DNA of 64,000 bases from Spirochaetia bacterium (GCA_965203905.1 CBDBDQ010000005.1:992001-1056000); one strand, 5' to 3'. Positions 1 to 64,000 are shown, counted from the first letter of the stretch. Notes: a model not told the origin generated them from the sequence alone. Numbers and translations are program-made.

Positions 1-1088
1 ATACGGCGCAGCTCGGTAGCCATGGCGTGCACGCGATCGGTCTCCTGCAGGCGCGTATGGCCGATCCCGCGAATAGTCACCGGCCCCGATGCGAACGGCG
101 CCATGGCTGCCAGGGTGGGCGCGGTGTCGCTGATCGCGGAAAGGTCGACGTCGATACCCGCCAGCGCCGACGGCCCCTGCACGGCGACCCCCGCGGCATC
201 CAGCTCCACCCGGCAGCCCATCCGCCCGAGCACGTCCAGGAACGCGAGGTCGCCCTGCAGCGAGTCGCGGCCCAGGCCCGGTACCCGCACCCGCCCGCCG
301 GTAACTGCCGCGGCGGCGAAGAAGTAGGAGGCACTGGTGGCGTCCGGCTCGATTACCAGGTCCTGCGCCCGATAGCGCTGGCCGGCCGGAATCGAGAAGC
401 GGCGTCCGTTCTCCCCCACGGCGGCCCCGAATCGGCGCATGAGCTGCACCGTCATTGCGACGAAGGGTTCCGACACCAGCTTCCCCTCGATCTCCAGCGT
501 CGTCGCCGCCCGCGCCAGGGGTGCCACCATCAACAGCGCCGAGATCGGCTGGCTGCTGCGCACGCCCGACACCTGCAGCTCGCCGCCCGCCAGGCCGCCG
601 CCGCAGATCGTGAATGGCATGCGCACCGGCTGCGTGGCGGCGCTGATACGCGCGCCCTGAGCGGCGAGGGCGGTGAGCAGTTCCTCCATCGGCCGCTCCC
701 GCATGCGCGGCGCCCCGTCTACCGTGTAGCAGCCGCTGCCCAGTGCCAGCAGCGCCGTGAGGAACCGCGCCGCCGTGCCGGCGAGGCCGACGAACAGGTC
801 CGCCTCCGGCTCCGGCAGCATGCCGCCACGGCCGTCGACGCTGATCGTGGCCTGGTCCGGATCTTGCCGGACCTCGAGGCCGAGCGCCTGCAGCGCGGCG
901 CCGAAGTAGTGGGTGTCGTCGCTGAACAGGGCGTTGTGCAGGGTGGAGGTGCCCGATGCCAGCGCGGCCAGGCACAGGGCGCGATTGGTCAGGCTCTTGG
1001 AGCCGGGAACGGAAACGGTCGCGTCGACCGGTCCCGCGACCGGCGTAATCGCCTGGGGAGGTTGGCGTTGATCGGCGGTGTGCGGCAT
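1..1088 (-). CDS. aroA: 3-phosphoshikimate 1-carboxyvinyltransferase (EPSP synthase), 3' end runs off window
   Basis: Manual minus-strand translation from ATG at 1088: VPGSKSLTNRAL, GTAARF, RMRERP, SSQPISALLM, EPDATSASYF, LQGD, RLQETDR motifs. Absent from the ORF track because it is truncated by the window edge. Confidence 0.95.
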   Translation of the reverse strand, partial: MPHTADQRQPPQAITPVAGPVDATVSVPGSKSLTNRALCLAALASGTSTLHNALFSDDTHYFGAALQALGLEVRQDPDQATISVDGRGGMLPEPEADLFVGLAGTAARFLTALLALGSGCYTVDGAPRMRERPMEELLTALAAQGARISAATQPVRMPFTICGGGLAGGELQVSGVRSSQPISALLMVAPLARAATTLEIEGKLVSEPFVAMTVQLMRRFGAAVGENGRRFSIPAGQRYRAQDLVIEPDATSASYFFAAAAVTGGRVRVPGLGRDSLQGDLAFLDVLGRMGCRVELDAAGVAVQGPSALAGIDVDLSAISDTAPTLAAMAPFASGPVTIRGIGHTRLQETDRVHAMATELRR

Positions 1089-1157
1089 GCTGGGGACGAA
1101 CAGGGGCCGTGCAGCACGGCCCCGCATTCGCACCGCATGGTGCTACAGGAGTTGCAC

Positions 1158-1535
1158 ATGTACAAGACGCCGATTACCTCCGAGCAGGGGGCGCCTCCAG
1201 GCGGGCCGTATACCCCGGCGTTGCGCTGGGGAGACCTGGTATTCGTTTCCGGACAGGTGGGAGTCGACCCGGCGACCGGCCAAGCCGTCGAGGGCGACTT
1301 CAGCGCCGAAGTGCGCCGGGTCCTGGACAACGTCAGGACGCTGGTGCAGGCCGGCGGATCTTCCATGGACAAGGTGCTGAAGGTGACCGTCTATCTCACC
1401 GACATGGCGCGCTTCGCGGAGATGAACGCCGTCTACGAGGAGTACTTTCCCGAACCGCGCCCTACCCGCAGCACCGTGCAGGTGGGGCTCGCCAAGCAGT
1501 ACCGCGTTGAGATCGACGTCATCGCCGGCACCTGA
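1158..1535 (+). CDS. ridA: RidA/YjgF/UK114 family enamine deaminase
   Basis: C-terminal part of ORF 27..1535: GPYTPA, VFVSGQV, VLKVTVYL, MNAVYEEYF, RPTRSTV, VEIDVIA. AGGAG precedes ATG 1158. Confidence 0.9.
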   Translation: MYKTPITSEQGAPPGGPYTPALRWGDLVFVSGQVGVDPATGQAVEGDFSAEVRRVLDNVRTLVQAGGSSMDKVLKVTVYLTDMARFAEMNAVYEEYFPEPRPTRSTVQVGLAKQYRVEIDVIAGT

Positions 1536-2679
1536 CCGCGATCCTCCGATCGATCATCCCGGAGAGCAGGTAGAGACCACCCGCCACGAGATCCACTTCG
1601 CCGACTCGCGCACGATGGCCGCGGTCCCTGACGACTCGGTCTCCCTGGTGGTGACCTCACCGCCCTACCCGATGATCGAGTTGTGGGACGCACAGTTCGC
1701 CGCGGCCGACCCGCACATCGCGCAGGCGCTGTCAGCCGAGCGTGGCAATCAGGCATTCGAGTTGATGCATTGCCGCCTCGACGTGGTATGGCGCGAGTGT
1801 CATCGGGTGCTCCAGCCGGGCGGGTTGGCGTGCATCAACATCGGCGACGCGACGCGCAAGACCGGCGGCGAATTCCGGCTGTTCTCCAACCACAGTCGCA
1901 TCCTGCACGCGCTGACAGGGCTCGGCTTCTCCGTGTTGCCCGACATCCTGTGGCGCAAGCCGACCAATGCGCCGAACAAGTTCCTCGGCTCGGGCATGCT
2001 GCCGGCAGGCGCCTACGTCACCTACGAGCACGAGTACATCCTGATCGCGCGCAAGGGCGGCCCGCGCAAGTTCTCGCCCGCCGACAGGGCCCGCCGCCGA
2101 CGCAGCGCCTTCTTCTGGGAAGAGCGCAACGTCTGGTTCTCCGACGTGTGGCTCGACCTGGTCGGCGCCCGGCAGCTTCTCGGCAGCGCAGGACTCGATG
2201 ATCCCGACGCCCGCGCGCGCAGCGCCGCGTACCCGTTCGAACTGGCGTACCGCCTGATCCAGATGCACTCCCTGATCGGCGACACCGTGCTCGACCCGTT
2301 CCTCGGCACCGGCACCACCACCGCCGCCGCCATCGCCAGCGGTCGCTCCAGCATCGGATTCGAAATCGAACACAGCCTCGCGCAAACAATTCGCAACACG
2401 ACCGAGACCGCCGGGAAGCTGGGACACGAGTACGTACGGCGCCGGCTGGATGCCCATCTCGATTTCGTGCAATCCCGGGAGGCGGCAGGCCGCCCCTGCC
2501 GCCATGTCAACCGTCACTACGGTTTCCCGGTGATTACCGGCCAGGAAACTGACCTGCAATTCCTTATACCAGATGTAATAAGTCTTGATTCGAAAGGTAA
2601 CTGTTCGACGAGTCACAGAGTTGCTCCACAACCGATTCGGGAGTCTCAGCAAGAGCTCTCATTCGGAAACACATCATGA
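1507..2679 (+). CDS. DNA methyltransferase, beta class (N4-cytosine/N6-adenine); true start uncertain (~1570-1615)
   Basis: VVTSPPY catalytic motif precedes VLDPFLGTGTT SAM-binding motif (beta order). Confidence 0.9.
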   Translation: MRSTSSPAPDRDPPIDHPGEQVETTRHEIHFADSRTMAAVPDDSVSLVVTSPPYPMIELWDAQFAAADPHIAQALSAERGNQAFELMHCRLDVVWRECHRVLQPGGLACINIGDATRKTGGEFRLFSNHSRILHALTGLGFSVLPDILWRKPTNAPNKFLGSGMLPAGAYVTYEHEYILIARKGGPRKFSPADRARRRRSAFFWEERNVWFSDVWLDLVGARQLLGSAGLDDPDARARSAAYPFELAYRLIQMHSLIGDTVLDPFLGTGTTTAAAIASGRSSIGFEIEHSLAQTIRNTTETAGKLGHEYVRRRLDAHLDFVQSREAAGRPCRHVNRHYGFPVITGQETDLQFLIPDVISLDSKGNCSTSHRVAPQPIRESQQELSFGNTS

Positions 2680-2738
2680 AGATCAAGAGGCGGAACGGAA
2701 CGATTGTGGCTGATCTCGACGAGGTTGAGCGGCCTTGA
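2676..2738 (+). pseudogene. 20-aa stub (MKIKRRNGTIVADLDEVERP), possible remnant of the cognate restriction endonuclease
   Basis: ATGA overlap with the MTase stop and TTGA overlap with the next gene start. Identity is inferred. Confidence 0.35.
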
Positions 2739-3645
2739 ATCGGGACCAACTGGCTGGTCTGATCGGCTCCGGGGAGAACTCCGGTGTCGAGTTCAAGCGG
2801 GATGAGTTGCGCGCGGAGCGGGTGGCGAGAGAAATCGCTGGTCTGCTCAACCTGGAAGGTGGTCACGTTCTTCTGGGGGTGGAGGACGACGGAACGGTTA
2901 CCGGGCTGTCCCGCGGTCGGCGGCAGGCCGAGGAGTGGGTGATGGAGGTGGCCCGCACCCATGTGCGTCCAGCCACGATTCCCTACTGGGAAACGGTTGA
3001 GTGGCGCGAAGGCATGATTGTCGGCGTCGTGTCACTGCCGGCGGACGCCCCGGACAAGCCCTACAAGGCGAAGCGCGGATCGGCCTGGGTTACCCAGGTG
3101 CGTGCCGGAACTACCACCCGGGACGCCACCGACGAGGAAGAGATGCGCCTCTACCAGCAGTCGGGACGGCTGCAGTACGACCGCAAGCCGGTGCCGGGCA
3201 CGTCGTTTGCCGACCTCGATCCGCGCCGGCTGATCAACTACTTCCGCGACCTGCGACAACAGGACTTCCCCGAAATCGCGGACCAAGACTCCTGGACGCG
3301 GTTGCTCGTCAACACCGAGATCATGGTCGAGGGCCGCGGCCGCGCCATGGCGAGTGCGGCCGGACTGCTCCTGTTCGGGAGGAACCCCGGCCGCTACCTG
3401 CCGCAGGCGGGTGTCAGTGCGGCGGCCTACGCGGGGGTCGAGAAGGACTACGACGCGAAGGAACGGGCAACGGTGCGCGGGCCGGCGTTGTCGACTATGG
3501 CTACATCGAGGCCACCGGCCTCGGGGTGCCGCGCAAGATCGTACGGGGCATGCGCGAGCACAACGGCACCGAACCCGACCTGATCGAAGAGGACGACCGC
3601 TTCACGGTCCGGCTGTGGAAGCAGAGCCCGTCGCTGGCGCGGTAG
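2735..3645 (+). pseudogene. AlbA_2/Schlafen + RecG-C-like ATP-binding regulator with internal deletion and frameshift
   Basis: GENSGVEFK..LLNLEGGHVLLGVEDDG AlbA motif. The C-terminus (DYGYIEATGLGV..HNGTEPDL) is in another frame after ~3490, and the central 'REALVNA..HRD' block is missing. Confidence 0.8.
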
Positions 3646-3660
3646 CAGTGGTCCGAGCGA

Positions 3661-3715
3661 TTTCTCCTTTTCAAAAGGAGAAATAACCTATATTTTCTCC
3701 TTTCAGCAAGGAGAA
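3661..3715. promoter_or_regulatory. Tandem palindromic operator-like sites upstream of the AAA_14 gene
   Basis: TTTCTCCTTTT-C-AAAAGGAGAAA followed by TTCTCCTT-TCAGC-AAGGAGAA. The second copy overlaps the RBS. Confidence 0.6.
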
Positions 3716-3720
3716 TTAAG

Positions 3721-5043
3721 ATGGTAGGATCGTTGCGTCAGGCTTTGGTGGAGCAGCTTGCCGACTCGCTGGGGAAGCCGCTGCCTTCGTTTACCCCGCG
3801 GCGCGTGTTCGGGCGCACCGGCCTGCCCGGCAAGGCCACGGCGGTGACCGGGATGCGGCGCGCCGGCAAGACCACCTTTCTGCATCAGCTTCGCCAGGAG
3901 CGGGTCGAGGGAGGCACCCCGCTCGACCGGCTGCCGTTCGTTTCCTTCGAGGACGAGCGCCTGGCCGGCCTGGAAGCCGGCGAGCTTGGCGTGCTGGTGG
4001 ACGAGTATTACCGGCGCGTGCCACAGGCTCATGGCGCGACGGTGACGTGGTGCTTCGACGAGATTCAACTGGTGCCGGGGTGGGAACGGTTCGTGCGCCG
4101 GCTTCTCGACAGCGGCGGTTGCGAGGTGTTCGTAACCGGCTCGTCTGCCGCGCTGCTGTCGCGGGAGATCGCCACCGCGTTACGCGGTCGGGCGTGGCAG
4201 GTGCTGTTGCATCCGTTCTCCTTTGCGGAGGCGCTCCGCCACCGTGATCGGACGATTCCTGCCGGCGGCCTGCTGTGGCGCCGCGAGCGCTCCCACCTGG
4301 AACGGGCGCTGCTGGACTGGCTTGCCGTGGGGGGCTTTCCCGAAGCGCAGCGCCTCGACGCCGCCGCGCGGTTTCAGCTCGTTCGCGACTACGTGGACGT
4401 GGCCGTGCTGCGCGACGTGGTGGAGCGGCATCAGGTGCGCAACGTGACCGCCCTGCGCTGGCTGGTGCGTCACCTCCTGGGGAACGCCGCGGCAACCTTC
4501 AGCGTAGAGAAGTTTCACGCCGTCTTGCGTTCGCAGGGCCTGGCGGTTGCCCGGGATACGCTGCACCAGTTGCTCGCCCACCTGGAGGACTGCTATCTGG
4601 TGCGCCTGGTGTGGATGGAGTCGGTGTCCGAGCGCCAGCGCATGGTGAACCCGCGCAAGGCGTATCCGGTCGATCCGGGCTTGATTTCGGTGTTCGACCG
4701 TAGCGGACGCAGGAACCTCGGCCATGCCCTGGAGACCGCGGTCCTGGTAGAGCTGGAACGGCGCCGGCGTGAGGTCACCTACGTCCGCACCCCGCAAGGC
4801 TATGAAGTCGACTTCCTCGCCCGCAACGCTGACGGTTCCGTGGAACTGCTGCAGGTGTGTGCCGACCTCTCCGACGTCGGAACCGCCACCCGTGAGCTGC
4901 GCGCCCTGGCGGCCGCCGGTGAACGGTTCCCGCACGCCCGCAAGCTCCTGATCACGTTGACCGGCGACGCCGGTCCCGCGACGCCGCCCGCGGGTGTCGA
5001 GGTCCAGTCAGCCGCCGAGTGGCTGCTCGAGCCGTATCGGTAG
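3721..5043 (+). CDS. AAA_14 ATPase with DUF4143 (PD-(D/E)XK-like) C-terminus
   Basis: GMRRAGKT Walker A, FDEIQ Walker B, VTGSSA, GGFPE, KAYPVDPG, EVDFL..QVC. Confidence 0.88.
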   Translation: MVGSLRQALVEQLADSLGKPLPSFTPRRVFGRTGLPGKATAVTGMRRAGKTTFLHQLRQERVEGGTPLDRLPFVSFEDERLAGLEAGELGVLVDEYYRRVPQAHGATVTWCFDEIQLVPGWERFVRRLLDSGGCEVFVTGSSAALLSREIATALRGRAWQVLLHPFSFAEALRHRDRTIPAGGLLWRRERSHLERALLDWLAVGGFPEAQRLDAAARFQLVRDYVDVAVLRDVVERHQVRNVTALRWLVRHLLGNAAATFSVEKFHAVLRSQGLAVARDTLHQLLAHLEDCYLVRLVWMESVSERQRMVNPRKAYPVDPGLISVFDRSGRRNLGHALETAVLVELERRRREVTYVRTPQGYEVDFLARNADGSVELLQVCADLSDVGTATRELRALAAAGERFPHARKLLITLTGDAGPATPPAGVEVQSAAEWLLEPYR

Positions 5044-5045
5044 CG

Positions 5046-6326
5046 TCAGGAGACGCGTATGATCTGCTCGCGGCGCGGGCCGACCGAGATCCAGCGCACC
5101 GGGATACCGGCCGCCGTCTCGATGGCGCGCACGTAGGCCTGGGCCTGGGGCGGCAGGTCGGCGAAGCGCCGGGCATCGCTGATGTCGCAACGCCAGCCCG
5201 GCAGCGTCTCGTACACCGGACGCGCCCGCTCCAGCAGCGCCGTCGACGGGAACTCGGCGCGCCGGACGCCGTCCACTTCATACGCGGTGCAGATGGGAAT
5301 GGCGTCCAGGTAGCCGAGCACGTCCAGCAGGGTCACGGCCAGCTCGCTCGCGCCCTGCACCGCGCAGCCGTAGCGGGTGGCGACCGCGTCGAACCAGCCG
5401 ACGCGGCGCGGGCGGCCGGTGGTGGCGCCGTACTCGCCGGCGTCGCCGCCGCGCTCGCGCAGCTCGTCGCCGCAGGGACCGCTCAGCTCGGTGGCGAAGG
5501 GCCCGGCACCGACACAGGAGGAGTACGCCTTGACCGTCGCCACCACCCGCTCGATGGCGCGCGCGGGAAGGCCGGCGCCGACCGTGGCGAACCCCGCCAG
5601 GGGTGATGAAGAGGTGGTGTAGGGGTAAATGCCGTGGTCAGGGTCGCGCAACGCGCCGAGCTGGCCTTCCAGCAGGATGCGCTTGCCGTCACGCAACGCC
5701 GCCTGCAGCAGGGTGGCGGCGTCCACCACGATCTCGCGCACCTTCGCGCCGAGGGCCAGCAGTTCCTCGACCAGCGGGTCGAGCCGCAGCGGCGCCGCGC
5801 CGTAGAGGTGTTCCAGCAGCACGTTGATGCGTGACACGGTCTGGCGCAGGCGCTTGCGCAGGTGGTCGCCGTCGAACAGGTCGCCCACCTGGATCCCTAC
5901 CTTGAGGTACTTGTCGGCGTAGAACGGCGCCATGCCAGTCTGGGTGGAGCCGAACGCGGCCGCGCCGCGCCGCGCCTCCTCCAGCCGATCCAGCTCCACG
6001 TGGTGGGGCAGCACCACCTGGGCGCGCTCGGCAATCAGCACCCGCGGATTGGGCGCTCCCCGGTCACGCAACTCGGCCAGCTCCTGCAGCAGCGCAGCCA
6101 CGTCCACGGCCACGCCCGGTCCGAGCAGGTTGGTGGTGTGGTCGTAGAACACCCCGCACGGGACCAGGTGCAGGGCGAACTTGCCGTACCGGTTGATGAC
6201 GGTGTGGCCCGCGTTACGCCCGCCTTGAAAACGAATCACCAGGTCGGACGACTCCGCCAGGTAGTCGCACAGCTTGCCCTTGCCCTCGTCGCCCCAGTTG
6301 GCGCCGACCACGGCCGTTACCGGCAT
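5046..6326 (-). CDS. purA: Adenylosuccinate synthetase
   Basis: GANWGDEGKGK, RFQGGRNAGHT, EYGATTGRPRRVGWFD, SVGP. Confidence 0.97.
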   Translation of the reverse strand: MPVTAVVGANWGDEGKGKLCDYLAESSDLVIRFQGGRNAGHTVINRYGKFALHLVPCGVFYDHTTNLLGPGVAVDVAALLQELAELRDRGAPNPRVLIAERAQVVLPHHVELDRLEEARRGAAAFGSTQTGMAPFYADKYLKVGIQVGDLFDGDHLRKRLRQTVSRINVLLEHLYGAAPLRLDPLVEELLALGAKVREIVVDAATLLQAALRDGKRILLEGQLGALRDPDHGIYPYTTSSSPLAGFATVGAGLPARAIERVVATVKAYSSCVGAGPFATELSGPCGDELRERGGDAGEYGATTGRPRRVGWFDAVATRYGCAVQGASELAVTLLDVLGYLDAIPICTAYEVDGVRRAEFPSTALLERARPVYETLPGWRCDISDARRFADLPPQAQAYVRAIETAAGIPVRWISVGPRREQIIRVS

Positions 6327-6357
6327 TGCACGCTCCTCGACCGCGCCCTCGCCATTG

Positions 6358-8268
6358 TCACGCCGGACCCCGCCGCCGGGACGCCGCCCGCGCGGCAATC
6401 ACGGACCCGCCCGATCGCGTGACCTCCCCGGGCCCCGCCGCAGCGTCCCCGTGGCCGCCCGCAACGGCTTGCGCCGCAGATTCGTGAGCCACCGCCACGC
6501 CGCTCCCGGCCTCGGCAACGCCGGTGGACGCCAAGGGGGCGTGCCCGGCACGGCGGTGTGCAATGCAGGCTTGAACGAAGCCGTGAAACAGCGGATTCGG
6601 ATTCGCCGGGCGGCTGGTGAACTCGGGATGGAACTGCACCCCGATGAAGAAGGGATGCTGCGGCAGCTCGGCCACCTGCACGATCGGCTGCCCGGGCGCC
6701 CAGCCGGAGAAGACCATGCCGTTGTCCTCGAACACCTTGCGATACCACGGATTGAACTCGTAACGGTGGCGGAAGCGTTCATCCGCCCGCAACGCGCCGT
6801 ACAGCTCGGCGACCCGCGACCCCTCCTGCAGCGCCACCGCGTGCCGGCCCAGACGCATCGAGCCGCCGATGCCCTCGATCTCGTACTGCTCCGGCAGCAG
6901 GCAGACGACCGGATCGGTGGTGCCGGCGTCGTTTTCCGTGGTGTTGGCGTGCCCCATGTCGCAGCACTCGCGGGCGTACTCCACCATCGCCGCCTGGAAG
7001 CCGTAGCAGATTCCCAGCATTGGCAGGCCGCTGGTGCGGGCGTGGGTGATGCAGGAAATCTTGCCCTCCCAGCCGCGGCGCCCGAAGCCGCCCGGCACGA
7101 TCAGACCGTCCAGCTTGCCGAGCTGCGCCATGGCAGCTTGCAGGCGCTCGTCACGCCCGCCGGCGTGCTCGACGGCGTCGGACGACACGTCTACCACCTC
7201 CACCGTGACCCCGCTGGCGCAGCCGGCGTGCTCCAGTGCGCTGAGAATGCTGGCGTAGGTGTCGCGCGGTCCCAGGTACTTGCCGGCCAGGCCCACCACC
7301 ACCCGCTCCGTCGCACTGGTCAGCCGCTGCAGGTAGCTCGCAAGGTTTACGCGCGGGCGCCGCGGGCGGAGCGGCAGATCGAAGTAGCGCAGCGTCAGCT
7401 CGTCGACGTTCTGCGACGCCAGATGGGGCAGTACCTGGTAGACCGACTTCTGGGTGTGCAGATCGATCACGTTGCGCTCCGGCAGGCGCAGGCGCTGCGC
7501 CAGCTTGCGCAGCACCCCGCGCTCCACCGGATTCTCGCTGCGGCACACCAGCATGTGCGGCTTGACGCCCATCTGCATCAGCATCTGGGTGCCGTGCTGA
7601 GCCGCCTTGCTCTTCTGTTCGTTCAGATGCGATGCCTCGATGATCCACGCCAGGTTGATGAAGAACACGTTGCGCTCGCCCTCCTGGTAGGCGAGCTCGC
7701 TCATCGCCGAGAGGTAGGGCCGGTTCTCCTCGTCGCCCACCGTGCCGCCGATCTCCACCAGGGTGATGTCGGCCCGGTAGGCCAGCGACGACTCGCGCAC
7801 GAAGCGGATCACCTCACCGGTAACGTGGGGGTAGAACTGGACGTCGGAACCGGAAAACTGGCCGCTGCGTTCCAGCTCGTTGATGCGCCGCGCCAGGCGC
7901 CCGTTGGTGAAGATGTTGTACTCCGACAGGCTCTTGTCGACGAAGCGCTCATAGGTGCCGATGTCCATGTCGCACTCGGTGCCGTCGTCGAGCACGAACA
8001 CCTCGCCGTGGCGGTACGGGCTCAGCGTACCGGCGTCCTCGTTGAAGTAGCCGTCCATCTTGATCAGGTTGGTGCGATAGCCGCGCTCCTCCAGGAGCAC
8101 CGCGAGGCCGGCCGAGAACACTCCCTTGCCGAGGCCGCTGATTACGCTGCCGGTGACGATGATGAACCTGGTCTGGCCGGGGCGATAGCCGGGCGGCTGA
8201 ATCGAGTACTCCTCGCCGGGATCGGAGCGGCCGCTCAAGGCCAGCAGGGCGTCGGGAATGCGCGTCAC
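6358..8268 (-). CDS. pyrG: CTP synthase
   Basis: GSVISGLGKG, HGEVFV, EIGGTVGD, GICYG, ERFRHRYE, QFHPEF. Confidence 0.96.
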   Translation of the reverse strand: MTRIPDALLALSGRSDPGEEYSIQPPGYRPGQTRFIIVTGSVISGLGKGVFSAGLAVLLEERGYRTNLIKMDGYFNEDAGTLSPYRHGEVFVLDDGTECDMDIGTYERFVDKSLSEYNIFTNGRLARRINELERSGQFSGSDVQFYPHVTGEVIRFVRESSLAYRADITLVEIGGTVGDEENRPYLSAMSELAYQEGERNVFFINLAWIIEASHLNEQKSKAAQHGTQMLMQMGVKPHMLVCRSENPVERGVLRKLAQRLRLPERNVIDLHTQKSVYQVLPHLASQNVDELTLRYFDLPLRPRRPRVNLASYLQRLTSATERVVVGLAGKYLGPRDTYASILSALEHAGCASGVTVEVVDVSSDAVEHAGGRDERLQAAMAQLGKLDGLIVPGGFGRRGWEGKISCITHARTSGLPMLGICYGFQAAMVEYARECCDMGHANTTENDAGTTDPVVCLLPEQYEIEGIGGSMRLGRHAVALQEGSRVAELYGALRADERFRHRYEFNPWYRKVFEDNGMVFSGWAPGQPIVQVAELPQHPFFIGVQFHPEFTSRPANPNPLFHGFVQACIAHRRAGHAPLASTGVAEAGSGVAVAHESAAQAVAGGHGDAAAGPGEVTRSGGSVIAARAASRRRGPA

Positions 8269-9497
8269 GCGGCGCTGACCTGCAGCACGTGCTTGAGCTT
8301 GTTGCCGTAGTAGGAGGCAAGGTGCGGGTGGTGCACGAAAATCTCCCGGTCATCGTACTCCAGCGTCATGTAGGACTTCGACGGGATGATCGGCACGTCC
8401 GGAAAATTGTAGATCTTCACCGTGCGGGCCAGCATTTCTTCCAATGAAAGGCGGCGGCGCTCGGCAGTGTACAGCGGTGACGTGTCCAGTCCATAAGCCT
8501 CGATCCGTTCCAGGTTGGCTGTCACCCGGTCCTCCAATTCCTCACGGCTCATCTTGTAGCGGTCGTCCAGCGACGCGAACACCAGGGTGCTCTCGTATAC
8601 CCGCATCAGCTTGCCCATTTGTTCCCGCACCAGGGCCGCCATCTCGCGCGCCCGCGGGGCACGGTCAATCGGAATCCCTTCGCCGAAGCGAATCAGGACC
8701 CGCGAACGCTGATCGCGGATGCGCCGGGCAAAGGGCATCTTCATGAACGCGTAGTAGTGGTCGTACACGTACTTGGCGAACTTGCTCTTGCGCGAGCGTG
8801 CCTGGTACTCGCGGAACACGATGTCCTCGGGAATCCGTTCATAGGAGATGTTCACCGGCACGTACCGGGCGTTCTCGATCTGCAACTGGCGCACCGCGGT
8901 GCGCAACACCAGGAACACGTAGGGTGACAGGTCGGCAAACTCTCCCGAGTAGGAGCGCCCGTACTTTACCTCGCCGGTGACACGGTCCGGCTCGTAGCCC
9001 GGGAAGATCATCAGGTGCAGGCCCTCGGCCAGCACCTTCTTGATTTGCTCCAGGTACATCTTGTTGTACTGCTCCTTGGTGAGCACGAAGGGCTTGGTGC
9101 CCAGCACTTTCAGCAGCAGGTTGGCCAGCCAGTGCCTGGCGTAGAACGAGCGCCGGTCGCGAATCATCATGAACGCCCCGCACTTGCGCAGGAAGGTGTC
9201 CACCGGACCGACGTACAGGTTCTCACCGGCCTGAATCGCGGTGCGGATGTAGCGCTGCGCCAGATAGGTCTGCAGCAGCATCCAGTCGTACTCGCTCTGG
9301 TGGTTGGGAATGAAGATGAGCTGGTGACCGGCGCGCGCCTGTTCATGCACCGCGTCGAGGCCCTCGATCTCGACCCCGGTGAAACAGTTGCCGAACAGGA
9401 TCACCTCCACCGTGTTGGCGGTGTTGACCACGTAACGGTCGCTGCGCCGGTGGTGCAGCAGATGCAGGATCTCGTCCGCCGACAGATCTTGTCTCAT
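8265..9497 (-). CDS. PlsB/PlsC-family glycerolipid acyltransferase
   Basis: FIPNHQSEYD (HX4D), AGENL, GAFMMIR, IFP..GRS, VPVNISYE. GTGA overlap with pyrG. Confidence 0.75.
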   Translation of the reverse strand: MRQDLSADEILHLLHHRRSDRYVVNTANTVEVILFGNCFTGVEIEGLDAVHEQARAGHQLIFIPNHQSEYDWMLLQTYLAQRYIRTAIQAGENLYVGPVDTFLRKCGAFMMIRDRRSFYARHWLANLLLKVLGTKPFVLTKEQYNKMYLEQIKKVLAEGLHLMIFPGYEPDRVTGEVKYGRSYSGEFADLSPYVFLVLRTAVRQLQIENARYVPVNISYERIPEDIVFREYQARSRKSKFAKYVYDHYYAFMKMPFARRIRDQRSRVLIRFGEGIPIDRAPRAREMAALVREQMGKLMRVYESTLVFASLDDRYKMSREELEDRVTANLERIEAYGLDTSPLYTAERRRLSLEEMLARTVKIYNFPDVPIIPSKSYMTLEYDDREIFVHHPHLASYYGNKLKHVLQVSAA

Positions 9498-9526
9498 GGG
9501 CAGGGCGTGAACGTGGCCAGCGTCGG

Positions 9527-10834
9527 CTACCAGTAGCTGGCGATCAGGTTCTCGAACTGCTCCTGACGCCCCGATGAGGGCCGCGGCTCGCCGGCCTCGA
9601 GCACCCACCGCTCGAGCTCGCCGAAACCGACCGCGCCGCGCTCGACCTGGGCCCCGATGCCGGCGTCGAAACTGGCGTAGCGCGCCCGCCGCCACTCATC
9701 CAGAGTGCCCTCGGCGAGAATGCGCTCGGCGATCAGCAGGCCGCGCGCGAACGCGTCGATGCTGCCCACGTGGGCGGCGAACATGTCCCTGACGTCCGTC
9801 GACTCGCGCCGCAGCTTGGCGTCGAAGTTGAACCCGCCCGGCGCGATGCCGTCCTGGCGCAGCACGATCAGCATCACGGCGCTGGTGATGGCGAGATCCA
9901 GGTTGAACTGGTCGGTGTCCCAGCCGATCAGTGGATCGCCGGTGTTGGCGTCGATCGATCCCAGTAGGCCGGCGTCGGAAGCGGTCTGCAGCTCGTGGGC
10001 GAAGGTGTGGCCGGCCAGCGTGGCGTGGTTGCACTCGAGGTTGAGCTTGAACTGGTCGAGTCCGTAGCCGCGCAGGAAGCTGAGCACGGCCGCCGCGTCG
10101 AAGTCGTACTGGTGGGTGGTAGGCTCCTTCGGCTTCGGCTCGATCAGCAGGGTACCGGTGAAGCCGAGTTCGCGCCGGTAGTCGGCCGCCATCTGCAGGA
10201 AGCGCGCCAGATGCTCCTGCTCGCGCTTCATGTCGGTGTTGAGCAGCGTGGCGTAGCCCTCGCGGCCGCCCCAGAACACGTAATTTGCACCCCCCAGACG
10301 GTGCGTCACCTCGAGTGCCTTCTTCACCTGCGCCGCGGCGTAGGCGAAGACGTGGGCGTCCGGGTTGGTGGCGGCCCCGTTCATGTAGCGCGGATTGGAG
10401 AACAGGTTGGCGGTGCCCCACAGCAGCCGGATGCCGGTGTCGCCCTGCAGCTCTTCCGCCAGATCCACGACCCGGTCGAGGTTGCGGTTGGTCTCGGCCA
10501 GCGTGGCCCCCTCGGGGGCGATATCGCGGTCGTGGAAGCAGTAGTAGCCGAGCCCGAGCTTCTGGATGAACGCGAACGCCAGGCGCATGCGGCGCAACGC
10601 GTTGTCCAGGGAGTCGCTGCCGTCATCCCAGGGACGCACCAGGGTGGGCAGCCCGAAGGGATCCATCCCGCTGCCGCGGAAGGTGTGCCAGTAGGCCACG
10701 GAGAAACGGAAGTGCTCCGCCATGGTCTTGCCGGCGACCACCCGCTCCGGCTCGTAGTAGCGGTAGCTGAGCGGGTCGCGGGAATCGGGACCTGCGTAAC
10801 GGATCGGATCGATGTCGGCGAAGTAGTCTTCCAT
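9527..10834 (-). CDS. xylA: Xylose isomerase (class II)
   Basis: [43 protein letters not shown]. Confidence 0.96.
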
Positions 10835-10939
10835 GGACGCCCTCCCGACCCTACGGCAATCGGCGCCCCGGCGTCTACCCCGCGGCGCCGCTTCGGGGCT
10901 GTTGCCAGCGTGCCCGGACAGGCTACAATCGGCGCCGCC

Positions 10940-11980
10940 ATGCCATTGGTACCGATGCGCGTCCTACTCGATCATGCCGCCGAAAACGACTACGGACTGG
11001 CGGCCTTCAACGTCAACAACATGGAACAGATCCAGGCGATCATGGAGGCGGCCGCCAACACCGAGTCGCCGGTCATCATCCAGGCCTCGCGCGGCGCGCG
11101 CAGCTACGCCCAGGACGCGTACCTGCGCCACCTGATGCTGGCGGCGGTAGAGCTGTATCCGCAGATCCCGGTCGCCATGCACCAGGATCACGGCAACAGC
11201 CCGGCCACCTGCCGCAGCGCCATCCAGCAGGGGTTCACCTCGGTGATGATGGACGGCTCGCTGGCCGAGGATGCCAAGACCACCACCGACTACGACTACA
11301 ACGTGCGCGTGACGCGCGAGGTGGTAGGGGTGGCCCATGGCCGGGGAGTTACCGTGGAGGGCGAGATCGGCGTCCTCGGATCGCTGGAGACCGGCATGGG
11401 CGACAAGGAGGATGGCCACGGCGCCGAGGGCGCCCTGACCCGCGAGCAGCTCCTGACCGATCCGGACGAGGCCGAGCAGTTCGTGGCCGAGACCGGGGTG
11501 GACGCCCTGGCGGTGGCGATCGGCACCAGCCACGGCGCCTACAAGTTCTCGCACCAGCCGGACGGGGAAGTGCTGGCCATGGCCCGCATCGAGGAGATCC
11601 ACCGGCGGCTGCCCAACACCCACCTGGTGATGCACGGCTCCTCCTCGGTGCCGCAGCACCTGCAGGACCTGGTCAACGCCTACGGCGGCGCCATCCGCCA
11701 GACCTGGGGCGTGCCGGTGGAGGAGATCCAGCGCGGCATCCGCCACGGGGTACGCAAGATCAACGTCGACACCGACAACCGGCTGGCGATGACGGGGGCG
11801 ATCCGCAAGGCGCTGCACGAGGACACCGCCGGCTTCGATCCGCGCGACCTCCTCAAGGCCGCCCGCGCCGCGATGCAGGAGGTGTGCGAGGCGCGCATGA
11901 CCGCCTTCGGCCAGGCCGGCAACGCTCCCCGCGTACCGCAGGTGACGCTGGAACAGATGGCGCAGCGCTACGACTCGTAA
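10940..11980 (+). CDS. fba: Fructose-bisphosphate aldolase class II
   Basis: [45 protein letters not shown]. Confidence 0.96.
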
Positions 11981-12002
11981 CGCGGCGACCGCCTAGCCGT
12001 CG

Positions 12003-13094
12003 TCAGCCGCCGGCGTGGCGGCGCAGTTGGCCGCAGGCGGCAGCCACTTCCTGGCCTTTTTCCTTGCGCACCGTGACCGGGACGGCGGCGGCGCGCAGCA
12101 CTTGTGCGAAGCCGTGGACGCGGCCTGACGACGGCCGCCGCAGCTGGTCCAGTTCGGGCACCGGATTGTAGGGGATCAGGTTGACCTTGGCCGGCGCGGG
12201 GCAACGCTCCCGCAGCAGTTGCGCCAGCCGCCGCGCCGCCTCTTCCGAGTCGTTGATACCCTCCAGCAGCACGTACTCGAAGGTCACCGTCCTGCCGGTG
12301 GAGCGCGCGTAGGCACCGGCGGCGGCGACTATCTCGGCCACCGGCCAGCGCCCCGAGGTAGGCACCAGCCGTTGCCGCAGCCGGTCGTCCGCGGCGTGCA
12401 GGCTGACCGCCAATCCTACCGGGAGCGCGAGTTGCGCCAGCCGCTCGATGCCGGGCACCAGCCCCACGGTGCTGACGGTAATGCGCCGGGCGCTGAAGCC
12501 GAACCCGTCGCCGGCGCACAGCAGTGCCAGCGCTCCGCTCAGAGCCGGGTAGTTGGCCAGTGGCTCGCCCATGCCCATGAACACCAGGTTGGTCAGCGGC
12601 CCCAGCTCGCGCTGCACGATCGCTACCTGGTCCACCATCTCGCCCGTGCTGAGGTTGCGCGCCAGACCCTGCAAGCCCGAGGCGCAGAACACGCAGCCCA
12701 TGGCGCAGCCCACCTGGCTGCTCACGCACACCGTGTGCCGCGCCCGCGGCCCGGGTCCGGCAGCGGACCGCGGCTCGTAGATCGACACCGTCTCCACCAG
12801 TTGTCCGTCACCGGCCTGGAGCAACAGCTTGCTGGTCATCCGGTCGCGGGAGACGGAGCGGCTGCGCTCGGTGAGACCGTAGGGGGTGAGATCCCGCTCC
12901 AGCCGTTCCCGCAGCGGCGCCGGCAGTTCCGACATGGCGGAAAACGAGGCCGTGTGGCGGCGGAACAGATGGCGTTGGATCTGGCGCGCGCGGTAGGCGG
13001 GAGCCCCGAGCGCGCGCAGGTAGTCGGTCCATTCCGCAGCGTCGAGGCCGGTGGCGGCGCGGCGTGGCGCGGGGGGCCCGGGGCTCTGCGCCAA
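12003..13094 (-). CDS. rlmN: 23S rRNA m2A2503/tRNA methyltransferase RlmN (start approximate)
   Basis: CVSSQVGCAMGCVFCASG radical-SAM motif, FMGMGEPL, NLIPYN, AACGQL. Confidence 0.93.
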   Translation of the reverse strand: MAQSPGPPAPRRAATGLDAAEWTDYLRALGAPAYRARQIQRHLFRRHTASFSAMSELPAPLRERLERDLTPYGLTERSRSVSRDRMTSKLLLQAGDGQLVETVSIYEPRSAAGPGPRARHTVCVSSQVGCAMGCVFCASGLQGLARNLSTGEMVDQVAIVQRELGPLTNLVFMGMGEPLANYPALSGALALLCAGDGFGFSARRITVSTVGLVPGIERLAQLALPVGLAVSLHAADDRLRQRLVPTSGRWPVAEIVAAAGAYARSTGRTVTFEYVLLEGINDSEEAARRLAQLLRERCPAPAKVNLIPYNPVPELDQLRRPSSGRVHGFAQVLRAAAVPVTVRKEKGQEVAAACGQLRRHAGG

Positions 13095-13105
13095 TCGACA
13101 GGGCC

Positions 13106-14515
13106 TCAGCGGCGCGGGCGGTAGATGTGGGTGCTCTGGCCGAAGAACATGTCCGCGGCTTCCATCACCGTCTCGCTGAGGGTCGGGTGCGGATGAATCG
13201 ACAGCCGCAGGTCGGTGGCGAGGGCGGCCATCTCCACCGCCAGCACCCCCTCCGCGATCAGCTCCCCGGCGCCGGCGCCCACCACGCCCATCCCCAGCAC
13301 CCGTTCGTTGCCGGGATCGACCACCAGCTTGGTCAGACCGTCCGGGCGCCCCATGGTGGTGGCGCGGCCGGATGCCGCCCACGGGAACCGCAGCACGCTC
13401 ACCTCGCGGCCCTGCTCGCGCGCCGCGCTCTCGGTGAGCCCGCACCAGGCCACCTCGGGGTCGGTGAACACCACCGCCGGGATCGCCTGCGGTTCGAAGG
13501 CCACCTTCAATCCGGCGGCCGCTTCCGCGGCGGTGCGCCCCTCGTGGGTGGCCTTGTGCGCCAGGCCGGGCTCCCCCGCCACGTCGCCGATGGCGTACAC
13601 CCCCGCGTGCGAGGTCTCGCGTTTTTCGTCGGTGGGTATGAAGCCGCGCTGGTCGCAGGCGATGCCGAGCTGCTCCAGACCCAGCTCCTCCGTGTTGGGG
13701 GTGCGGCCCACGCTCATCAGCACCTTGTCGAAGGTCTCGGTGACCGCCCCGTCCGGCGTCGCCAGTGCGGCCGTGATGCCGGCGCCGGTCTCCTCCAGCG
13801 ACTCGACCCGGGTAGCGACGTACACCTTGGCGAAGCGTCCATCCAGTTGCCGCGCCAGCACCCCGGCAAGGTCACGGTCGGCGCCCGGCAGCAGCCCGGG
13901 GAGCATCTCCACCACCGTCACCCGGGAACCGAGCGCGGCGTAGACCGAGCCCAATTCCAGACCGATGTAGCCGCCGCCGATCACCAGCAGCGACGCGGGG
14001 ATGTCCGGCAGCTCCAGGGCGCTGGTGGAGTCCATCATCCGCTCGCTGTCCAGCCACAGCGACGGGACCCGCGCCGGCCGCGACCCGGTGGCGATGACCG
14101 CGTGATCGAAGCTCACGCTCTGGCGGCCGGCGCTGCCGGTTACCAGCAGCGTGCCCGGGCCGCTGAAGCGGGCACGGCCCTGCAGGTAATCGACCTTGCG
14201 CTGGGCGCTCAGGGTGCCCAGTCCGCCGGTCATCTTGCTCACCACGCCGTCCTTCCAGGACCGCAGCCGGTCGAGATCGATCCTGGGCTTGCCGAAGCGT
14301 ACTCCCCATTCGCGCGCCGCCTGCGCCTCGTGCAGCAGCTTGGCGACGTGCAACAGTGCCTTGGATGGGATGCACCCGCGATACAGGCACACCCCTCCGG
14401 GGTTGGGCTCGGCATCGATCAGGGTGACCCGCAGACCCTGGTCGGCGGCCATGAACGCCGCCGCGTAGCCGCCGGGGCCGGCGCCGATCACCGCCAGATG
14501 GGAACGATCCGCCAC
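13106..14515 (-). CDS. lpdA: Dihydrolipoamide dehydrogenase (E3)
   Basis: GAGPGGY, GGVCLYRGCIPSK, GGGYIGLE, IHPHPTLSE. Confidence 0.96.
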   Translation of the reverse strand: MADRSHLAVIGAGPGGYAAAFMAADQGLRVTLIDAEPNPGGVCLYRGCIPSKALLHVAKLLHEAQAAREWGVRFGKPRIDLDRLRSWKDGVVSKMTGGLGTLSAQRKVDYLQGRARFSGPGTLLVTGSAGRQSVSFDHAVIATGSRPARVPSLWLDSERMMDSTSALELPDIPASLLVIGGGYIGLELGSVYAALGSRVTVVEMLPGLLPGADRDLAGVLARQLDGRFAKVYVATRVESLEETGAGITAALATPDGAVTETFDKVLMSVGRTPNTEELGLEQLGIACDQRGFIPTDEKRETSHAGVYAIGDVAGEPGLAHKATHEGRTAAEAAAGLKVAFEPQAIPAVVFTDPEVAWCGLTESAAREQGREVSVLRFPWAASGRATTMGRPDGLTKLVVDPGNERVLGMGVVGAGAGELIAEGVLAVEMAALATDLRLSIHPHPTLSETVMEAADMFFGQSTHIYRPRR

Positions 14516-14519
14516 CGCT

Positions 14520-15839
14520 TCAGCCCTCCAGCGCCAGCAGCAGCGGCTGCTCCAGAGCCTCCACCACCCAGCGCAGGAAGCGGATGCCGTCGGCGCCGTC
14601 GATCAGCCGGTGATCGTAGGTGAGCGACAGCGGCAGGCGCAGGCGCGGCACGAACTCACCGTCCTGCAAGACCGGCTCCCAGGCGGCGCGCGAGACGCCC
14701 AGAATCGCGACCTCGGGCGCGTTGACGATCGGCGTGAAGTGGGACCCGCCGATACCGCCCAGGTTGGAGATGGTGAAGGTCCCGCCCTGCATCTCCGCCA
14801 CCGTGAGCTTGCGGGCGCGGGCACGCGCGGAGATCTCGCCGAGGGAACGCGCGATTTCGACGATGTTCATCCGGTCGGCGTCGCGGATCACCGGGACCAG
14901 CAGGCCGCGCTCCGTGTCCACGGCGATGCCGATGTGGTAATAGCGCTTGTGCACCACCTCGGCACGCTGCAGGTCGACGCTGGCGTTGAACTGCGGAAAC
15001 AGCTTGAGGGCGGTGGCGACGACCTTTACCAGGATCGCGGTCACGGTGAGCTTGCCGCCGGCAGCCTCGGCGCGCGCGCCGTACTGCTTGCGCAGGCGTT
15101 CCAGCTCGGTGATGTCCGCCTTGTCCTGCTGGGTCACCGCGGGAATCGTCTGCCAGGCCGCCGTGAGGTGGGTGGCGGTGGTACGGCGCACGGCGTTCAT
15201 CGCGGTACGCTCGATCGGTCCCCACTGGGCGAAGTCGGGGAGCGGCGGCGCGGCCGGCAGGGCGCCGGCCGCGGGTGCCTGCAGCAACCGCTTGGCGGTA
15301 GCCTTTACGTCGTCGAGGAGAATGCGGCCGCCGGGCCCGGTACCGGCGACGGCATCGATGTCGACGCCGATCTCGCGCGCCAGGCGGCGCACGGCCGGGG
15401 TGGCCGGAATCGGGCGTGCAGCGGATGGCTCCTCGGCCGCGGCAGCCTCCGGTTGCGCCGCCGGCGGCGCGGGAGCGGGCGCCGGGTCCGGCGGCGGCGC
15501 CGTCCCCGCAGCGGAGCCGGCCGGTGGCGCGGGTGGATCCGGGGAGGCGGCGGCACTGGCGGAGTCGCCGCTGGCGGGCTCCGAGTCCGCGGACTCCGGA
15601 CTGGCAGACTCCAGACTGGCAATGGTATCACCCACGTTGATGGTGTCGCCCGCCTTGACGTGAATGGCGGTCACCACCCCGGCCTCAGGGGCGGGCACCT
15701 CCACTACCGCCTTGTCGGTCTCCAACTCCACCAACGGTGCGTCCTTCTCTACCTGGTCTCCGGGACTCACCAGCACGGCGGCCACGTCGCCGGCTTCTAT
15801 GTTTTCACCGAGTTCCGGAAGTCTGACGTCGATTGCCAT
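14520..15839 (-). CDS. aceF: Pyruvate dehydrogenase E2, single lipoyl domain
   Basis: LETDKA lipoyl site, Pro/Ala linker, PAVRRLARE E3-binding domain, YDHRLIDG. Confidence 0.94.
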   Translation of the reverse strand: MAIDVRLPELGENIEAGDVAAVLVSPGDQVEKDAPLVELETDKAVVEVPAPEAGVVTAIHVKAGDTINVGDTIASLESASPESADSEPASGDSASAAASPDPPAPPAGSAAGTAPPPDPAPAPAPPAAQPEAAAAEEPSAARPIPATPAVRRLAREIGVDIDAVAGTGPGGRILLDDVKATAKRLLQAPAAGALPAAPPLPDFAQWGPIERTAMNAVRRTTATHLTAAWQTIPAVTQQDKADITELERLRKQYGARAEAAGGKLTVTAILVKVVATALKLFPQFNASVDLQRAEVVHKRYYHIGIAVDTERGLLVPVIRDADRMNIVEIARSLGEISARARARKLTVAEMQGGTFTISNLGGIGGSHFTPIVNAPEVAILGVSRAAWEPVLQDGEFVPRLRLPLSLTYDHRLIDGADGIRFLRWVVEALEQPLLLALEG

Positions 15840-16047
15840 CGATCCTCCGCCCACAGCACGGCGCACCTCCACCGTGCATGGAGCCGTTATCCGCGCGAAG
15901 ATAACACCGATAGCTCGCGATTGTCAGGTGTGGAAGGTGCCTGTGCCTGCTGTGCTGCTCACCAGTGCTCACCACAGGGACAAGGCAGCAGTGGGTCGTC
16001 GACTGCGACCTGGGAGGGGGCGTGGACCGCGTGAACCGCCGTGCGCG

Positions 16048-16992
16048 TCAATCGCCGTCGTCGTCGGACTGGGCCAGACGGCGCTCCAGTTCCGCGATGC
16101 GCTCCTCGGCGGCGGCAAGCTCGGCCCGTTGCCGCTCCAGCGCCGTGTCCTTTTCGGCCCGCTCTCGCGCCAGCGCCGCGTCCTTCTCGGCGAGCGCCGC
16201 TTCCTGTTCGGCCCGTTCTCGCGCCAGCGCCGCGTTCTCGCGCTTCATCCGCCCCCACGTCTCGGTGACCTCGTCCTCCAGCGCCATCGAGTCCGCCACC
16301 TCCACGCTCGCCACCGCTCCCTCCAGCCGCCGCAGTACCGGCCGGTAGTGCTCCGGTATCTCCCGCTCGTCCACCTCCAGCACGTGCCGGTCGCCCGGCA
16401 CCCGCAACTCCTGGTCGAACACGCTCAGCAGCCGCTCCAGGTCCGTCCTCCGCCGCGACGCCAGCAGCGGCACCTGCACCACCCAGCAGTCGTGGCTCAA
16501 CGCTTCCACGAACTCCTCCCGCTCGCTCAGCCGCTCCCCGCTCACCCCGTCCACGTACTCCCGCGCCACCCGCAGCACCGTCGCCGCCGTGCGCGGCAGG
16601 CACTCGCCCAGGATGTAGATCGCCCGCAGCGGCCGATGCCGCCGCCGCCCGTCCGTACCCACGTCGTAGTTGTCGCGGTCCGCGTAGTGCCGGCCCAGGT
16701 ACTCGCGAAACCGCATCACCTCGTCGGTGAAGCGCGCCTTCTGTACTTCCACCAGCACCCGCAGCCGCTCGCCGGCGACCGTGCGCACCGTCGCCGCGAA
16801 GTCCACCCGCCGCACCGTCAGCAGCTCCCCCGTCGGACCCGGCGGCGACGCGCGCACCGAGCTTTCCTGTGGCAGCGCCTGCAGGCTCTCCACCTCCTCG
16901 TCCAGCACCGCCCCGACCAACAGGCGGGCGGCTGCCTGATCGTCCATCAGGTACTTGAAGGCAGCGTCGTACATCGGGTTGGCGATGCGCAT
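16048..16992 (-). CDS. Rpn/YhgA-like PD-(D/E)XK family protein with coiled-coil repeat tail
   Basis: IANPMYDAAFKYLM start, VDF..VLVEVQK nuclease-like motif, RFREYLG, repeated ALARERAE tail. Confidence 0.7.
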   Translation of the reverse strand: MRIANPMYDAAFKYLMDDQAAARLLVGAVLDEEVESLQALPQESSVRASPPGPTGELLTVRRVDFAATVRTVAGERLRVLVEVQKARFTDEVMRFREYLGRHYADRDNYDVGTDGRRRHRPLRAIYILGECLPRTAATVLRVAREYVDGVSGERLSEREEFVEALSHDCWVVQVPLLASRRRTDLERLLSVFDQELRVPGDRHVLEVDEREIPEHYRPVLRRLEGAVASVEVADSMALEDEVTETWGRMKRENAALARERAEQEAALAEKDAALARERAEKDTALERQRAELAAAEERIAELERRLAQSDDDGD

Positions 16993-17050
16993 CGCTTCAC
17001 ATTAGCTCTCAGGCCGCAGGCCGGCAACAGGCTCGCTCTTGCTCATCTTG

Positions 17051-17089
17051 CTCACACAACGCTAACGGTTGCCTAACACGGCGCTAAGG
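17051..17089 (+). promoter_or_regulatory. Pho-box-like array: 4 direct repeats at 11-bp period upstream of the aquaporin
   Basis: CTCACA(17051), CTAACG(17062), CTAACA(17073), CTAAGG(17084). Confidence 0.7.
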
Positions 17090-17122
17090 GAGGTTCGAGA
17101 CGCTGCCGGCTCCGGGATCCAC

Positions 17123-17827
17123 GTGCGCAACGATTATCGATTCGATGCACTCCTCGCGGAGGTTGTGGGCACCTTTGCGCTGGTGTTCGCCGCCACCGGT
17201 TCGATCATGGTCAACGACCTGTCCGGTGGCACAGTCACGCACATCGGAGTTGCCGCCGCCCCCGGCCTGGTGGTCGCGGCCATGATCTACGCGGTGGGTG
17301 ACATCTCGGCGGCTCACTTCAACCCGGCCGTGACCGTCGGCTTCTGGAGCGTGGGCCGCCTGCCGACGCGGCTGGTGGTGCCGTACCTGCTCAGCCAGGC
17401 GGTCGGTGCCGTGCTGGCCAGCCTGGCCCTGTGGCTGCTGTTGCCCGATGACCGCGGTCTGATGGGCGCGCACGTACCGGCCCTGCCGGCAGGCGCCTCA
17501 GTGGCGATGGAGGTGATACTCACCTTCTTCCTGATGTTCGTGATTCTCGGCGTGTCCGGGTACCTCAACGCGGCTCCGGCCGCCGCGCAGATCAACCGCC
17601 AACCCTCCTCGGGTCTGGCGGTGGGCGCGGTGGTGGCACTGGCGATCTGGTTCGCCGGGCCTACCAGTGGCGCCTCGATGAATCCGATCCGTTCGTTCGC
17701 GCCGGCATTGTTCGCCGGCGAGCCGCTGCGCTACCTCTGGATCTACGTTACGGGTCCAATCGGAGGCGCGCTCCTCGCCGGCGTGGTGGGCCGCCTCATT
17801 CGCAAGGCCAGCCGGACCGTAACCTGA
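17123..17827 (+). CDS. MIP family aquaporin/aquaglyceroporin (probable arsenite channel)
   Basis: AEVVGTF, AHFNPAVT, GASMNPIRS, WIYVTGP. Convergent with arsC. Confidence 0.88.
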   Translation: MRNDYRFDALLAEVVGTFALVFAATGSIMVNDLSGGTVTHIGVAAAPGLVVAAMIYAVGDISAAHFNPAVTVGFWSVGRLPTRLVVPYLLSQAVGAVLASLALWLLLPDDRGLMGAHVPALPAGASVAMEVILTFFLMFVILGVSGYLNAAPAAAQINRQPSSGLAVGAVVALAIWFAGPTSGASMNPIRSFAPALFAGEPLRYLWIYVTGPIGGALLAGVVGRLIRKASRTVT

Positions 17828-17864
17828 ACGTCCCTCGCCACTGTGCCACGGCTTGCCGGCCCGC

Positions 17865-18272
17865 TCAGGTCAGATCATTGCGGATCTCGTCGGCGTAGGC
17901 GGCCAGCTCGTCGCGCACGCGGCGGAACTCGGCGGCGATTTGCGCCTCGCTGCCGGTGGCCTTGGCGGGGTCACTGAAGCTGCGGTGCAGGTGCCGTCTG
18001 GCACCGGGCAGCAGCGGGCAGCGTTCACGTGCGTCGTCGCACACGGTCACCACCAGATCGAACGGCTGTCCGACGTAGTCTTTGACGTGGTTGGAAGTAT
18101 GGCCGGAGATGTCGATTCCCGCCTCGGCCATTGCGGCCACGGCGCGCGGATTCAGGCCGTGCGGGTCGACGCCCGCGGACGCCACGTCGAACGCGGTCTC
18201 CCGGCCCAGGTACCCGTGCAGCATCTGCGAGCGGCACGAGTTGCCGGTGCACAGCACCAGGATTCTTGGCAT
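17865..18272 (-). CDS. arsC: Arsenate reductase, LMW-PTP (thioredoxin-coupled) family
   Basis: LCTGNSCRSQ, VTVCDDARERCP, FSDP. Confidence 0.92.
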   Translation of the reverse strand: MPRILVLCTGNSCRSQMLHGYLGRETAFDVASAGVDPHGLNPRAVAAMAEAGIDISGHTSNHVKDYVGQPFDLVVTVCDDARERCPLLPGARRHLHRSFSDPAKATGSEAQIAAEFRRVRDELAAYADEIRNDLT

Positions 18273-18347
18273 GGTCGGGGAAAACAGGAAGTCCCGCCGC
18301 GAGCACTCAACGGGCACCACGCGGCGGGACGTTTGTTCGGTTCAGCT

Positions 18348-19367
18348 TCAGCTTGAAGCCGCGTCGGCGACGGCGTCCAGCCAGGCCTGCTTGGCGGCGT
18401 CGAGCGCCATCCGGTTGGCCGGGAAGTAGCCGACGTCCACCACCTCCTCGTTGACGTAGGTCAGATAGAAGGCGACGAAGGCCGCCACCTGCGGCTTCTC
18501 CATCATGATGTCGCCAGTGGTGTAGATGAACAGCGGACGCGCCAGCGGATAGGAAGCGTCGTCCACGCTCTCCTTGCTCGCCTCGACGCCGTCGATGTTG
18601 AGCACCCGCAGCTTGTCGGCGTTCTCGGAGTAGTACGCATAGCCGAAGAATCCCACCGAGTAGGGTCCGCCCAGCACGCCCTGCACCAGGATGTTGTCAT
18701 CCTCGCTCATCTGCAGGTTGCCGGCGCTCAGGATCGGCTCCTCATCCTCGTCGAACACCTCTTCCACGAAGTAGTCGAAGGTGCCGCTGTCGGTGCCGGG
18801 AATGAAGCGCTGAATCGGCTCATCGGGCCAGGCCGGGTTGATGTCGCTCCAGTTGGCGGCGGTGCTGAACAGTGCCGAGAGCTGCTCCATGGAGACGTCG
18901 TCGGCGAACGTGTTGTCCTTGCTGACCACCACCGCAAGCGCGTCGGTACCGACGCGCATCTCGATCGGCTCCCGGCCGATGGAGTTGCAGGAGTCCACTT
19001 CCTTCGGCTTGATCGCTCGACTGGCGTTGGAGACGTCGGTCTCGCCCGCGGTGCAGAAGCGCTCGAAGCCGGCGCCGCTGCCGATGCTGTCGACGGTGAT
19101 GTTGCCCGCGAAGCCCTCGTCCTTGAACCGTTCCACCATGCGCTCGGACAGGGGAAACACGGTAGAGCTGCCGGCCGTGACGATGTTGCCGGGCACCTCC
19201 AGGGGGTCGATTCCGGGAAGCATGGGGTCATCCGACTCCTCCAGAATGAATGCCCAGCCGGCATCCTCTTCACCGCCACCCCCTGCGCCCGCGAGGGCAC
19301 CCGTAAGCAGCAACGCAAGGGCCAGCAGAGCGCCAGCCGGTCGCACCAGGATAGATGAACGAGACAA
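18348..19367 (-). CDS. pstS: Phosphate ABC transporter substrate-binding protein
   Basis: Signal peptide, AGSSTVFP, GSGAGFERF, NASR, DSGTFDYF, YPLARPLFIY. Confidence 0.93.
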   Translation of the reverse strand: MSRSSILVRPAGALLALALLLTGALAGAGGGGEEDAGWAFILEESDDPMLPGIDPLEVPGNIVTAGSSTVFPLSERMVERFKDEGFAGNITVDSIGSGAGFERFCTAGETDVSNASRAIKPKEVDSCNSIGREPIEMRVGTDALAVVVSKDNTFADDVSMEQLSALFSTAANWSDINPAWPDEPIQRFIPGTDSGTFDYFVEEVFDEDEEPILSAGNLQMSEDDNILVQGVLGGPYSVGFFGYAYYSENADKLRVLNIDGVEASKESVDDASYPLARPLFIYTTGDIMMEKPQVAAFVAFYLTYVNEEVVDVGYFPANRMALDAAKQAWLDAVADAASS

Positions 19368-19415
19368 AGAACTCTCCTTATCGAGGGATTAGCTGTCGAT
19401 AAGGTAGGGCCGCGG

Positions 19416-19454
19416 CTTTAGGCTTCTGCTAGAGCACTGTTAGGGTTGTGTGAG
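19416..19454 (-). promoter_or_regulatory. Pho-box-like array upstream of pstS
   Basis: Minus strand CTCACA-N5-CTAACA-N5-CTAGCA-N5-CTAAAG, then TACCTT (-10-like) 9 nt downstream. Confidence 0.72.
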
Positions 19455-19489
19455 GCCGGCCGCTGCCGGCCCTCATGCTGACGGGCGCC

Positions 19490-22237
19490 TCAGCGCGTGA
19501 GCGTGTCCGGGGCCTCGGGATCCACCTCCAGGTCGGTCAGCGCCCGCTGCGCCAACTCCGGCGCCACCTCGCCGGCGTCGGCCAGCGCGGTGAGCGCCGC
19601 CACCGTGATGTGGCGCGCATCGACCTGGAAGAAGTCGCGCAGCGCGTCCCGGGTCTCGCTGCGCCCGAAGCCGTCCGTCCCCAGGGCCACCAGCGGTCCC
19701 GGCAGATGGCTCGCCAGTGCCCGCGGCAGCACCTTCAGGTAGTCGGAGGCCGCGACGCAGACCCCCTGCTCGCCGGCGAACACCTGCTGCAGGTAGCTCT
19801 GGCGGCGCTCCCCCGGATGCAGCGCGTTCCAGCGCTCCACCGCGTTGACGTCCTGGTACAGCTCCTTGTAGCTGGTCACGCTCCACACGTCGGCGGCCAC
19901 CCCGTAGCGGCGCAGCAGCCCCTGTGCGGCGCGTGCCTCGTTGAGGATGGTGCCGCTGCCGAGCAGGTGGGCACGTGGCTTGCCCTTCGCCGCCCGTGCC
20001 CGCGTCAGGCGGTAGATGCCGCGCAGGATCCCCTCGCGGGCGCCCTTGGGCATCGCCGGCATCGGGTAGTTCTCGTTCATCACCGTGAGGTAATAGAAGA
20101 GATCCTCCTGCTGCACGTACATGCGCTTGATACCGTCGCGGATGATCACCGCCAGCTCGTAGGCGTAGGCCGGGTCGTACGCCTTGAGGTTGGGAATGCT
20201 CAGCGCGGCCACGTGGCTGTGTCCATCCTGGTGCTGCAGCCCCTCGCCGTTGAGTGTCGTGCGCCCGGCAGTCCCGCCCAGAAAAAAACCCTTGGCGCGC
20301 ATGTCGCCGGCGGCCCAGATCAGGTCGCCCACGCGCTGGAACCCGAACATCGAGTAGAAGATGTAGAACGGTATGGTGTTGATGCCATGGGTGGCGTAGG
20401 CGGTGCCGGCGGCGATGAAGCTGGAGAATGAACCCGCCTCGGTGATGCCCTCCTCCAACACCTGGCCGTCGGTGGCCTCGCGGTAGTAGAGCAGGTTCTC
20501 CTTGTCCACCGGCTCGTACAACTGGCCCAGGCTGCTGTAGATGCCCACCTGGCGAAACAGCGCTTCCATGCCGAAGGTGCGCGCCTCGTCCGGGACGATG
20601 GGCACCAGCAGCTTGCCCAGCTCGTTGTCGCGCAGCAGCTTGGAGAGGATGCGCACGAACACCATGGTGGTGGACACCGCGCGCTCGTCGGTGCCGGCGT
20701 AGAACTCGCGGAACAGCTCCTCCGGCGGGGCCGCCAGCGGCGCTGCCTTGCGGCTGCGGCCGGGCAGGTAACCGCCCAGGGCCTGGCGCCGCTGGTGCAG
20801 GTAGCGCAGTTCCTCGCTCTCCTCCGGCGGCCGGTAGAAGGGAGCCTTGGCCACCTGGTCGTCGGAGATGGGAATCCCGAACCGGGTGCGGAAGGTGGCG
20901 AGCTCGTCCTCGTTGAGCTTCTTCTGCTGGTGGGTGACGTTCTTGCCCTCGCCGCCCTCACCAAGCCCGTAGCCCTTGATGGTCTGCGCCAGCACCACGG
21001 TAGGTGCGCCGCGGTGATTCATCGCGGCGGCGTAGGCCGCGTACACCTTCTCGGGATCGTGACCGCCGCGGCGCAGCTTCTGCAGCTGCTCGTCCGAGTG
21101 GTTCCTGACCATCTCCAACAGGCGCGGGTCGGTGCCGAAGAAATCGTTGCGGATGTAGTCGCCGCTGGCCACCGTGTACTTCTGGAACTGGCCGTCGACC
21201 GTCTCGTTCATGCGCCGCACCAGCACCCCGTCGCTGTCCTTTTCCAACAGCGGGTCCCAGTCGGCGCCCCAGATCACCTTGATCACGTTCCAGCCGGCGC
21301 CGCGGAACGCCGCCTCCAGCTCCTGGATGATCTTGCCGTTGCCGCGCACCGGACCGTCCAGACGCTGCAGGTTGCAGTTGATCACCCAGATCAGGTTGTC
21401 CAGCTTCTCGCGCGCGGCCAGCGTGATCGAGCCGAGCGACTCCGGCTCGTCCATCTCGCCGTCGCCGAGAAACGCCCACACCTTCTGCGCCGAGGTGTCG
21501 TGGATCCCGCGGTCGTGCAGGTAGCGATTGAAGCGCGCCTGGTAGATCGACATGATCGGGGTCAGCCCCATCGACACCGACGGCGAGAACCAGAAGTTGG
21601 GCATCAACCAGGGATGGGGATAGGACGACAGCCCGCCGCCCGGCTGCAGCTCCCGGCGGAAGTTCTCGAGCTGCTGCTCGGTGAGCCGTCCCTCCAGGTA
21701 GGCGCGGGCGTACATGCCCGGGGCCGAGTGTCCCTGAAAGTAGACGATATCGCCGCCGCCCGGTGCCTCCGGCCCGCGCAGGAAATGGTTCTGCGCCACT
21801 TCGATCAGGGTGGCGCCGGACGCGAACGAGGAGATGTGGCCACCGATGTTGTCGGAGTTCTTGTTGGCGCGCACCACCATCGCCATGGCGTTCCAGCGGA
21901 TCATCGACTTGATGCGGCGCTCGATCTCACGGCGGCCGGGAAATACCGGCTGCAGCACGAATGGAATGGTGTTCACGTAGGCGGTGTTGGCGGAGAATGG
22001 CAGCGCCGCTCCACGCCGGCGGGCATGGCGCTGCAGCTCGGTGAGCAGATAGCGGGCGCGCTCGGCGCCACCGCTGCGGATCACGTACTCGAGGGAATCG
22101 ATCCATTCGCCGAGTTCCTCGTCCGGCATCGGGGTCGCCGCGTCTCCGCGGCCGTTGGCGCCGGCGGCGGGCAGCTCCAGCCCGGGGGCCGGCGCCTGTC
22201 CGTTGCCGGTAAGCTGATCGACGTTCGTGTCACTCAT
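19490..22237 (-). CDS. aceE: Pyruvate dehydrogenase E1, homodimeric type
   Basis: GGHISSFAS, SSYPHPWLMP, GDGEMDEPES, NCNLQRLDGPVRGN, GEGLQHQDG. Confidence 0.97.
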   Translation of the reverse strand: MSDTNVDQLTGNGQAPAPGLELPAAGANGRGDAATPMPDEELGEWIDSLEYVIRSGGAERARYLLTELQRHARRRGAALPFSANTAYVNTIPFVLQPVFPGRREIERRIKSMIRWNAMAMVVRANKNSDNIGGHISSFASGATLIEVAQNHFLRGPEAPGGGDIVYFQGHSAPGMYARAYLEGRLTEQQLENFRRELQPGGGLSSYPHPWLMPNFWFSPSVSMGLTPIMSIYQARFNRYLHDRGIHDTSAQKVWAFLGDGEMDEPESLGSITLAAREKLDNLIWVINCNLQRLDGPVRGNGKIIQELEAAFRGAGWNVIKVIWGADWDPLLEKDSDGVLVRRMNETVDGQFQKYTVASGDYIRNDFFGTDPRLLEMVRNHSDEQLQKLRRGGHDPEKVYAAYAAAMNHRGAPTVVLAQTIKGYGLGEGGEGKNVTHQQKKLNEDELATFRTRFGIPISDDQVAKAPFYRPPEESEELRYLHQRRQALGGYLPGRSRKAAPLAAPPEELFREFYAGTDERAVSTTMVFVRILSKLLRDNELGKLLVPIVPDEARTFGMEALFRQVGIYSSLGQLYEPVDKENLLYYREATDGQVLEEGITEAGSFSSFIAAGTAYATHGINTIPFYIFYSMFGFQRVGDLIWAAGDMRAKGFFLGGTAGRTTLNGEGLQHQDGHSHVAALSIPNLKAYDPAYAYELAVIIRDGIKRMYVQQEDLFYYLTVMNENYPMPAMPKGAREGILRGIYRLTRARAAKGKPRAHLLGSGTILNEARAAQGLLRRYGVAADVWSVTSYKELYQDVNAVERWNALHPGERRQSYLQQVFAGEQGVCVAASDYLKVLPRALASHLPGPLVALGTDGFGRSETRDALRDFFQVDARHITVAALTALADAGEVAPELAQRALTDLEVDPEAPDTLTR

Positions 22238-22446
22238 CAGTTCACTCTCTTCGGGTGCGCGCCGCTGCGGCATACGCCACCCATGACGGCCATGGTACCG
22301 CCAGCGGCCAAGCCCTCGCCGCTACCGAATCCCACCCTGCACCGTACCATAAGAATACCGGTCCACCAACGTGCCGACATCCCCGGTTGCGGTGGCAACG
22401 GTGACCCGCATCGGTGCGCAGCGCGCCGCGGGTCGAGCGTGCCGCA

Positions 22447-23409
22447 TCAGCCGCCGGCCCGTTCCAGGGCTTCCATTTCCTCGGCCGTCAGATTCAACTC
22501 GGCGGCCGCGGCGTTGTCGGCGAACTCCTGTGCGGTGCGCGCACCCACCAGGGGAAACACGTTCAGGCCGCTGCCGAACAGATACGCCAGCGCCACCTGC
22601 GCCACGCTCACCCCGCGCTGTGCGGCGATCTCGGCGGCAGCGTCGTAGCGCCGGAAGTTCCCCTCGGTGCCGTAGACCTCCGCGCTCAGCTTGAGCCAGT
22701 AGTCACTGAACCCATCGAGATTGTCACGCCGCAACTGACCCGAGAAGAAGCCGCCGGCCAGGCTCGACCACACCAGCAGCGGCATCTGGTTGCCCCGGTA
22801 CCACGCGCGGTCCTCGGCCCCGGCCGGGCCGCTGATGGAGAGACACTCGGCCCACGGCTCGTGACGCTGCACCGCCAGACTGAAATTGGGGCTGCTGGCG
22901 CACATCGGCGGCAGGCCGTGCTGCGCGGCGTACTCGTTCGCCGCCTGGATCCGCGCCGGCGACCAGTTGGAGCCGCCGAAGGCGCGGATCCGCCCGGCGC
23001 CATGGTGGCGGGCGAACGCGTCCATGATCGGCCCCACCGGGAGGTCGGGATCGTCGCGATGCAGCAGGTACAGATCGACGTAGTCGCTGCGCAGCCGCGC
23101 CAGCGTGTCCATCAGGTCGGACTCCAGGTCGTGCGGAGTCACCCGGCGCCGGTCGGCGTTGTGATGGCAGCCCTTGCCCACGATCACCACCTGCTCGCGA
23201 TTGCCGCGTGCCTCCATCCACAGGCCGAGCACGCGGTCGGTATCGCCGCCGCCATAGTTGTGCGCGGTATCGAAGGTCGTGCCGCCCTGCTCGAACACGG
23301 CGTCGAGCAGCGCGAAGCCCTCCTCCAGGCGCTCTCGGCTCAGCATGACGGTGCCCTGGATGACCCGGGCAAGGGGCTTGTCGAGGCCTTCGATACGTTG
23401 GTAGGTCAT
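22447..23409 (-). CDS. Aldo/keto reductase
   Basis: FDTAHNYG, DLYLLHRDD, GGSNW, WSSLAGG. Confidence 0.9.
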   Translation of the reverse strand: MTYQRIEGLDKPLARVIQGTVMLSRERLEEGFALLDAVFEQGGTTFDTAHNYGGGDTDRVLGLWMEARGNREQVVIVGKGCHHNADRRRVTPHDLESDLMDTLARLRSDYVDLYLLHRDDPDLPVGPIMDAFARHHGAGRIRAFGGSNWSPARIQAANEYAAQHGLPPMCASSPNFSLAVQRHEPWAECLSISGPAGAEDRAWYRGNQMPLLVWSSLAGGFFSGQLRRDNLDGFSDYWLKLSAEVYGTEGNFRRYDAAAEIAAQRGVSVAQVALAYLFGSGLNVFPLVGARTAQEFADNAAAAELNLTAEEMEALERAGG

Positions 23410-24416
23410 GATGTTCCTCCGGGGGCGCTCTCGAAGGGGTAGCGCAGGCCGATGCGGCGGCGGGCGGCATCGAGCGTCTCGCTGATGGCGATCGACTCCG
23501 CCAGCGGCATGACCGAGGAGTCGGTGGCGCCGGCGCGGACCAGCTCCATGAAGTGCTCGGCCTCGTAGTTGAAGCCGTTGCCGCGCAATGGATATCGGCG
23601 CTCCTCGGGGGCCGCGCCGGTACGGTGGACGGTGAGCTGCTCGCTGCACCAGAACGGCGCGGCGACGGTAACGTATCCCTCGCTGCCGATGATGGTGGCG
23701 ACCTGCGGCGACCTCACGGTGATGCCGCACAGCAGTGCCGCAATGGCGCCGCTCGGATAGCTCAGAGCCACGGCAGTGCGCTCGTCCACGCCGGTCGCGC
23801 CGAGGTGGGCACTGGCCGCCACGGTTTCGGGCTTGCCCAGGACCATCGAAGCGAAGGCCACGCAGTAGACGCCGATATCGAGCAGGGCGCCCCCAGCCAG
23901 CTCCGGTGCGAACAGCCGGCTGGCGGGATCGACCTTGGCCGCGAAGCCAAAGTCGCTCTGGAGCAGCGCCGGCATGCCGATTTCCCCGGCCTGCAACAGC
24001 GCGCGCAGCGCCACGGTGGCGGGGACGAAGCGGGTCCACATGGCTTCCATCAGCAGCACGCCGCGGTCGCGGGCGCAGGCCGCCATGGCGCGCGCCGCGG
24101 CGGCATTGACGGCCAGCGGCTTCTCGCACAGCACGTGCTTGCCGGCCTCCAGGCAGAGGCCGCAGGCGGGCGCGTGCTGGGTATGGGGAGTGGCCACGTA
24201 GATGGCGTCGACGGCAGGATCGGCGGCCAGCGCCGCGTAGCTGCCGTGCGCCCGCGCGGCACCGTACTGGGCGGCAAACGCCTCGGCACGGGCGGCGGCG
24301 CGCGATCCGACGGCCACCAGTCGCGCGCCCGTAGCGTCACGCAGTCCGGCGGCAAAGCTTCGTGCGATGCTGCCGGGCCCCAGAATGCCCCAGTTGACGG
24401 GCTCTGGCGTATGCAC
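23406..24416 (-). CDS. Gfo/Idh/MocA family oxidoreductase
   Basis: WGILGPGSIA, KHVLCEKP, EAMWTRF, GGALLDIGVY. Confidence 0.92.
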   Translation of the reverse strand: MHTPEPVNWGILGPGSIARSFAAGLRDATGARLVAVGSRAAARAEAFAAQYGAARAHGSYAALAADPAVDAIYVATPHTQHAPACGLCLEAGKHVLCEKPLAVNAAAARAMAACARDRGVLLMEAMWTRFVPATVALRALLQAGEIGMPALLQSDFGFAAKVDPASRLFAPELAGGALLDIGVYCVAFASMVLGKPETVAASAHLGATGVDERTAVALSYPSGAIAALLCGITVRSPQVATIIGSEGYVTVAAPFWCSEQLTVHRTGAAPEERRYPLRGNGFNYEAEHFMELVRAGATDSSVMPLAESIAISETLDAARRRIGLRYPFESAPGGTS

Positions 24417-24640
24417 GTCGCGAGCTTAGCCGCTAGCGCCACTGCGCGCCAAGCGCCACTTGCGCGTGAGCCTGCCAGCGCGCGCCGAAGCCGACCTTGG
24501 CGACCTCGGCATGCAGGTGCACCCGTGGCTGCGGACCGGACGCGAGCCCGGTATAGTGCGACTGCCCGGCGCACCGGCGACCGCGGGCGATTACGCCAAG
24601 TCGGTGCGTTCGGCGTCACCTGACCTGAAGGAGCCTCCGC

Positions 24641-26281
24641 ATGCAAGTTCCGCAGACCATTACCGGCGGCCAGGCGCTGGCCTACGGTGCCGCCCGCGCC
24701 GGCGTCGGTTGCATCACCGCCTATCCCGGCTCGCCCAGCTCGGCAACCGTGGCGGCGCTGACGGAGCTGCTGCGCGGCGGAGCGGGCGCCGGTTGCCACC
24801 TGGAGTGGTCCGCCAACGAGCGGGTGGCGCTGGAGGTGGCCATCGGCGCCTGCCTGGGCGGGCGCCGCTCCCTGGTGTGCACCAAGAGCGTCGGCATGAA
24901 CGTGATGCTGGATCCGCTCATGGCGTTGAACCTGACGCCGCTCAGCGCCGGCATGGTGATCATCCTCGGCGACGACCCCGGCGCCTACGGATCGCAGAAC
25001 GATCAGGACACGCGGGCACTGGCCGACCTGATCGAGCTGCCGATGGTGGAGCCGGCCACGCCGCGTGCCGGCCTGGAAATGGTGGAGGCGGCGTTCAGCG
25101 CCTCGGAGCGGTACGCGATGCCGGTGGTGGTGCGCGTTACCCGCAGCTTCGACACCTGCCGCGAGGCCGCCGGCGGCGCGGCCGGCACGGAGATCGTCTG
25201 GCAGGTGCGCACCGGGCGGGTGGAGCGCGAGGCGTTGCGCTACGTCCCGTACCCGGGCAACGCGGTGGCGAAGCATCGGGAACTGCACCGGCGGCTGACG
25301 CTGGCCGCGCAGTGGGTAGCGGACTCGGCGTTCAATCGCATCGCTGCCACGGCACCGGCGCGACCGGCGGAAGCGGGCGGCGCGCGCGGCATCGTCAGCG
25401 CCGGCTTCTGCACCCGCAAGCTGGCCGACGTGCTCGGCGCAACGGCGGCCGGCGTCGGGTTGCTGGAGCTGGGCGGCATCTTTCCGCTGCCCGCCGAACC
25501 GGTGCGCGCCTTCCTGGCGGCCCACGACGAGGTACTGGTGCTGGAGGAAAACGAGCCCTACCTGGAGCAGCGCATCGCCGCGCTGGCCCACGCCTGCCGC
25601 CTGGCCACCCGCGTGCGCGGCAAGCTGACCGCCGAGGTGCCGCGCTGCGGCGAGCTGTACCGCTGGCAGATCGCCGCGGCGCTGGCGGACTTCGCCCCGG
25701 AGCTGCCGGTCAGCGCTCGCTTCACGGCGGCCGGGGAGCAGGAAGAGCGCCCGCCGCGGCGCAACCACTGCGCCGGCTGCCCGTTCGATCAGCTCGTCGA
25801 CGCGGTGCAGGAGTGGCTGCAGGCAGCGGGTCGCGATGCCTGGCTGATAGCGGATCCCGGCTGCCTGGCCACCGAGGCCCCCCGGCTCGGTGCCAAGTAC
25901 GCCATCGGGTCCGCGGTAGCGGTGGCCGACGGACTGCTGCGTGCCGGTCAGGACGCCGTGGCCCTGTTCGGCGACTCCGCGTTCTTCCACGCCGCGCTGC
26001 CCGCGCTGTGCAACGCCTACGCCCACGGCGCCAACCTGGCGGCGATCGTGGCCGACAACGCCGGCTCGGTAACCACCGGCCGCCAGCCCCATCCGGGCAG
26101 CGGCCGCTCCGCGTTGGGCGCGCCGGCGCCGCGCCTCGACATGCTGGCGGTGGCGCGCGCCTGCGGCGCCAGCCATGCCTCGCGGGTGCACCTGAGCGAG
26201 CTTCCGGGCGCCCTGCCCGCGGCCCTGGACGGCCCGGGTGTGCGCGTGCTGGTGGTGGATGCGCCCTGCCGCCAGGTGTGA
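24641..26281 (+). CDS. Indolepyruvate:ferredoxin oxidoreductase alpha-like TPP enzyme, lacking C-terminal ferredoxin domain
   Basis: AYPGSPSS, NERVALE, KSVGMNV..D, SQNDQD, CAGCP, GDSAFFH..DN..TGRQ. Confidence 0.8.
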   Translation: MQVPQTITGGQALAYGAARAGVGCITAYPGSPSSATVAALTELLRGGAGAGCHLEWSANERVALEVAIGACLGGRRSLVCTKSVGMNVMLDPLMALNLTPLSAGMVIILGDDPGAYGSQNDQDTRALADLIELPMVEPATPRAGLEMVEAAFSASERYAMPVVVRVTRSFDTCREAAGGAAGTEIVWQVRTGRVEREALRYVPYPGNAVAKHRELHRRLTLAAQWVADSAFNRIAATAPARPAEAGGARGIVSAGFCTRKLADVLGATAAGVGLLELGGIFPLPAEPVRAFLAAHDEVLVLEENEPYLEQRIAALAHACRLATRVRGKLTAEVPRCGELYRWQIAAALADFAPELPVSARFTAAGEQEERPPRRNHCAGCPFDQLVDAVQEWLQAAGRDAWLIADPGCLATEAPRLGAKYAIGSAVAVADGLLRAGQDAVALFGDSAFFHAALPALCNAYAHGANLAAIVADNAGSVTTGRQPHPGSGRSALGAPAPRLDMLAVARACGASHASRVHLSELPGALPAALDGPGVRVLVVDAPCRQV

Positions 26282-26307
26282 ACCGGGGCCGGTATATTCG
26301 ACAGTAG

Positions 26308-26775
26308 ATGTACAGCTTCGCGCTCACCGCACACTCCTACCTGCGTTACGCCGTCCTGCTGCTGGTGCTGCTGGTGCTGCTGCGCAGCGCCGCGGGGCTG
26401 ATCCGCGGCAGCGCCTGGGACGGCGCCGACGACGGCCTGGGCCGCTGGCTGATCCGGGTCTGGGATCTGCAGTTTCTGCTCGGACTCGTGCTCTACTTCC
26501 TGAGCCCGATTACCCAGTTCGCATTGGCCAACTTCGGGGAAGCGATGGGCGACAGCCAGTTGCGCGAGTTCGCGGTGGAGCACCCGCTGCTCATGCTGCT
26601 GGCGACCGCGGCGCTGCACGTGGGCTGGATCCGCGCGCGCAAGGCCGCCACCGACCGTGGCAAGCTGCTGCGCTGGCTGATCTTCGTCGCAGTTGCCGCG
26701 GTGCTGACGGTGATCAGCATTCCCTGGGAGGGGCGCCCGCTGCTGCGCACCTCGATCGGCCCCCTGCAACTGTAG
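26308..26775 (+). CDS. Four-TM membrane protein of unknown function
   Basis: Hydrophobic helices; HSYLRY, QFLLG, VEHP motifs. Confidence 0.7.
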   Translation: MYSFALTAHSYLRYAVLLLVLLVLLRSAAGLIRGSAWDGADDGLGRWLIRVWDLQFLLGLVLYFLSPITQFALANFGEAMGDSQLREFAVEHPLLMLLATAALHVGWIRARKAATDRGKLLRWLIFVAVAAVLTVISIPWEGRPLLRTSIGPLQL

Positions 26776-26847
26776 CCTTCCTCGCCACAGCAGCACCTGC
26801 AACCGCTGGCCCGGTCACCGCATCGGTGCCTCGGGGAGGCGCAGCCG

Positions 26848-27789
26848 TCAGCTGCCGCTCGCCGAGGTGACGGCGGCGAACAGGCGGTCGATGCGCGCGG
26901 CCACGGTGGCGGACAGGGGGCCGCGGGCGAAGGAGGCCACGTTGCGGTGCAGGTGGTCGAGGTTGCCGGTGCCCGACAGCACGGTACTGACGCCCGGCTG
27001 CCAGCTGCAGTAGCGGTAGGCGGCGTCGGCGAGGTCGCCGGCCTCGGTGGACAGGAAACGCAACGGGTCATCGGCGGTGGCCAGTGCCGGGTCCACCTCG
27101 CCGCGGTCGGCCAGCTCGGCGAGCAGCTCGCGCAGCCGCTGCGGGCGGCTGAAGGCGCGCCGTACCGCGAACATGATCATGGTCCCCACACCGCGCTCAC
27201 CTGCCACCCGCAGCACCGTGTCGCGCGCGGTCTGGTTGAGCATGTTGAACCCCACCATGAGGACGTCGAACGGGCCGTCGGCGAGCACGTCACGCAGCAT
27301 GCGGTGCTCGGTGTCGCCGCCGAACCTCTCGGTGATGCCCAGGAAGCGCACCTTGCCCGCCGCCTGCAGGCGCTGCAGGGCCGGCACCATCTCGTCGCGG
27401 GCGTGCGGGTACTGCTCCGGGCTCACCCCGTGCAGGTGGTAAATGTCGATGTAATCGGTCTCCAGACGCCGCAGGCTGGCCTCCACCGCGGCCTCCAGCT
27501 CCGCTCCTGACAGCAGCCGCTCGCCGCCGGCGGCATTCAGCCCGCGCTTGCTGGAGAGCACCACCCGGTCCCGCGGCCTCCCGCGCAGGCCGGCAGCCAC
27601 CAGCGGCTCGGTCTGATACGCGGTGGCGGTGTCGATCAGGTTGACCCCGGCGTCGAGGGCGGCCTGCACGATGGCGGCGGACTGCGCCGTGCTCCGTCCC
27701 GTGCTCAGTCCCAGCCGGCTCGGGCCTCCGCAGCCGAGCGCCATCAGGCTCACGCGCAGACCGGTACGCCCCAGTTGCCGATATTCCAT
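26848..27789 (-). CDS. Aldo/keto reductase
   Basis: MEYRQLGRTGLRVS, IDTATAY, SLRRLETDYIDIYHLH, GKVRFLG. Confidence 0.9.
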   Translation of the reverse strand: MEYRQLGRTGLRVSLMALGCGGPSRLGLSTGRSTAQSAAIVQAALDAGVNLIDTATAYQTEPLVAAGLRGRPRDRVVLSSKRGLNAAGGERLLSGAELEAAVEASLRRLETDYIDIYHLHGVSPEQYPHARDEMVPALQRLQAAGKVRFLGITERFGGDTEHRMLRDVLADGPFDVLMVGFNMLNQTARDTVLRVAGERGVGTMIMFAVRRAFSRPQRLRELLAELADRGEVDPALATADDPLRFLSTEAGDLADAAYRYCSWQPGVSTVLSGTGNLDHLHRNVASFARGPLSATVAARIDRLFAAVTSASGS

Positions 27790-27912
27790 CTCCGTCCCCC
27801 GTTGCCGCCGGCGGGCTGCCCCGTTACTGTGCCATGGGCGCCGATCCGCGGACCTGCGGCATTGTGCACCCGGTCGCCCGTTACTACTACCTGCTGACGA
27901 AAGGAGCCACCA

Positions 27913-29763
27913 ATGAGCGCCACTACCGCTCTCCTGCAGTATCGAGCCGAGATGCTGCGCATCCACTCTATCAACATGACCTCCGCATCCGCCTCCGGCC
28001 ATCCCACCACCTGCATGTCCGCCGCGGAGATCATGAGCGTGCTGTTCTTCGACGAGTTGCGCTACGACCCCGCCAATCCCGACGCGCTCGGCAACGACGA
28101 GTTCGTGCTCTCCAAGGGGCATGCCGCGCCGGTGCTGTACGCCGCCTACGCCGAGGCGGGCACCATTCCGGTGGCCGAGCTGCAGGAGCTGCGCAACTTC
28201 GACAGCCGGCTCGAAGGGCATCCCATTCCCGGCCGTGCGCCGGGCGTGCGCGTCGCCACCGGGTCGCTTGGCCAAGGCCTCGCGGCCGCCATCGGCATGG
28301 CGCTGGCGGTCAACCACGACGGCGGCGGCCAGCGCGTGTACGTGCTGCTCGGTGACGGCGAGATGGCGGAGGGCTCGGTGTGGGAGGCGATGAACCTCGC
28401 GCCCCACCTCGGCGTGGGCAACCTGTGCGCCATCCTGGACATGAACCGTCTCGGGCAGAGCGATCCGACGCTGTTCCAGTGGGACAGCGCCGGCTACGCG
28501 GCCAAGGCCGCGGCGTTCGGTTGGGACGTACACGAGTGCGACGGTCATGATGTGGGCGCGCTGCAGGCGGCGTTCGCCGCCGCCCGCGCCGCCGACCGCC
28601 CCAGCTTCATCGTCGCGCGCACGGTCAAGGGCAAGGGCGTGAGCTTCCTGGAGGACGACGAGGCGATGCACGGCAAAGCGGTGCCGGACGACCAGCATGC
28701 CGCGGCGCTGGCCGAGGTGGAGGCGCGCATCGCGGCCGCCGGCAAGCCGGACCTGGCCGCCGGGGGAGCCACGCCCGCCGCTGCGGCCAGTAGTGCTCCG
28801 GCGCTGGGACCGCTCACGCTAACCACCAGCTATGAACCGGGCGCGAAGATCGCCACCCGCAAGGCCTACGGCGCAGCGCTGGCCAAGCTCGGCGCCGCCG
28901 ATCCCGGAATGTTCGTGCTGGACGCCGACGTCAAGAACTCCACCTTCACCGACGCCTTCTTCGGCGCCTTCCCGGAGCGCAGCGTGGAGTGTTACATCGC
29001 CGAGCAGAACATGATCGGCATCGCCACCGGCCTGCAGGCGCGCGGCAAGCGCGCGTTCGCGGCCACCTTCGCGGCGTTCCTTTCGCGCGCCTTCGACCAG
29101 GTCCGCATGGCCGCCCACTCGCAGGCCAACCTCAAGCTCGCCGGCTCCCATACCGGCGTCTCCATCGGCGAGGACGGCGCCTCGCAGATGGGGCTGGAGG
29201 ACGTGGCGATGCTGCGCGCGGTGCTCGGCAGCGCCGTGCTGTGTCCGGCGGACGGCGTGGCGGCGGAGAAGTTGACCTGCCTCAGCGCCAACTACGACGG
29301 CGTCTCCTACGTGCGCACCGCGCGGCCCGACGTGGCGGTGATCTACGCCAACGACGAGGAGTTCACGCTTGGCGGCAGCAAGGTGCTGCGTAGCTCCGCG
29401 GACGACCGCGTGACCCTGGTCGGGGCGGGGGTGACCCTGCACGAGGCGCTGGCGGCGGCCGACCTGCTGGCGGCCGAGGGGATCGCGGCGCGGGTGATCG
29501 ACTGCTACTCGATCAAGCCGCTCGACGCGGCCACCCTGCGCCTGGCGGCCGCCGAGACCGCGGCCATCGTCACCGCCGAGGACCACTACGCCGAGGGCGG
29601 CCTGGGCGAGGCGGTGGCCGCCGCCGTGAGCGGCGCCGGGGCACCGGTACACGTACTCGCGGTACGGCGCACTCCTCACTCCGGCAAGGGCGCCGAGCTG
29701 CTGGCCGAGCAGGACCTGGACGCCGCCGGCATCGCCGCCGCCGCCAGGAGCGCGCTCGGATAG
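27913..29763 (+). CDS. tkt: Transketolase (single chain, animal-like subtype)
   Basis: SGHPTTCMSAAEIM, LSKGHAAP, TGSLGQG, GDGEMAEGSVWEA, IAEQNM, GEDGASQM. Confidence 0.93.
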   Translation: MSATTALLQYRAEMLRIHSINMTSASASGHPTTCMSAAEIMSVLFFDELRYDPANPDALGNDEFVLSKGHAAPVLYAAYAEAGTIPVAELQELRNFDSRLEGHPIPGRAPGVRVATGSLGQGLAAAIGMALAVNHDGGGQRVYVLLGDGEMAEGSVWEAMNLAPHLGVGNLCAILDMNRLGQSDPTLFQWDSAGYAAKAAAFGWDVHECDGHDVGALQAAFAAARAADRPSFIVARTVKGKGVSFLEDDEAMHGKAVPDDQHAAALAEVEARIAAAGKPDLAAGGATPAAAASSAPALGPLTLTTSYEPGAKIATRKAYGAALAKLGAADPGMFVLDADVKNSTFTDAFFGAFPERSVECYIAEQNMIGIATGLQARGKRAFAATFAAFLSRAFDQVRMAAHSQANLKLAGSHTGVSIGEDGASQMGLEDVAMLRAVLGSAVLCPADGVAAEKLTCLSANYDGVSYVRTARPDVAVIYANDEEFTLGGSKVLRSSADDRVTLVGAGVTLHEALAAADLLAAEGIAARVIDCYSIKPLDAATLRLAAAETAAIVTAEDHYAEGGLGEAVAAAVSGAGAPVHVLAVRRTPHSGKGAELLAEQDLDAAGIAAAARSALG

Positions 29764-29815
29764 CGCCCCGATACCGTCGCCCTCGGCGTCGCTATTGCCC
29801 CATCCCGTCTTTCCG

Positions 29816-31261
29816 TCAACCGTCGCCGAGCACGGCGCGGCTGGCGATGTAACGTCTCTTGGGATCATGCGGCCCGGTCCCTACCTCGCGCACGAGTCCG
29901 CGAGACACCAGTTTGACCAGACGAGTCCGTGTCGCCCGCGGAGTGAGGCCCACCGCCTTGGCGATCTCGCCGGTGCCGTGCTCGGCGCCACTCTCCAGCA
30001 GGGCGAGGATCAACTGATCCGTGCCGTCGACGACGTATCCGGTTTCGGTGCCGACAAGTTCGACGCCTGCAGCCGGCGGGCCGTCGTAACGCTCCGCGAC
30101 TCCCGCGTTGGTTGCTGCGCTTGCTCCGGTGTAGATGGTGACGCGCAGACGCAGGCCAACCTCCTCCCATACGGGGGGAGCGAGACCTGCCTCACGGCAT
30201 GTCGCCATCATTCGCTGGACTCCACTGCCCCACTGCTCGACCAGGCCGAGTTCATGAAACACCCGGCCGATGGTGCGGTTGCGGAGCCTGGAGATGCCCT
30301 GGGGCAGATCGTCGAGCGTCAACCCGAACGGAAGCAGGCCGGGATTCTCTACCTCGATCCGATCGTCGAATATGGCGAGCCTGATCGGCGCCCCACGTTG
30401 CGAATAGTCCGCATGCACGACCGCGTTGACGATCGCTTCGCGGATGGCCACGATTGGCACGCTCCACTGGTCCTGGCGCCGGACCTGGCCGATCTTGACG
30501 CCGCGCAGTGCATGTTTCTGCACGAAGGCCACCGCGTCTTCCACCGCTTGCACCGGTGGTGTCTTGATATCCAGGTGGTCGGCGATGGTTGCCTTGTCGG
30601 CGCCGGCGAAGCGGCCGGCCTGGATCCAGGCATCGGGAAAGTGCGCAAGGCGATCGGTCCCGAACAGCAGGATCCCGCCGACCGTCGGCACCAGCCGTCC
30701 CTGGTGAAGAGTGAGGAGCCTGAGCGTTCGGAGATTGCCCCGCGTCAGTGTGAGCGCCGGGGCGAATGACTCGGAAGCAACTCGGAAGTCGACCGCTTCC
30801 GAGTCGAGCACCGGCAACGGTCCCTCGTCGAACGACTCGCCGGTGGCAAAACGGCGCATCTCGGCAACCAGTGCCGCATCGGCCAGCCGGTTGGAGGATC
30901 CGACCCTTGCGTACGTGCCGCGGTGCAGCCCTTGGCGCGCGATATGGTGTGGCCGCGCGGGGCTCGGGAATACTTCTACCGCCAAGACGTGGGTGTTGCG
31001 GTAGCTCAGCAGCTCGACGTCCGGAACGAGCCGGGGCTTGATCGAATCGCTGATCAGGTTGACCACCCGTTCCCCCAGATCGAGAGGGTCGCTTACCCCA
31101 CGAATGTGCCTGGTGCGATCCTCGACGCCGATGAGAATGATCCCGCCTGCGGTATTGGCGAAGGCGACGACGGTGCGGAGGAACCCGGCGGGCGATGAGA
31201 GATCGCGCTTGAACTCCAGGTTCTTCCCCTCGGTCCGGCGCAGGATCTCGGCGAGCTTCAT
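29816..31261 (-). CDS. AlbA_2 + HATPase(RecG-C-like) + wHTH ATP-binding regulator, intact
   Basis: EGKNLEFK..AFANTAGG..GVED, REAIVNAVVHADYS, IFDDRIEVENPG, RNRTIGRVF, EQWGSG, C-terminal HTH. Confidence 0.88.
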   Translation of the reverse strand: MKLAEILRRTEGKNLEFKRDLSSPAGFLRTVVAFANTAGGIILIGVEDRTRHIRGVSDPLDLGERVVNLISDSIKPRLVPDVELLSYRNTHVLAVEVFPSPARPHHIARQGLHRGTYARVGSSNRLADAALVAEMRRFATGESFDEGPLPVLDSEAVDFRVASESFAPALTLTRGNLRTLRLLTLHQGRLVPTVGGILLFGTDRLAHFPDAWIQAGRFAGADKATIADHLDIKTPPVQAVEDAVAFVQKHALRGVKIGQVRRQDQWSVPIVAIREAIVNAVVHADYSQRGAPIRLAIFDDRIEVENPGLLPFGLTLDDLPQGISRLRNRTIGRVFHELGLVEQWGSGVQRMMATCREAGLAPPVWEEVGLRLRVTIYTGASAATNAGVAERYDGPPAAGVELVGTETGYVVDGTDQLILALLESGAEHGTGEIAKAVGLTPRATRTRLVKLVSRGLVREVGTGPHDPKRRYIASRAVLGDG

Positions 31262-31380
31262 AACTCGGAAGTGTACTCGGAACTTGCGCTCGGCGCTACG
31301 CTTCCGAGTTGTCCCGGCGCCAGCGCAGAACCGACTCGGAAGCAACTCGGAAGTCGACCGCTTCCGAGTCCAGTTCCGAG
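31262..31380. repeat. ACTCGGAA/TTCCGAG repeat array including a 38-bp exact copy of intragenic 30768..30805
   Basis: GACTCGGAAGCAACTCGGAAGTCGACCGCTTCCGAGTC at both 30768-30805 and 31333-31370, plus further ACTCGGAA units at 31263 and 31275. Confidence 0.85.
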
Positions 31381-31453
31381 CTTTCGCCGCTGGCGGCAGC
31401 AGCGGGAGCGGCGCGACGGAGCCGGGCTCGCTGTCCGTTGACGCTAGCCCGGG

Positions 31454-32659
31454 CTAACCGTTGGCTGCCGGAATCGAGGGGATCGTTACCTCCGGGTCGG
31501 CGTCGGCAGCGTAGTCGACACCCGGAAGGCCGAAGCCGAACAGGCGCAGGAAGTCGCCGCGGTAGCCTTCGAGGTCGGCCAGTTCCGCGACCCGGTCGGC
31601 GCCACCGCCATCCGCAAACGCGGCGAAGCGGCGCTCCACCTCCTGCTGCACGTCCGGATCCATCTCCCAGTCGTCGATGCGGACCCGGTCCTCGTCGTCG
31701 GTGGGGATGGAATCGCCCGCGTAGAGACGGCCGGCGAACAGGCGGTAGATCTGCTCGATCGCGCCCTCGTGCGAGCCGCGCTCCTTCATCACCCGGAACA
31801 GCAGCATCAGATAGAGCGGGATCACCGGGATGGCGGCGCTCGCCTGGGTGACCAGCGCCTTGTTGACCGAAACCAGCGTGCGTGCCGGCAACTCCCGATC
31901 CAGCTCCAGGGCGGTGCGCTCCAGGTGCTGCTTGGCGCGGCCGATGGTGCCCTCGCGGTAGATCGCGTAGGTGTAGGTGGGGCCGGCGTAGGTGTAGGCG
32001 AGGTTGCGGCAGCCGGGCGCCAGCAGTCCGGCGCCATGCAGGGCGTTGCTCCAGCGGTGCCAGTCGTCGCCGCCCATCACCTCCACCGTGGCGCTGATCT
32101 CGGCCTCGTCGGCGGGCTCGATCTGCACGCCGGAGACGGCGCCGCTCTGCGGATCGATGGTGGTGCCGGAGTAGCGCTTGCCGATCGGCTTGAGGACGCT
32201 GTTGAAGGTCTCCCCCGAGTCGGGGTGAATGCGCCGCGGCGACGCCAAGCTGTAGACCACCAGGTCGACCTGCCCGAGTTCCCGCGCCACCAGCTCGAGC
32301 GTCTGCTCGCGGATCTCGTTGGAGAAGGCGTCGCCGTTGACGCTCCAGGCGCCGCGCCCGGCGGCGCCGGCGGCGCGTTCGAAGGCGGCGCTGTTGTACC
32401 AGCCCGCCGACGCGGTCCGGCGCCGGGCGGCCGGCCGCTCGAAGAACACCCCCACGGTGTCGGCGCCGCAGCCGAAGGCGGCCACGATGCGCGAGGCCAA
32501 GCCGTAACCGGTGGAGGCGCCGATCACCAGCACGCGCCGCGGCCCGTCGACCGCTCCCTGGCGCCGCACGTAGTCGATCTGCTCCGCCACGTGGGCGGCG
32601 CAGCCGTCGGGATGTGCGGTCATGCAGATGAAGCCGCGAATCCTCGGTTCAATAATCAT
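31454..32659 (-). CDS. fabV: trans-2-enoyl-CoA/enoyl-ACP reductase FabV (Ter)
   Basis: [51 protein letters not shown]. Confidence 0.95.
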
Positions 32660-32707
32660 CTCGGTGCGTTCCGCGCCGCGCACTGTAGGAGAACGCGTCC
32701 GCCGCTG

Positions 32708-33007
32708 TCAAATCGCCTCGGGAGATTGCTGAGATTGCTCTGCAAGGAATGTTCGGCAGTTCGTGCGCGAGGGACCAGCGCCGATGGTGTCGCAGATCGC
32801 CTGCACTTCGGCGCGGATTCGCGCCAGGCTCGCGGCACGGCTGCCATCGACATTCCACTCGCGGAGCTCAGTTTCCACGCGGCGCATGGAACCGACGGTA
32901 CGTTGAAAGAACGCATCCCGCGCCGCGCTCACCTCGCGGAACAGGGCGATGACCGCGTCTTCGACGTGCGCCTCGGCGTCGGGCGTCAACTGCATGAGCA
33001 TGCGCAC
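32708..33007 (-). CDS. Small hypothetical helical protein
   Basis: 99-aa ORF with protein-like composition filling the fabV-trpB2 gap. Confidence 0.45.
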
Positions 33008-33139
33008 GTAGGCCGTGCCCCGCTCGAACCGGGTCGCCGTGCCGCGGGCTTCCTGCCAGGCTCGCTCCGTCCAGGACAGCGGTTGGCTGGGCGGTGGCGG
33101 GCGCGTACGCTACACTGCGCGCCGACGAGGAGTACGCCG

Positions 33140-34501
33140 ATGGAGCCCGTTCGGTACGATCTGCCGCAATCCGAGATTCCCGCCGCCTGGTACAACGTGC
33201 AGGCCGACCTGCCGGAGCCGCTGCCGCCGGTGATCCATCCCGGACGTATGGACCCGGTCGGCCCCGACGACCTCGCCCCGCTGTTCGCCATGGAGCTGAT
33301 CAAGCAGGAGGTGAGCCGGGAGCGGGAGATTCCGATTCCGGAGCCCGTGCGCGAGATCTATCGCCTGTGGCGACCGACACCGCTGATCCGGGCGCGCCGG
33401 CTGGAGCAGGAACTCGATACGCCGGCCCACCTGTACTACAAGTACGAGGGCGTGTCGCCGGTCGGCTCGCACAAGCCCAACACCGCCGTGGCACAGGCGT
33501 TCTACAACCGCGAGGAGGGGGTGACGCAGCTCACCACCGAGACCGGTGCCGGCCAGTGGGGCAGCGCGCTGGCGATGGCGGGCGCGTTTCTCGGCGTCTC
33601 GTGCGAAGTGTACATGGTGCGCGTCTCCTACGACGGCAAGCCGTACCGCCGCTCTATGATGGAGGCGTACGGTGCGTCGGTGACCGCCAGTCCATCTGCC
33701 GGCACCAACGCGGGCCGCCAGATCCTGGCGGGCGATCCCGACTCGCCCGGATCGCTCGGCGTCGCCATCTCCGAGGCGGTGGAGGCGACGGCTACCAGCG
33801 GCGGCAGCAAGAAGTACTGCCTCGGCTCCGTGCTCAATCACGTGCTGCTGCACCAGACGGTGATCGGGCGCGAGGCGCAGCTCCAGTTCGAGCGCGCCGG
33901 CGAGTACCCCGACGTCATGATCGGCTGCGTCGGCGGCGGATCCTCGTTCGGGGGCTTCATCTTTCCGTTCCTGCCGGCCAGGCTGGGCGGCGAGCACAAC
34001 ACCCGCTTCGTGGCGGTCGAGCCGCAGGCCGCGCCCAGCCTGACCGGCGGCCAGTACCGGTACGACTTCGGTGACGCCGCGGCCACCACCCCGCTGATCA
34101 AGATGTACACCCTCGGCCACTCCTTCATCCCGGCTCCGATCCACGCCGGCGGCCTGCGCTACCACGGCATGGCACCCCTGATCTGCCACCTGTGCGACCT
34201 GGGGCTGATCGAGGGTGTCGCCGTACCGCAGGTACCGGTGTTCGAGGCCGCGCAGCTCTTCGCTCGTACCGAGGGAATCGTGCCGGCGCCGGAGCCCGCC
34301 CACGCCATCCGCGTCGCCATCGACGAGGCACTGCAGTGCCGGGAGACGGGGGAGAAGAGAGTGATCGCCTTCAACCTGTGCGGCCATGGCCACTTCGACA
34401 TGCAGGCCTACCGTGCGTTTCTGGACGGACAGCTGGTCAACTACGCTTATCCGCAGGAGAAGGTCACCGCCGCCCTCGCCGAGCTGCCCGTGGTCGGCTG
34501 A
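33140..34501 (+). CDS. trpB2: TrpB2-type tryptophan synthase beta / PLP enzyme
   Basis: [46 protein letters not shown]. Confidence 0.93.
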
Positions 34502-34592
34502 TCGCCGCGCTACCCGCGATCCGGGGCCGCGCCCTGCGCGGGCGGCGGTCAAGGCGGGAACGGTGACCCGCGGGACGGGCCCGGTGAAGCGG

Positions 34593-35321
34593 TCAGATGC
34601 CGAGCGCGTCGCTGCGCCGCAGGAGGCTGGCCGCGTGCGGCTGCGAGGCGAGGTAGTAGTGGGCGGTGAGGAGCAGCCGCTGCGCCGCCGTGGGTCGCCA
34701 GTGTGACGCCTCGCGCGGCAGGCGCTCGCGCAGGTGGGCCAGCACCACCGCGGCGGCGACGCTGACGTTCAAGCTGCGGCTGAACCCGTGCATCGGCACG
34801 CTGACCAGGTCGTCGGCCTCCGCGGCCAGGAGCTCGCTTACGCCGCGGTGCTCGTTGCCGAAGGCGACGGCCAGCGGCGTGCTCAGATCGAGATCCGCCA
34901 GCGGGATGCTGCGCCCGCCCGGCACGGTGGCGGCGATGCGATAGCCGGCGGCGCGCAGGCCGGCCAGGCAGGCGGTCGAACTCTCCCACCAACGGGTCAG
35001 CAGCCACTTCTCGGCTCCCTGCGTCACCCGGTTGGGGGGCCGCTCCTGCTCCGCGGCGGCGGCCGGCACTAGGTGGACGCCGCCGAACCCCAGCCCCTCC
35101 GCGCTGCGCAGCACCGCGGCGACGTTGCCGGCGTCGGCGACCTGCTCCAGGACCGGCGCCACCGCGAAGGTGCGCTGCGCTACCACCTGCTCGATTCGCC
35201 TCCGGCGCTCGGGGGTGAGGGTGGGACCCAAGGCTGCCACCACCTGTGCCGCCGGGACCGGGCAGCCGGCTACCGACAGAGGATCGCCGAGGGGAAACGG
35301 CCACGGCGCGGCGCGCGTCAT
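34593..35321 (-). CDS. trmH: TrmH/SpoU family tRNA 2'-O-methyltransferase
   Basis: GNVAAVLRSAE, AEKWL, FGNEHRGVS, VPMHGFSRSLNVSVA. Confidence 0.85.
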   Translation of the reverse strand: MTRAAPWPFPLGDPLSVAGCPVPAAQVVAALGPTLTPERRRRIEQVVAQRTFAVAPVLEQVADAGNVAAVLRSAEGLGFGGVHLVPAAAAEQERPPNRVTQGAEKWLLTRWWESSTACLAGLRAAGYRIAATVPGGRSIPLADLDLSTPLAVAFGNEHRGVSELLAAEADDLVSVPMHGFSRSLNVSVAAAVVLAHLRERLPREASHWRPTAAQRLLLTAHYYLASQPHAASLLRRSDALGI

Positions 35322-35326
35322 TCCGG

Positions 35327-36364
35327 TCAATGCCCCGCGCCGCCGGCTTCCGCTCCGGGCCCGGTTCCGGGCTCGTGATCGTCGAGACGGGTGATCTCGT
35401 CCTGCGGAAAGGCGGGCAGCGGACGGCTCCCGGACGCGGTACGCAGGGTGACGCCGCGGCCGGCGGCTGCCTCGCCGATGATGGCGGCTGCAATGCCGGC
35501 GTCGTGCAGCGCCGGCAACGCGCGGTGCGCCTCGCCGGGAGCGGCGCTGAACAGGAGCGCTCCCGAGGCCAGCAGGCCGAGTGGATCGAGGCTCAGAGCG
35601 CGACACACGCGCCGCGTCGCCTCGCGGACCGGCAGCGCCGCTGCCGCCACCTCGATGGCGACCCCGGAGCAGGATGCAAGTTCGTGCAGGCCCTGGGCCA
35701 CGCCGCCCTCGGTCGGGTCGTGGGCGGCGTGGATCGCGAACGCACGCAGTACGCGGCCCTCGGCCACTACGCTGATGCCCGGCTCCTCGAGCCAGCCCGC
35801 AGCGGTGGCGTGCTCGGCGCCGAACAGGGCGGGCGCATCGGCCCGCTCGCGGGCGAGCACAGTGGTACCCTCCAGGGCCACCCACTTGGTCAGCACGATG
35901 GCATCTCCCGGTCGCACCCGTGCGCTCGACCACGGCTCTCCGGCGACCACGCCCACCGCGGCCCCGGCCACCACCGGTCGCGTCACCGCGCCGGTGACCT
36001 CGGTGTGGCCCCCGACCCAGGCGATCCCGGAGGCCGTGGCGGCCGCGGCGAGTTCCGCGAACAGCGCCGCCAGTGCGGCGCGGGTGGTGCCCGGCGGCAG
36101 CAGCAGGGTGGTGGTGAGGTAGCGCGGCACGGCGCCCATTGCCACCAGATCGTTGCAGTTGACCGCCACCGCGTAGCGTCCGATGTCGCTGCCGGCAAGC
36201 GTGATCGGATCGCCGGTCAGCGCCAGCCGCGCCGCGCCGGCCACTACCGCCGCGTCCTCGCCAAGCGCGGCGCCGATCATCACCCCCGCGGACACCGAGC
36301 CAGCGGGCAGCAGGCCGGCGAGCAGCTCGCCATCGATCTTGCCCTCCGGCAAGGTCCGCTCCAT
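35327..36364 (-). CDS. AIR synthase/HypE-like (PurM family) protein
   Basis: GEDAAV, DPIT, NDLVAMGA, GGHTEV, AHDPTEGG. Confidence 0.85.
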   Translation of the reverse strand: MERTLPEGKIDGELLAGLLPAGSVSAGVMIGAALGEDAAVVAGAARLALTGDPITLAGSDIGRYAVAVNCNDLVAMGAVPRYLTTTLLLPPGTTRAALAALFAELAAAATASGIAWVGGHTEVTGAVTRPVVAGAAVGVVAGEPWSSARVRPGDAIVLTKWVALEGTTVLARERADAPALFGAEHATAAGWLEEPGISVVAEGRVLRAFAIHAAHDPTEGGVAQGLHELASCSGVAIEVAAAALPVREATRRVCRALSLDPLGLLASGALLFSAAPGEAHRALPALHDAGIAAAIIGEAAAGRGVTLRTASGSRPLPAFPQDEITRLDDHEPGTGPGAEAGGAGH

Positions 36365-36446
36365 GCGCTCATTGGCGGCACAATTCGCTCGCGACGCAAC
36401 CCGCTTCCTCAAAGCGGCGCCGAGCCGGCGCCGTCGTTGCATATAT

Positions 36447-38048
36447 ATGGAGCCAGACAGCCCCGACCCCATCACCCCCGATCCCCTGAACGCCCTGGCG
36501 CAGCGCCACCTGGGCATCTCCTACCTGTACCCCTACCAACGGTTGGTGATCTCGAACCTGCTGGAGGGTCGCAACCAGATCGTCGTGCTGCCGACCGGAT
36601 CCGGCAAGTCGGTGTGCTTCATGTTTCCCGCGGTGGTGCTGGAAGGGGTCACGCTGGTGGTGCTGCCCCTGCTGGCACTGCTGGAGGACCTGCACCGGCG
36701 CATGACCGGGGCCGGGCTGGAGGTGGCGGTGCTGCGCGGCCGCCAGAGCCGGGGTGAACGCGCCGCGGCGCTGGAGTGGATCGGCAGCCGCCGCGCGCGT
36801 CTGGTGTTGACCACGCCGGAGGCGGCGCTCGGCGAGCGGCTGCTGGCCGCGCTGGCGGCGGCCGCCACCATCGAGCACCTGGTGGTGGACGAAGCGCACT
36901 GCATCAGCCAGTGGGGCGACACCTTTCGCCCTGCCTACCTGCGCCTGGGCGAGCTGGTGGAGGCATTGCAGCCACGCCTGCTCACCGCCTTCACCGCCAC
37001 CGCCACGCCGCCGGTGCTGCGCCGCATGCGCGAGGTGCTGTTCCCCGACGGCGGCGCGCACCTGGTTGCCGGCAACCCCGACCGCCCCAACATCCGCTAC
37101 GCCGTGGCCCCCACCGCGGCCCCCCTGCGCCGGCTCACCGAGCTGGTGGCGACCTGCCCGCGGCCGCTGATCATGTTCGCCCGCAGCCGGCGCGGTGTGG
37201 AGGCGCTGTGCTGGCAACTCCGCCGCCGCCTGCCCGAGGTCGATTGCCGCTTCTACCACGCCGGCCTCAACGCGGCGGAGCGCAAGCGCCTGGAACGGTG
37301 GTTCCTGACCAGCGACGACGGTGCGCTGATGGCCACCTCGGCGTACGGCATGGGCGTGGACAAGCCCAACATCCGCACCGTGGTGCACCTGGAGCTGCCG
37401 GAATCGGTGGAAGCGTACCTGCAGGAGACCGGCCGCGCCGGGCGCGATGGCCAGCCGTCGCAGGCGATCCTGCTCGCCTACCAGCCGCACGGCGTCGCCG
37501 CTCCCGCCGTCGCGGCCGGGACACCGGCGCCGCCCGACGCAGCGCGGCAACTCGCGCTCCGCGGTTACGCGGCGAACTCCGGCACCTGCCGGCGGGCGCA
37601 ACTGTTGCGCTTCTTCCGCCGCGAGCAGGAGGAGTGCACCGGGTGCGACGTCTGCGACCGACAGGTGAGGGCACTGCCGGCGGTGGAACGGCGCCTGCTG
37701 CCGGTGCTGCGGCGCGGATCGCGGCGCTACACCGTGCGCCAATGGCGCCACATCCTGTGCGGCGGGCGGTCGCCGGTGATCGAGCGCGACGGCCTCTGGC
37801 GCGTGGCGGGATTCGGTCTGTTGGCCGACTGGCATCCCGACGAGGTGCAGGAGGCGTGCGCCGCCCTGCTGGCGGCCGGCCTGGCGCGGGTCCCCGCCCG
37901 CGGGCCGTGGCGCGGCCGCCTGATAGTTCGCAGACCGCGGCCGAAGTCACCGCCACCGGGGAATGCACCCACCGTGCCCTCCGTCCAATCGTTTGACATC
38001 GGTCGGCGTGCGTCGCTACAATCGGCCCACTCTGGCTCTTGTGAGTAA
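36447..38048 (+). CDS. recQ: RecQ family DNA helicase
   Basis: LPTGSGKS, VDEAHCISQWGDTFRP, TATAT, YHAG, GMGVDKPNIR, QETGRAGRDG, CRR..C..CDVC zinc domain. Confidence 0.9.
   Translation: MEPDSPDPITPDPLNALAQRHLGISYLYPYQRLVISNLLEGRNQIVVLPTGSGKSVCFMFPAVVLEGVTLVVLPLLALLEDLHRRMTGAGLEVAVLRGRQSRGERAAALEWIGSRRARLVLTTPEAALGERLLAALAAAATIEHLVVDEAHCISQWGDTFRPAYLRLGELVEALQPRLLTAFTATATPPVLRRMREVLFPDGGAHLVAGNPDRPNIRYAVAPTAAPLRRLTELVATCPRPLIMFARSRRGVEALCWQLRRRLPEVDCRFYHAGLNAAERKRLERWFLTSDDGALMATSAYGMGVDKPNIRTVVHLELPESVEAYLQETGRAGRDGQPSQAILLAYQPHGVAAPAVAAGTPAPPDAARQLALRGYAANSGTCRRAQLLRFFRREQEECTGCDVCDRQVRALPAVERRLLPVLRRGSRRYTVRQWRHILCGGRSPVIERDGLWRVAGFGLLADWHPDEVQEACAALLAAGLARVPARGPWRGRLIVRRPRPKSPPPGNAPTVPSVQSFDIGRRASLQSAHSGSCE
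37993..38022 (+). promoter_or_regulatory. sigma70-type promoter for the decarboxylase operon
   Basis: TTGACA-18 nt-TACAAT, about 75 nt upstream of the 38097 start. Confidence 0.65.
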
Positions 38049-38096
38049 CACGTACTTGCTTATGACATATCAATTTGCACTCGCCGGTGCAGGCCG

Positions 38097-39641
38097 TTGA
38101 GCGACGCTCTCGAACGACGCCGCGAGACGCGGCGGAAGATGCTCGAAGCCGGCGGGCAGGCGCGCGTCGACGCTCAGCACGCGAAGGGCAAGCTGACCGC
38201 GCGCGAGCGACTCGACCTGCTGCTCGACGAGCGTTCGTTCATCGAGCAGCAACCCTACGTCGCGGTACGCGCCACCGACTTCGGCCTCGACCGCCGCCGG
38301 ACGCTCGGCGACGGGGTAGTCACCGGCAGCGGCATGATGGACGGGCGGCAGGTGTTCGCCGCGGCCCAGGACTTTACCGTGAACGGCGGCTCGCTCGGCG
38401 AAATGCACGCCGCGCGCATCGTCGCCGCCCAGAACGACGCCCTCGCCAACCGCGTGCCGTTCATCCAGATCAACGACTCCGGCGGCGCGCGCATCCAGGA
38501 GGGCGTGCTGTCCCTGAACGGCTATGCGCAGATCTTTCGTGCCAACACCGCGTCCTCCGGCGTCATCCCGCAGATATCGGTGATTCTCGGGCCGTGCGCT
38601 GGCGGCGCGGTCTACTCGCCGGCGATCACCGACTTCATCTTCATGGTGGACGGGGTGAGCAACATGTTCATCACCGGGCCGCAGGTGATCGCCACCGTGA
38701 CCGGCGAGAAGATCAGCTCCGAGGACCTGGGCGGCTCGGCGGCGCACTGCAGCCGTAGCGGCGTGGCTCACTTCCGCTACGCCACCGAGCAGGACTGCCT
38801 GCAGGCCGTGCGCACGCTGCTCGGCTATCTGCCGGCGCACAACGGCGAGGACCCGCCCCTGCTGCCCGGCGCCGATGACGTCGACCGGCCGACGCCGGAG
38901 TTGCTCGACCTGGTGCCGGAGGACGCCCGCCGCGGCTACGACGTGAAACAGGTGATCACGGCGCTCGCCGACCAGGGCAGTTTTTTCGAGGTGCACGCGG
39001 AGTACGCGCCCAACGTGGTGGTGGGGTTCGCCCGGCTGGCGGGGCGCACCGTGGGCTTCTTCGCCAACCAGCCGCAGGTGTACGCCGCCTCCCTGGACAT
39101 CAACTCGTCCGACAAGGGAGCCCGCTTCCTGCGCTTCTGCGATGCCTTCAACGTCCCGATCATCTCCCTGGTGGACGTCCCCGGGTTCCTGCCGGGCGTG
39201 GCGCAGGAGCATGGCGGCATCATCCGCCACGGCGCCAAGATCCTGTTCGCCATCGCCGAGGCGACGGTGCCCAAGGTGGCGCTGATCCTGCGCAAGGCGT
39301 ACGGCGGAGCGTTCATCGCCATGGCCTGCAAGTCGCTCGGCTACGACCGTACGCTCGCGCTGCCGGGCGCCGAGGTGGCGGTGATGGGCGCCGAGGGGGC
39401 GGCCAACATCATATTCTCGCGTGACATCAAGGCCGCCGACGACCCCGCCGCGATGCGCAAGCAGAAGATCGCGGAGTTTCAGGAGAGCGTGATGAACCCC
39501 TACATCGCCGCCGGCCTCGGCTTCGTCGACGACGTGATCGACCCGGCGGCCGCCCGCGCCGAACTGGTGCGCTCCATCGAGATGTACTCCCGCAAGCGGG
39601 AATCGCGGCCGGCCAAGAAGCATGGCAACATCCCGCTGTAG
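38097..39641 (+). CDS. mmdA: Acyl-CoA carboxyltransferase (methylmalonyl-CoA decarboxylase alpha-like)
   Basis: GKLTARER, DSGGARIQEG, GPCAGGAVYSPA, DVPGFLPG, RKAYGGA, KKHGNIPL. Confidence 0.88.
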   Translation: MSDALERRRETRRKMLEAGGQARVDAQHAKGKLTARERLDLLLDERSFIEQQPYVAVRATDFGLDRRRTLGDGVVTGSGMMDGRQVFAAAQDFTVNGGSLGEMHAARIVAAQNDALANRVPFIQINDSGGARIQEGVLSLNGYAQIFRANTASSGVIPQISVILGPCAGGAVYSPAITDFIFMVDGVSNMFITGPQVIATVTGEKISSEDLGGSAAHCSRSGVAHFRYATEQDCLQAVRTLLGYLPAHNGEDPPLLPGADDVDRPTPELLDLVPEDARRGYDVKQVITALADQGSFFEVHAEYAPNVVVGFARLAGRTVGFFANQPQVYAASLDINSSDKGARFLRFCDAFNVPIISLVDVPGFLPGVAQEHGGIIRHGAKILFAIAEATVPKVALILRKAYGGAFIAMACKSLGYDRTLALPGAEVAVMGAEGAANIIFSRDIKAADDPAAMRKQKIAEFQESVMNPYIAAGLGFVDDVIDPAAARAELVRSIEMYSRKRESRPAKKHGNIPL

Positions 39642-39650
39642 CGCGCACTG

Positions 39651-39944
39651 ATGGAACCGACGCCAATCGCCTTCGCGGGCACCGTGACCATCCTCGGCAT
39701 GGGGGTGGTGTTTTTCTTCCTGGCACTTCTGAGTCTCGGCATGGTCGCGCTGCGCCGCGCGTACGGCGGTGACGACGCAGCGACCGTCCCGGTGCCCGTG
39801 GAGGATCCAGGCGTCCGCGCCGCGGCACCGGCGCGGCACGACGCGCACTGGGTGGCCGCGGCCGTGGCCGCCTGGCTGGCGCAGCAGGGCCAGTTCGACG
39901 AGGTGAGCGCGGCACCGTGGGACCCGACGCGGAGGCGCCGGTGA
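39651..39944 (+). CDS. OadG/MmdD-like membrane anchor subunit
   Basis: TILGMGVVFFFL TM helix, VAAAVAA segment, operon position. Confidence 0.75.
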   Translation: MEPTPIAFAGTVTILGMGVVFFFLALLSLGMVALRRAYGGDDAATVPVPVEDPGVRAAAPARHDAHWVAAAVAAWLAQQGQFDEVSAAPWDPTRRRR

Positions 39945-40369
39945 AGCAGCAGGTCAGGTTCGAGTACGAGGGCCGCTCGTACACCGTCGAGGTGGAGCGC
40001 CGCGGCGACATCCTGGTGATCGAGAGCGACGGCCAGCAATACGAGGTGACGCTGAGTGGCGCCGTGCGGCCGCGCCCCGGGCCGGCGCCGGCAGCGGGGC
40101 CGGCCGCCGCAGCAGCGCCAACCGCAGCCCCGACTCCCGCCGGCGGCGCCGCCCCGGGCGACGTGGTGGCCCCGATGACCGGCACCATTCGTGAGGTGCG
40201 CACCTCGGTCGGCGCCGCGGTCACCGAAGGGCAGGTCCTGTTCGTCATGGAGGCGATGAAGATGGATCTCGAGGTGCCGGTGACAATCGCCGGGAGCGTC
40301 TCCGAGATCGCCGTGGCAGCGGGCGACAGCGTGGTCGAGGCACAGCTCCTCGCCCGCGTATCGGGTTAG
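39941..40369 (+). CDS. Biotin carboxyl carrier subunit (MmdC-like)
   Basis: Ala/Pro linker, APMTG, EAMKM biotinylation motif. Confidence 0.9.
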   Translation: MKQQVRFEYEGRSYTVEVERRGDILVIESDGQQYEVTLSGAVRPRPGPAPAAGPAAAAAPTAAPTPAGGAAPGDVVAPMTGTIREVRTSVGAAVTEGQVLFVMEAMKMDLEVPVTIAGSVSEIAVAAGDSVVEAQLLARVSG

Positions 40370-40372
40370 TAA

Positions 40373-41533
40373 ATGGGGCTGCTGGGCCTGATCGGCGAGT
40401 TCCTCGCCAACACCGGCGTCGCCGGCTTCATCGCGCTCGGCGCCGACTGGTGGCGTCCACTGGTGATGCTCGGCGTGGGCGGCCTGCTCATCTACCTGGC
40501 CATCGCCAAGGAATACGAGCCGCTGCTGCTGATCCCGATCGGGTTCGCCTGTATCCTGGTCAACCTGCCGCTCACCGAGCTGTTCCACACCAAGGATGAG
40601 CTCCTGAGCGGCGCCGAGCGCGGCCTGCTGGACTACATTTTCACCGGCCTCGCCACCGGCGTGTTCCCGCCGCTGATCTTTCTCGGCCTGGGGGCGATGA
40701 CCGACTTCAGCCCGCTGCTGGCCAAGCCGCAGACCTTCCTGCTGGGAGCGGCAGCGCAGTTCGGCATCTTCGGCACCCTGCTGGCCGCGCAGGCGCTGGG
40801 GTTCACCTTTCCCGAGGCCGCCTCGATCGCCATCATCGGCGGCGCCGACGGACCGACCGCGATCTTCCTCACCTCGCGCCTCGCCGACCACCTGCTGGGC
40901 GCGGTGGCGGTCGCGGCCTACTCCTACATGGCGCTGGTGCCGATCATCCAGCCGCCGATCATCCGCCTGCTGACCACCAAGAAGGAGCGCTCCGTCGTAA
41001 TGTCGGAGGTGCGCCCGGTGCCGCGCTCGGTCCGCATCATGTTCCCGATCGCCATTACCCTCACCGCCGCGCTGCTGGTGCCGCCTTCGACGCCGCTGAT
41101 CGGCATGTTGATGTTCGGCAACCTGCTGCGCGAGGCGGGCGTGGTCGACCGGCTCTCCAAGGCGGCCCAGAACGAGCTGACCAACGTCATCACCATCTTC
41201 CTCGGGCTGGCGGTCGGCGCCAAGCTCACCGCGGGCGAGTTCCTGACCACCGACACCCTGCTGATCATCGCCCTCGGGCTGGCCGCGTTCTCCGTAGGCA
41301 CCGCCTCCGGGGTGTTGCTCGGCAAGCTGCTCTACCTGCTCTCGGGCGGCAAGGTGAACCCGATGATCGGCGCCGCGGGCGTGTCGGCGGTGCCGATGGC
41401 GGCGCGGGTGGTGCAGCGCATGGGCCAACGCGAGAACCCGAGCAACTTCCTGCTGATGAACGCCATCGGCCCCAACTACGCCGGCGTCATCGGTTCCGCC
41501 GTCGCCGCCGGCGTCCTCATGGCCATGGCCTGA
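40373..41533 (+). CDS. Na+-translocating decarboxylase beta subunit (OadB/MmdB)
   Basis: EPLLLIPIG, GAMTDF, IIGGADGPT, AAYSYMAL, GVSAVPMAAR, GPN.AGVIGS. Confidence 0.95.
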   Translation: MGLLGLIGEFLANTGVAGFIALGADWWRPLVMLGVGGLLIYLAIAKEYEPLLLIPIGFACILVNLPLTELFHTKDELLSGAERGLLDYIFTGLATGVFPPLIFLGLGAMTDFSPLLAKPQTFLLGAAAQFGIFGTLLAAQALGFTFPEAASIAIIGGADGPTAIFLTSRLADHLLGAVAVAAYSYMALVPIIQPPIIRLLTTKKERSVVMSEVRPVPRSVRIMFPIAITLTAALLVPPSTPLIGMLMFGNLLREAGVVDRLSKAAQNELTNVITIFLGLAVGAKLTAGEFLTTDTLLIIALGLAAFSVGTASGVLLGKLLYLLSGGKVNPMIGAAGVSAVPMAARVVQRMGQRENPSNFLLMNAIGPNYAGVIGSAVAAGVLMAMA

Positions 41534-41548
41534 CCGGGGCGCGAGCAG

Positions 41549-42381
41549 ATGGCACGGCTGTTCCAATCCGGTGGGCTGGTCTCCGTGGAGAAGATGCCGG
41601 TGCACGGCAGCTCGTTGGCCGATCTCGACATGCGCCGCCTGGAGGACTATTTCCTGAACCTGCTGGGCGAGGATGCGGTGGCGGACTGGCAGCGCACCCT
41701 GCTCAACCGCGAGCTGTTGATCGCCGACGAGTGGCGGGAGGAGGTGTGTAACTGCTCCTATGCCGGGATCGTCCTGTTCGCCCATGAGCCGCGGCGCCGC
41801 ATGCCGCAGGCCGGGATCAGGCTGCTGGTGTTGCCAGGCATCGACATGGACTACGACGCCAACCTGGACGAGGTGCTCGATATCCCCTTCGTCGGGCTGA
41901 AGGAGCGGCGGCCGCGGGAGTTCGTCGAGCAGTCGCTACCGAACCGAGTGCTCAGCTACCTGCAAGCCCACATCAGCAAAGAGCGCCTGGAGGGAGTGTA
42001 TCGGCGTCGGCATTGGGACTACCCCAGGAGGTGATCCGCGAGCTGTTGGTGAATGCCTTCGCGCATCGCGACTGGACCCGCCCCACCGACGTCCAGCTCA
42101 CCGTTTTCGCGGACCGGCTCGAGGTGCAGAGCCCCGGCTCGCTTCCCAACGGCGTTACGATAGAGAAGGCCAAGGAAGGCCTGCGCGTGCCGCGCAACCC
42201 CAACATCGTCAACATCCTGCGCGACTACGACTTCATGGAGGATCGCAGCATGGGAATCCGCCGCAAGGTGATCCCCCTGACCCGAGCCCACAACGGCACC
42301 GCCCCCCAGTTCGAAGCCACCGAAGACTACTTCAAGGTCACCCTTCACAAGGGAACCAAAGCTGTGCCGAGGCCGCGGTAG
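41549..42381 (+). pseudogene. RecG-C-like ATP-binding regulator, N-terminal AlbA domain deleted and frameshifted at ~42025
   Basis: Begins at an internal segment homologous to the 2735 gene. A C-run one base short splits 'DYP|QEVIRELLVNAFAHRD'. Confidence 0.8.
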
Positions 42382-42424
42382 CGGCGCACGGACAGGTCAG
42401 GTAACCTCCGATGCGGGCGGAACC

Positions 42425-43813
42425 ATGAAGTTTCGATTCAAGAACCTCGGTCCGATAAAGCAGGCAGATCTCGAACTCGGCGACCTCACCATAATCGCCG
42501 GCCGCAACAACACCGGCAAGACCTACCTCGCATACGCCCTGTACGGCTTCCTCAAACGATGGAATTGGTCGGCCGGTTCGGTTTATGTCCTGCGCAATGA
42601 GGGCATCCGTCGCGTTGCCCGCTCATTGGCATCCGCCGCTGCCGCCAAGGGCCATGCGCGGAGTGTGGTCGATCGCCACACGTTTGATCGGCAGCGATCG
42701 GCCCTCGCAGAAACCGTGACTCCTCCGCTTGCCGGGTCCGAGTTGGCCAGTGTATTTGGTTCCCGTCCCGATGATTTCGAAAATGCTGTGGTCGAACTGA
42801 TTTCAGCGCTCCCGACGGATTTGCCGCCTTTGGAGGCTCACTCTTGGTTCGGTCATCGCTATAGGGTTGAGTACGAAAAGGACAGAATCGTCATTTCGGT
42901 CGATCCTTCCGACCGACAACGTGTCGAGATCGACAAGCATATCTCTGTTATTGAGGACGTCTATTTCAGATCCTTGTTCCCAGAGTTTGCGACCGATCCG
43001 TTTGTGCTATCATCCGAGCGCATTGGTATTTCCCTCTTCTATCGAGAGCTTGATTTTACAAAAAACAAACTCGTTGATCTAATAAAAAGGATGAGCAACG
43101 AGAGCAACCGGCGCCAATACGATCCGTTTCTCCTGATAGATAGGACGACCAGCCGGTATGCGTTGCCAGTGCAAGACAACATCGACTTTACCCGAAGTAT
43201 TCCCGATCTACGAGGCCACAAAAGCGACCTTTCCGACCACAGGATGCCCACGGATCTGAGACGGCTGACGGGTGCATATTACAGGATTTCCGATGACAGC
43301 ATTGCCCTCACCTCGACCGCGCGCGGATCGCGACGTTTCAGCATCCCGCTTTACTTGGCGTCTTCCTCGGCGAGGGGGCTGTCGGATCTCTACTTCTTTC
43401 TGGAGCACGTTGCTAAGCCCAATCACCTCTTGATCATCGATGAGCCGGAGAGTCATCTCGATACGCACAACCAGATTCTGATGGCCCGGTTGTTGGTCCG
43501 GTGCGTGCACGCGGGTATGAAGGTCCTGATCACTACCCACAGTGACTATCTCGTGAAGGAACTCAACAATCTGATCATGCTAAGCCGTAACTTCGACGGG
43601 AAGGAGGCCTTGCTCAAGAAGCTCAAGTACAGTCCTGACGATGCTCTCGACCCGAGTCAGATTCGTGCCTATGTCGCTAATAACGGCACCTTGACTGCTT
43701 GCAGTGTAGATCACTTCGGCATGGAGATGCCGAACTTCGATCGCACCATAGACGATATCAACGATGTGGCCAATAGGATTTCATCGCGGATCTTCGAAAC
43801 CAAGGGAACGTGA
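42425..43813 (+). CDS. ABC-type (AAA_15/AAA_21) ATPase
   Basis: GRNNTGKT, LASSS signature-like, IIDEPESHL, ITTHSDY. Visibly lower GC. Confidence 0.88.
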   Translation: MKFRFKNLGPIKQADLELGDLTIIAGRNNTGKTYLAYALYGFLKRWNWSAGSVYVLRNEGIRRVARSLASAAAAKGHARSVVDRHTFDRQRSALAETVTPPLAGSELASVFGSRPDDFENAVVELISALPTDLPPLEAHSWFGHRYRVEYEKDRIVISVDPSDRQRVEIDKHISVIEDVYFRSLFPEFATDPFVLSSERIGISLFYRELDFTKNKLVDLIKRMSNESNRRQYDPFLLIDRTTSRYALPVQDNIDFTRSIPDLRGHKSDLSDHRMPTDLRRLTGAYYRISDDSIALTSTARGSRRFSIPLYLASSSARGLSDLYFFLEHVAKPNHLLIIDEPESHLDTHNQILMARLLVRCVHAGMKVLITTHSDYLVKELNNLIMLSRNFDGKEALLKKLKYSPDDALDPSQIRAYVANNGTLTACSVDHFGMEMPNFDRTIDDINDVANRISSRIFETKGT

Positions 43814-44358
43814 GCCTCAGTCTGAACGATCAGCTGGAGACGGTCGTCCGCGCCGATCGATTGAGACGTGTCGAATCGAACCGCGTAACTCTCCGCGAAC
43901 GTGAAGCGAACATGTCGATCCATGTAACGGGCGTAAGAGGGCGCGTCACGACGATCCATATCGACAGGCTCGGCGGCCTCTCTGGGCTAAATCAGGGTGA
44001 TTGGAACCAAAGATGTGACTACCTAATGGTCATCGACAAGGAAGACACCTACCACGCCGCATTCATCGAGTTGAAGAAGACCCTTGATGAGGACCACAAA
44101 CCGCGGGAGCAACTGCGTCGATCTCTACCATTCCTGGAGTACCTGCGCTCGCTGTGCTGTATCCATTGCAAGCAAGCCGCTCCGGCAGAAGTCGAGGTCC
44201 GCTACGCGGTGATCGGTGAAAGGGGGCAACAGCGATTCGATAAGCAGGCTGTGAAGGCGAGACCGGGACATCCCGTTTGGACGAAGCCTCACCGTGGGAT
44301 CACGGTCTCAGCTTTCCTGGGGCCGACTGTTCCGCTCGCGGCCCTCGTCGGCACCTAA
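43810..44358 (+). CDS. Putative PD-(D/E)XK nuclease-fold partner of the ABC ATPase
   Basis: RCDYLMV..FIELKK..EQL motif. GTGA overlap with the ATPase. Confidence 0.6.
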   Translation: MSLSLNDQLETVVRADRLRRVESNRVTLREREANMSIHVTGVRGRVTTIHIDRLGGLSGLNQGDWNQRCDYLMVIDKEDTYHAAFIELKKTLDEDHKPREQLRRSLPFLEYLRSLCCIHCKQAAPAEVEVRYAVIGERGQQRFDKQAVKARPGHPVWTKPHRGITVSAFLGPTVPLAALVGT

Positions 44359-44361
44359 TGG

Positions 44362-45225
44362 TTGGATCGCGAAGTGCGTGGGTTGCCGCCTGAGCGCGAC
44401 CTGTTCTCCTACTACGAGAGCTATGACGAAGAGGGCCGGCTCGCACGTGCTTCGGGGGCGCTGGAATTCGCGCGGGTGCAGGAACTGATCGGGCGCTTCC
44501 TGGCTCCGCCGCCGCAGGTGGTGCTGGATGTCGGCGGCGGTCCCGGCAGGTACGCGTGCTGGCTCGCCGCGAGCGGCTACGAGGTCCATCTCCTCGATCC
44601 GGTTCCGCGTCACGTGGAGCAGGGGCGCGCGGCGTCCGCGGCGCAGCCGGAACATCCGCTGGCCAGCGTCACCGAGGGTGACGCCCGCGCCCTGCCATAC
44701 GAAGCGGAGAGCGCCGATGCCGTACTCCTCATGGGACCGCTCTACCACCTCCCCGAGCGGGCGCAGCGGCTGGCGGCGCTGGGCGAGGCGCACCGGGTAC
44801 TCAAGCCTCGCGGCATTCTGGTCGCCCAGGCGATCAACCGATTCGCATCGCTCCTCGATGGGATCATGCGCGGTTTCATCGACGACCCGGACTTCGTACC
44901 GATCATGCGCCGCGACCTGGAAGCGGGCCGGCACCGCGGGCTACCCGGCACCACCAGGTACTTCACCACGGCGTACTTCCACCGCCCGGACGAACTCAGC
45001 GCCGAGATTCGCGAGTCCGGTTTCCGCGAGCACGGTCTCTATCCGGTGGAGGGCGTCGGCCTGCTGGCCCCGGACCTCGACACGCGCATGGCCGATCCTG
45101 CCAAACGCACACAACTCCTGGACCTGATCCGCTCGGTGGAACGGGAACCGACATTGCTCGGTACCGCCCCTCACTTCGCCGTCATCGCCGCAAAGCAACT
45201 CCGAGTGAGCCCACCGACTGCGTGA
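44362..45225 (+). CDS. Class I SAM-dependent methyltransferase
   Basis: VLDVGGGPGRY, GDARAL, DAVLLMGPLYHL, VLKPRG. Confidence 0.88.
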   Translation: MDREVRGLPPERDLFSYYESYDEEGRLARASGALEFARVQELIGRFLAPPPQVVLDVGGGPGRYACWLAASGYEVHLLDPVPRHVEQGRAASAAQPEHPLASVTEGDARALPYEAESADAVLLMGPLYHLPERAQRLAALGEAHRVLKPRGILVAQAINRFASLLDGIMRGFIDDPDFVPIMRRDLEAGRHRGLPGTTRYFTTAYFHRPDELSAEIRESGFREHGLYPVEGVGLLAPDLDTRMADPAKRTQLLDLIRSVEREPTLLGTAPHFAVIAAKQLRVSPPTA

Positions 45226-45266
45226 TATGATGACAGGCGGGCCACATAGCGCGACAATGGGCCGCC

Positions 45267-45626
45267 GTGCGCACGTTCAACACCGCCGGCCCGGTGCGGG
45301 CGCACCGGCACTACCAGATCGCGCCGCTGTCGCGGATCGAGCGCGAGTACGCGCTGGGGCGAGGCAGGACCGACCTGCTGATCGTGTGGCCGCAGGGCGG
45401 GCGCGAACGGCGCTACGTGGTGGAGTGCAAGGTGCGGTACGGGGACCTGGAGCGGACCATCGCGGAAGGGATGGCGCAGACGCGGGCCTACGTGGACCGG
45501 TGCGTTGCCGAGGCCGGCCACCTGATCGTGTTCGACCGCTCGCCTGGGCTGACCTGGGAGCAGAAGATCTTCCGCCGCGAGCCGGCGCCCGGCATGGATG
45601 CCCCGGTCACGGTGTGGGGCATGTAA
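45267..45626 (+). pseudogene. Internally deleted AAA-like ATPase/PD-(D/E)XK gene (N-terminal 24 aa fused to C-terminal nuclease domain)
   Basis: MRTFNTAGPV N-terminus joined directly to EREYALGRGRTDL..VVECK..VTVWGM. Confidence 0.72.
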
Positions 45627-45695
45627 GCGTTGCCGATCCGAGGGTCGGGCAGTATGCTGGCGCGAGGAGGTGGGGCGAAACAGGCCACCTGGTTC

Positions 45696-46088
45696 ATGGG
45701 ACGCATCGTTACCTTGGTGATCGTGCAGAACGTGGCGGCAACGCGCACCGTCCGAATCGACGCGTTGGTCGATACGGGCGCCGGCTACCTCACCCTTCCG
45801 CTGGCTTGGAAGCAGCGGTTCGGTACATTTGCGCTGGAGGAAGAGGTTGCGCTGCAGACCGCAACGCAGCAGGTCGTAAGCGGCACCGTGTGCGGGCCGG
45901 CACTGATCCGTATCGAAGGGTTCAGGGCCATTCACGGCGAGGTTCTATTCGTCGAGATGGAGCCGGAAGAGGGCGAATACGAGCCATTGCTTGGGTACAT
46001 TTCCCTGGAGCAGTGCGGTGCGGCCGTTGACTTGGTGGGCCACCGCCTGCTGCCGGTACGGTACGTCGACGCCAAGGCAGCTCACTGA
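45696..46088 (+). CDS. Clan AA (retropepsin-like) aspartyl protease
   Basis: ALVDTGAGYL and PLLGYISLE motifs. Confidence 0.8.
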   Translation: MGRIVTLVIVQNVAATRTVRIDALVDTGAGYLTLPLAWKQRFGTFALEEEVALQTATQQVVSGTVCGPALIRIEGFRAIHGEVLFVEMEPEEGEYEPLLGYISLEQCGAAVDLVGHRLLPVRYVDAKAAH

Positions 46089-46121
46089 ACGGACCGCGCC
46101 GGCCCCCGATGCTCCTGAGCG

Positions 46122-46967
46122 CTACGACGCTCCCTCGTTCGCCTCGAGCAGCCGCAGGCTCCGTTCCAGTGTCCGCTCCAGCTCGTCACGGCTGAGTGCG
46201 GCGAGATCCGGTGCGAACGGCTCCAAGGAGACCGGCCCGTCGTAACCGAGGCGCCGCAGCCGGGCAATCTGCTCGCGGTTGCCGATCGCGTCGTCGTGAT
46301 CGACCAGTCCCCGGTCTTCGTCCCTGAGGTCGGGCTTCAGCCGGTCGCGGCGCACCCCGGAGGTGTGCACCATACCCACCAGCGAGATGTCCAGGTTGCG
46401 CTCGATCGCGCGTGCGTCGTCCAGCCCCAGGTAGTGGTGGAAGGTGTCGTACACGAGCCTGAAGTTCGCGCCCGATTCGGCGATCGCGCGTTGCGCGGTG
46501 AGCAGCGAGTCGAGTGACGACTCGGGAAACCCCAGCGGCTCGACCAGGCCGGTGACACCGCCGGTTGCGAATATCGGGCCCAGCGCACGCAACGACTGCA
46601 CGGTGTCGGAATAAGCCTGGGAGGCGGTGCGGCCGTCGGCGGGGTCGTTGTTGGGACACAGGACCACGGCGTCGCAGCCGATCGCGCGCGCCAGCGCGAT
46701 GAGCCGGGAGCTCTCCGCCGCCGCAGACTCGCGGTGCGCCGGTGAGTTGAACTTCTGCACCGCGTTGATGGTGGCGACCCTCACCCCGAGGCGCTCGGTG
46801 AGAGACCGAAACTGCTCCGCACCGAACTGGTCGATCTCTCCGTACCCCGGAAGATCGTTGCGCAACTCCACCTGCTCCAGGCCGACGTCGGCGGCCAACT
46901 GCAGAAACTCCGCGACCTCCATCCGCGGGCAGAGCATGCGATTGATCGCGAACTGCTTGCGACGCAT
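46122..46967 (-). CDS. Xylose isomerase-like TIM barrel (IolI-like inosose isomerase)
   Basis: VELRND, TINAVQKFN, EPLGF, DTFHH, HTSG, SLEPF. Confidence 0.8.
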   Translation of the reverse strand: MRRKQFAINRMLCPRMEVAEFLQLAADVGLEQVELRNDLPGYGEIDQFGAEQFRSLTERLGVRVATINAVQKFNSPAHRESAAAESSRLIALARAIGCDAVVLCPNNDPADGRTASQAYSDTVQSLRALGPIFATGGVTGLVEPLGFPESSLDSLLTAQRAIAESGANFRLVYDTFHHYLGLDDARAIERNLDISLVGMVHTSGVRRDRLKPDLRDEDRGLVDHDDAIGNREQIARLRRLGYDGPVSLEPFAPDLAALSRDELERTLERSLRLLEANEGAS

Positions 46968-47087
46968 TGTCGGCAAGGTAACCGCGGCATGCGCCCACAT
47001 CAATGGCCTCCCCACACGGCGGAGCGCACCGCAGTCCAGCGCTACGACGCTTTGCGACCCACCGCGTATTACGATTACCCTTGGCGT

Positions 47088-47360
47088 ATGACAATGTTGA
47101 GCTTTCGGGTGCAGGAAGCCGACGCACAAGCGGCCACCCGCTGGGCGGCCGCACTGGGCATCGACCGGTCGGACCTGTTGCGTGAGGCACTCCACCGCCA
47201 CCTGGTCAGCCTGGCAGCGTCGACCGAGGGAGACGCGTACGCCCGGTCGCCGCTCGATGCCGGCGAGCTTTCGCTGTCGGCAATCGCCGACTGGGGGCCG
47301 GCCGAGGAGTGGTCCGACTGGTCGGATGCCACGGACCACACAGAGCATGAGACGCGGTGA
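47088..47360 (+). CDS. mazE: RHH antitoxin (MazE-type)
   Basis: MLSFRV..GIDRSDLLREAL RHH, acidic Trp-rich tail, overlaps the toxin start. Confidence 0.78.
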   Translation: MTMLSFRVQEADAQAATRWAAALGIDRSDLLREALHRHLVSLAASTEGDAYARSPLDAGELSLSAIADWGPAEEWSDWSDATDHTEHETR

Positions 47361-47655
47361 AGTCTGGTTCGCGACCACGCCGGGCGGAGATCGGCCGGTG
47401 CTGGTGCTGACCCGCGACCCGGTCGCCACCCGGATCGGCGCCGTAGTGGTGGCCGCACTCACGCGCACCGAACGCGGACTGGTCTCCGAACTGAAGCTCT
47501 CGAATGCGCGGGACGGTGTGCCTACCGACTGCGTCGTGAGCTTCGACAACCTCCATACGGTTCCCCGCACGTCGCTTCGGCGCCGCATCACCCGGCTTGG
47601 CGCGCCGCGCATGGCGGAGGCATGCCGTACCCTCCGCGACGCTCTCGGCTGCTGA
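47347..47655 (+). CDS. mazF: PemK/MazF endoribonuclease toxin
   Basis: MRRGEVW..DRPVLVLTR..VVVAALT..CVVSFDNL. Confidence 0.9.
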   Translation: MRRGEVWFATTPGGDRPVLVLTRDPVATRIGAVVVAALTRTERGLVSELKLSNARDGVPTDCVVSFDNLHTVPRTSLRRRITRLGAPRMAEACRTLRDALGC

Positions 47656-47741
47656 ACAGGATGCCCCGCACGCGTGGACCTGAGCAGATCCAGGCGCGGT
47701 TGTCGCGCAAGCCGCGCCGCCAAGTTCCCAAGGTCCACGTG

Positions 47742-47903
47742 GTGATGACAGGCGCACCACATAGCGCGACAATGGCTCCCGTGCGCACGCTCAACACCGC
47801 CGGGCCGGTGCGCGCGGACCGGCCCTACCGGATCGTGCCATTCCCGGCGATGCGGCCGGCGCCGACCGGCACGGGCGCCCCGGTCACGGGGTGGGACAGG
47901 TAG
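47742..47903 (+). repeat. Second, more deleted copy of the 45227-45626 mini-element (upstream region + 5' end + 3' end)
   Basis: Shares ATGACAGGCG..CCACATAGCGCGACAATGG..GTGCGCACG.TCAACACCGCCGG and the CCCCGGTCACGG.GTGGG 3' end. Its stop abuts the SNF2 ATG. Confidence 0.85.
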
Positions 47904-50891
47904 ATGGCGCCCGTTCGTCATCCGATCCATCGGCGTCTCGAGGCCGAGGATCTCGTGCGACTGCGCCGGTCATCCGAGCGGCGGCGTTACGCGGCATCGC
48001 AGCGGCGGGGGCGCATCGATCCCAATCCGCACCAGATCGACGCGGTGATGTTCGCCCTGCGGCGGATACCCGAGGGTGGCTGCATCCTGGCCGACGAGGT
48101 GGGGCTGGGCAAGACGATCGAGGCCGGACTGGTGGTGGCCCAGGTCATGGCCGAAGGCGCCGAGCGGATCCTCATCGTCGTTCCCAAACCGCTCCTGGGA
48201 CAGTGGCAGGATGAGCTCTACACCCTGTTCGGCATCTCCGCCCGTGAGGCTGCCGACAGCGAAAGCGATGTCACGGCACCCGGCGTGTTCCTGGCCGGGC
48301 GCGAGTACGCGGGCAGCGCCACCGGTTCGGGACGCCTGGCGGCTGCGCCGCCGTTCGACCTGTGTGTCATCGACGAGGCACACGAGATGTTCGCCGGCAT
48401 CTACCAGCGCTTCGACCGCTACGGCACGTACGACGAAACCAGCGCCGCGGCGCAGACCGCGCACCGGGTGCGCAAGCTGATCGGCCCGGCGCCGGTCCTG
48501 CTCCTGACGGCCACGCCGATTCAGAATTCGCTCGCCGAGTTGTGGGGCTTGCTGCACTACGTCGAGCCGACCGGGACGCTGGTGGGCTCGCTGCCGATCT
48601 TCAAGGCGCTGTTCTGTGAGGGGCAGGATGGCCGGCGGCTGGTTCCCGCGCAGGCCCCCGAGTTGCGGCGCCGGCTCGGCGCAGTGGTGCAGCGGACGCT
48701 GCGCCGCCAGGCGCAGGAGTTCCTGGACAAGCCATTCGTGGGACGCCGCGCCCAACTCTACGAATACGCCATGAGCACCGAGGAGAAGCAGCTCTACGAC
48801 GACGTGACCAACTACCTCCTGTCCCCGAGCCTGAATGCGTTTCAGGGCCGTTCCCGACAACTGCTGCTCATCGGGTTCCACCGCCTCATGGCGTCCTCCA
48901 CGGCGGCGCTGGCGAACAGTCTGGAACGGGTCGCCGAGCGGCTGCGGAGGATGCGCCGCGGTGCGCCCGCAAGCGAGGATCCCCGGGACACCGAACCGCT
49001 CATCACCGATCTCGATGACGACGAGCTGCCGCCCGCCCTGCCGCACATCGAGGATGATCCGGCCGGCGCGCGAGTCGCGGCGGCGCCGGCGCTTGACGCC
49101 GAACTGGCGCAGGTCGAGGACTTCGTGCGCCGGGCCCGTTCCCTGCCGCACGACAGCAAGGCGCACAGCCTGGTCAAGGTGGTGCGCTCCATCGGCGACC
49201 GGTGCGACGGCAACGCCAAGCTGGTGGTGTTCACGGAATCGCTGACCACGCAGGGGTATCTGCGCGACCTGCTGACACGGCACGCGGGACTTCAGGAGGG
49301 CGAAATCACCCTGTTCCGGGGACAGAACGACTCGCCGCGCGCACGGCAGGCGCTGCGGCGCTGGCAGGAAGAGGTCGGCAGGCACCTCCCGGGGCCTCGT
49401 GCTCCGAGCCCGGAGGTCGCCGTGCGGCTGGCGCTGGTGCACGAGTTCAAGACCCGTGCGCGCGTGTTCATCGCCACCGAAGCGGGTGCCAAGGGGCTCA
49501 ACCTGCAGTTCTGCGACACCATCGTCAACTACGATCTGCCGTGGAACCCGCAGCGCATCGAGCAGCGGATCGGCCGTTGCCACCGCTACGGTCAGACGCG
49601 CGACGTGACGGTCGTCAATTTCCTGGCCAGGGACAACGAGACCCAGCGCTTGACGCTGGAGATACTGGCGCAGAAGCTGGACCTGTTCGGCGACGTGCTG
49701 GACATGTCCGATGCGGTGCTGCACCAGGCGCGTTCGCAACGTTCCGAGGAGCTGTCCACGGCCCTCGGCCCGGACTTCGAGCAGCAGCTCAACCGAATCT
49801 GGGAACGTGCCCGTTCGATCGACGAGGTGGAGGAGGAGCTGCGCCGCCTGCGCGAGACCATGGAGGAGCGGCGCCGGGAACTGGAGCGGATCCGGGAGCA
49901 CACGACCGGCCTCATCGAAGCTCGTTTCGACGACTCGGTGCAGCAGGTGTTCCGGCGCATCGCCGAGGAGTTGCCCGCCACGCTGGCCGACCTGGATGCG
50001 GACCTGGAGCGGGTCGTCATCGACTACCTGCGCGCCAACGGCGTAGACCACGCCAGCGAGGCTCAAAACGGCCGGCGGCTGATCCGGATTCCCCCTTCCG
50101 AGCGCCTACCCGGTACGCTGGCGGCGGGGCTCTCCGTCAGCGCGGGTCAGGCGCAGGCGCTGGCAGAGGTCGATGCCCTGCACGTCGCCCATCCGCTGGT
50201 GCGGGCGGCGATCGACGATGCTCGACGCAGGGGAGCGGGAACCTTCTCGGTGCGATTCCTGCTCACGACGCAGGCGCCGGACGAGCTGAAGCAACGTCGG
50301 GGGTCACGCGGACGCCTGGCGCTGAGCCGCATGTCCTATCGCGGGTTCGAGCGCGAGGATCGCCTGATAGCGACCGCCGTGTTCGAAGATTCCGCGGTCC
50401 TGCGGCCGGCCGAAGCGGCGCTGGAGCTGCTCGCCCTGCCGTGCCAGGATCTGCCGGCTCCGCTTGCCGACCTCTCCGTGACCGCCGCCGACCTGGACGA
50501 AGTGGTGGACGAAGCACTGTTCTTCGACCAGGCGCGGGCCGCCGACGCCGAAGCGGAGGCGTTCTCGCGGGCTCTGGACCAGCTCGACCAGTACGTCGAA
50601 GACCGCCTGCTGGTGCTGCGGCGCGGGCAGCGGGAAATCTCGGATCAGCTCAAGCAGGCCGAGGAACGGCGCGACGCGGCGCTGGGCGCCGATGCGCGCG
50701 GCCGCGCCGAAGAGCGCATTCGGCGCCTGGAACGTGAGCTGAGCGTCACCGAAGACCGGATCGAACGGCTGGCGGCCCGCGATGACGGCGACTACGAGCG
50801 TTGGCGGTCGCAGCTTCACCGCCGCCGCTACACGCCGCCGCAGGCTGCACGGCTGTTCGACCTGGAGTTCGTGATCGGCGAAACAGAGTGA
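47904..50891 (+). CDS. SNF2/SWI2 family helicase-like ATPase with coiled-coil C-terminus
   Basis: PHQIDA, LADEVGLGKTIEAG, IDEAH, LTATPIQN, VFTES, GLNLQ..NYDLPWNPQRIEQRIGRCHR. Confidence 0.93.
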   Translation: MAPVRHPIHRRLEAEDLVRLRRSSERRRYAASQRRGRIDPNPHQIDAVMFALRRIPEGGCILADEVGLGKTIEAGLVVAQVMAEGAERILIVVPKPLLGQWQDELYTLFGISAREAADSESDVTAPGVFLAGREYAGSATGSGRLAAAPPFDLCVIDEAHEMFAGIYQRFDRYGTYDETSAAAQTAHRVRKLIGPAPVLLLTATPIQNSLAELWGLLHYVEPTGTLVGSLPIFKALFCEGQDGRRLVPAQAPELRRRLGAVVQRTLRRQAQEFLDKPFVGRRAQLYEYAMSTEEKQLYDDVTNYLLSPSLNAFQGRSRQLLLIGFHRLMASSTAALANSLERVAERLRRMRRGAPASEDPRDTEPLITDLDDDELPPALPHIEDDPAGARVAAAPALDAELAQVEDFVRRARSLPHDSKAHSLVKVVRSIGDRCDGNAKLVVFTESLTTQGYLRDLLTRHAGLQEGEITLFRGQNDSPRARQALRRWQEEVGRHLPGPRAPSPEVAVRLALVHEFKTRARVFIATEAGAKGLNLQFCDTIVNYDLPWNPQRIEQRIGRCHRYGQTRDVTVVNFLARDNETQRLTLEILAQKLDLFGDVLDMSDAVLHQARSQRSEELSTALGPDFEQQLNRIWERARSIDEVEEELRRLRETMEERRRELERIREHTTGLIEARFDDSVQQVFRRIAEELPATLADLDADLERVVIDYLRANGVDHASEAQNGRRLIRIPPSERLPGTLAAGLSVSAGQAQALAEVDALHVAHPLVRAAIDDARRRGAGTFSVRFLLTTQAPDELKQRRGSRGRLALSRMSYRGFEREDRLIATAVFEDSAVLRPAEAALELLALPCQDLPAPLADLSVTAADLDEVVDEALFFDQARAADAEAEAFSRALDQLDQYVEDRLLVLRRGQREISDQLKQAEERRDAALGADARGRAEERIRRLERELSVTEDRIERLAARDDGDYERWRSQLHRRRYTPPQAARLFDLEFVIGETE

Positions 50892-52018
50892 ACGTGGCAC
50901 TCAAGATATTGCACACCGCCGACTGGCACCTCGGCCTGCGGTTCCCCGCGCTGACGCCCGAGCAGGAGAGCCGCTTGACGCGGGCGCGCCTGGAAGTGGT
51001 GGGACGGATTCTCGACCTTGCCGAGAGCCGGCGCGTAGATGCGGTGCTCTGCGCCGGCGACCTGTTCGACGAGCCGCGGCCCGACGAGGAGTGGTGGCAG
51101 GGATTGCTGTCCGAGTTTCAGCGCCGGTCGTGGACGCGACCGGTCATCCTGCTGCCGGGCAACCACGACCCATTGACGCCGAATTCGATCTATGCGGCAG
51201 GCAATCGGTTCCGGCGCGGACTACCCGGTTACGTGCACGTGGTCGATTCCGATGAGTTCGAGTTGGCGCTCGGATCCGGCGCGGTGGTGTACGCGAGACC
51301 GTGCCGGTCGCGTGCCGGCCAGACCGGGCTGGCGGCCAGCCTCCCGGCGCGCGCGGCTGGCGATGAGCGGATTCGCATCGGGCTCATTCACGGCCAGACC
51401 TTCGATCTCCCGGATCATCAGACCACGTTCCCGATAGAACGAAATGCCGCGCTGGAGCGTGGACTGGACTACCTCGCGATCGGCGACACGCACGGATTCC
51501 GCGACGTGCAGCCGGATGCCAGGGTACCGACCATCTATCCGGGAGCACCCGAGGCCACGAAGTTCGGGGAGCACGGTTCCGGCCAGGTCGCCCTGGTCTT
51601 CTTCCCGCGCGACCGGGCGCGGCGGGCACTGGTCGAGGGCGAGGCGGTCGCGGCCTGGTCGTGGCGGGAGGAGACCTGCCGTTCTCTCGCGGAGCTGCAG
51701 CGGCTGCGGGACGAGCACCTGCGCAAGACCGTGCTGAGATTGACGCTGGACGCCCGACTGCCGCTCCACGAATACGACGAGGCGGCACGCATACTGACGG
51801 AACTGAAGGGGTCGCTGTCGTCCCACCCCAAGGTCGGGGTGCTGCTCGCCGATCGCAGTCGGCTGCGCCTCGACACCACCGATTCGTCGCGGTTCACCGA
51901 GGGCTGGCCGGAAGTGCTGCGCTCCGTCGTCCGGCGGCTGAAGGAGCACGAAGCGGACGACCCGGAGAAGGCGGAGCGCGCCCTCCATCACCTCTACGAG
52001 CTGGTCCGAGGGCAATAG
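50888..52018 (+). CDS. Mre11/SbcD-like metallophosphoesterase nuclease
   Basis: HTADWHLG, AGDLFD, PGNHD, IHG, YLAIGDTHG, YPGAPE..FGE. GTGA overlap with SNF2. Confidence 0.9.
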   Translation: MNVALKILHTADWHLGLRFPALTPEQESRLTRARLEVVGRILDLAESRRVDAVLCAGDLFDEPRPDEEWWQGLLSEFQRRSWTRPVILLPGNHDPLTPNSIYAAGNRFRRGLPGYVHVVDSDEFELALGSGAVVYARPCRSRAGQTGLAASLPARAAGDERIRIGLIHGQTFDLPDHQTTFPIERNAALERGLDYLAIGDTHGFRDVQPDARVPTIYPGAPEATKFGEHGSGQVALVFFPRDRARRALVEGEAVAAWSWREETCRSLAELQRLRDEHLRKTVLRLTLDARLPLHEYDEAARILTELKGSLSSHPKVGVLLADRSRLRLDTTDSSRFTEGWPEVLRSVVRRLKEHEADDPEKAERALHHLYELVRGQ

Positions 52019-52020
52019 CG

Positions 52021-55000
52021 ATGTGGATCAGGCAGGTCTCGGTACGCCACTTCGCCGGTATCCGCTCAGCCGAAATCACCCTCGCACACGGTCTCAACGT
52101 CCTGCACGGACCGAACGAGATCGGCAAGTCGACGCTCGTGGAGGCCATTCGGGCGGCCCTGCTGCTGCAGCACGGTGCATCCGCCGCCCGCGACTTCGAC
52201 GACTGGCACACCGATCAGCCGGCGCAGGTGACACTGACCCTCGAGACCGAGCCACAGCGCATCTGGCGCGTGCGCAAGAGCTTCGGCAAGGGCGTGGATG
52301 GATCGAGCTACCTGGACTTCTCGCGCGATGGAGCGACCTTCACTCAGGAGGCCAAGGGACGTGACGTGGACGGCCGGATTCGAGAGCTGCTGCGCTGGGG
52401 CCTGCCGGCACCAGGCGGCAAGGGGCGCTCCAAGGGGTTCTCCGAGTCGTTCCTGGCGACCACCCTGCTGGCCGATCAGCGCGCCGTCGCCGACCTGCTG
52501 GAGCGCAGTCTCGACGACGACCCCGACGAATCGGGGAAAGGTCGGCTGAGCGACGCGCTGCAGGCGCTCGCCCAAGACCCGGTGTTCCGCAAGGTCGTCG
52601 CCCGCACCCAGGAGCGCGTGGACGAGGCGTTCACCGGCACCGGGCAACGCAGCCGACGTCGAGGATCGCCATGGATGAACCTGCGAGACCAGCGTCAGGC
52701 CGCCGACCGGCGCCGAACCGAGATGCGCCGCCGCGTCACCGAGAGCGACGATGCCCGCGCCCGCGTCGACCGCTGCCGCGAGCAGCTCGACGAAGCCCGC
52801 AGCCGGCTCGACGCTGCGCGGCGCCAGCGGCAACGGATCGACGCTGCCTGGGAACGGCAGCGGGCGCGCGACGCGGTCGGCGCCGAGATCGCCAAGGCAA
52901 CGCGGGAGCGAGACCGGATTCAGGGCCTCCACGACGAACGGGACCAGGCCAGGCGGGAACTGGACGCCGCCGAGCAAGCGGTCGGCGCGGCCGACGCGAG
53001 CATGGCCCAGGCGGCAGAGACGGAGCGGCGCGCACGAGAGTGCCTCGACACCGCTCGCCGGCACCTGGCCGAAGCGGAGAGTGGCGCCGCCCGGCAGCAG
53101 CGTACGATCCGCAGGCAGGAGATCGAGAACCTCCGGCTCAGGAACAGGAATCGGCGAGCCGAAGTGGAGCGGGGCAAGGCGGAAGCGGCCGGTGTGCGCG
53201 ACCTGGAGGCCGCGACCCAGCGGTTGCGGGCGGACCTGGAGGCCAGGTCGCGGAAGCTTGCCGCGACCAGATCGCGCGCCCGGAAGGCTCATGAGCAGGA
53301 CCGGAAGGCCGCCGCCGAGATCAGTCGAATCGCGGGCCAGGTCCTGGGGCTGAAGCTGCTGAGCGGCCGCGAGCAGCTCGCGCGGCTGCACGAGTCGGCG
53401 CGCCAGGCCAGGGAGTTGCAGTCACGGGCGCACGCAAAGTCGCAGCGTGCCAAGGCATTGCGCACCTCGGTAAAGGGTCGCTCCTTGCCCGACTCCGAAC
53501 AGTTGGAAACCCTGCGCGCGCTGCAGACCGATCTTCGGGTCGCGGAACAGGCCTTGCAGGTGGGAGTCTCCGTCGAGATCACACCGAGCCGTCCGCTGTC
53601 CGTTACCACCCGCGCCGACGGCGGACCACCCCGGACCGCCGACCTGACTCGGCCCGAGTCGATGGAAGCGGCCGCACACCTGCGCCTGGAGCTGGAGGGG
53701 GTCGGGCAGATCGAGATTCGGGGCGGGAGCCGCGACTCCCGTGAGCGAGCCTCGCGGCTACGAGCGGAGTGGGCCGCCGCGACCTCCGGATTGTTCCAAC
53801 GGCTCCAGGTCGACAACCTGGAACAGCTCATCGCGCAGTGTCACGCCGGAGAGCGGGAGCTGGCCGCGGCCGACGCCCTGGTGCGCGAGGCCGATCAGGA
53901 ACACCAGCAAGCCGCGGCTCTGATCCAGGATGACGAGTTCATCGCCGAGCGCGGGCGCGAGTTGCAACGGCTCGAACGGCAGGTCAGGGATGATCTCGGC
54001 GAACACGACCTCGAAGAGTTCGTTCGCCGGTGCGCGTCCGGTGACGGGGCCGATACGGCTTCGCTGGAACAGCGGCTCGCCTCCCTGCGCGCCGCTCGTG
54101 AGCGCGGAACGGCGCGCATCGGCGAGCTCCAACAGCAGGTTTCGCGGGCGGAGGGAAGCATCGAGTCCGGGCAGCAGGAGCTGGCAACGCGGGAAGCCGC
54201 GTTCGCGGAGCGCCGCGAGGCTCTCGCCGATCCCTGGGAGTCGGTGCTGGCGCGCGCGGAAGCGGAACTCGATACCCTCGGAAGTGAGGACCGGGGCCTG
54301 GCAAAGGAGCTCGAGGCGCTGGAGACCGGGGCCAGCAATGAAGTGGAACAGGCACGAACCAGCGTCCGACAGGGCGAACAGCGGCTTGCGGTCGCCAGGT
54401 CGCGGAGCTCGAACTGCAGCGAGACGGTCGAATCGGCGCGCGAGAAACGCGACCGGCTGGCGGGTACTGTCGATGAGCGCGCCGCTGCGGTGCGGCGGGA
54501 AGATCTCGCAGCGGCCCGCGCGCACCTCCAGGCGCTGCGCGCCAGCCTCGCGCAACTGCCGGTACCGGAGATGGAAGTCACCGAGCAGGAGCGCGAGCAG
54601 GCGGTGGATGCGGTACGGCGGCTCACCGAGGAGTGCGGCGGCGCGGACGCCGAGCTGCAGAAGGCGGAAGGCGCGCTGCAACAGGTCGGTGGTCACACCG
54701 TCCAGGAGCAACTGGCGCAGGCGAACGAGGCGGTGACGGCGGTCAACCGGCGCGAGGGCGAGATCGAGGTCGAGTATGGCGCCTGGAAGCTGCTGCTCGA
54801 CACGCTGCGCGAGGCCGAGGCGGAGGATGCCGTGCACCTCGGGAAGGCGCTCGTCGAGCCGGTATCGCGGCGCGTCTCCGAACTGACCGGCGGTTCGTAC
54901 GGCGAGGTCACCATCGCCCCGACGCTGTCGACGCAATACATCGAGGCGGCCGGCAGTGAACGCGATCTCTCGCGGCTGTCGGTCGGAACCCGGGATCAGC

Positions 55001-55239
55001 TTGCCACCGTGCTGCGTCTCACCATCGCAGAGAAGCTGGGCAGCACCGTCGTCCTGGACGACCAACTCGTGCAGAGCGATGCATCACGCATGCGCTCGCT
55101 GTACGAGCTCATGCAGCAGTGCGCGAAGGAGTTTCAGATTCTCGTGCTCACCTGCCACCCCGAACACTATCGCCCCCCCGATGGCCGCCCGCTGCACGCG
55201 ATCGACCTCACCGAGCACATCGAGCGCACCCAACCGTAA
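52021..55239 (+). CDS. SMC/Rad50/SbcC-like (YhaN-type) ABC ATPase with long coiled coil
   Basis: GPNEIGKST Walker A, ~800-aa coiled-coil-rich region with a central beta-rich insert, LSVGT signature, VVLDD Walker B, LTCH. Confidence 0.9.
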   Translation: MWIRQVSVRHFAGIRSAEITLAHGLNVLHGPNEIGKSTLVEAIRAALLLQHGASAARDFDDWHTDQPAQVTLTLETEPQRIWRVRKSFGKGVDGSSYLDFSRDGATFTQEAKGRDVDGRIRELLRWGLPAPGGKGRSKGFSESFLATTLLADQRAVADLLERSLDDDPDESGKGRLSDALQALAQDPVFRKVVARTQERVDEAFTGTGQRSRRRGSPWMNLRDQRQAADRRRTEMRRRVTESDDARARVDRCREQLDEARSRLDAARRQRQRIDAAWERQRARDAVGAEIAKATRERDRIQGLHDERDQARRELDAAEQAVGAADASMAQAAETERRARECLDTARRHLAEAESGAARQQRTIRRQEIENLRLRNRNRRAEVERGKAEAAGVRDLEAATQRLRADLEARSRKLAATRSRARKAHEQDRKAAAEISRIAGQVLGLKLLSGREQLARLHESARQARELQSRAHAKSQRAKALRTSVKGRSLPDSEQLETLRALQTDLRVAEQALQVGVSVEITPSRPLSVTTRADGGPPRTADLTRPESMEAAAHLRLELEGVGQIEIRGGSRDSRERASRLRAEWAAATSGLFQRLQVDNLEQLIAQCHAGERELAAADALVREADQEHQQAAALIQDDEFIAERGRELQRLERQVRDDLGEHDLEEFVRRCASGDGADTASLEQRLASLRAARERGTARIGELQQQVSRAEGSIESGQQELATREAAFAERREALADPWESVLARAEAELDTLGSEDRGLAKELEALETGASNEVEQARTSVRQGEQRLAVARSRSSNCSETVESAREKRDRLAGTVDERAAAVRREDLAAARAHLQALRASLAQLPVPEMEVTEQEREQAVDAVRRLTEECGGADAELQKAEGALQQVGGHTVQEQLAQANEAVTAVNRREGEIEVEYGAWKLLLDTLREAEAEDAVHLGKALVEPVSRRVSELTGGSYGEVTIAPTLSTQYIEAAGSERDLSRLSVGTRDQLATVLRLTIAEKLGSTVVLDDQLVQSDASRMRSLYELMQQCAKEFQILVLTCHPEHYRPPDGRPLHAIDLTEHIERTQP

Positions 55240-55379
55240 CGCCTCAGCCACTCCCCCAAGCGAAACGCGGCCGGTCTTGGCTGCCACACACGCGATTCGC
55301 TTGACGCCATTTAGGCTCTCAGCGCCATTCCTTCATCGTGGTCATTGTGCTCCGAACTTGACCGCTTACGCGCTCTCTC

Positions 55380-55567
55380 ATGATGATGCGGCCATGATCG
55401 CCGTCCACCGCCCCGCCCCCGGAGGCCAGATTCGCGACGACGACGGCACCGCTCAAGCCCTGATCGAGCTTGGATACACTGTCATCCGCATTCACCACAC
55501 CGACGATTGGGAAGCGATATTCGGCCGCCATACCGATGTCTTCGGAGCGCAGGACGATGTCACGTGA
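55380..55567 (+). pseudogene. C-terminal remnant resembling the DUF559-like tail of DUF1998 DEAD/DEAH helicases
   Basis: ALIELGYTVIRIHHTDDWEAIFGRHTDVFG. Confidence 0.5.
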
Positions 55568-56609
55568 CGAATACCACCGCGTGTTGCTGGAACGCCTGCA
55601 CGGACAACTCCGATGGGAAAATGAACCGGCCCCGGACTGGACGGTCGACGATCTTGATCTGAGCGAGATCACCCGCACCCTTGATGAAGCAATTCGCCGG
55701 CGTCGAGCGGAAGATCCCGGAACACGGGAACCAACGGAGCTGCTGCGCGGATTCGGCTTGATCCACGACGGCCGGCTGCTCCGCGCCGCGGTCGTGTTGT
55801 TCGGCAGATCCGAGCGTGTGGGCGCGGAGTACCCGCAGTGCATGCTGCGGGTAGCGAGATTTCGCGGTATCGCCCGCACCGACGAGTTTCTGGACAACCG
55901 GCAGTTTCACGGCAATGCGTTCACCCTCCTGGGCAGCGCAGAACGCTTCTTCCGGGAGAGCCTGCCCATCGCCGGTCGCATCGAGCCAGACCTATTCGAA
56001 CGAGTGGATGATCCGCTCTATCCGCCGCCGGCTCTGCGTGAGGCGCTCGCCAATGCCATCTGTCACCGGGACTACTCCATCGGCGGGGGATCGGTGGCCG
56101 CGGCGATCTACGACGACCGCCTCGAAGTCACTTCCTCGGGTCGGCTGCACTTCGGGCTCACACCCGAAGCGCTGTTCGAGCCCCATGAGTCGTTGCCCTG
56201 GAACCCGCTGATCGCACGGGTCTTCTACCTCCGCGGGATCATCGAGCAGTGGGGCCGGGGAACCATCAAGATGCGAGAACTGACGACCAGCGCCGGATTG
56301 CCGGCACCGGAGATCGAGGACGCGGGCGGATGCGTCACGGTGCGCTTCAGACCGGGAACCTACGTGCGGAGTCGTGTCGAGCGGGAGGTAACCGATCGCC
56401 AGCAGGCCATTCTCGCCCTGCTCGCGGGAGTGTCCGACGGCCTTGCCTTACGCGAGATCATCCCCCAATTGGGCGATTCTGTTGTGTGGTGGCAGGTACG
56501 AGATGATTTGCGGATCTTGCGAACACTCGGCTTGGCGATATGCAAAGGCCGCGGCCGTGGTGCGCGCTGGCTGCGCCGGCAGGTTCCATCAGCGGAACTC
56601 ATGGAATGA
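55557..56609 (+). CDS. RecG-C-like ATP-binding regulator with wHTH, N-terminal AlbA domain missing (possible pseudogene)
   Basis: ALREALANAICHRDYS, IYDDRLEV, NPLIARVF, EQWGRG, GRGRGARW wHTH. Confidence 0.8.
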   Translation: MSRDEYHRVLLERLHGQLRWENEPAPDWTVDDLDLSEITRTLDEAIRRRRAEDPGTREPTELLRGFGLIHDGRLLRAAVVLFGRSERVGAEYPQCMLRVARFRGIARTDEFLDNRQFHGNAFTLLGSAERFFRESLPIAGRIEPDLFERVDDPLYPPPALREALANAICHRDYSIGGGSVAAAIYDDRLEVTSSGRLHFGLTPEALFEPHESLPWNPLIARVFYLRGIIEQWGRGTIKMRELTTSAGLPAPEIEDAGGCVTVRFRPGTYVRSRVEREVTDRQQAILALLAGVSDGLALREIIPQLGDSVVWWQVRDDLRILRTLGLAICKGRGRGARWLRRQVPSAELME

Positions 56610-56832
56610 GACTTCTAATTACTTCCCATTACTTCTCATTTCTTTGCAATGAGTCTATAATTGTATTCCAGAGAATAACCTATCCCATTACTTCTCATTG
56701 CTTCCAATTCTGTCCTATTCCGAGGAATAAGACGTCTCATTCTCAACAATAGAACTCTATTGGCGAGCAATTATCGTTGATATAATGATTTAAGCCACTT
56801 CGTCTTATTCTGTTCTATTCTGTCTTATTCCC
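56605..56832. repeat. AT-rich array of 10-bp-period degenerate repeats and palindromes
   Basis: ACTTCTAATT-ACTTCCCATT-ACTTCTCATT; CGTCTTATTC-TGTTCTATTC-TGTCTTATTC; palindrome GAATAAGAC|GTCTCATTC. Confidence 0.75.
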
Positions 56833-57078
56833 AAACTCACAAGGAAAACCCCATCACGGTAACACCGATTCCGATACCTGAGAATAGCGCACCGATACCG
56901 TTTACGAGCAACGGCACATCCGGCACAGCCGCACCGCCCGACGGGTTCACACACCGACGGTCCGCTCCTCCGCGTCGCCGGCACCGGCCCGGCCACGCGG
57001 TACACGGTGTCAGAGCCGCACGAGGTCGGGCCGACACTTGGAAACGTGAGCGCACAAAGTCTCTCTGAATCCGGCACC

Positions 57079-57950
57079 CTATTCCGTGAGCAACACGATA
57101 CGACCCTTGCCACGGCGATCGATGTAATCGACGATCAGCTCCGTGACGGCTGCCAAGTCGACGAACCCGCCAATGCTTTGGATACGGTTCGACCGCAGCT
57201 CCGTTGCGGCCCACTTCAACGTCTTTTTGAGGTCCGTTGCTCGGGTGCAAACCGGGTCTAGGAAACTAGCGCTGTAGCGCCGGCGGCGAAGCAGGTACGC
57301 AATACACAGACTGGCGTGTCGGTAGATGTACTTGGCCTCGTAATGACGCAGTTGTTTCTTCATCACGTCGTGGGCAAGGTCAAGGAGAATACCGCAGGTC
57401 TCATCTTTCATCCGCTCGGTAGCCGCCGCCCGGTATTGGAGAATCCTGGCGAGGGCACGAAGCCAGTCATTGGGACCTTTGAATCCGGTACTCTGAAGGT
57501 GCACAGCCATGACGTCGGCGAATCGGGCAATCTGCTCGGGATCGCGAAGGCAGTTTGCGTACGCATTGAGATGGTGTCGCTTGATAGCGTGGGGTACCGA
57601 GAGCAAGTCCCGTAGCCGCGTCGCAAGCGATTTTTAAGCCGAGCTGAAGTAACCAACGACCCGATAAACTTGCTCATAAATATCTCTGGAAGTCGAGTCG
57701 TCTAACCATGCTACGAGCCGCTCTTCGAACGCGTCAAGCAGTGATCTGTCATTTCCAGCGCCAAACAGTGTCCGTGCCTCATCAAGCACTCCTTCGCTAC
57801 CGACTGCGGTTGCATGATCTGGTGGAGTACGAGCCGCTAAGTTCTCATCCTTCTGCCTCAACAATTCCCGAATCGTCCCGAGATGGTCGTCAACACGCAT
57901 TGCTGTTGGTAGCCTACAATTGGTCAAAAAAACCTGGATTTCGTATTTCA
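57079..57950 (-). pseudogene. 3' remnant of a large unknown helical protein, interrupted by an in-frame TAA at 57634
   Basis: ORFs 57634..58569 (3' part) and 57079..57606 are in the same frame. Lower GC; no 5' end. Confidence 0.55.
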
Positions 57951-57959
57951 CTGCGCGCC

Positions 57960-58320
57960 AACAGCGGCCGCAGGAGAAGAACAGATAGGGCAGCCCGGCG
58001 CGGCGGAACGGCAGGTGGTCGCTGACGTCGCCGATGTAGTGGTTGAGGGCGGCGATCAACGGCAGCCGCCGCGGCAGCCGGCAGGCCGCCATCGCCGCCG
58101 GCAACCCCGGGTGCGACTCCGCCCCGGTCATGGACAGCAGGTTGCGGATGCGCGGCAGCCGGCGCTGCTTGCCGCCCAGGGGGAAGCGCGCCTCGTGGCC
58201 GGTCAGGTCCCGGATCAGCCCGCAGGCGACGCAGCGTTCGTCCATCCACCGCTCGTGAAAGTGCACGCTGTCCCAGGCGTCGAACTGCGCCGCGCTGGCG
58301 TAGCCCAGCGCCAGCGCCGC
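57960..58320 (-). pseudogene. Internal fragment of an M28-family peptidase
   Basis: YIGDVSDHLPFRRAGLPYLFFSCGR motif. High GC, unlike its flanks. Confidence 0.6.
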
Positions 58321-58473
58321 TTGCCGCAGCTGACCAGTTTGCCGCGTACCGTGATGCGCCCTTGGTGAAGCTGACCTCCACGCGGATCTGCGTTTCGTCC
58401 CATCCGGCCCAGCGTAGGGTGAGGGTGATAAACTGGTGCAGATGTCGCGTTGGGCGAGGTCTCTCTTGTTCAT
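58320..58473 (-). pseudogene. hsdR: 5' fragment of type I restriction subunit HsdR (EcoAI/EcoEI-like), frameshifted
   Basis: MNKRDLAQRDICT../AGWDETQIRVEVSFTKGRITVRGKLVS across frames. Confidence 0.75.
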
Positions 58474-59323
58474 CGTTTCAGCGGCGGCCCGGCGCTTGGC
58501 CGCGCCGGCGCTCCACGGCGGGCGGCGCCGGCGGACGCTACGGACGCTTTCGTATGGGACCACCTGCACCCCGCTTCAGTATACTACTCCCGTGCCTCGA
58601 CCGTGCGGCGGGCGACCAGTGGCCGTCGCCGCAGCAATCCAGGATACGAAGCGTTCAACAAGGAACGAGCGGCCCGTGCGCTGAACGACGCGACAGGCCA
58701 ACGGAGCGGCCGATTACCTGCGCGGGGTGCTTATAGATTCAGTCAGAGAGCCAGATCGCGTCATCGGCGCCGAAGTCATTCCGTGCTGTCGCGATGATCG
58801 CGAACCCGGATACCGGCTGCTTCGCGGAGCGCGCGTGGCAGTCCTTGGAACAGGAACTCGACGTTGCCAGCAAGTACGTCGAGGAGTTTGGCGAAACCGC
58901 ATATGCGTCGATGGACGCAATATCCGACGTTGCTACGGATCCACCGAGGGCAACCGGCGGCTACAAACTTCATTCGCAGGGAGCGGGACGCCCTACAACG
59001 GTTGACCGGTGTCTGGCTACTAGCGAGCTTCAGCACGATCGTCAGCAGAAGGCTCTCGCAGCCTACTTGGCGAATCCTTCGGCCGATGTCCATCGGAACA
59101 TACTCGAGCCGACTCGTGACGACGTGGGCGGTCGAAAGTTTGCCGCGAACGTGGCGGCCGCCGTCGGACACATCTCGATGCCAGCAACCATCACCACGCC
59201 CGCGAGCCGGCTCCCGTATGAAGCTGCTCCTCCAACTATATGTCGATCCGTATCTCCGATCAATTCCTTATGACGAAACCCCCGAACAAGCGCCTTGGCC
59301 GCACAGCACGGCACGTCGCTGCT

Positions 59324-59584
59324 TTACTCTGCCGCTCGGGGCAGAGCACCTCCGGCTCTGCCGAAAATGACCTCATCCGAGTCTTCGTCAAGATGCTTGC
59401 TGGTAACGTGCATTTGTCGACGGTAGGGTGGAGCCAACGTGTACCCTCGTGGGGAGAGTCCTTGCTTGCGAAGCGCTTGCAGAAGGTCTCTGGCCTCGCG
59501 CACTTTCTCAAGGTCGACCTTCGGATTGTTTCGCATCACCTTGTCGATATCGACCCCGCCGTCACCGGTAGGCGAGTGGAACAT
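59324..59584 (-). CDS. Small hypothetical protein overlapping the protease gene end
   Basis: AGGAGG-containing RBS before ATG 59584. Overlaps the protease 3' end by 23 nt. Confidence 0.5.
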   Translation of the reverse strand: MFHSPTGDGGVDIDKVMRNNPKVDLEKVREARDLLQALRKQGLSPRGYTLAPPYRRQMHVTSKHLDEDSDEVIFGRAGGALPRAAE

Positions 59585-60497
59585 AGCTCCCCCTCCTGTG
59601 CAGCACCGCCGCATGTCGCAAGCGGCTCATGTAGTCTCGCAGCAGCTTTCCGTAGAGTCGGATGCTCTCACTCAGTGTGGACACTTCGCCGAAGTCTTCT
59701 ATGCGCAGATTCAGATCCTTCCTCAGTACTTCCATGGATATTCCCCTTCCGTGAGAATGCCAGTAGCCGGAATCACTCAGCTTCCTGGCGATCGCCTGAG
59801 CGCGGCGCTTACGCATCTGATCGTTGACGCGTGTTCCCTTCGTCTCCGTCTTTCTCCAATTCCTGAACTTGTACCTGACGAGCCACTCCTTCAGCAGGCT
59901 GACAGACAACTCACGGGCCTGCTCATAACGGTACAGGTCGGCCGGATCGAACTTCTCGACGAGCAATGTCAACTCCGCTGTATTCAGTGTCCCGTTCTCG
60001 GCCTTTCTGAGTAGCCGGTCGAACTGGATCAGATATCCGAGAGCCGGCACCTGCCTGCCGCTGGAGTTCTCCACCTGAGGATCGATTGGTCCAAGAATCG
60101 AAAAGTAGTCCATGTAGATGCTGTCGCCTGACATCACCAACACGGTCCCGGCTGACATTGCATGGCTCGGTACCACGAACTCGACCCGGTCGTAGTGGTG
60201 GCGAAGCGTCTCCGCGATCCTTTGAACGACTTCAATGTAACCCCCGGCTGTCTCCAGTACGACGACAAGCTTCTTTCTCCTTTCGGGGGTGCCGGCGACA
60301 CTCTCGACTGCGTCGCGGAACACCTCCTCGCATCCGAACAGCAGGCTGCCGACAAAGCAGATGACATCGCCGTCCATGAGGTCTTCGATTGCCCTGATCC
60401 GCTCATCAAGCTGGCCCTCAATGATCTTCTCTGGTGGCGAGTGCACCGATACGTCCGACACGCCGCCTGCTACCTCCAGTGCTCGGTACGAAGCCAT
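59562..60497 (-). CDS. SDH_sah / ClpP-class serine protease (start approximate)
   Basis: LETAGG, AMSAGTVL..GD.IYM..SILGPIDPQ, WHSHGR.I. Confidence 0.82.
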   Translation of the reverse strand: MASYRALEVAGGVSDVSVHSPPEKIIEGQLDERIRAIEDLMDGDVICFVGSLLFGCEEVFRDAVESVAGTPERRKKLVVVLETAGGYIEVVQRIAETLRHHYDRVEFVVPSHAMSAGTVLVMSGDSIYMDYFSILGPIDPQVENSSGRQVPALGYLIQFDRLLRKAENGTLNTAELTLLVEKFDPADLYRYEQARELSVSLLKEWLVRYKFRNWRKTETKGTRVNDQMRKRRAQAIARKLSDSGYWHSHGRGISMEVLRKDLNLRIEDFGEVSTLSESIRLYGKLLRDYMSRLRHAAVLHRRGSYVPLAYR

Positions 60498-60679
60498 CGC
60501 AGCTGAGCGAACTTCGTTGTAATTGTAATGCATCTGGATCCGGGCAGCATCCAATTGGAGTACCGCCGGCGGAACGCCAACCGCTGTCCGTGAGCAGGCC
60601 GGTAGCGATGACGGCTGGAAGTTGGACCCGGAGCCATGTTGCAGAGCTTGGGGTTGGCAGGGTGGCATGTCAAGCTGGG

Positions 60680-60891
60680 GCCGTGGTGGTCGTGGCCGCA
60701 CTCACGCGCACGGACTGGTCTCCGAACTGGAGGCGTTGCGCGAGCGGGGACGGAGTGCCTGCCAACTGCGTCGTGAGCTTCGACAATCTCCGCCACCGTC
60801 GGCGAGTCGCTTCGGCGCCGCGTCACCCGGCTCGGCGCGCCGCCCATGACGGAGGCATGCCGGGCCGGCCCTCCGCGACGCCGGCTGTTGA
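60680..60891 (+). pseudogene. mazF: Decayed 3' two-thirds copy of mazF (direct repeat of 47440-47655)
   Basis: Shared blocks GTGGCCGCACTCACGCGCA, CGGACTGGTCTCCGAACTG, CTGCGTCGTGAGCTTCGACAA, GTCGCTTCGGCGCCGC, GGAGGCATGCCG, with several indels. Confidence 0.88.
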
Positions 60892-60903
60892 TGGAGTCAC
60901 GGC

Positions 60904-62511
60904 CTATGCCTTTCCGGAGGGGCGGTCGAGGGAGTCGTTGCGGTAGTGGCTGCCGAGGCTATGCGGGTTGCGCAGCGCGGCGTAGGTCACCAGCAGCGCG
61001 GTCTGCACGGCGTTGCGCAGGGTGAGCAGCCTCGGGGTGAGGCGGTTGTCGGCGTAGAAGCTGTCGACCTCGTTCTTCAGCTCGCGCAGCAGGTTGGTGG
61101 CGCGGTCCAGCCGCTTGCCGGTGCGCACCAGCCCGACGTAGTTCCACATCGTGTTGCGGATCAGGCTGAGGTCCTGGGTGATCAGCTCGTCGTCGGCCTC
61201 GGCGCCGGGCATCTCCCACGAGCGCACCTCCGGCAGGTGGAAGTCGGCGCCGCCGGCGATCTCGGCCGCGTGCTGCCGCGCGGCCTGGGCGCCCATCACC
61301 ACGCACTCCAGCAGCGACGTGCTGGCCAGCCGGTTGGCCCCGTGCAGCCCGGTACAGGCGGTCTCGCCGATGGCGCTGAGGTGGGCGATGTTGCTGTTGC
61401 CGGCCATGTCGGTGTGGATGCCCCCACAGGCGTAGTGGGCCGCGGGTACCACCGGAATCGGCTCCTGCGTCATGTCCACCCCGGCGGCCAGCAGGCGCTC
61501 GTTGATGGTGGGAAAGCGGCCGCGCACGTAGTCCGCATCCACCGTGGACAGGTCGATGTAGACCGAATCGCTGGCGCTTCGCAGCAGCTCGGTGTGGATC
61601 GAGCGCGCGATCACGTCGCGCGGCGCCAGCGACCCTTGTGGGTGATAGCGCTCCATGAACGCCGTGCCCTCGTGGTTGATCAGCACCCCACCCTCGCCGC
61701 GCACCGCCTCCGACACCAGGAACGGGCGCTCTCCCGGACGGTGGAACACGGTGGGGTGGAACTGCACGTACTCCAGGTCGATCACCCGCGCGCCCACGCG
61801 GTAGGCCATGGCGATGCCGTGGCCGAAGGCGCCGCCGTCGTTGGTGCTGTGCAGGTAGATCTGGCCGAGCCCGCCGGTGGCCAGCACCGTCTTCCTGGCC
61901 ACGATGGCGCGCACCTGCCCCTGCGCCACGTCCAGCACGTAGGCGCCGACGCAGCTCAACGGACGGTAGCGGTCGAGGAAGTCCACCGAGCTGTGCGAAA
62001 GCGTGAGCAGATCCACCGCGAAGGCCCCGGTGGCCAGCGTCAGGCTGCCACCGCCGGGCAGCGCGCCGGCGGCGGCCAGCTCGGCCAGCCGCGCGTGCAG
62101 GGAGCCGAGGATGGCGCGCCCGGTGTGGTCCTTGGCGTAGATGATGCGGTGACGCGAGTGCGACCCCTCGCGGGTGAACCTCAGCTTCCCGGCGGCATCG
62201 CGGTCGAAGCCGACCTGGAGGTCGTCGATCAGCAGCTCGCGCACCACGCGCGGGCCATCTTCGATTACGGCATCCACCGCCGCCGGGTTGGCGGAGTGGG
62301 CGCTGGCGGCGTCGATGTCGGCGCGCAGCAGGTCGCCGTCCACCTCGTCGAAGATGATGCCCCCCTGTGCCCACAGGCTGTTGCTGGCCTGCAGCTCCTC
62401 GGCGCCGGTGATCAGGGTGACGTGGAGGCCGGCGCGGGCCGCCTGCAGCGCGTAGACCGCACCCGCCAGGCCGGCGCCGATCACCAGGCAGTCGCTGCGG
62501 GTGGTGGTCAC
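60904..62511 (-). CDS. nadB: L-aspartate oxidase
   Basis: [53 protein letters not shown]. Confidence 0.95.
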
Positions 62512-63347
62512 CGCCGCCCCAGGAAGTCGAGCCCGAGATCGGGCCGCCGCGCCGCGGCGGTGATGGCGCTGGTGGAGATCACCTGGGCGCCAGCGGCGGC
62601 GTAGTCGGCCAGGGTTTCCAGGGTGACGCCGCCGGACACCTCGACGATGGCCCGCGCCGCCACCATCGCTACCGCCTCCCGTACCGTCTCCGGGCTCATG
62701 TTGTCGAGCAGGATGACGTCGGCCCCCGCCGCCACCGCCTCCTGCACCTGGGTCAGGGTGTCGGTCTCCACCTCGATGCGGGCGACGTGCGGCGCCTGCG
62801 CCCGCGCCTGGCGCACCGCGGCGGTGATGCCGCCCGCCACCGCGATGTGGTTGTCCTTGATCAGCACGCAGTCGGCCAGCGAGGCGCGGTGGTTGCGGCC
62901 GCCGCCGCAGCGTACCGCGTACTTCTCCAGCTCGCGCAGCCCGGGCGTGGTCTTGCGCGTCTCGCACACCACCGCCGCCGTACCGCGCAGCCGCTCCACG
63001 TAGCTGCGGGTGGCGGTGGCGACGCCCGAGAGGTGCTGCAGCAGGTTGAGCGCGGTGCGCTCGGCGGCCAGGATCGGCTGCGCCCGGCCGGCCACGTACA
63101 GCAGCCGCTGCCCCGCCTCCGCGGCGGCGCCGTCGGCCAGCGCCAGCTCCACGTTGAGGTCGGGATCGAGGCGCCAGAACACGTGCGCGGCGATCTCGCC
63201 GCCGCTCACCACCAGCGGCTCGCGCGCCACCACCGCCGCCCGGCACTCGGCGCGGTCGGGTATGACTGCGGAGCCGGTCACGTCGCCCAGCCCCAGGTCC
63301 TCCTCCAGGGCGGCCTCGATCACGCGCCGAGCGGAGAACGGGATCAT
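62508..63347 (-). CDS. nadC: Quinolinate phosphoribosyltransferase
   Basis: [40 protein letters not shown]. Confidence 0.96.
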
Positions 63348-63363
63348 CCGGGTGCGGTCCTTT

Positions 63364-64000
63364 TCAGTCCGTGAGCTCGAACATGCGCTCGATGCAGCGC
63401 AGCGCCGCCACCCGCACCGTCTCGTCCAGCTCGATGATCTGGTGCGGCTGCGGATCCACCAGCACGTCGCGGATCTTCTTCAGGCTGTTGAGCTTCATGT
63501 AGGGGCACAGGCGGCAGGAGCCGATGAACTGCTTGCCGGGGTTTTCCACCTCGACGCGGCTCACCAGCCCGCACTCGGTGAGCAGCATGAAGTAGGTGGC
63601 GTCGGTCGCGCGCACGTACTCCATCATCTTGCCGGTGCTGCCCACGAAGTCGCTGGCGGCGGTTACGTCGGTGGGACACTCCGGGTGGCTGACCACCTTG
63701 ACCCCCGGGTAGCGGGCCCGCGCCTGCGCGATCGCCTCCACCGTGAACTGGTCGTGCACCAGGCAGGTGCCGTCGGAGCTGTGGATCACCTTGTCGCTGC
63801 CGCGCGCCGTCATCTCGCGGCTGATGTTGGCCGCCATCAGGCGATCGGGCACGAACAGGATCTCGCGCTGCGGCAGGCGTTCGATGATGGAGTAGACGTT
63901 GCCGGAGGTGACGCACACGTCGCTGGCCGCCTTCACCTCGGCGGAGCTGTTGATGTAGCACACCACCGCCGCCTCCGGGTGGCGCCCCTTCAGCTCCCGC
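63364..64000 (-). CDS. nadA: Quinolinate synthase, 5' end outside window
   Basis: YINSSAEVKA, CVTSGN, CLVH, HPEC, GSTG, CPYMK. Confidence 0.95.
   Translation of the reverse strand, partial: RELKGRHPEAAVVCYINSSAEVKAASDVCVTSGNVYSIIERLPQREILFVPDRLMAANISREMTARGSDKVIHSSDGTCLVHDQFTVEAIAQARARYPGVKVVSHPECPTDVTAASDFVGSTGKMMEYVRATDATYFMLLTECGLVSRVEVENPGKQFIGSCRLCPYMKLNSLKKIRDVLVDPQPHQIIELDETVRVAALRCIERMFELTD

Follow-up and report, generated by a model that had tools for sequence, protein, structure and literature searches.

Spirochaetia genome GCA_965203905.1 carries an operon in which genes for an SNF2 motor, an Mre11/SbcD-type nuclease and an SMC/SbcC-like ATPase stand together. Does this trio constitute an undescribed system directed against mobile genetic elements (MGEs), as had been predicted from the DNA alone, or does it represent repair machinery or a form of something already named? 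The window that we analysed comprises 64,000 nucleotides (CBDBDQ010000005.1:992001-1056000). The three large, intact and co-directional ORFs of the original prediction are borne out by their coordinates and translations. They encode a 995-aa SNF2-family dsDNA translocase with a RapA/DrmD-like core and a RapA-like C-terminal region (47904..50891, + strand), a 376-aa Mre11/SbcD-like binuclear metallophosphoesterase with a GTG start that represents the nuclease subunit (50888..52018, + strand), and a 1072-aa Rad50/SbcC/SbcE-like coiled-coil ABC ATPase without a zinc hook (52021..55239, + strand). Direct reading of the sequence likewise confirms the predicted junctions. The nuclease GTG at 50888 and the SNF2 TGA at 50889-50891 form a 4-nt GTGA overlap (a second in-frame GTG for the nuclease lies at 50894), and the nuclease TAG (52016-52018) is separated by the 2-nt gap 'cg' from the ATPase ATG at 52021. 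Thus, the three genes are translationally coupled. At 47745..47773 on the + strand, 130 nt 5' of the SNF2 start codon, there is a weak sigma-70-like promoter sequence (ATGACA-17-GACAAT, 9/12 positions), recognised by its consensus alone.

The surroundings of the trio agree with the original prediction in part. The mazEF genes lie directly 5' of the trio, as an RHH ORF at 46989-47360 and a PemK/MazF domain at 47353-47643, and the AlbA-type pseudogenes were found as HATPase_c_4 remnants at 42013-42381 and 55470-56609. An hsdR pseudogene and a DUF1998-like tail had also been described; whole-genome family searches with TIGR00348 and PF09369 (DUF1998/MZB), respectively, returned no match in the window at E ≤ 0.01. 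(Note that these negatives apply to the two queries used, which strongly decayed remnants could escape.)

Poorly understood defence systems such as DISARM, BREX, Hma and Dpd repeatedly feature SNF2 motors. The motor encoded here contains the motifs PHQ...LADEVGLGKTIEAG, DEAHE and QRIGRCHRYGQ, its helicase motifs are invariant in 14/14 orthologues, and in Pfam it matches SNF2-rel_dom (8e-23) and Helicase_C (7.5e-15). The top PADLOC model is DrmD (PDLC02619, 394.7 bits), with further matches to BrxHI/II (198.6 bits), HmaA (147 bits) and DpdE (125 bits). These profile matches place the protein in the DISARM, BREX, Hma and Dpd clade, with DISARM DrmD, BrxHII, HmaA and DpdE as its nearest matches, consistent with the claim that this SNF2 subtype is tied to defence loci. 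RapA is the top PDB sequence match (3e-25), and when a model of the C-terminal 396 residues (pLDDT 82) was compared using Foldseek, 4/4 matches at E ≤ 0.001 were to RapA (E 4e-6 to 2e-5). A RapA-like layout is also described for BrxHII (PMC12839542). Although the C-terminal fold resembles that of E. coli RapA, the helicase core starts at around residue 36, and because only ~35 residues precede it the N-terminal Tudor-like domains of RapA must be missing. We therefore rejected RapA identity, for which the protein also scores below the equivalog cut-off (NCBIfam NF003426, 145.6 bits vs 576).

Because DrmD models head the SNF2 protein's matches in PADLOC and NCBIfam, with alignments across core and C-terminal region alike, we entertained the idea that the trio is a variant or remnant of a named system, be it DISARM with DrmD, another SNF2-based system, or one named in literature outside the scope of our search. 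(The ABC-ATPase survey of Krishnan et al. 2020 lay outside that scope and may describe such operons.) However, the DrmD scores fall far under the curated cut-offs (391.7 bits vs 950 for DrmD_b, NF038318; 227.9 bits vs 610 for DrmD, NF038317). Moreover, whereas the SNF2 partners in DISARM are DrmABC and a methylase, the partners here are the nuclease-ATPase pair; DrmA, DrmB (DUF1998), DrmC (PLD) and the DrmMI methylase do not recur in the flanks of 10 orthologous loci, and the window lacks a PF09369 match. DISARM class 1 was rejected on these grounds. The nuclease matched 0 families among 5027 PADLOC models, no named system was matched in PADLOC v2 or NCBIfam, as the original prediction had anticipated, and the full-text literature searched contained no description of the trio. 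We regard it as improbable that the trio is such a variant or remnant.

The catalytic motifs of the other two proteins are all present, as predicted, and invariant in the orthologue alignments. For the nuclease these are HTADWH, GDLFD and GNHD. Motifs I-V of Mre11-type phosphoesterases are present together with the metal ligands, and D12, H14, D58, N92, H93, H168, D200 and H202 are invariant in 23/23 sequences. The one deviation is at motif V, which reads GDTH vs GHIH in T. maritima, such that the invariant D200 replaces the first His, a change that may affect activity and weighs against the favoured reading given below. The nuclease matches Metallophos in Pfam (8.7e-14) and, when searched as a profile, T. 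maritima Mre11/SbcD in the PDB (6e-17).

The ATPase (motifs GPNEIGKST, LSVGTRDQL and VVLDDQ) has the layout of a Rad50-type ABC head split by a long coiled coil. The residues invariant in 14/14 sequences are G30, P31, N32, G35, K36 and S37 of Walker A, Q153 of the Q-loop, S987, G989 and Q993 of the signature motif, D1013-D1014 of Walker B (DD, not DE), and D1020 of the D-loop; the H-loop His is Arg in 5/14 sequences. By analogy with Lamassu LmuB, which is reported to carry a Walker B E-to-Q change (PMC10586767), the Walker B DD and the variable H-loop suggest that the ATPase may be a slow, sensor-like enzyme. Its N-terminus matches Pfam AAA_23, AAA_27 and SMC_N, and the P. furiosus Rad50 head is a PDB match (1e-6). 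The AAA_27 match (22.3 bits vs a cut-off of 22) covers residues 1-76 only, and generic ABC N-terminal models score equally well or better.

As predicted, the CXXC zinc hook of Rad50 is absent: no mid-point Cys is conserved in 14 ATPase sequences, and the sole invariant Cys of the alignment is C1045, in the H-loop region. The position of the hook is occupied by an apex beta domain (protein residues 516-567; 53566..53721, + strand). This is the central beta-rich insert of the original prediction, and it is both real and conserved. An AF2 model of residues 462-655 (pLDDT 93.5) has six strands between long helices, the bounding helices being H31-50 and H110-134 in the numbering of the modelled segment. 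A Foldseek comparison of the model with the PDB gave no match at E ≤ 0.001, and a wide search with VIA gave only helical hairpins (Z ≤ 9). A profile of the apex domain picks up 1 distant ATPase ORF besides 35 from trios, and at 4 trio loci a hydrophobic apex takes the place of the beta domain.

The best solved-structure matches for both subunits are E. coli SbcCD and archaeal or T. maritima Mre11-Rad50, with which the trio has phosphoesterase motifs I-V and the ABC head motifs in common. Unlike these, the trio has no zinc hook, has Walker B DD, has GDTH rather than GHxH at motif V, and has an obligatory SNF2 component. With no CxxC hook, and with scores under the NCBIfam cut-offs for both subunits (sbcd TIGR00619, 67.2 bits vs 77.65; Rad50 PRK03918, 37.5 bits vs 700), the pair was rejected as a canonical SbcCD/Mre11-Rad50. 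Lamassu LmuB and Wadjet JetC are, similarly, coiled-coil ABC ATPases next to a nuclease, and LmuB shares a degenerate Walker B catalytic residue with the trio ATPase (PMC10586767); Lamassu is reported to be a DNA-end sensor (PMC12663957). In contrast to those systems, the trio effector would be an Mre11-type nuclease paired in the manner of Rad50, together with an SNF2 motor. Given the absence of LmuA/LmuC or JetA/JetB/JetD partners and a weak match to LmuB in PADLOC (29.9 bits), membership of Lamassu or Wadjet was rejected.

The closest characterised relative of the pair is SbcE-SbcF (YhaN-YhaO) of B. subtilis. In both cases an SbcD-like gene lies directly 5' of a gene for a hook-less long coiled-coil ATPase, and the AAA_27 matches may link the trio ATPase to the SbcE/YhaN type. 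The published account of SbcE (PMC2811018) describes a protein without CxxC that is encoded directly downstream of yhaO and has a distinct central domain with a conserved proline, and P490 of the trio ATPase is invariant in our alignment (the domains are compared by description). The same account calls that domain hydrophobic and insoluble, whereas the modelled beta domain of the trio ATPase looks soluble. SbcE-SbcF has no SNF2 partner and is a conserved Gram-positive repair and competence factor, whereas the trio includes SNF2 and is a patchy island gene set.

This relationship bears on the main rival explanation, namely that the trio is an accessory module for double-strand-break repair or recombination, an SbcE-SbcF-type end-processing complex with a recruited SNF2 remodeller, whose task would be to remove proteins or RNA polymerase where DNA is broken or stalled. 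In eukaryotes, Mre11-Rad50 resection receives similar help from SNF2 enzymes. Consistent with such a role, SbcE, whose layout is alike, works with SbcF in double-strand-break repair and competence (PMC2811018); AAA_27 is matched at E ≤ 0.01 in 9/14 members of the ATPase family, and the Atlas look-alikes of the ATPase are AAA_23/AAA_27 ATPases of 860-1080 aa. The SNF2 C-terminal fold matches RapA alone, a housekeeping remodeller; a Ku gene adjoins the trio at one species-genome locus (L041); and this genome has no SbcD-family gene other than the trio nuclease, so the pair could serve in repair too. Set against this, the SNF2 protein belongs to the clade that defence systems have recruited, and the distribution and neighbours of the trio described below also argue against a repair role. 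On balance we consider the repair explanation rather unlikely, though worth serious attention.

As the original prediction required of a genuine system, homologue neighbourhoods keep the three-gene order and SNF2 is co-conserved with the SbcCD-like pair. The order SNF2-SbcD-ATPase is kept in 5/5 orthologous loci of relatives, in 11/11 among species genomes of ~5 phyla (Gammaproteobacteria, Acidobacteriota, Myxococcota, Rokubacteria and Verrucomicrobiota, all MAGs) and in 36/37 metagenome loci, the counts being of loci with enough upstream DNA (at least 250 nt for metagenome loci). Of the more distant SbcD+ATPase pairs, 0/13 in relatives, 0/4 in species genomes and 0/40 in metagenomes have a same-strand SNF2 gene beside them. 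Moreover, the pairwise identities of SNF2 and nuclease correlate with r = 0.96 across 31 loci. Thus, the three genes strictly co-occur and co-evolve. Across 10 species-genome loci with flanking DNA there is no conserved methyltransferase or fourth gene, and the flanking genes differ between lineages throughout. The trio is a horizontally mobile, self-contained, methyltransferase-free accessory cassette. (Note that all species-genome orthologues come from assemblies of uncultured organisms, which may explain their absence from catalogues built on isolate genomes.)

Differing flanks in each lineage would also be expected if the trio served mobile elements, acting in recombination or end processing for the establishment or replication of conjugative elements or islands themselves, and at L039 the trio lies directly beside genes for a TrwC relaxase and a TrwB/TraG coupling protein. 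However, among the 10 species-genome loci with flanking DNA this is the only one to have conjugation genes within 8 kb, and searches of 72,556 plasmid records (best 33% identity), 50,697 phage records and IMG/VR viral contigs (best 30% identity) yielded no orthologue. A function on behalf of mobile elements therefore seems to us quite doubtful.

In this genome the trio is an accessory part of an insertion hotspot, with known defence genes next to it. An orthologue is present in 4/10 other genomes of the genus and 1/13 genomes of the sister genus, and within this genus the trio occupies a site between the oad and nadBCA operons. That site is empty in two sister genomes (G009 and G010), holds PD-T4-4 and a methyltransferase without the trio in G007, and holds PD-T4-4 together with the trio here and in G001, G004 and G005. 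Given this patchy presence, the empty hotspot in sister genomes and the 48-65% identity among copies in unrelated phyla, the trio is not the vertically inherited SbcCD of this lineage, in line with the original prediction, and the same observations count against the repair explanation. So do the neighbours. At this locus PD-T4-4 (PD-T4-4_A being full length, 337 bits) and mazEF flank the trio; neighbours elsewhere include Avs2 (L199), Gabija GajA+GajB (L219), PDC-S02 (L218) and a PDC-S37/Hhe-like gene (L206 and L213) at metagenome loci, and HmaA+HmaB (L042) and a further PDC-S37/Hhe-like gene (L039) at species-genome loci. At 5/10 species-genome loci with flanking DNA there is no PADLOC-like neighbour, and the L033 and L040 copies lie among metabolic genes. 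This locus does lie in a defence island, but the comparison with related pairs shows no enrichment: neighbours matching defence genes at E ≤ 1e-20 occur at 5/19 metagenome loci of the trio and at 10/17 of SNF2-less two-gene relatives (~4-5 of these strong), these relatives rather than random loci serving as the baseline. Since such neighbours are no commoner beside the trio than beside SNF2-less relatives, the link to defence characterises the wider family.

Our favoured reading, which we hold with about even confidence, is that the trio is an accessory, methylase-free cassette that most probably encodes a DNA-end-sensing nuclease machine acting against MGEs. Its three products would assemble into one machine. 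The core would be an ATP-gated nuclease of the Mre11/Rad50 type, formed by an SbcD-like dimer and the hook-less SbcE-like ATPase, whose coiled-coil arms may be joined or capped by the small beta domain, and this core would be coupled to a RapA/DrmD-like SNF2 motor tracking along double-stranded DNA. By analogy with SbcCD, the ATPase may clamp DNA ends, hairpins or blocked ends, while the motor might bring the nuclease to such structures, feed DNA into it or strip end-protecting proteins. Incoming linear or replicating phage and plasmid DNA would be the likely target, and we propose that, because the circular chromosome has no free ends, no modification enzyme would be needed. Somewhat more tentatively, the trio may define a new modification-independent anti-MGE family in which a hook-less Mre11-Rad50 nuclease comes with a RapA/DrmD-type SNF2 motor as a fixed part. 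The apex would be a beta domain in most copies and a membrane-spanning hairpin in some, and either form could position or gate the complex at sites where ends of foreign DNA arise.

Mre11-Rad50/SbcCD is a universal DNA-end-processing machine, and if this proposal is true, the trio would be the first case in which a defence system relies directly on that machine itself. If its function turns out to be repair instead, bacteria would have their own equivalent of remodeller-assisted end resection. As a methylase-free functional union of Mre11-Rad50 and SNF2, the cassette would provide a simple, testable model of the role of SNF2 in bacterial immunity, and would serve equally as a model of how Rad50-like sensors separate foreign DNA from self.

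Three co-directional, intact open reading frames in this G+C-rich stretch (G+C of the window about 0.69) encode a SNF2 helicase (ORF1, 47904-50891, 995 aa), an SbcD/Mre11-like nuclease (ORF2, 50888-52018, 376 aa) and a Rad50/SbcC-like ATPase (ORF3, 52021-55239, 1072 aa). Read directly, the junction bases 50888-50891 and 52016-52021 confirm both joins of the original prediction, a GTGA overlap and a gap of 2 nt. In particular, the GTG of ORF2 at 50888 overlaps the TGA of ORF1 at 50889-50891, with a second GTG in frame for ORF2 at 50894, and between the TAG of ORF2 (52016-52018) and the ATG of ORF3 at 52021 stand the two bases 'cg'. That the three proteins associate physically we infer from this gene coupling alone. 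(Note that ATGGCTCCCGTGCGC at 47773 (47773-47790) resembles the SNF2 start ATGGCGCCCGTTCGT at 47904 (47904-47921), so that the 5' end may have been duplicated over a short length.)

ORF1 matches the Pfam families SNF2-rel_dom and Helicase_C, and its top match in the defence library is DrmD (394.7 bits), followed by BrxHI/II, HmaA and DpdE; against the NCBI DrmD equivalog cut-offs it scores far below (391.7 vs 950, and 227.9 vs 610). The closest solved relative by sequence is E. coli RapA (3e-25), and all four Foldseek matches at E <= 0.001 to a model of the last 396 residues (pLDDT 82) are RapA as well. The helicase core begins at about residue 36, and the N-terminal domains of RapA are therefore missing in ORF1. 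K70 is the Walker A lysine of ORF1.

ORF2 is an Mre11/SbcD-like phosphoesterase: it matches Pfam Metallophos and scores 67.2 bits against TIGR00619 (cut-off 77.65), and T. maritima Mre11/SbcD is matched by the ORF2 family profile at 6e-17. The metal-ligand motifs (H93 in motif III, D200 and H202 in motif V among them) are invariant in 23/23 relatives, and one family-specific change is in motif V, which reads GDTH vs GHIH in T. maritima. None of 5027 PADLOC models matched ORF2, and a search of this genome found no other SbcD-family gene.

ORF3 is a Rad50/SbcC-like coiled-coil ABC ATPase with a match at 1e-6 to the head of P. furiosus Rad50. In 14/14 orthologues its Walker A (K36), Q-loop, signature, Walker B and D-loop motifs do not vary; Walker B is DD instead of DE, and the H-loop histidine is replaced by arginine in five of the 14. 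The match to Pfam AAA_27 (YhaN type) is weak (22.3 bits vs 22) and is shared by 9/14 family members, and the Atlas look-alikes are AAA_23/AAA_27 ATPases. As had been read from the sequence, the mid-point of the coiled coil, where Rad50 and SbcC carry the CxxC zinc hook, has no conserved cysteine, and the central beta-rich insert takes the form of a six-stranded beta unit (residues 516-567) carried on long helices in an AF2 model of residues 462-655 (pLDDT 93.5). The conserved central segment opens with an invariant proline (P490). With this apex model, Foldseek returned no PDB match at E <= 0.001, and a wide VIA search returned helical hairpins only (Z <= 9); the latter is uninformative on the beta unit, and we take neither search to bear on whether its fold is new. 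A profile of the apex segment matches 35 trio-clade ATPase ORFs and one distant relative (L234). At four trio loci (L040, L207, L209 and L211) a strongly hydrophobic hairpin replaces the beta domain, and three of the distant, SNF2-less pairs (L031, L045 and L061) likewise carry such a hairpin at the ATPase mid-point. It resembles two transmembrane helices, and these sequences suggest that the hydrophobic-apex loci encode membrane-anchored variants of the family. (Note that in L037, from an Acidobacteriota MAG, the ATPase gene is split over two reading frames at ~9390-9450, either by a frameshift or by an assembly error.)

This apex invites comparison with B. subtilis SbcE (YhaN), which, according to PMC2811018, has no CxxC. 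Its central domain is described there as unique, as containing a conserved proline and as hydrophobic and insoluble in its first half, and its gene lies directly 3' of the SbcD-like yhaO (SbcF). The hook-less ORF3 apex with its invariant proline resembles SbcE as described there, as do the hydrophobic apices found in part of the trio family.

To determine identity with systems already named, we considered several candidates. DISARM was rejected, with the SNF2 protein below the cut-offs and neither DrmABC nor a methylase present; canonical SbcCD was rejected, with no hook and scores below cut-offs; and Lamassu and Wadjet were rejected too. Our literature search, which did not include the possibly relevant ABC-ATPase survey of Krishnan et al. 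2020, found no description of a SNF2-SbcD-SbcC operon. DrmD is still the best defence-library match of ORF1, and we regard it as improbable that the trio belongs to a named system.

We searched 60 relatives for the nuclease. Close orthologues (64-88% identity) were present in 4/10 genomes of the genus and 1/13 of the sister genus, and in the rest of the order no match was better than 9.5e-25. Homologues at E <= 1e-10 number more than 2000. The three-gene order, whose conservation the original prediction had proposed as a check, was kept at 5/5 orthologous loci of the relatives, at 11/11 in a set of 185,579 species genomes and at 36/37 on metagenome contigs (loci with at least 250 nt upstream), and a same-strand SNF2 gene was found at 0/13, 0/4 and 0/40 distant loci, respectively. 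The sole exception among the 37, L230, has no SNF2 match at 1e-6. (Note that the species-genome count covers L033-L047, or 15 of the 80 loci kept, matches at the other 65 being limited to short N-terminal stretches of generic SbcD; two of the 11 trio loci are cut by contig ends. The metagenome set comprised 40 orthologous loci at at least 44% identity, three of them with less than 50 nt of upstream DNA, and 40 distant loci at no more than 39%.) The 11 species-genome loci, whose nucleases are 48-65% identical to ORF2, come from MAGs assigned to Gammaproteobacteria, several orders of Acidobacteriota, Myxococcota, Rokubacteria and Chthoniobacterales. Across 31 complete loci the pairwise identities of SNF2 and nuclease correlate at r = 0.96, a value that shared descent alone can produce and whose point is the absence of signs of partner-swapping; the genes therefore share one history. 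Neither a recurring fourth gene nor a recurring methyltransferase was found at loci with flanking DNA. We conclude that a hook-less Mre11-Rad50 pair of the SbcE-SbcF type gained a RapA/DrmD-type SNF2 motor once, and that horizontal transfer has since spread the three genes together as one fixed set. (DNA sequencing runs in which between one fifth and one third of the words sampled from 47600-55300 occur include sponge and coral metagenomes, no more than a hint as to habitat.)

In this genome the trio lies in an island of ~19 kb (about 42035-60900, or ~42.0 to 60.9 kb) with G+C patches as low as 0.56-0.57, at a hotspot bordered by an oad operon (carboxyltransferase, OAD gamma, OAD beta and a 161-aa protein) and nadB-nadC-nadA; no tRNA marking an island boundary was found within the window. 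In the hotspot comparison (L282-L284) two genomes of the genus (G009 and G010) had nothing at the site and a third (G007) had only a PD-T4-4-like pair and a methyltransferase, whereas this genome, G001, G004 and G005 had both the PD-T4-4-like pair and the trio. Patchy in the genus and at a site of variable occupancy, the nuclease-ATPase pair is not the vertically fixed SbcCD of this lineage, consistent with the original prediction.

The PD-T4-4-like system (42425-44358, in a patch of G+C 0.56) consists of a PD-T4-4_A subunit that matches PDLC04033 over its full length (337 bits) and a 182-aa partner with weak PDC-M47B/PD-T4-4_B matches only. The mazEF pair of the original prediction, a MazE-like RHH antitoxin and a MazF/PemK toxin (PF02452, 2e-12), is encoded on the + strand at ~46989-47655, directly 5' of the SNF2 gene. 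Two ORFs (42013-42381 and 55470-56609) whose sole domain is HATPase_c_4, AlbA_2 being absent at E <= 0.001, are probably truncated AlbA-type regulators and account for the remnants of such regulators seen earlier; the hsdR and DUF1998-like pseudogenes proposed alongside them were matched by no family search within the window. (Just 5' of the trio, at 46122-46970 here and at 5247-6164 in the sister-genus locus L019, is a gene or gene fragment for a xylose-isomerase-like TIM barrel (AP_endonuc_2). The low-G+C stretch 56600-60900 (0.57-0.63) contains several ORFs that matched neither Pfam nor PADLOC and a gene for an SDH-type ClpP-like protease at 59562-60701.)

The gene neighbours bear on the expected enrichment in defence islands. 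Trio loci elsewhere adjoin Avs2, Gabija GajA+GajB, PDC-S02 or HmaA+HmaB, and three (L039, L206 and L213) lie beside PDC-S37/Hhe-like helicase-nucleases. However, such genes are no commoner at the trio than at its SNF2-less relatives, whose flanks had PADLOC matches at 10/17 loci vs 5/19 for the trio (control set without L266 and L269), and we therefore claim no trio-specific enrichment. The comparison, with flanks of SNF2-less relatives as its only baseline, is suggestive of a defence-island association that belongs to the wider family. (These helicases are giant proteins of the PDC-S37/Hhe-like type with an MTES_1575 REase domain, and they also adjoin the two-gene relatives L242, L243 and L265; one is directly upstream on the same strand in L243, L206 and L213.)

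Two other roles can be weighed here. Other trio loci sit among metabolic genes, and one adjoins Ku. The trio might be an accessory repair or recombination module, in view of the Ku neighbour and of SbcE, which acts in double-strand-break repair and competence (PMC2811018); with defence genes at other loci and a variable site in the genus, we consider this the main alternative, though less likely. A function serving mobile elements, to which a relaxase and coupling protein beside the trio at one locus would point, seems unlikely: on plasmids, phages and viral contigs we found no orthologue of the trio nuclease, only distant relatives at <= 33% identity. Those on Bradyrhizobium and Rhizobium plasmids are annotated 'DNA repair exonuclease + AAA family ATPase' pairs with no gene annotated SNF2; at one plasmid locus (H1) an 'ATP-dependent helicase', known from annotation only, lies ~3 kb upstream of the pair.

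We see the trio as a predicted nuclease complex of the Mre11-Rad50/SbcEF kind, set apart by its obligatory SNF2 partner and by the beta domain at its apex. The reading that we favour, with about even confidence, is an ATP-gated nuclease that clamps ends or hairpins, works with a SNF2 translocase and is aimed at foreign DNA. The review PMC10586767 summarises the end-sensing model and describes Lamassu LmuB as a slow, sensor-like ATPase; by analogy with LmuB as described there, the DD Walker B and variable H-loop of ORF3 would be consistent with an ATPase of that kind. The nuclease would clamp DNA ends or hairpins in the manner of SbcCD, and the translocase may deliver it, feed DNA to it or remove end-bound proteins, the target being incoming or replicating foreign DNA. 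A circular chromosome, having no free ends, would then substitute for methylation.
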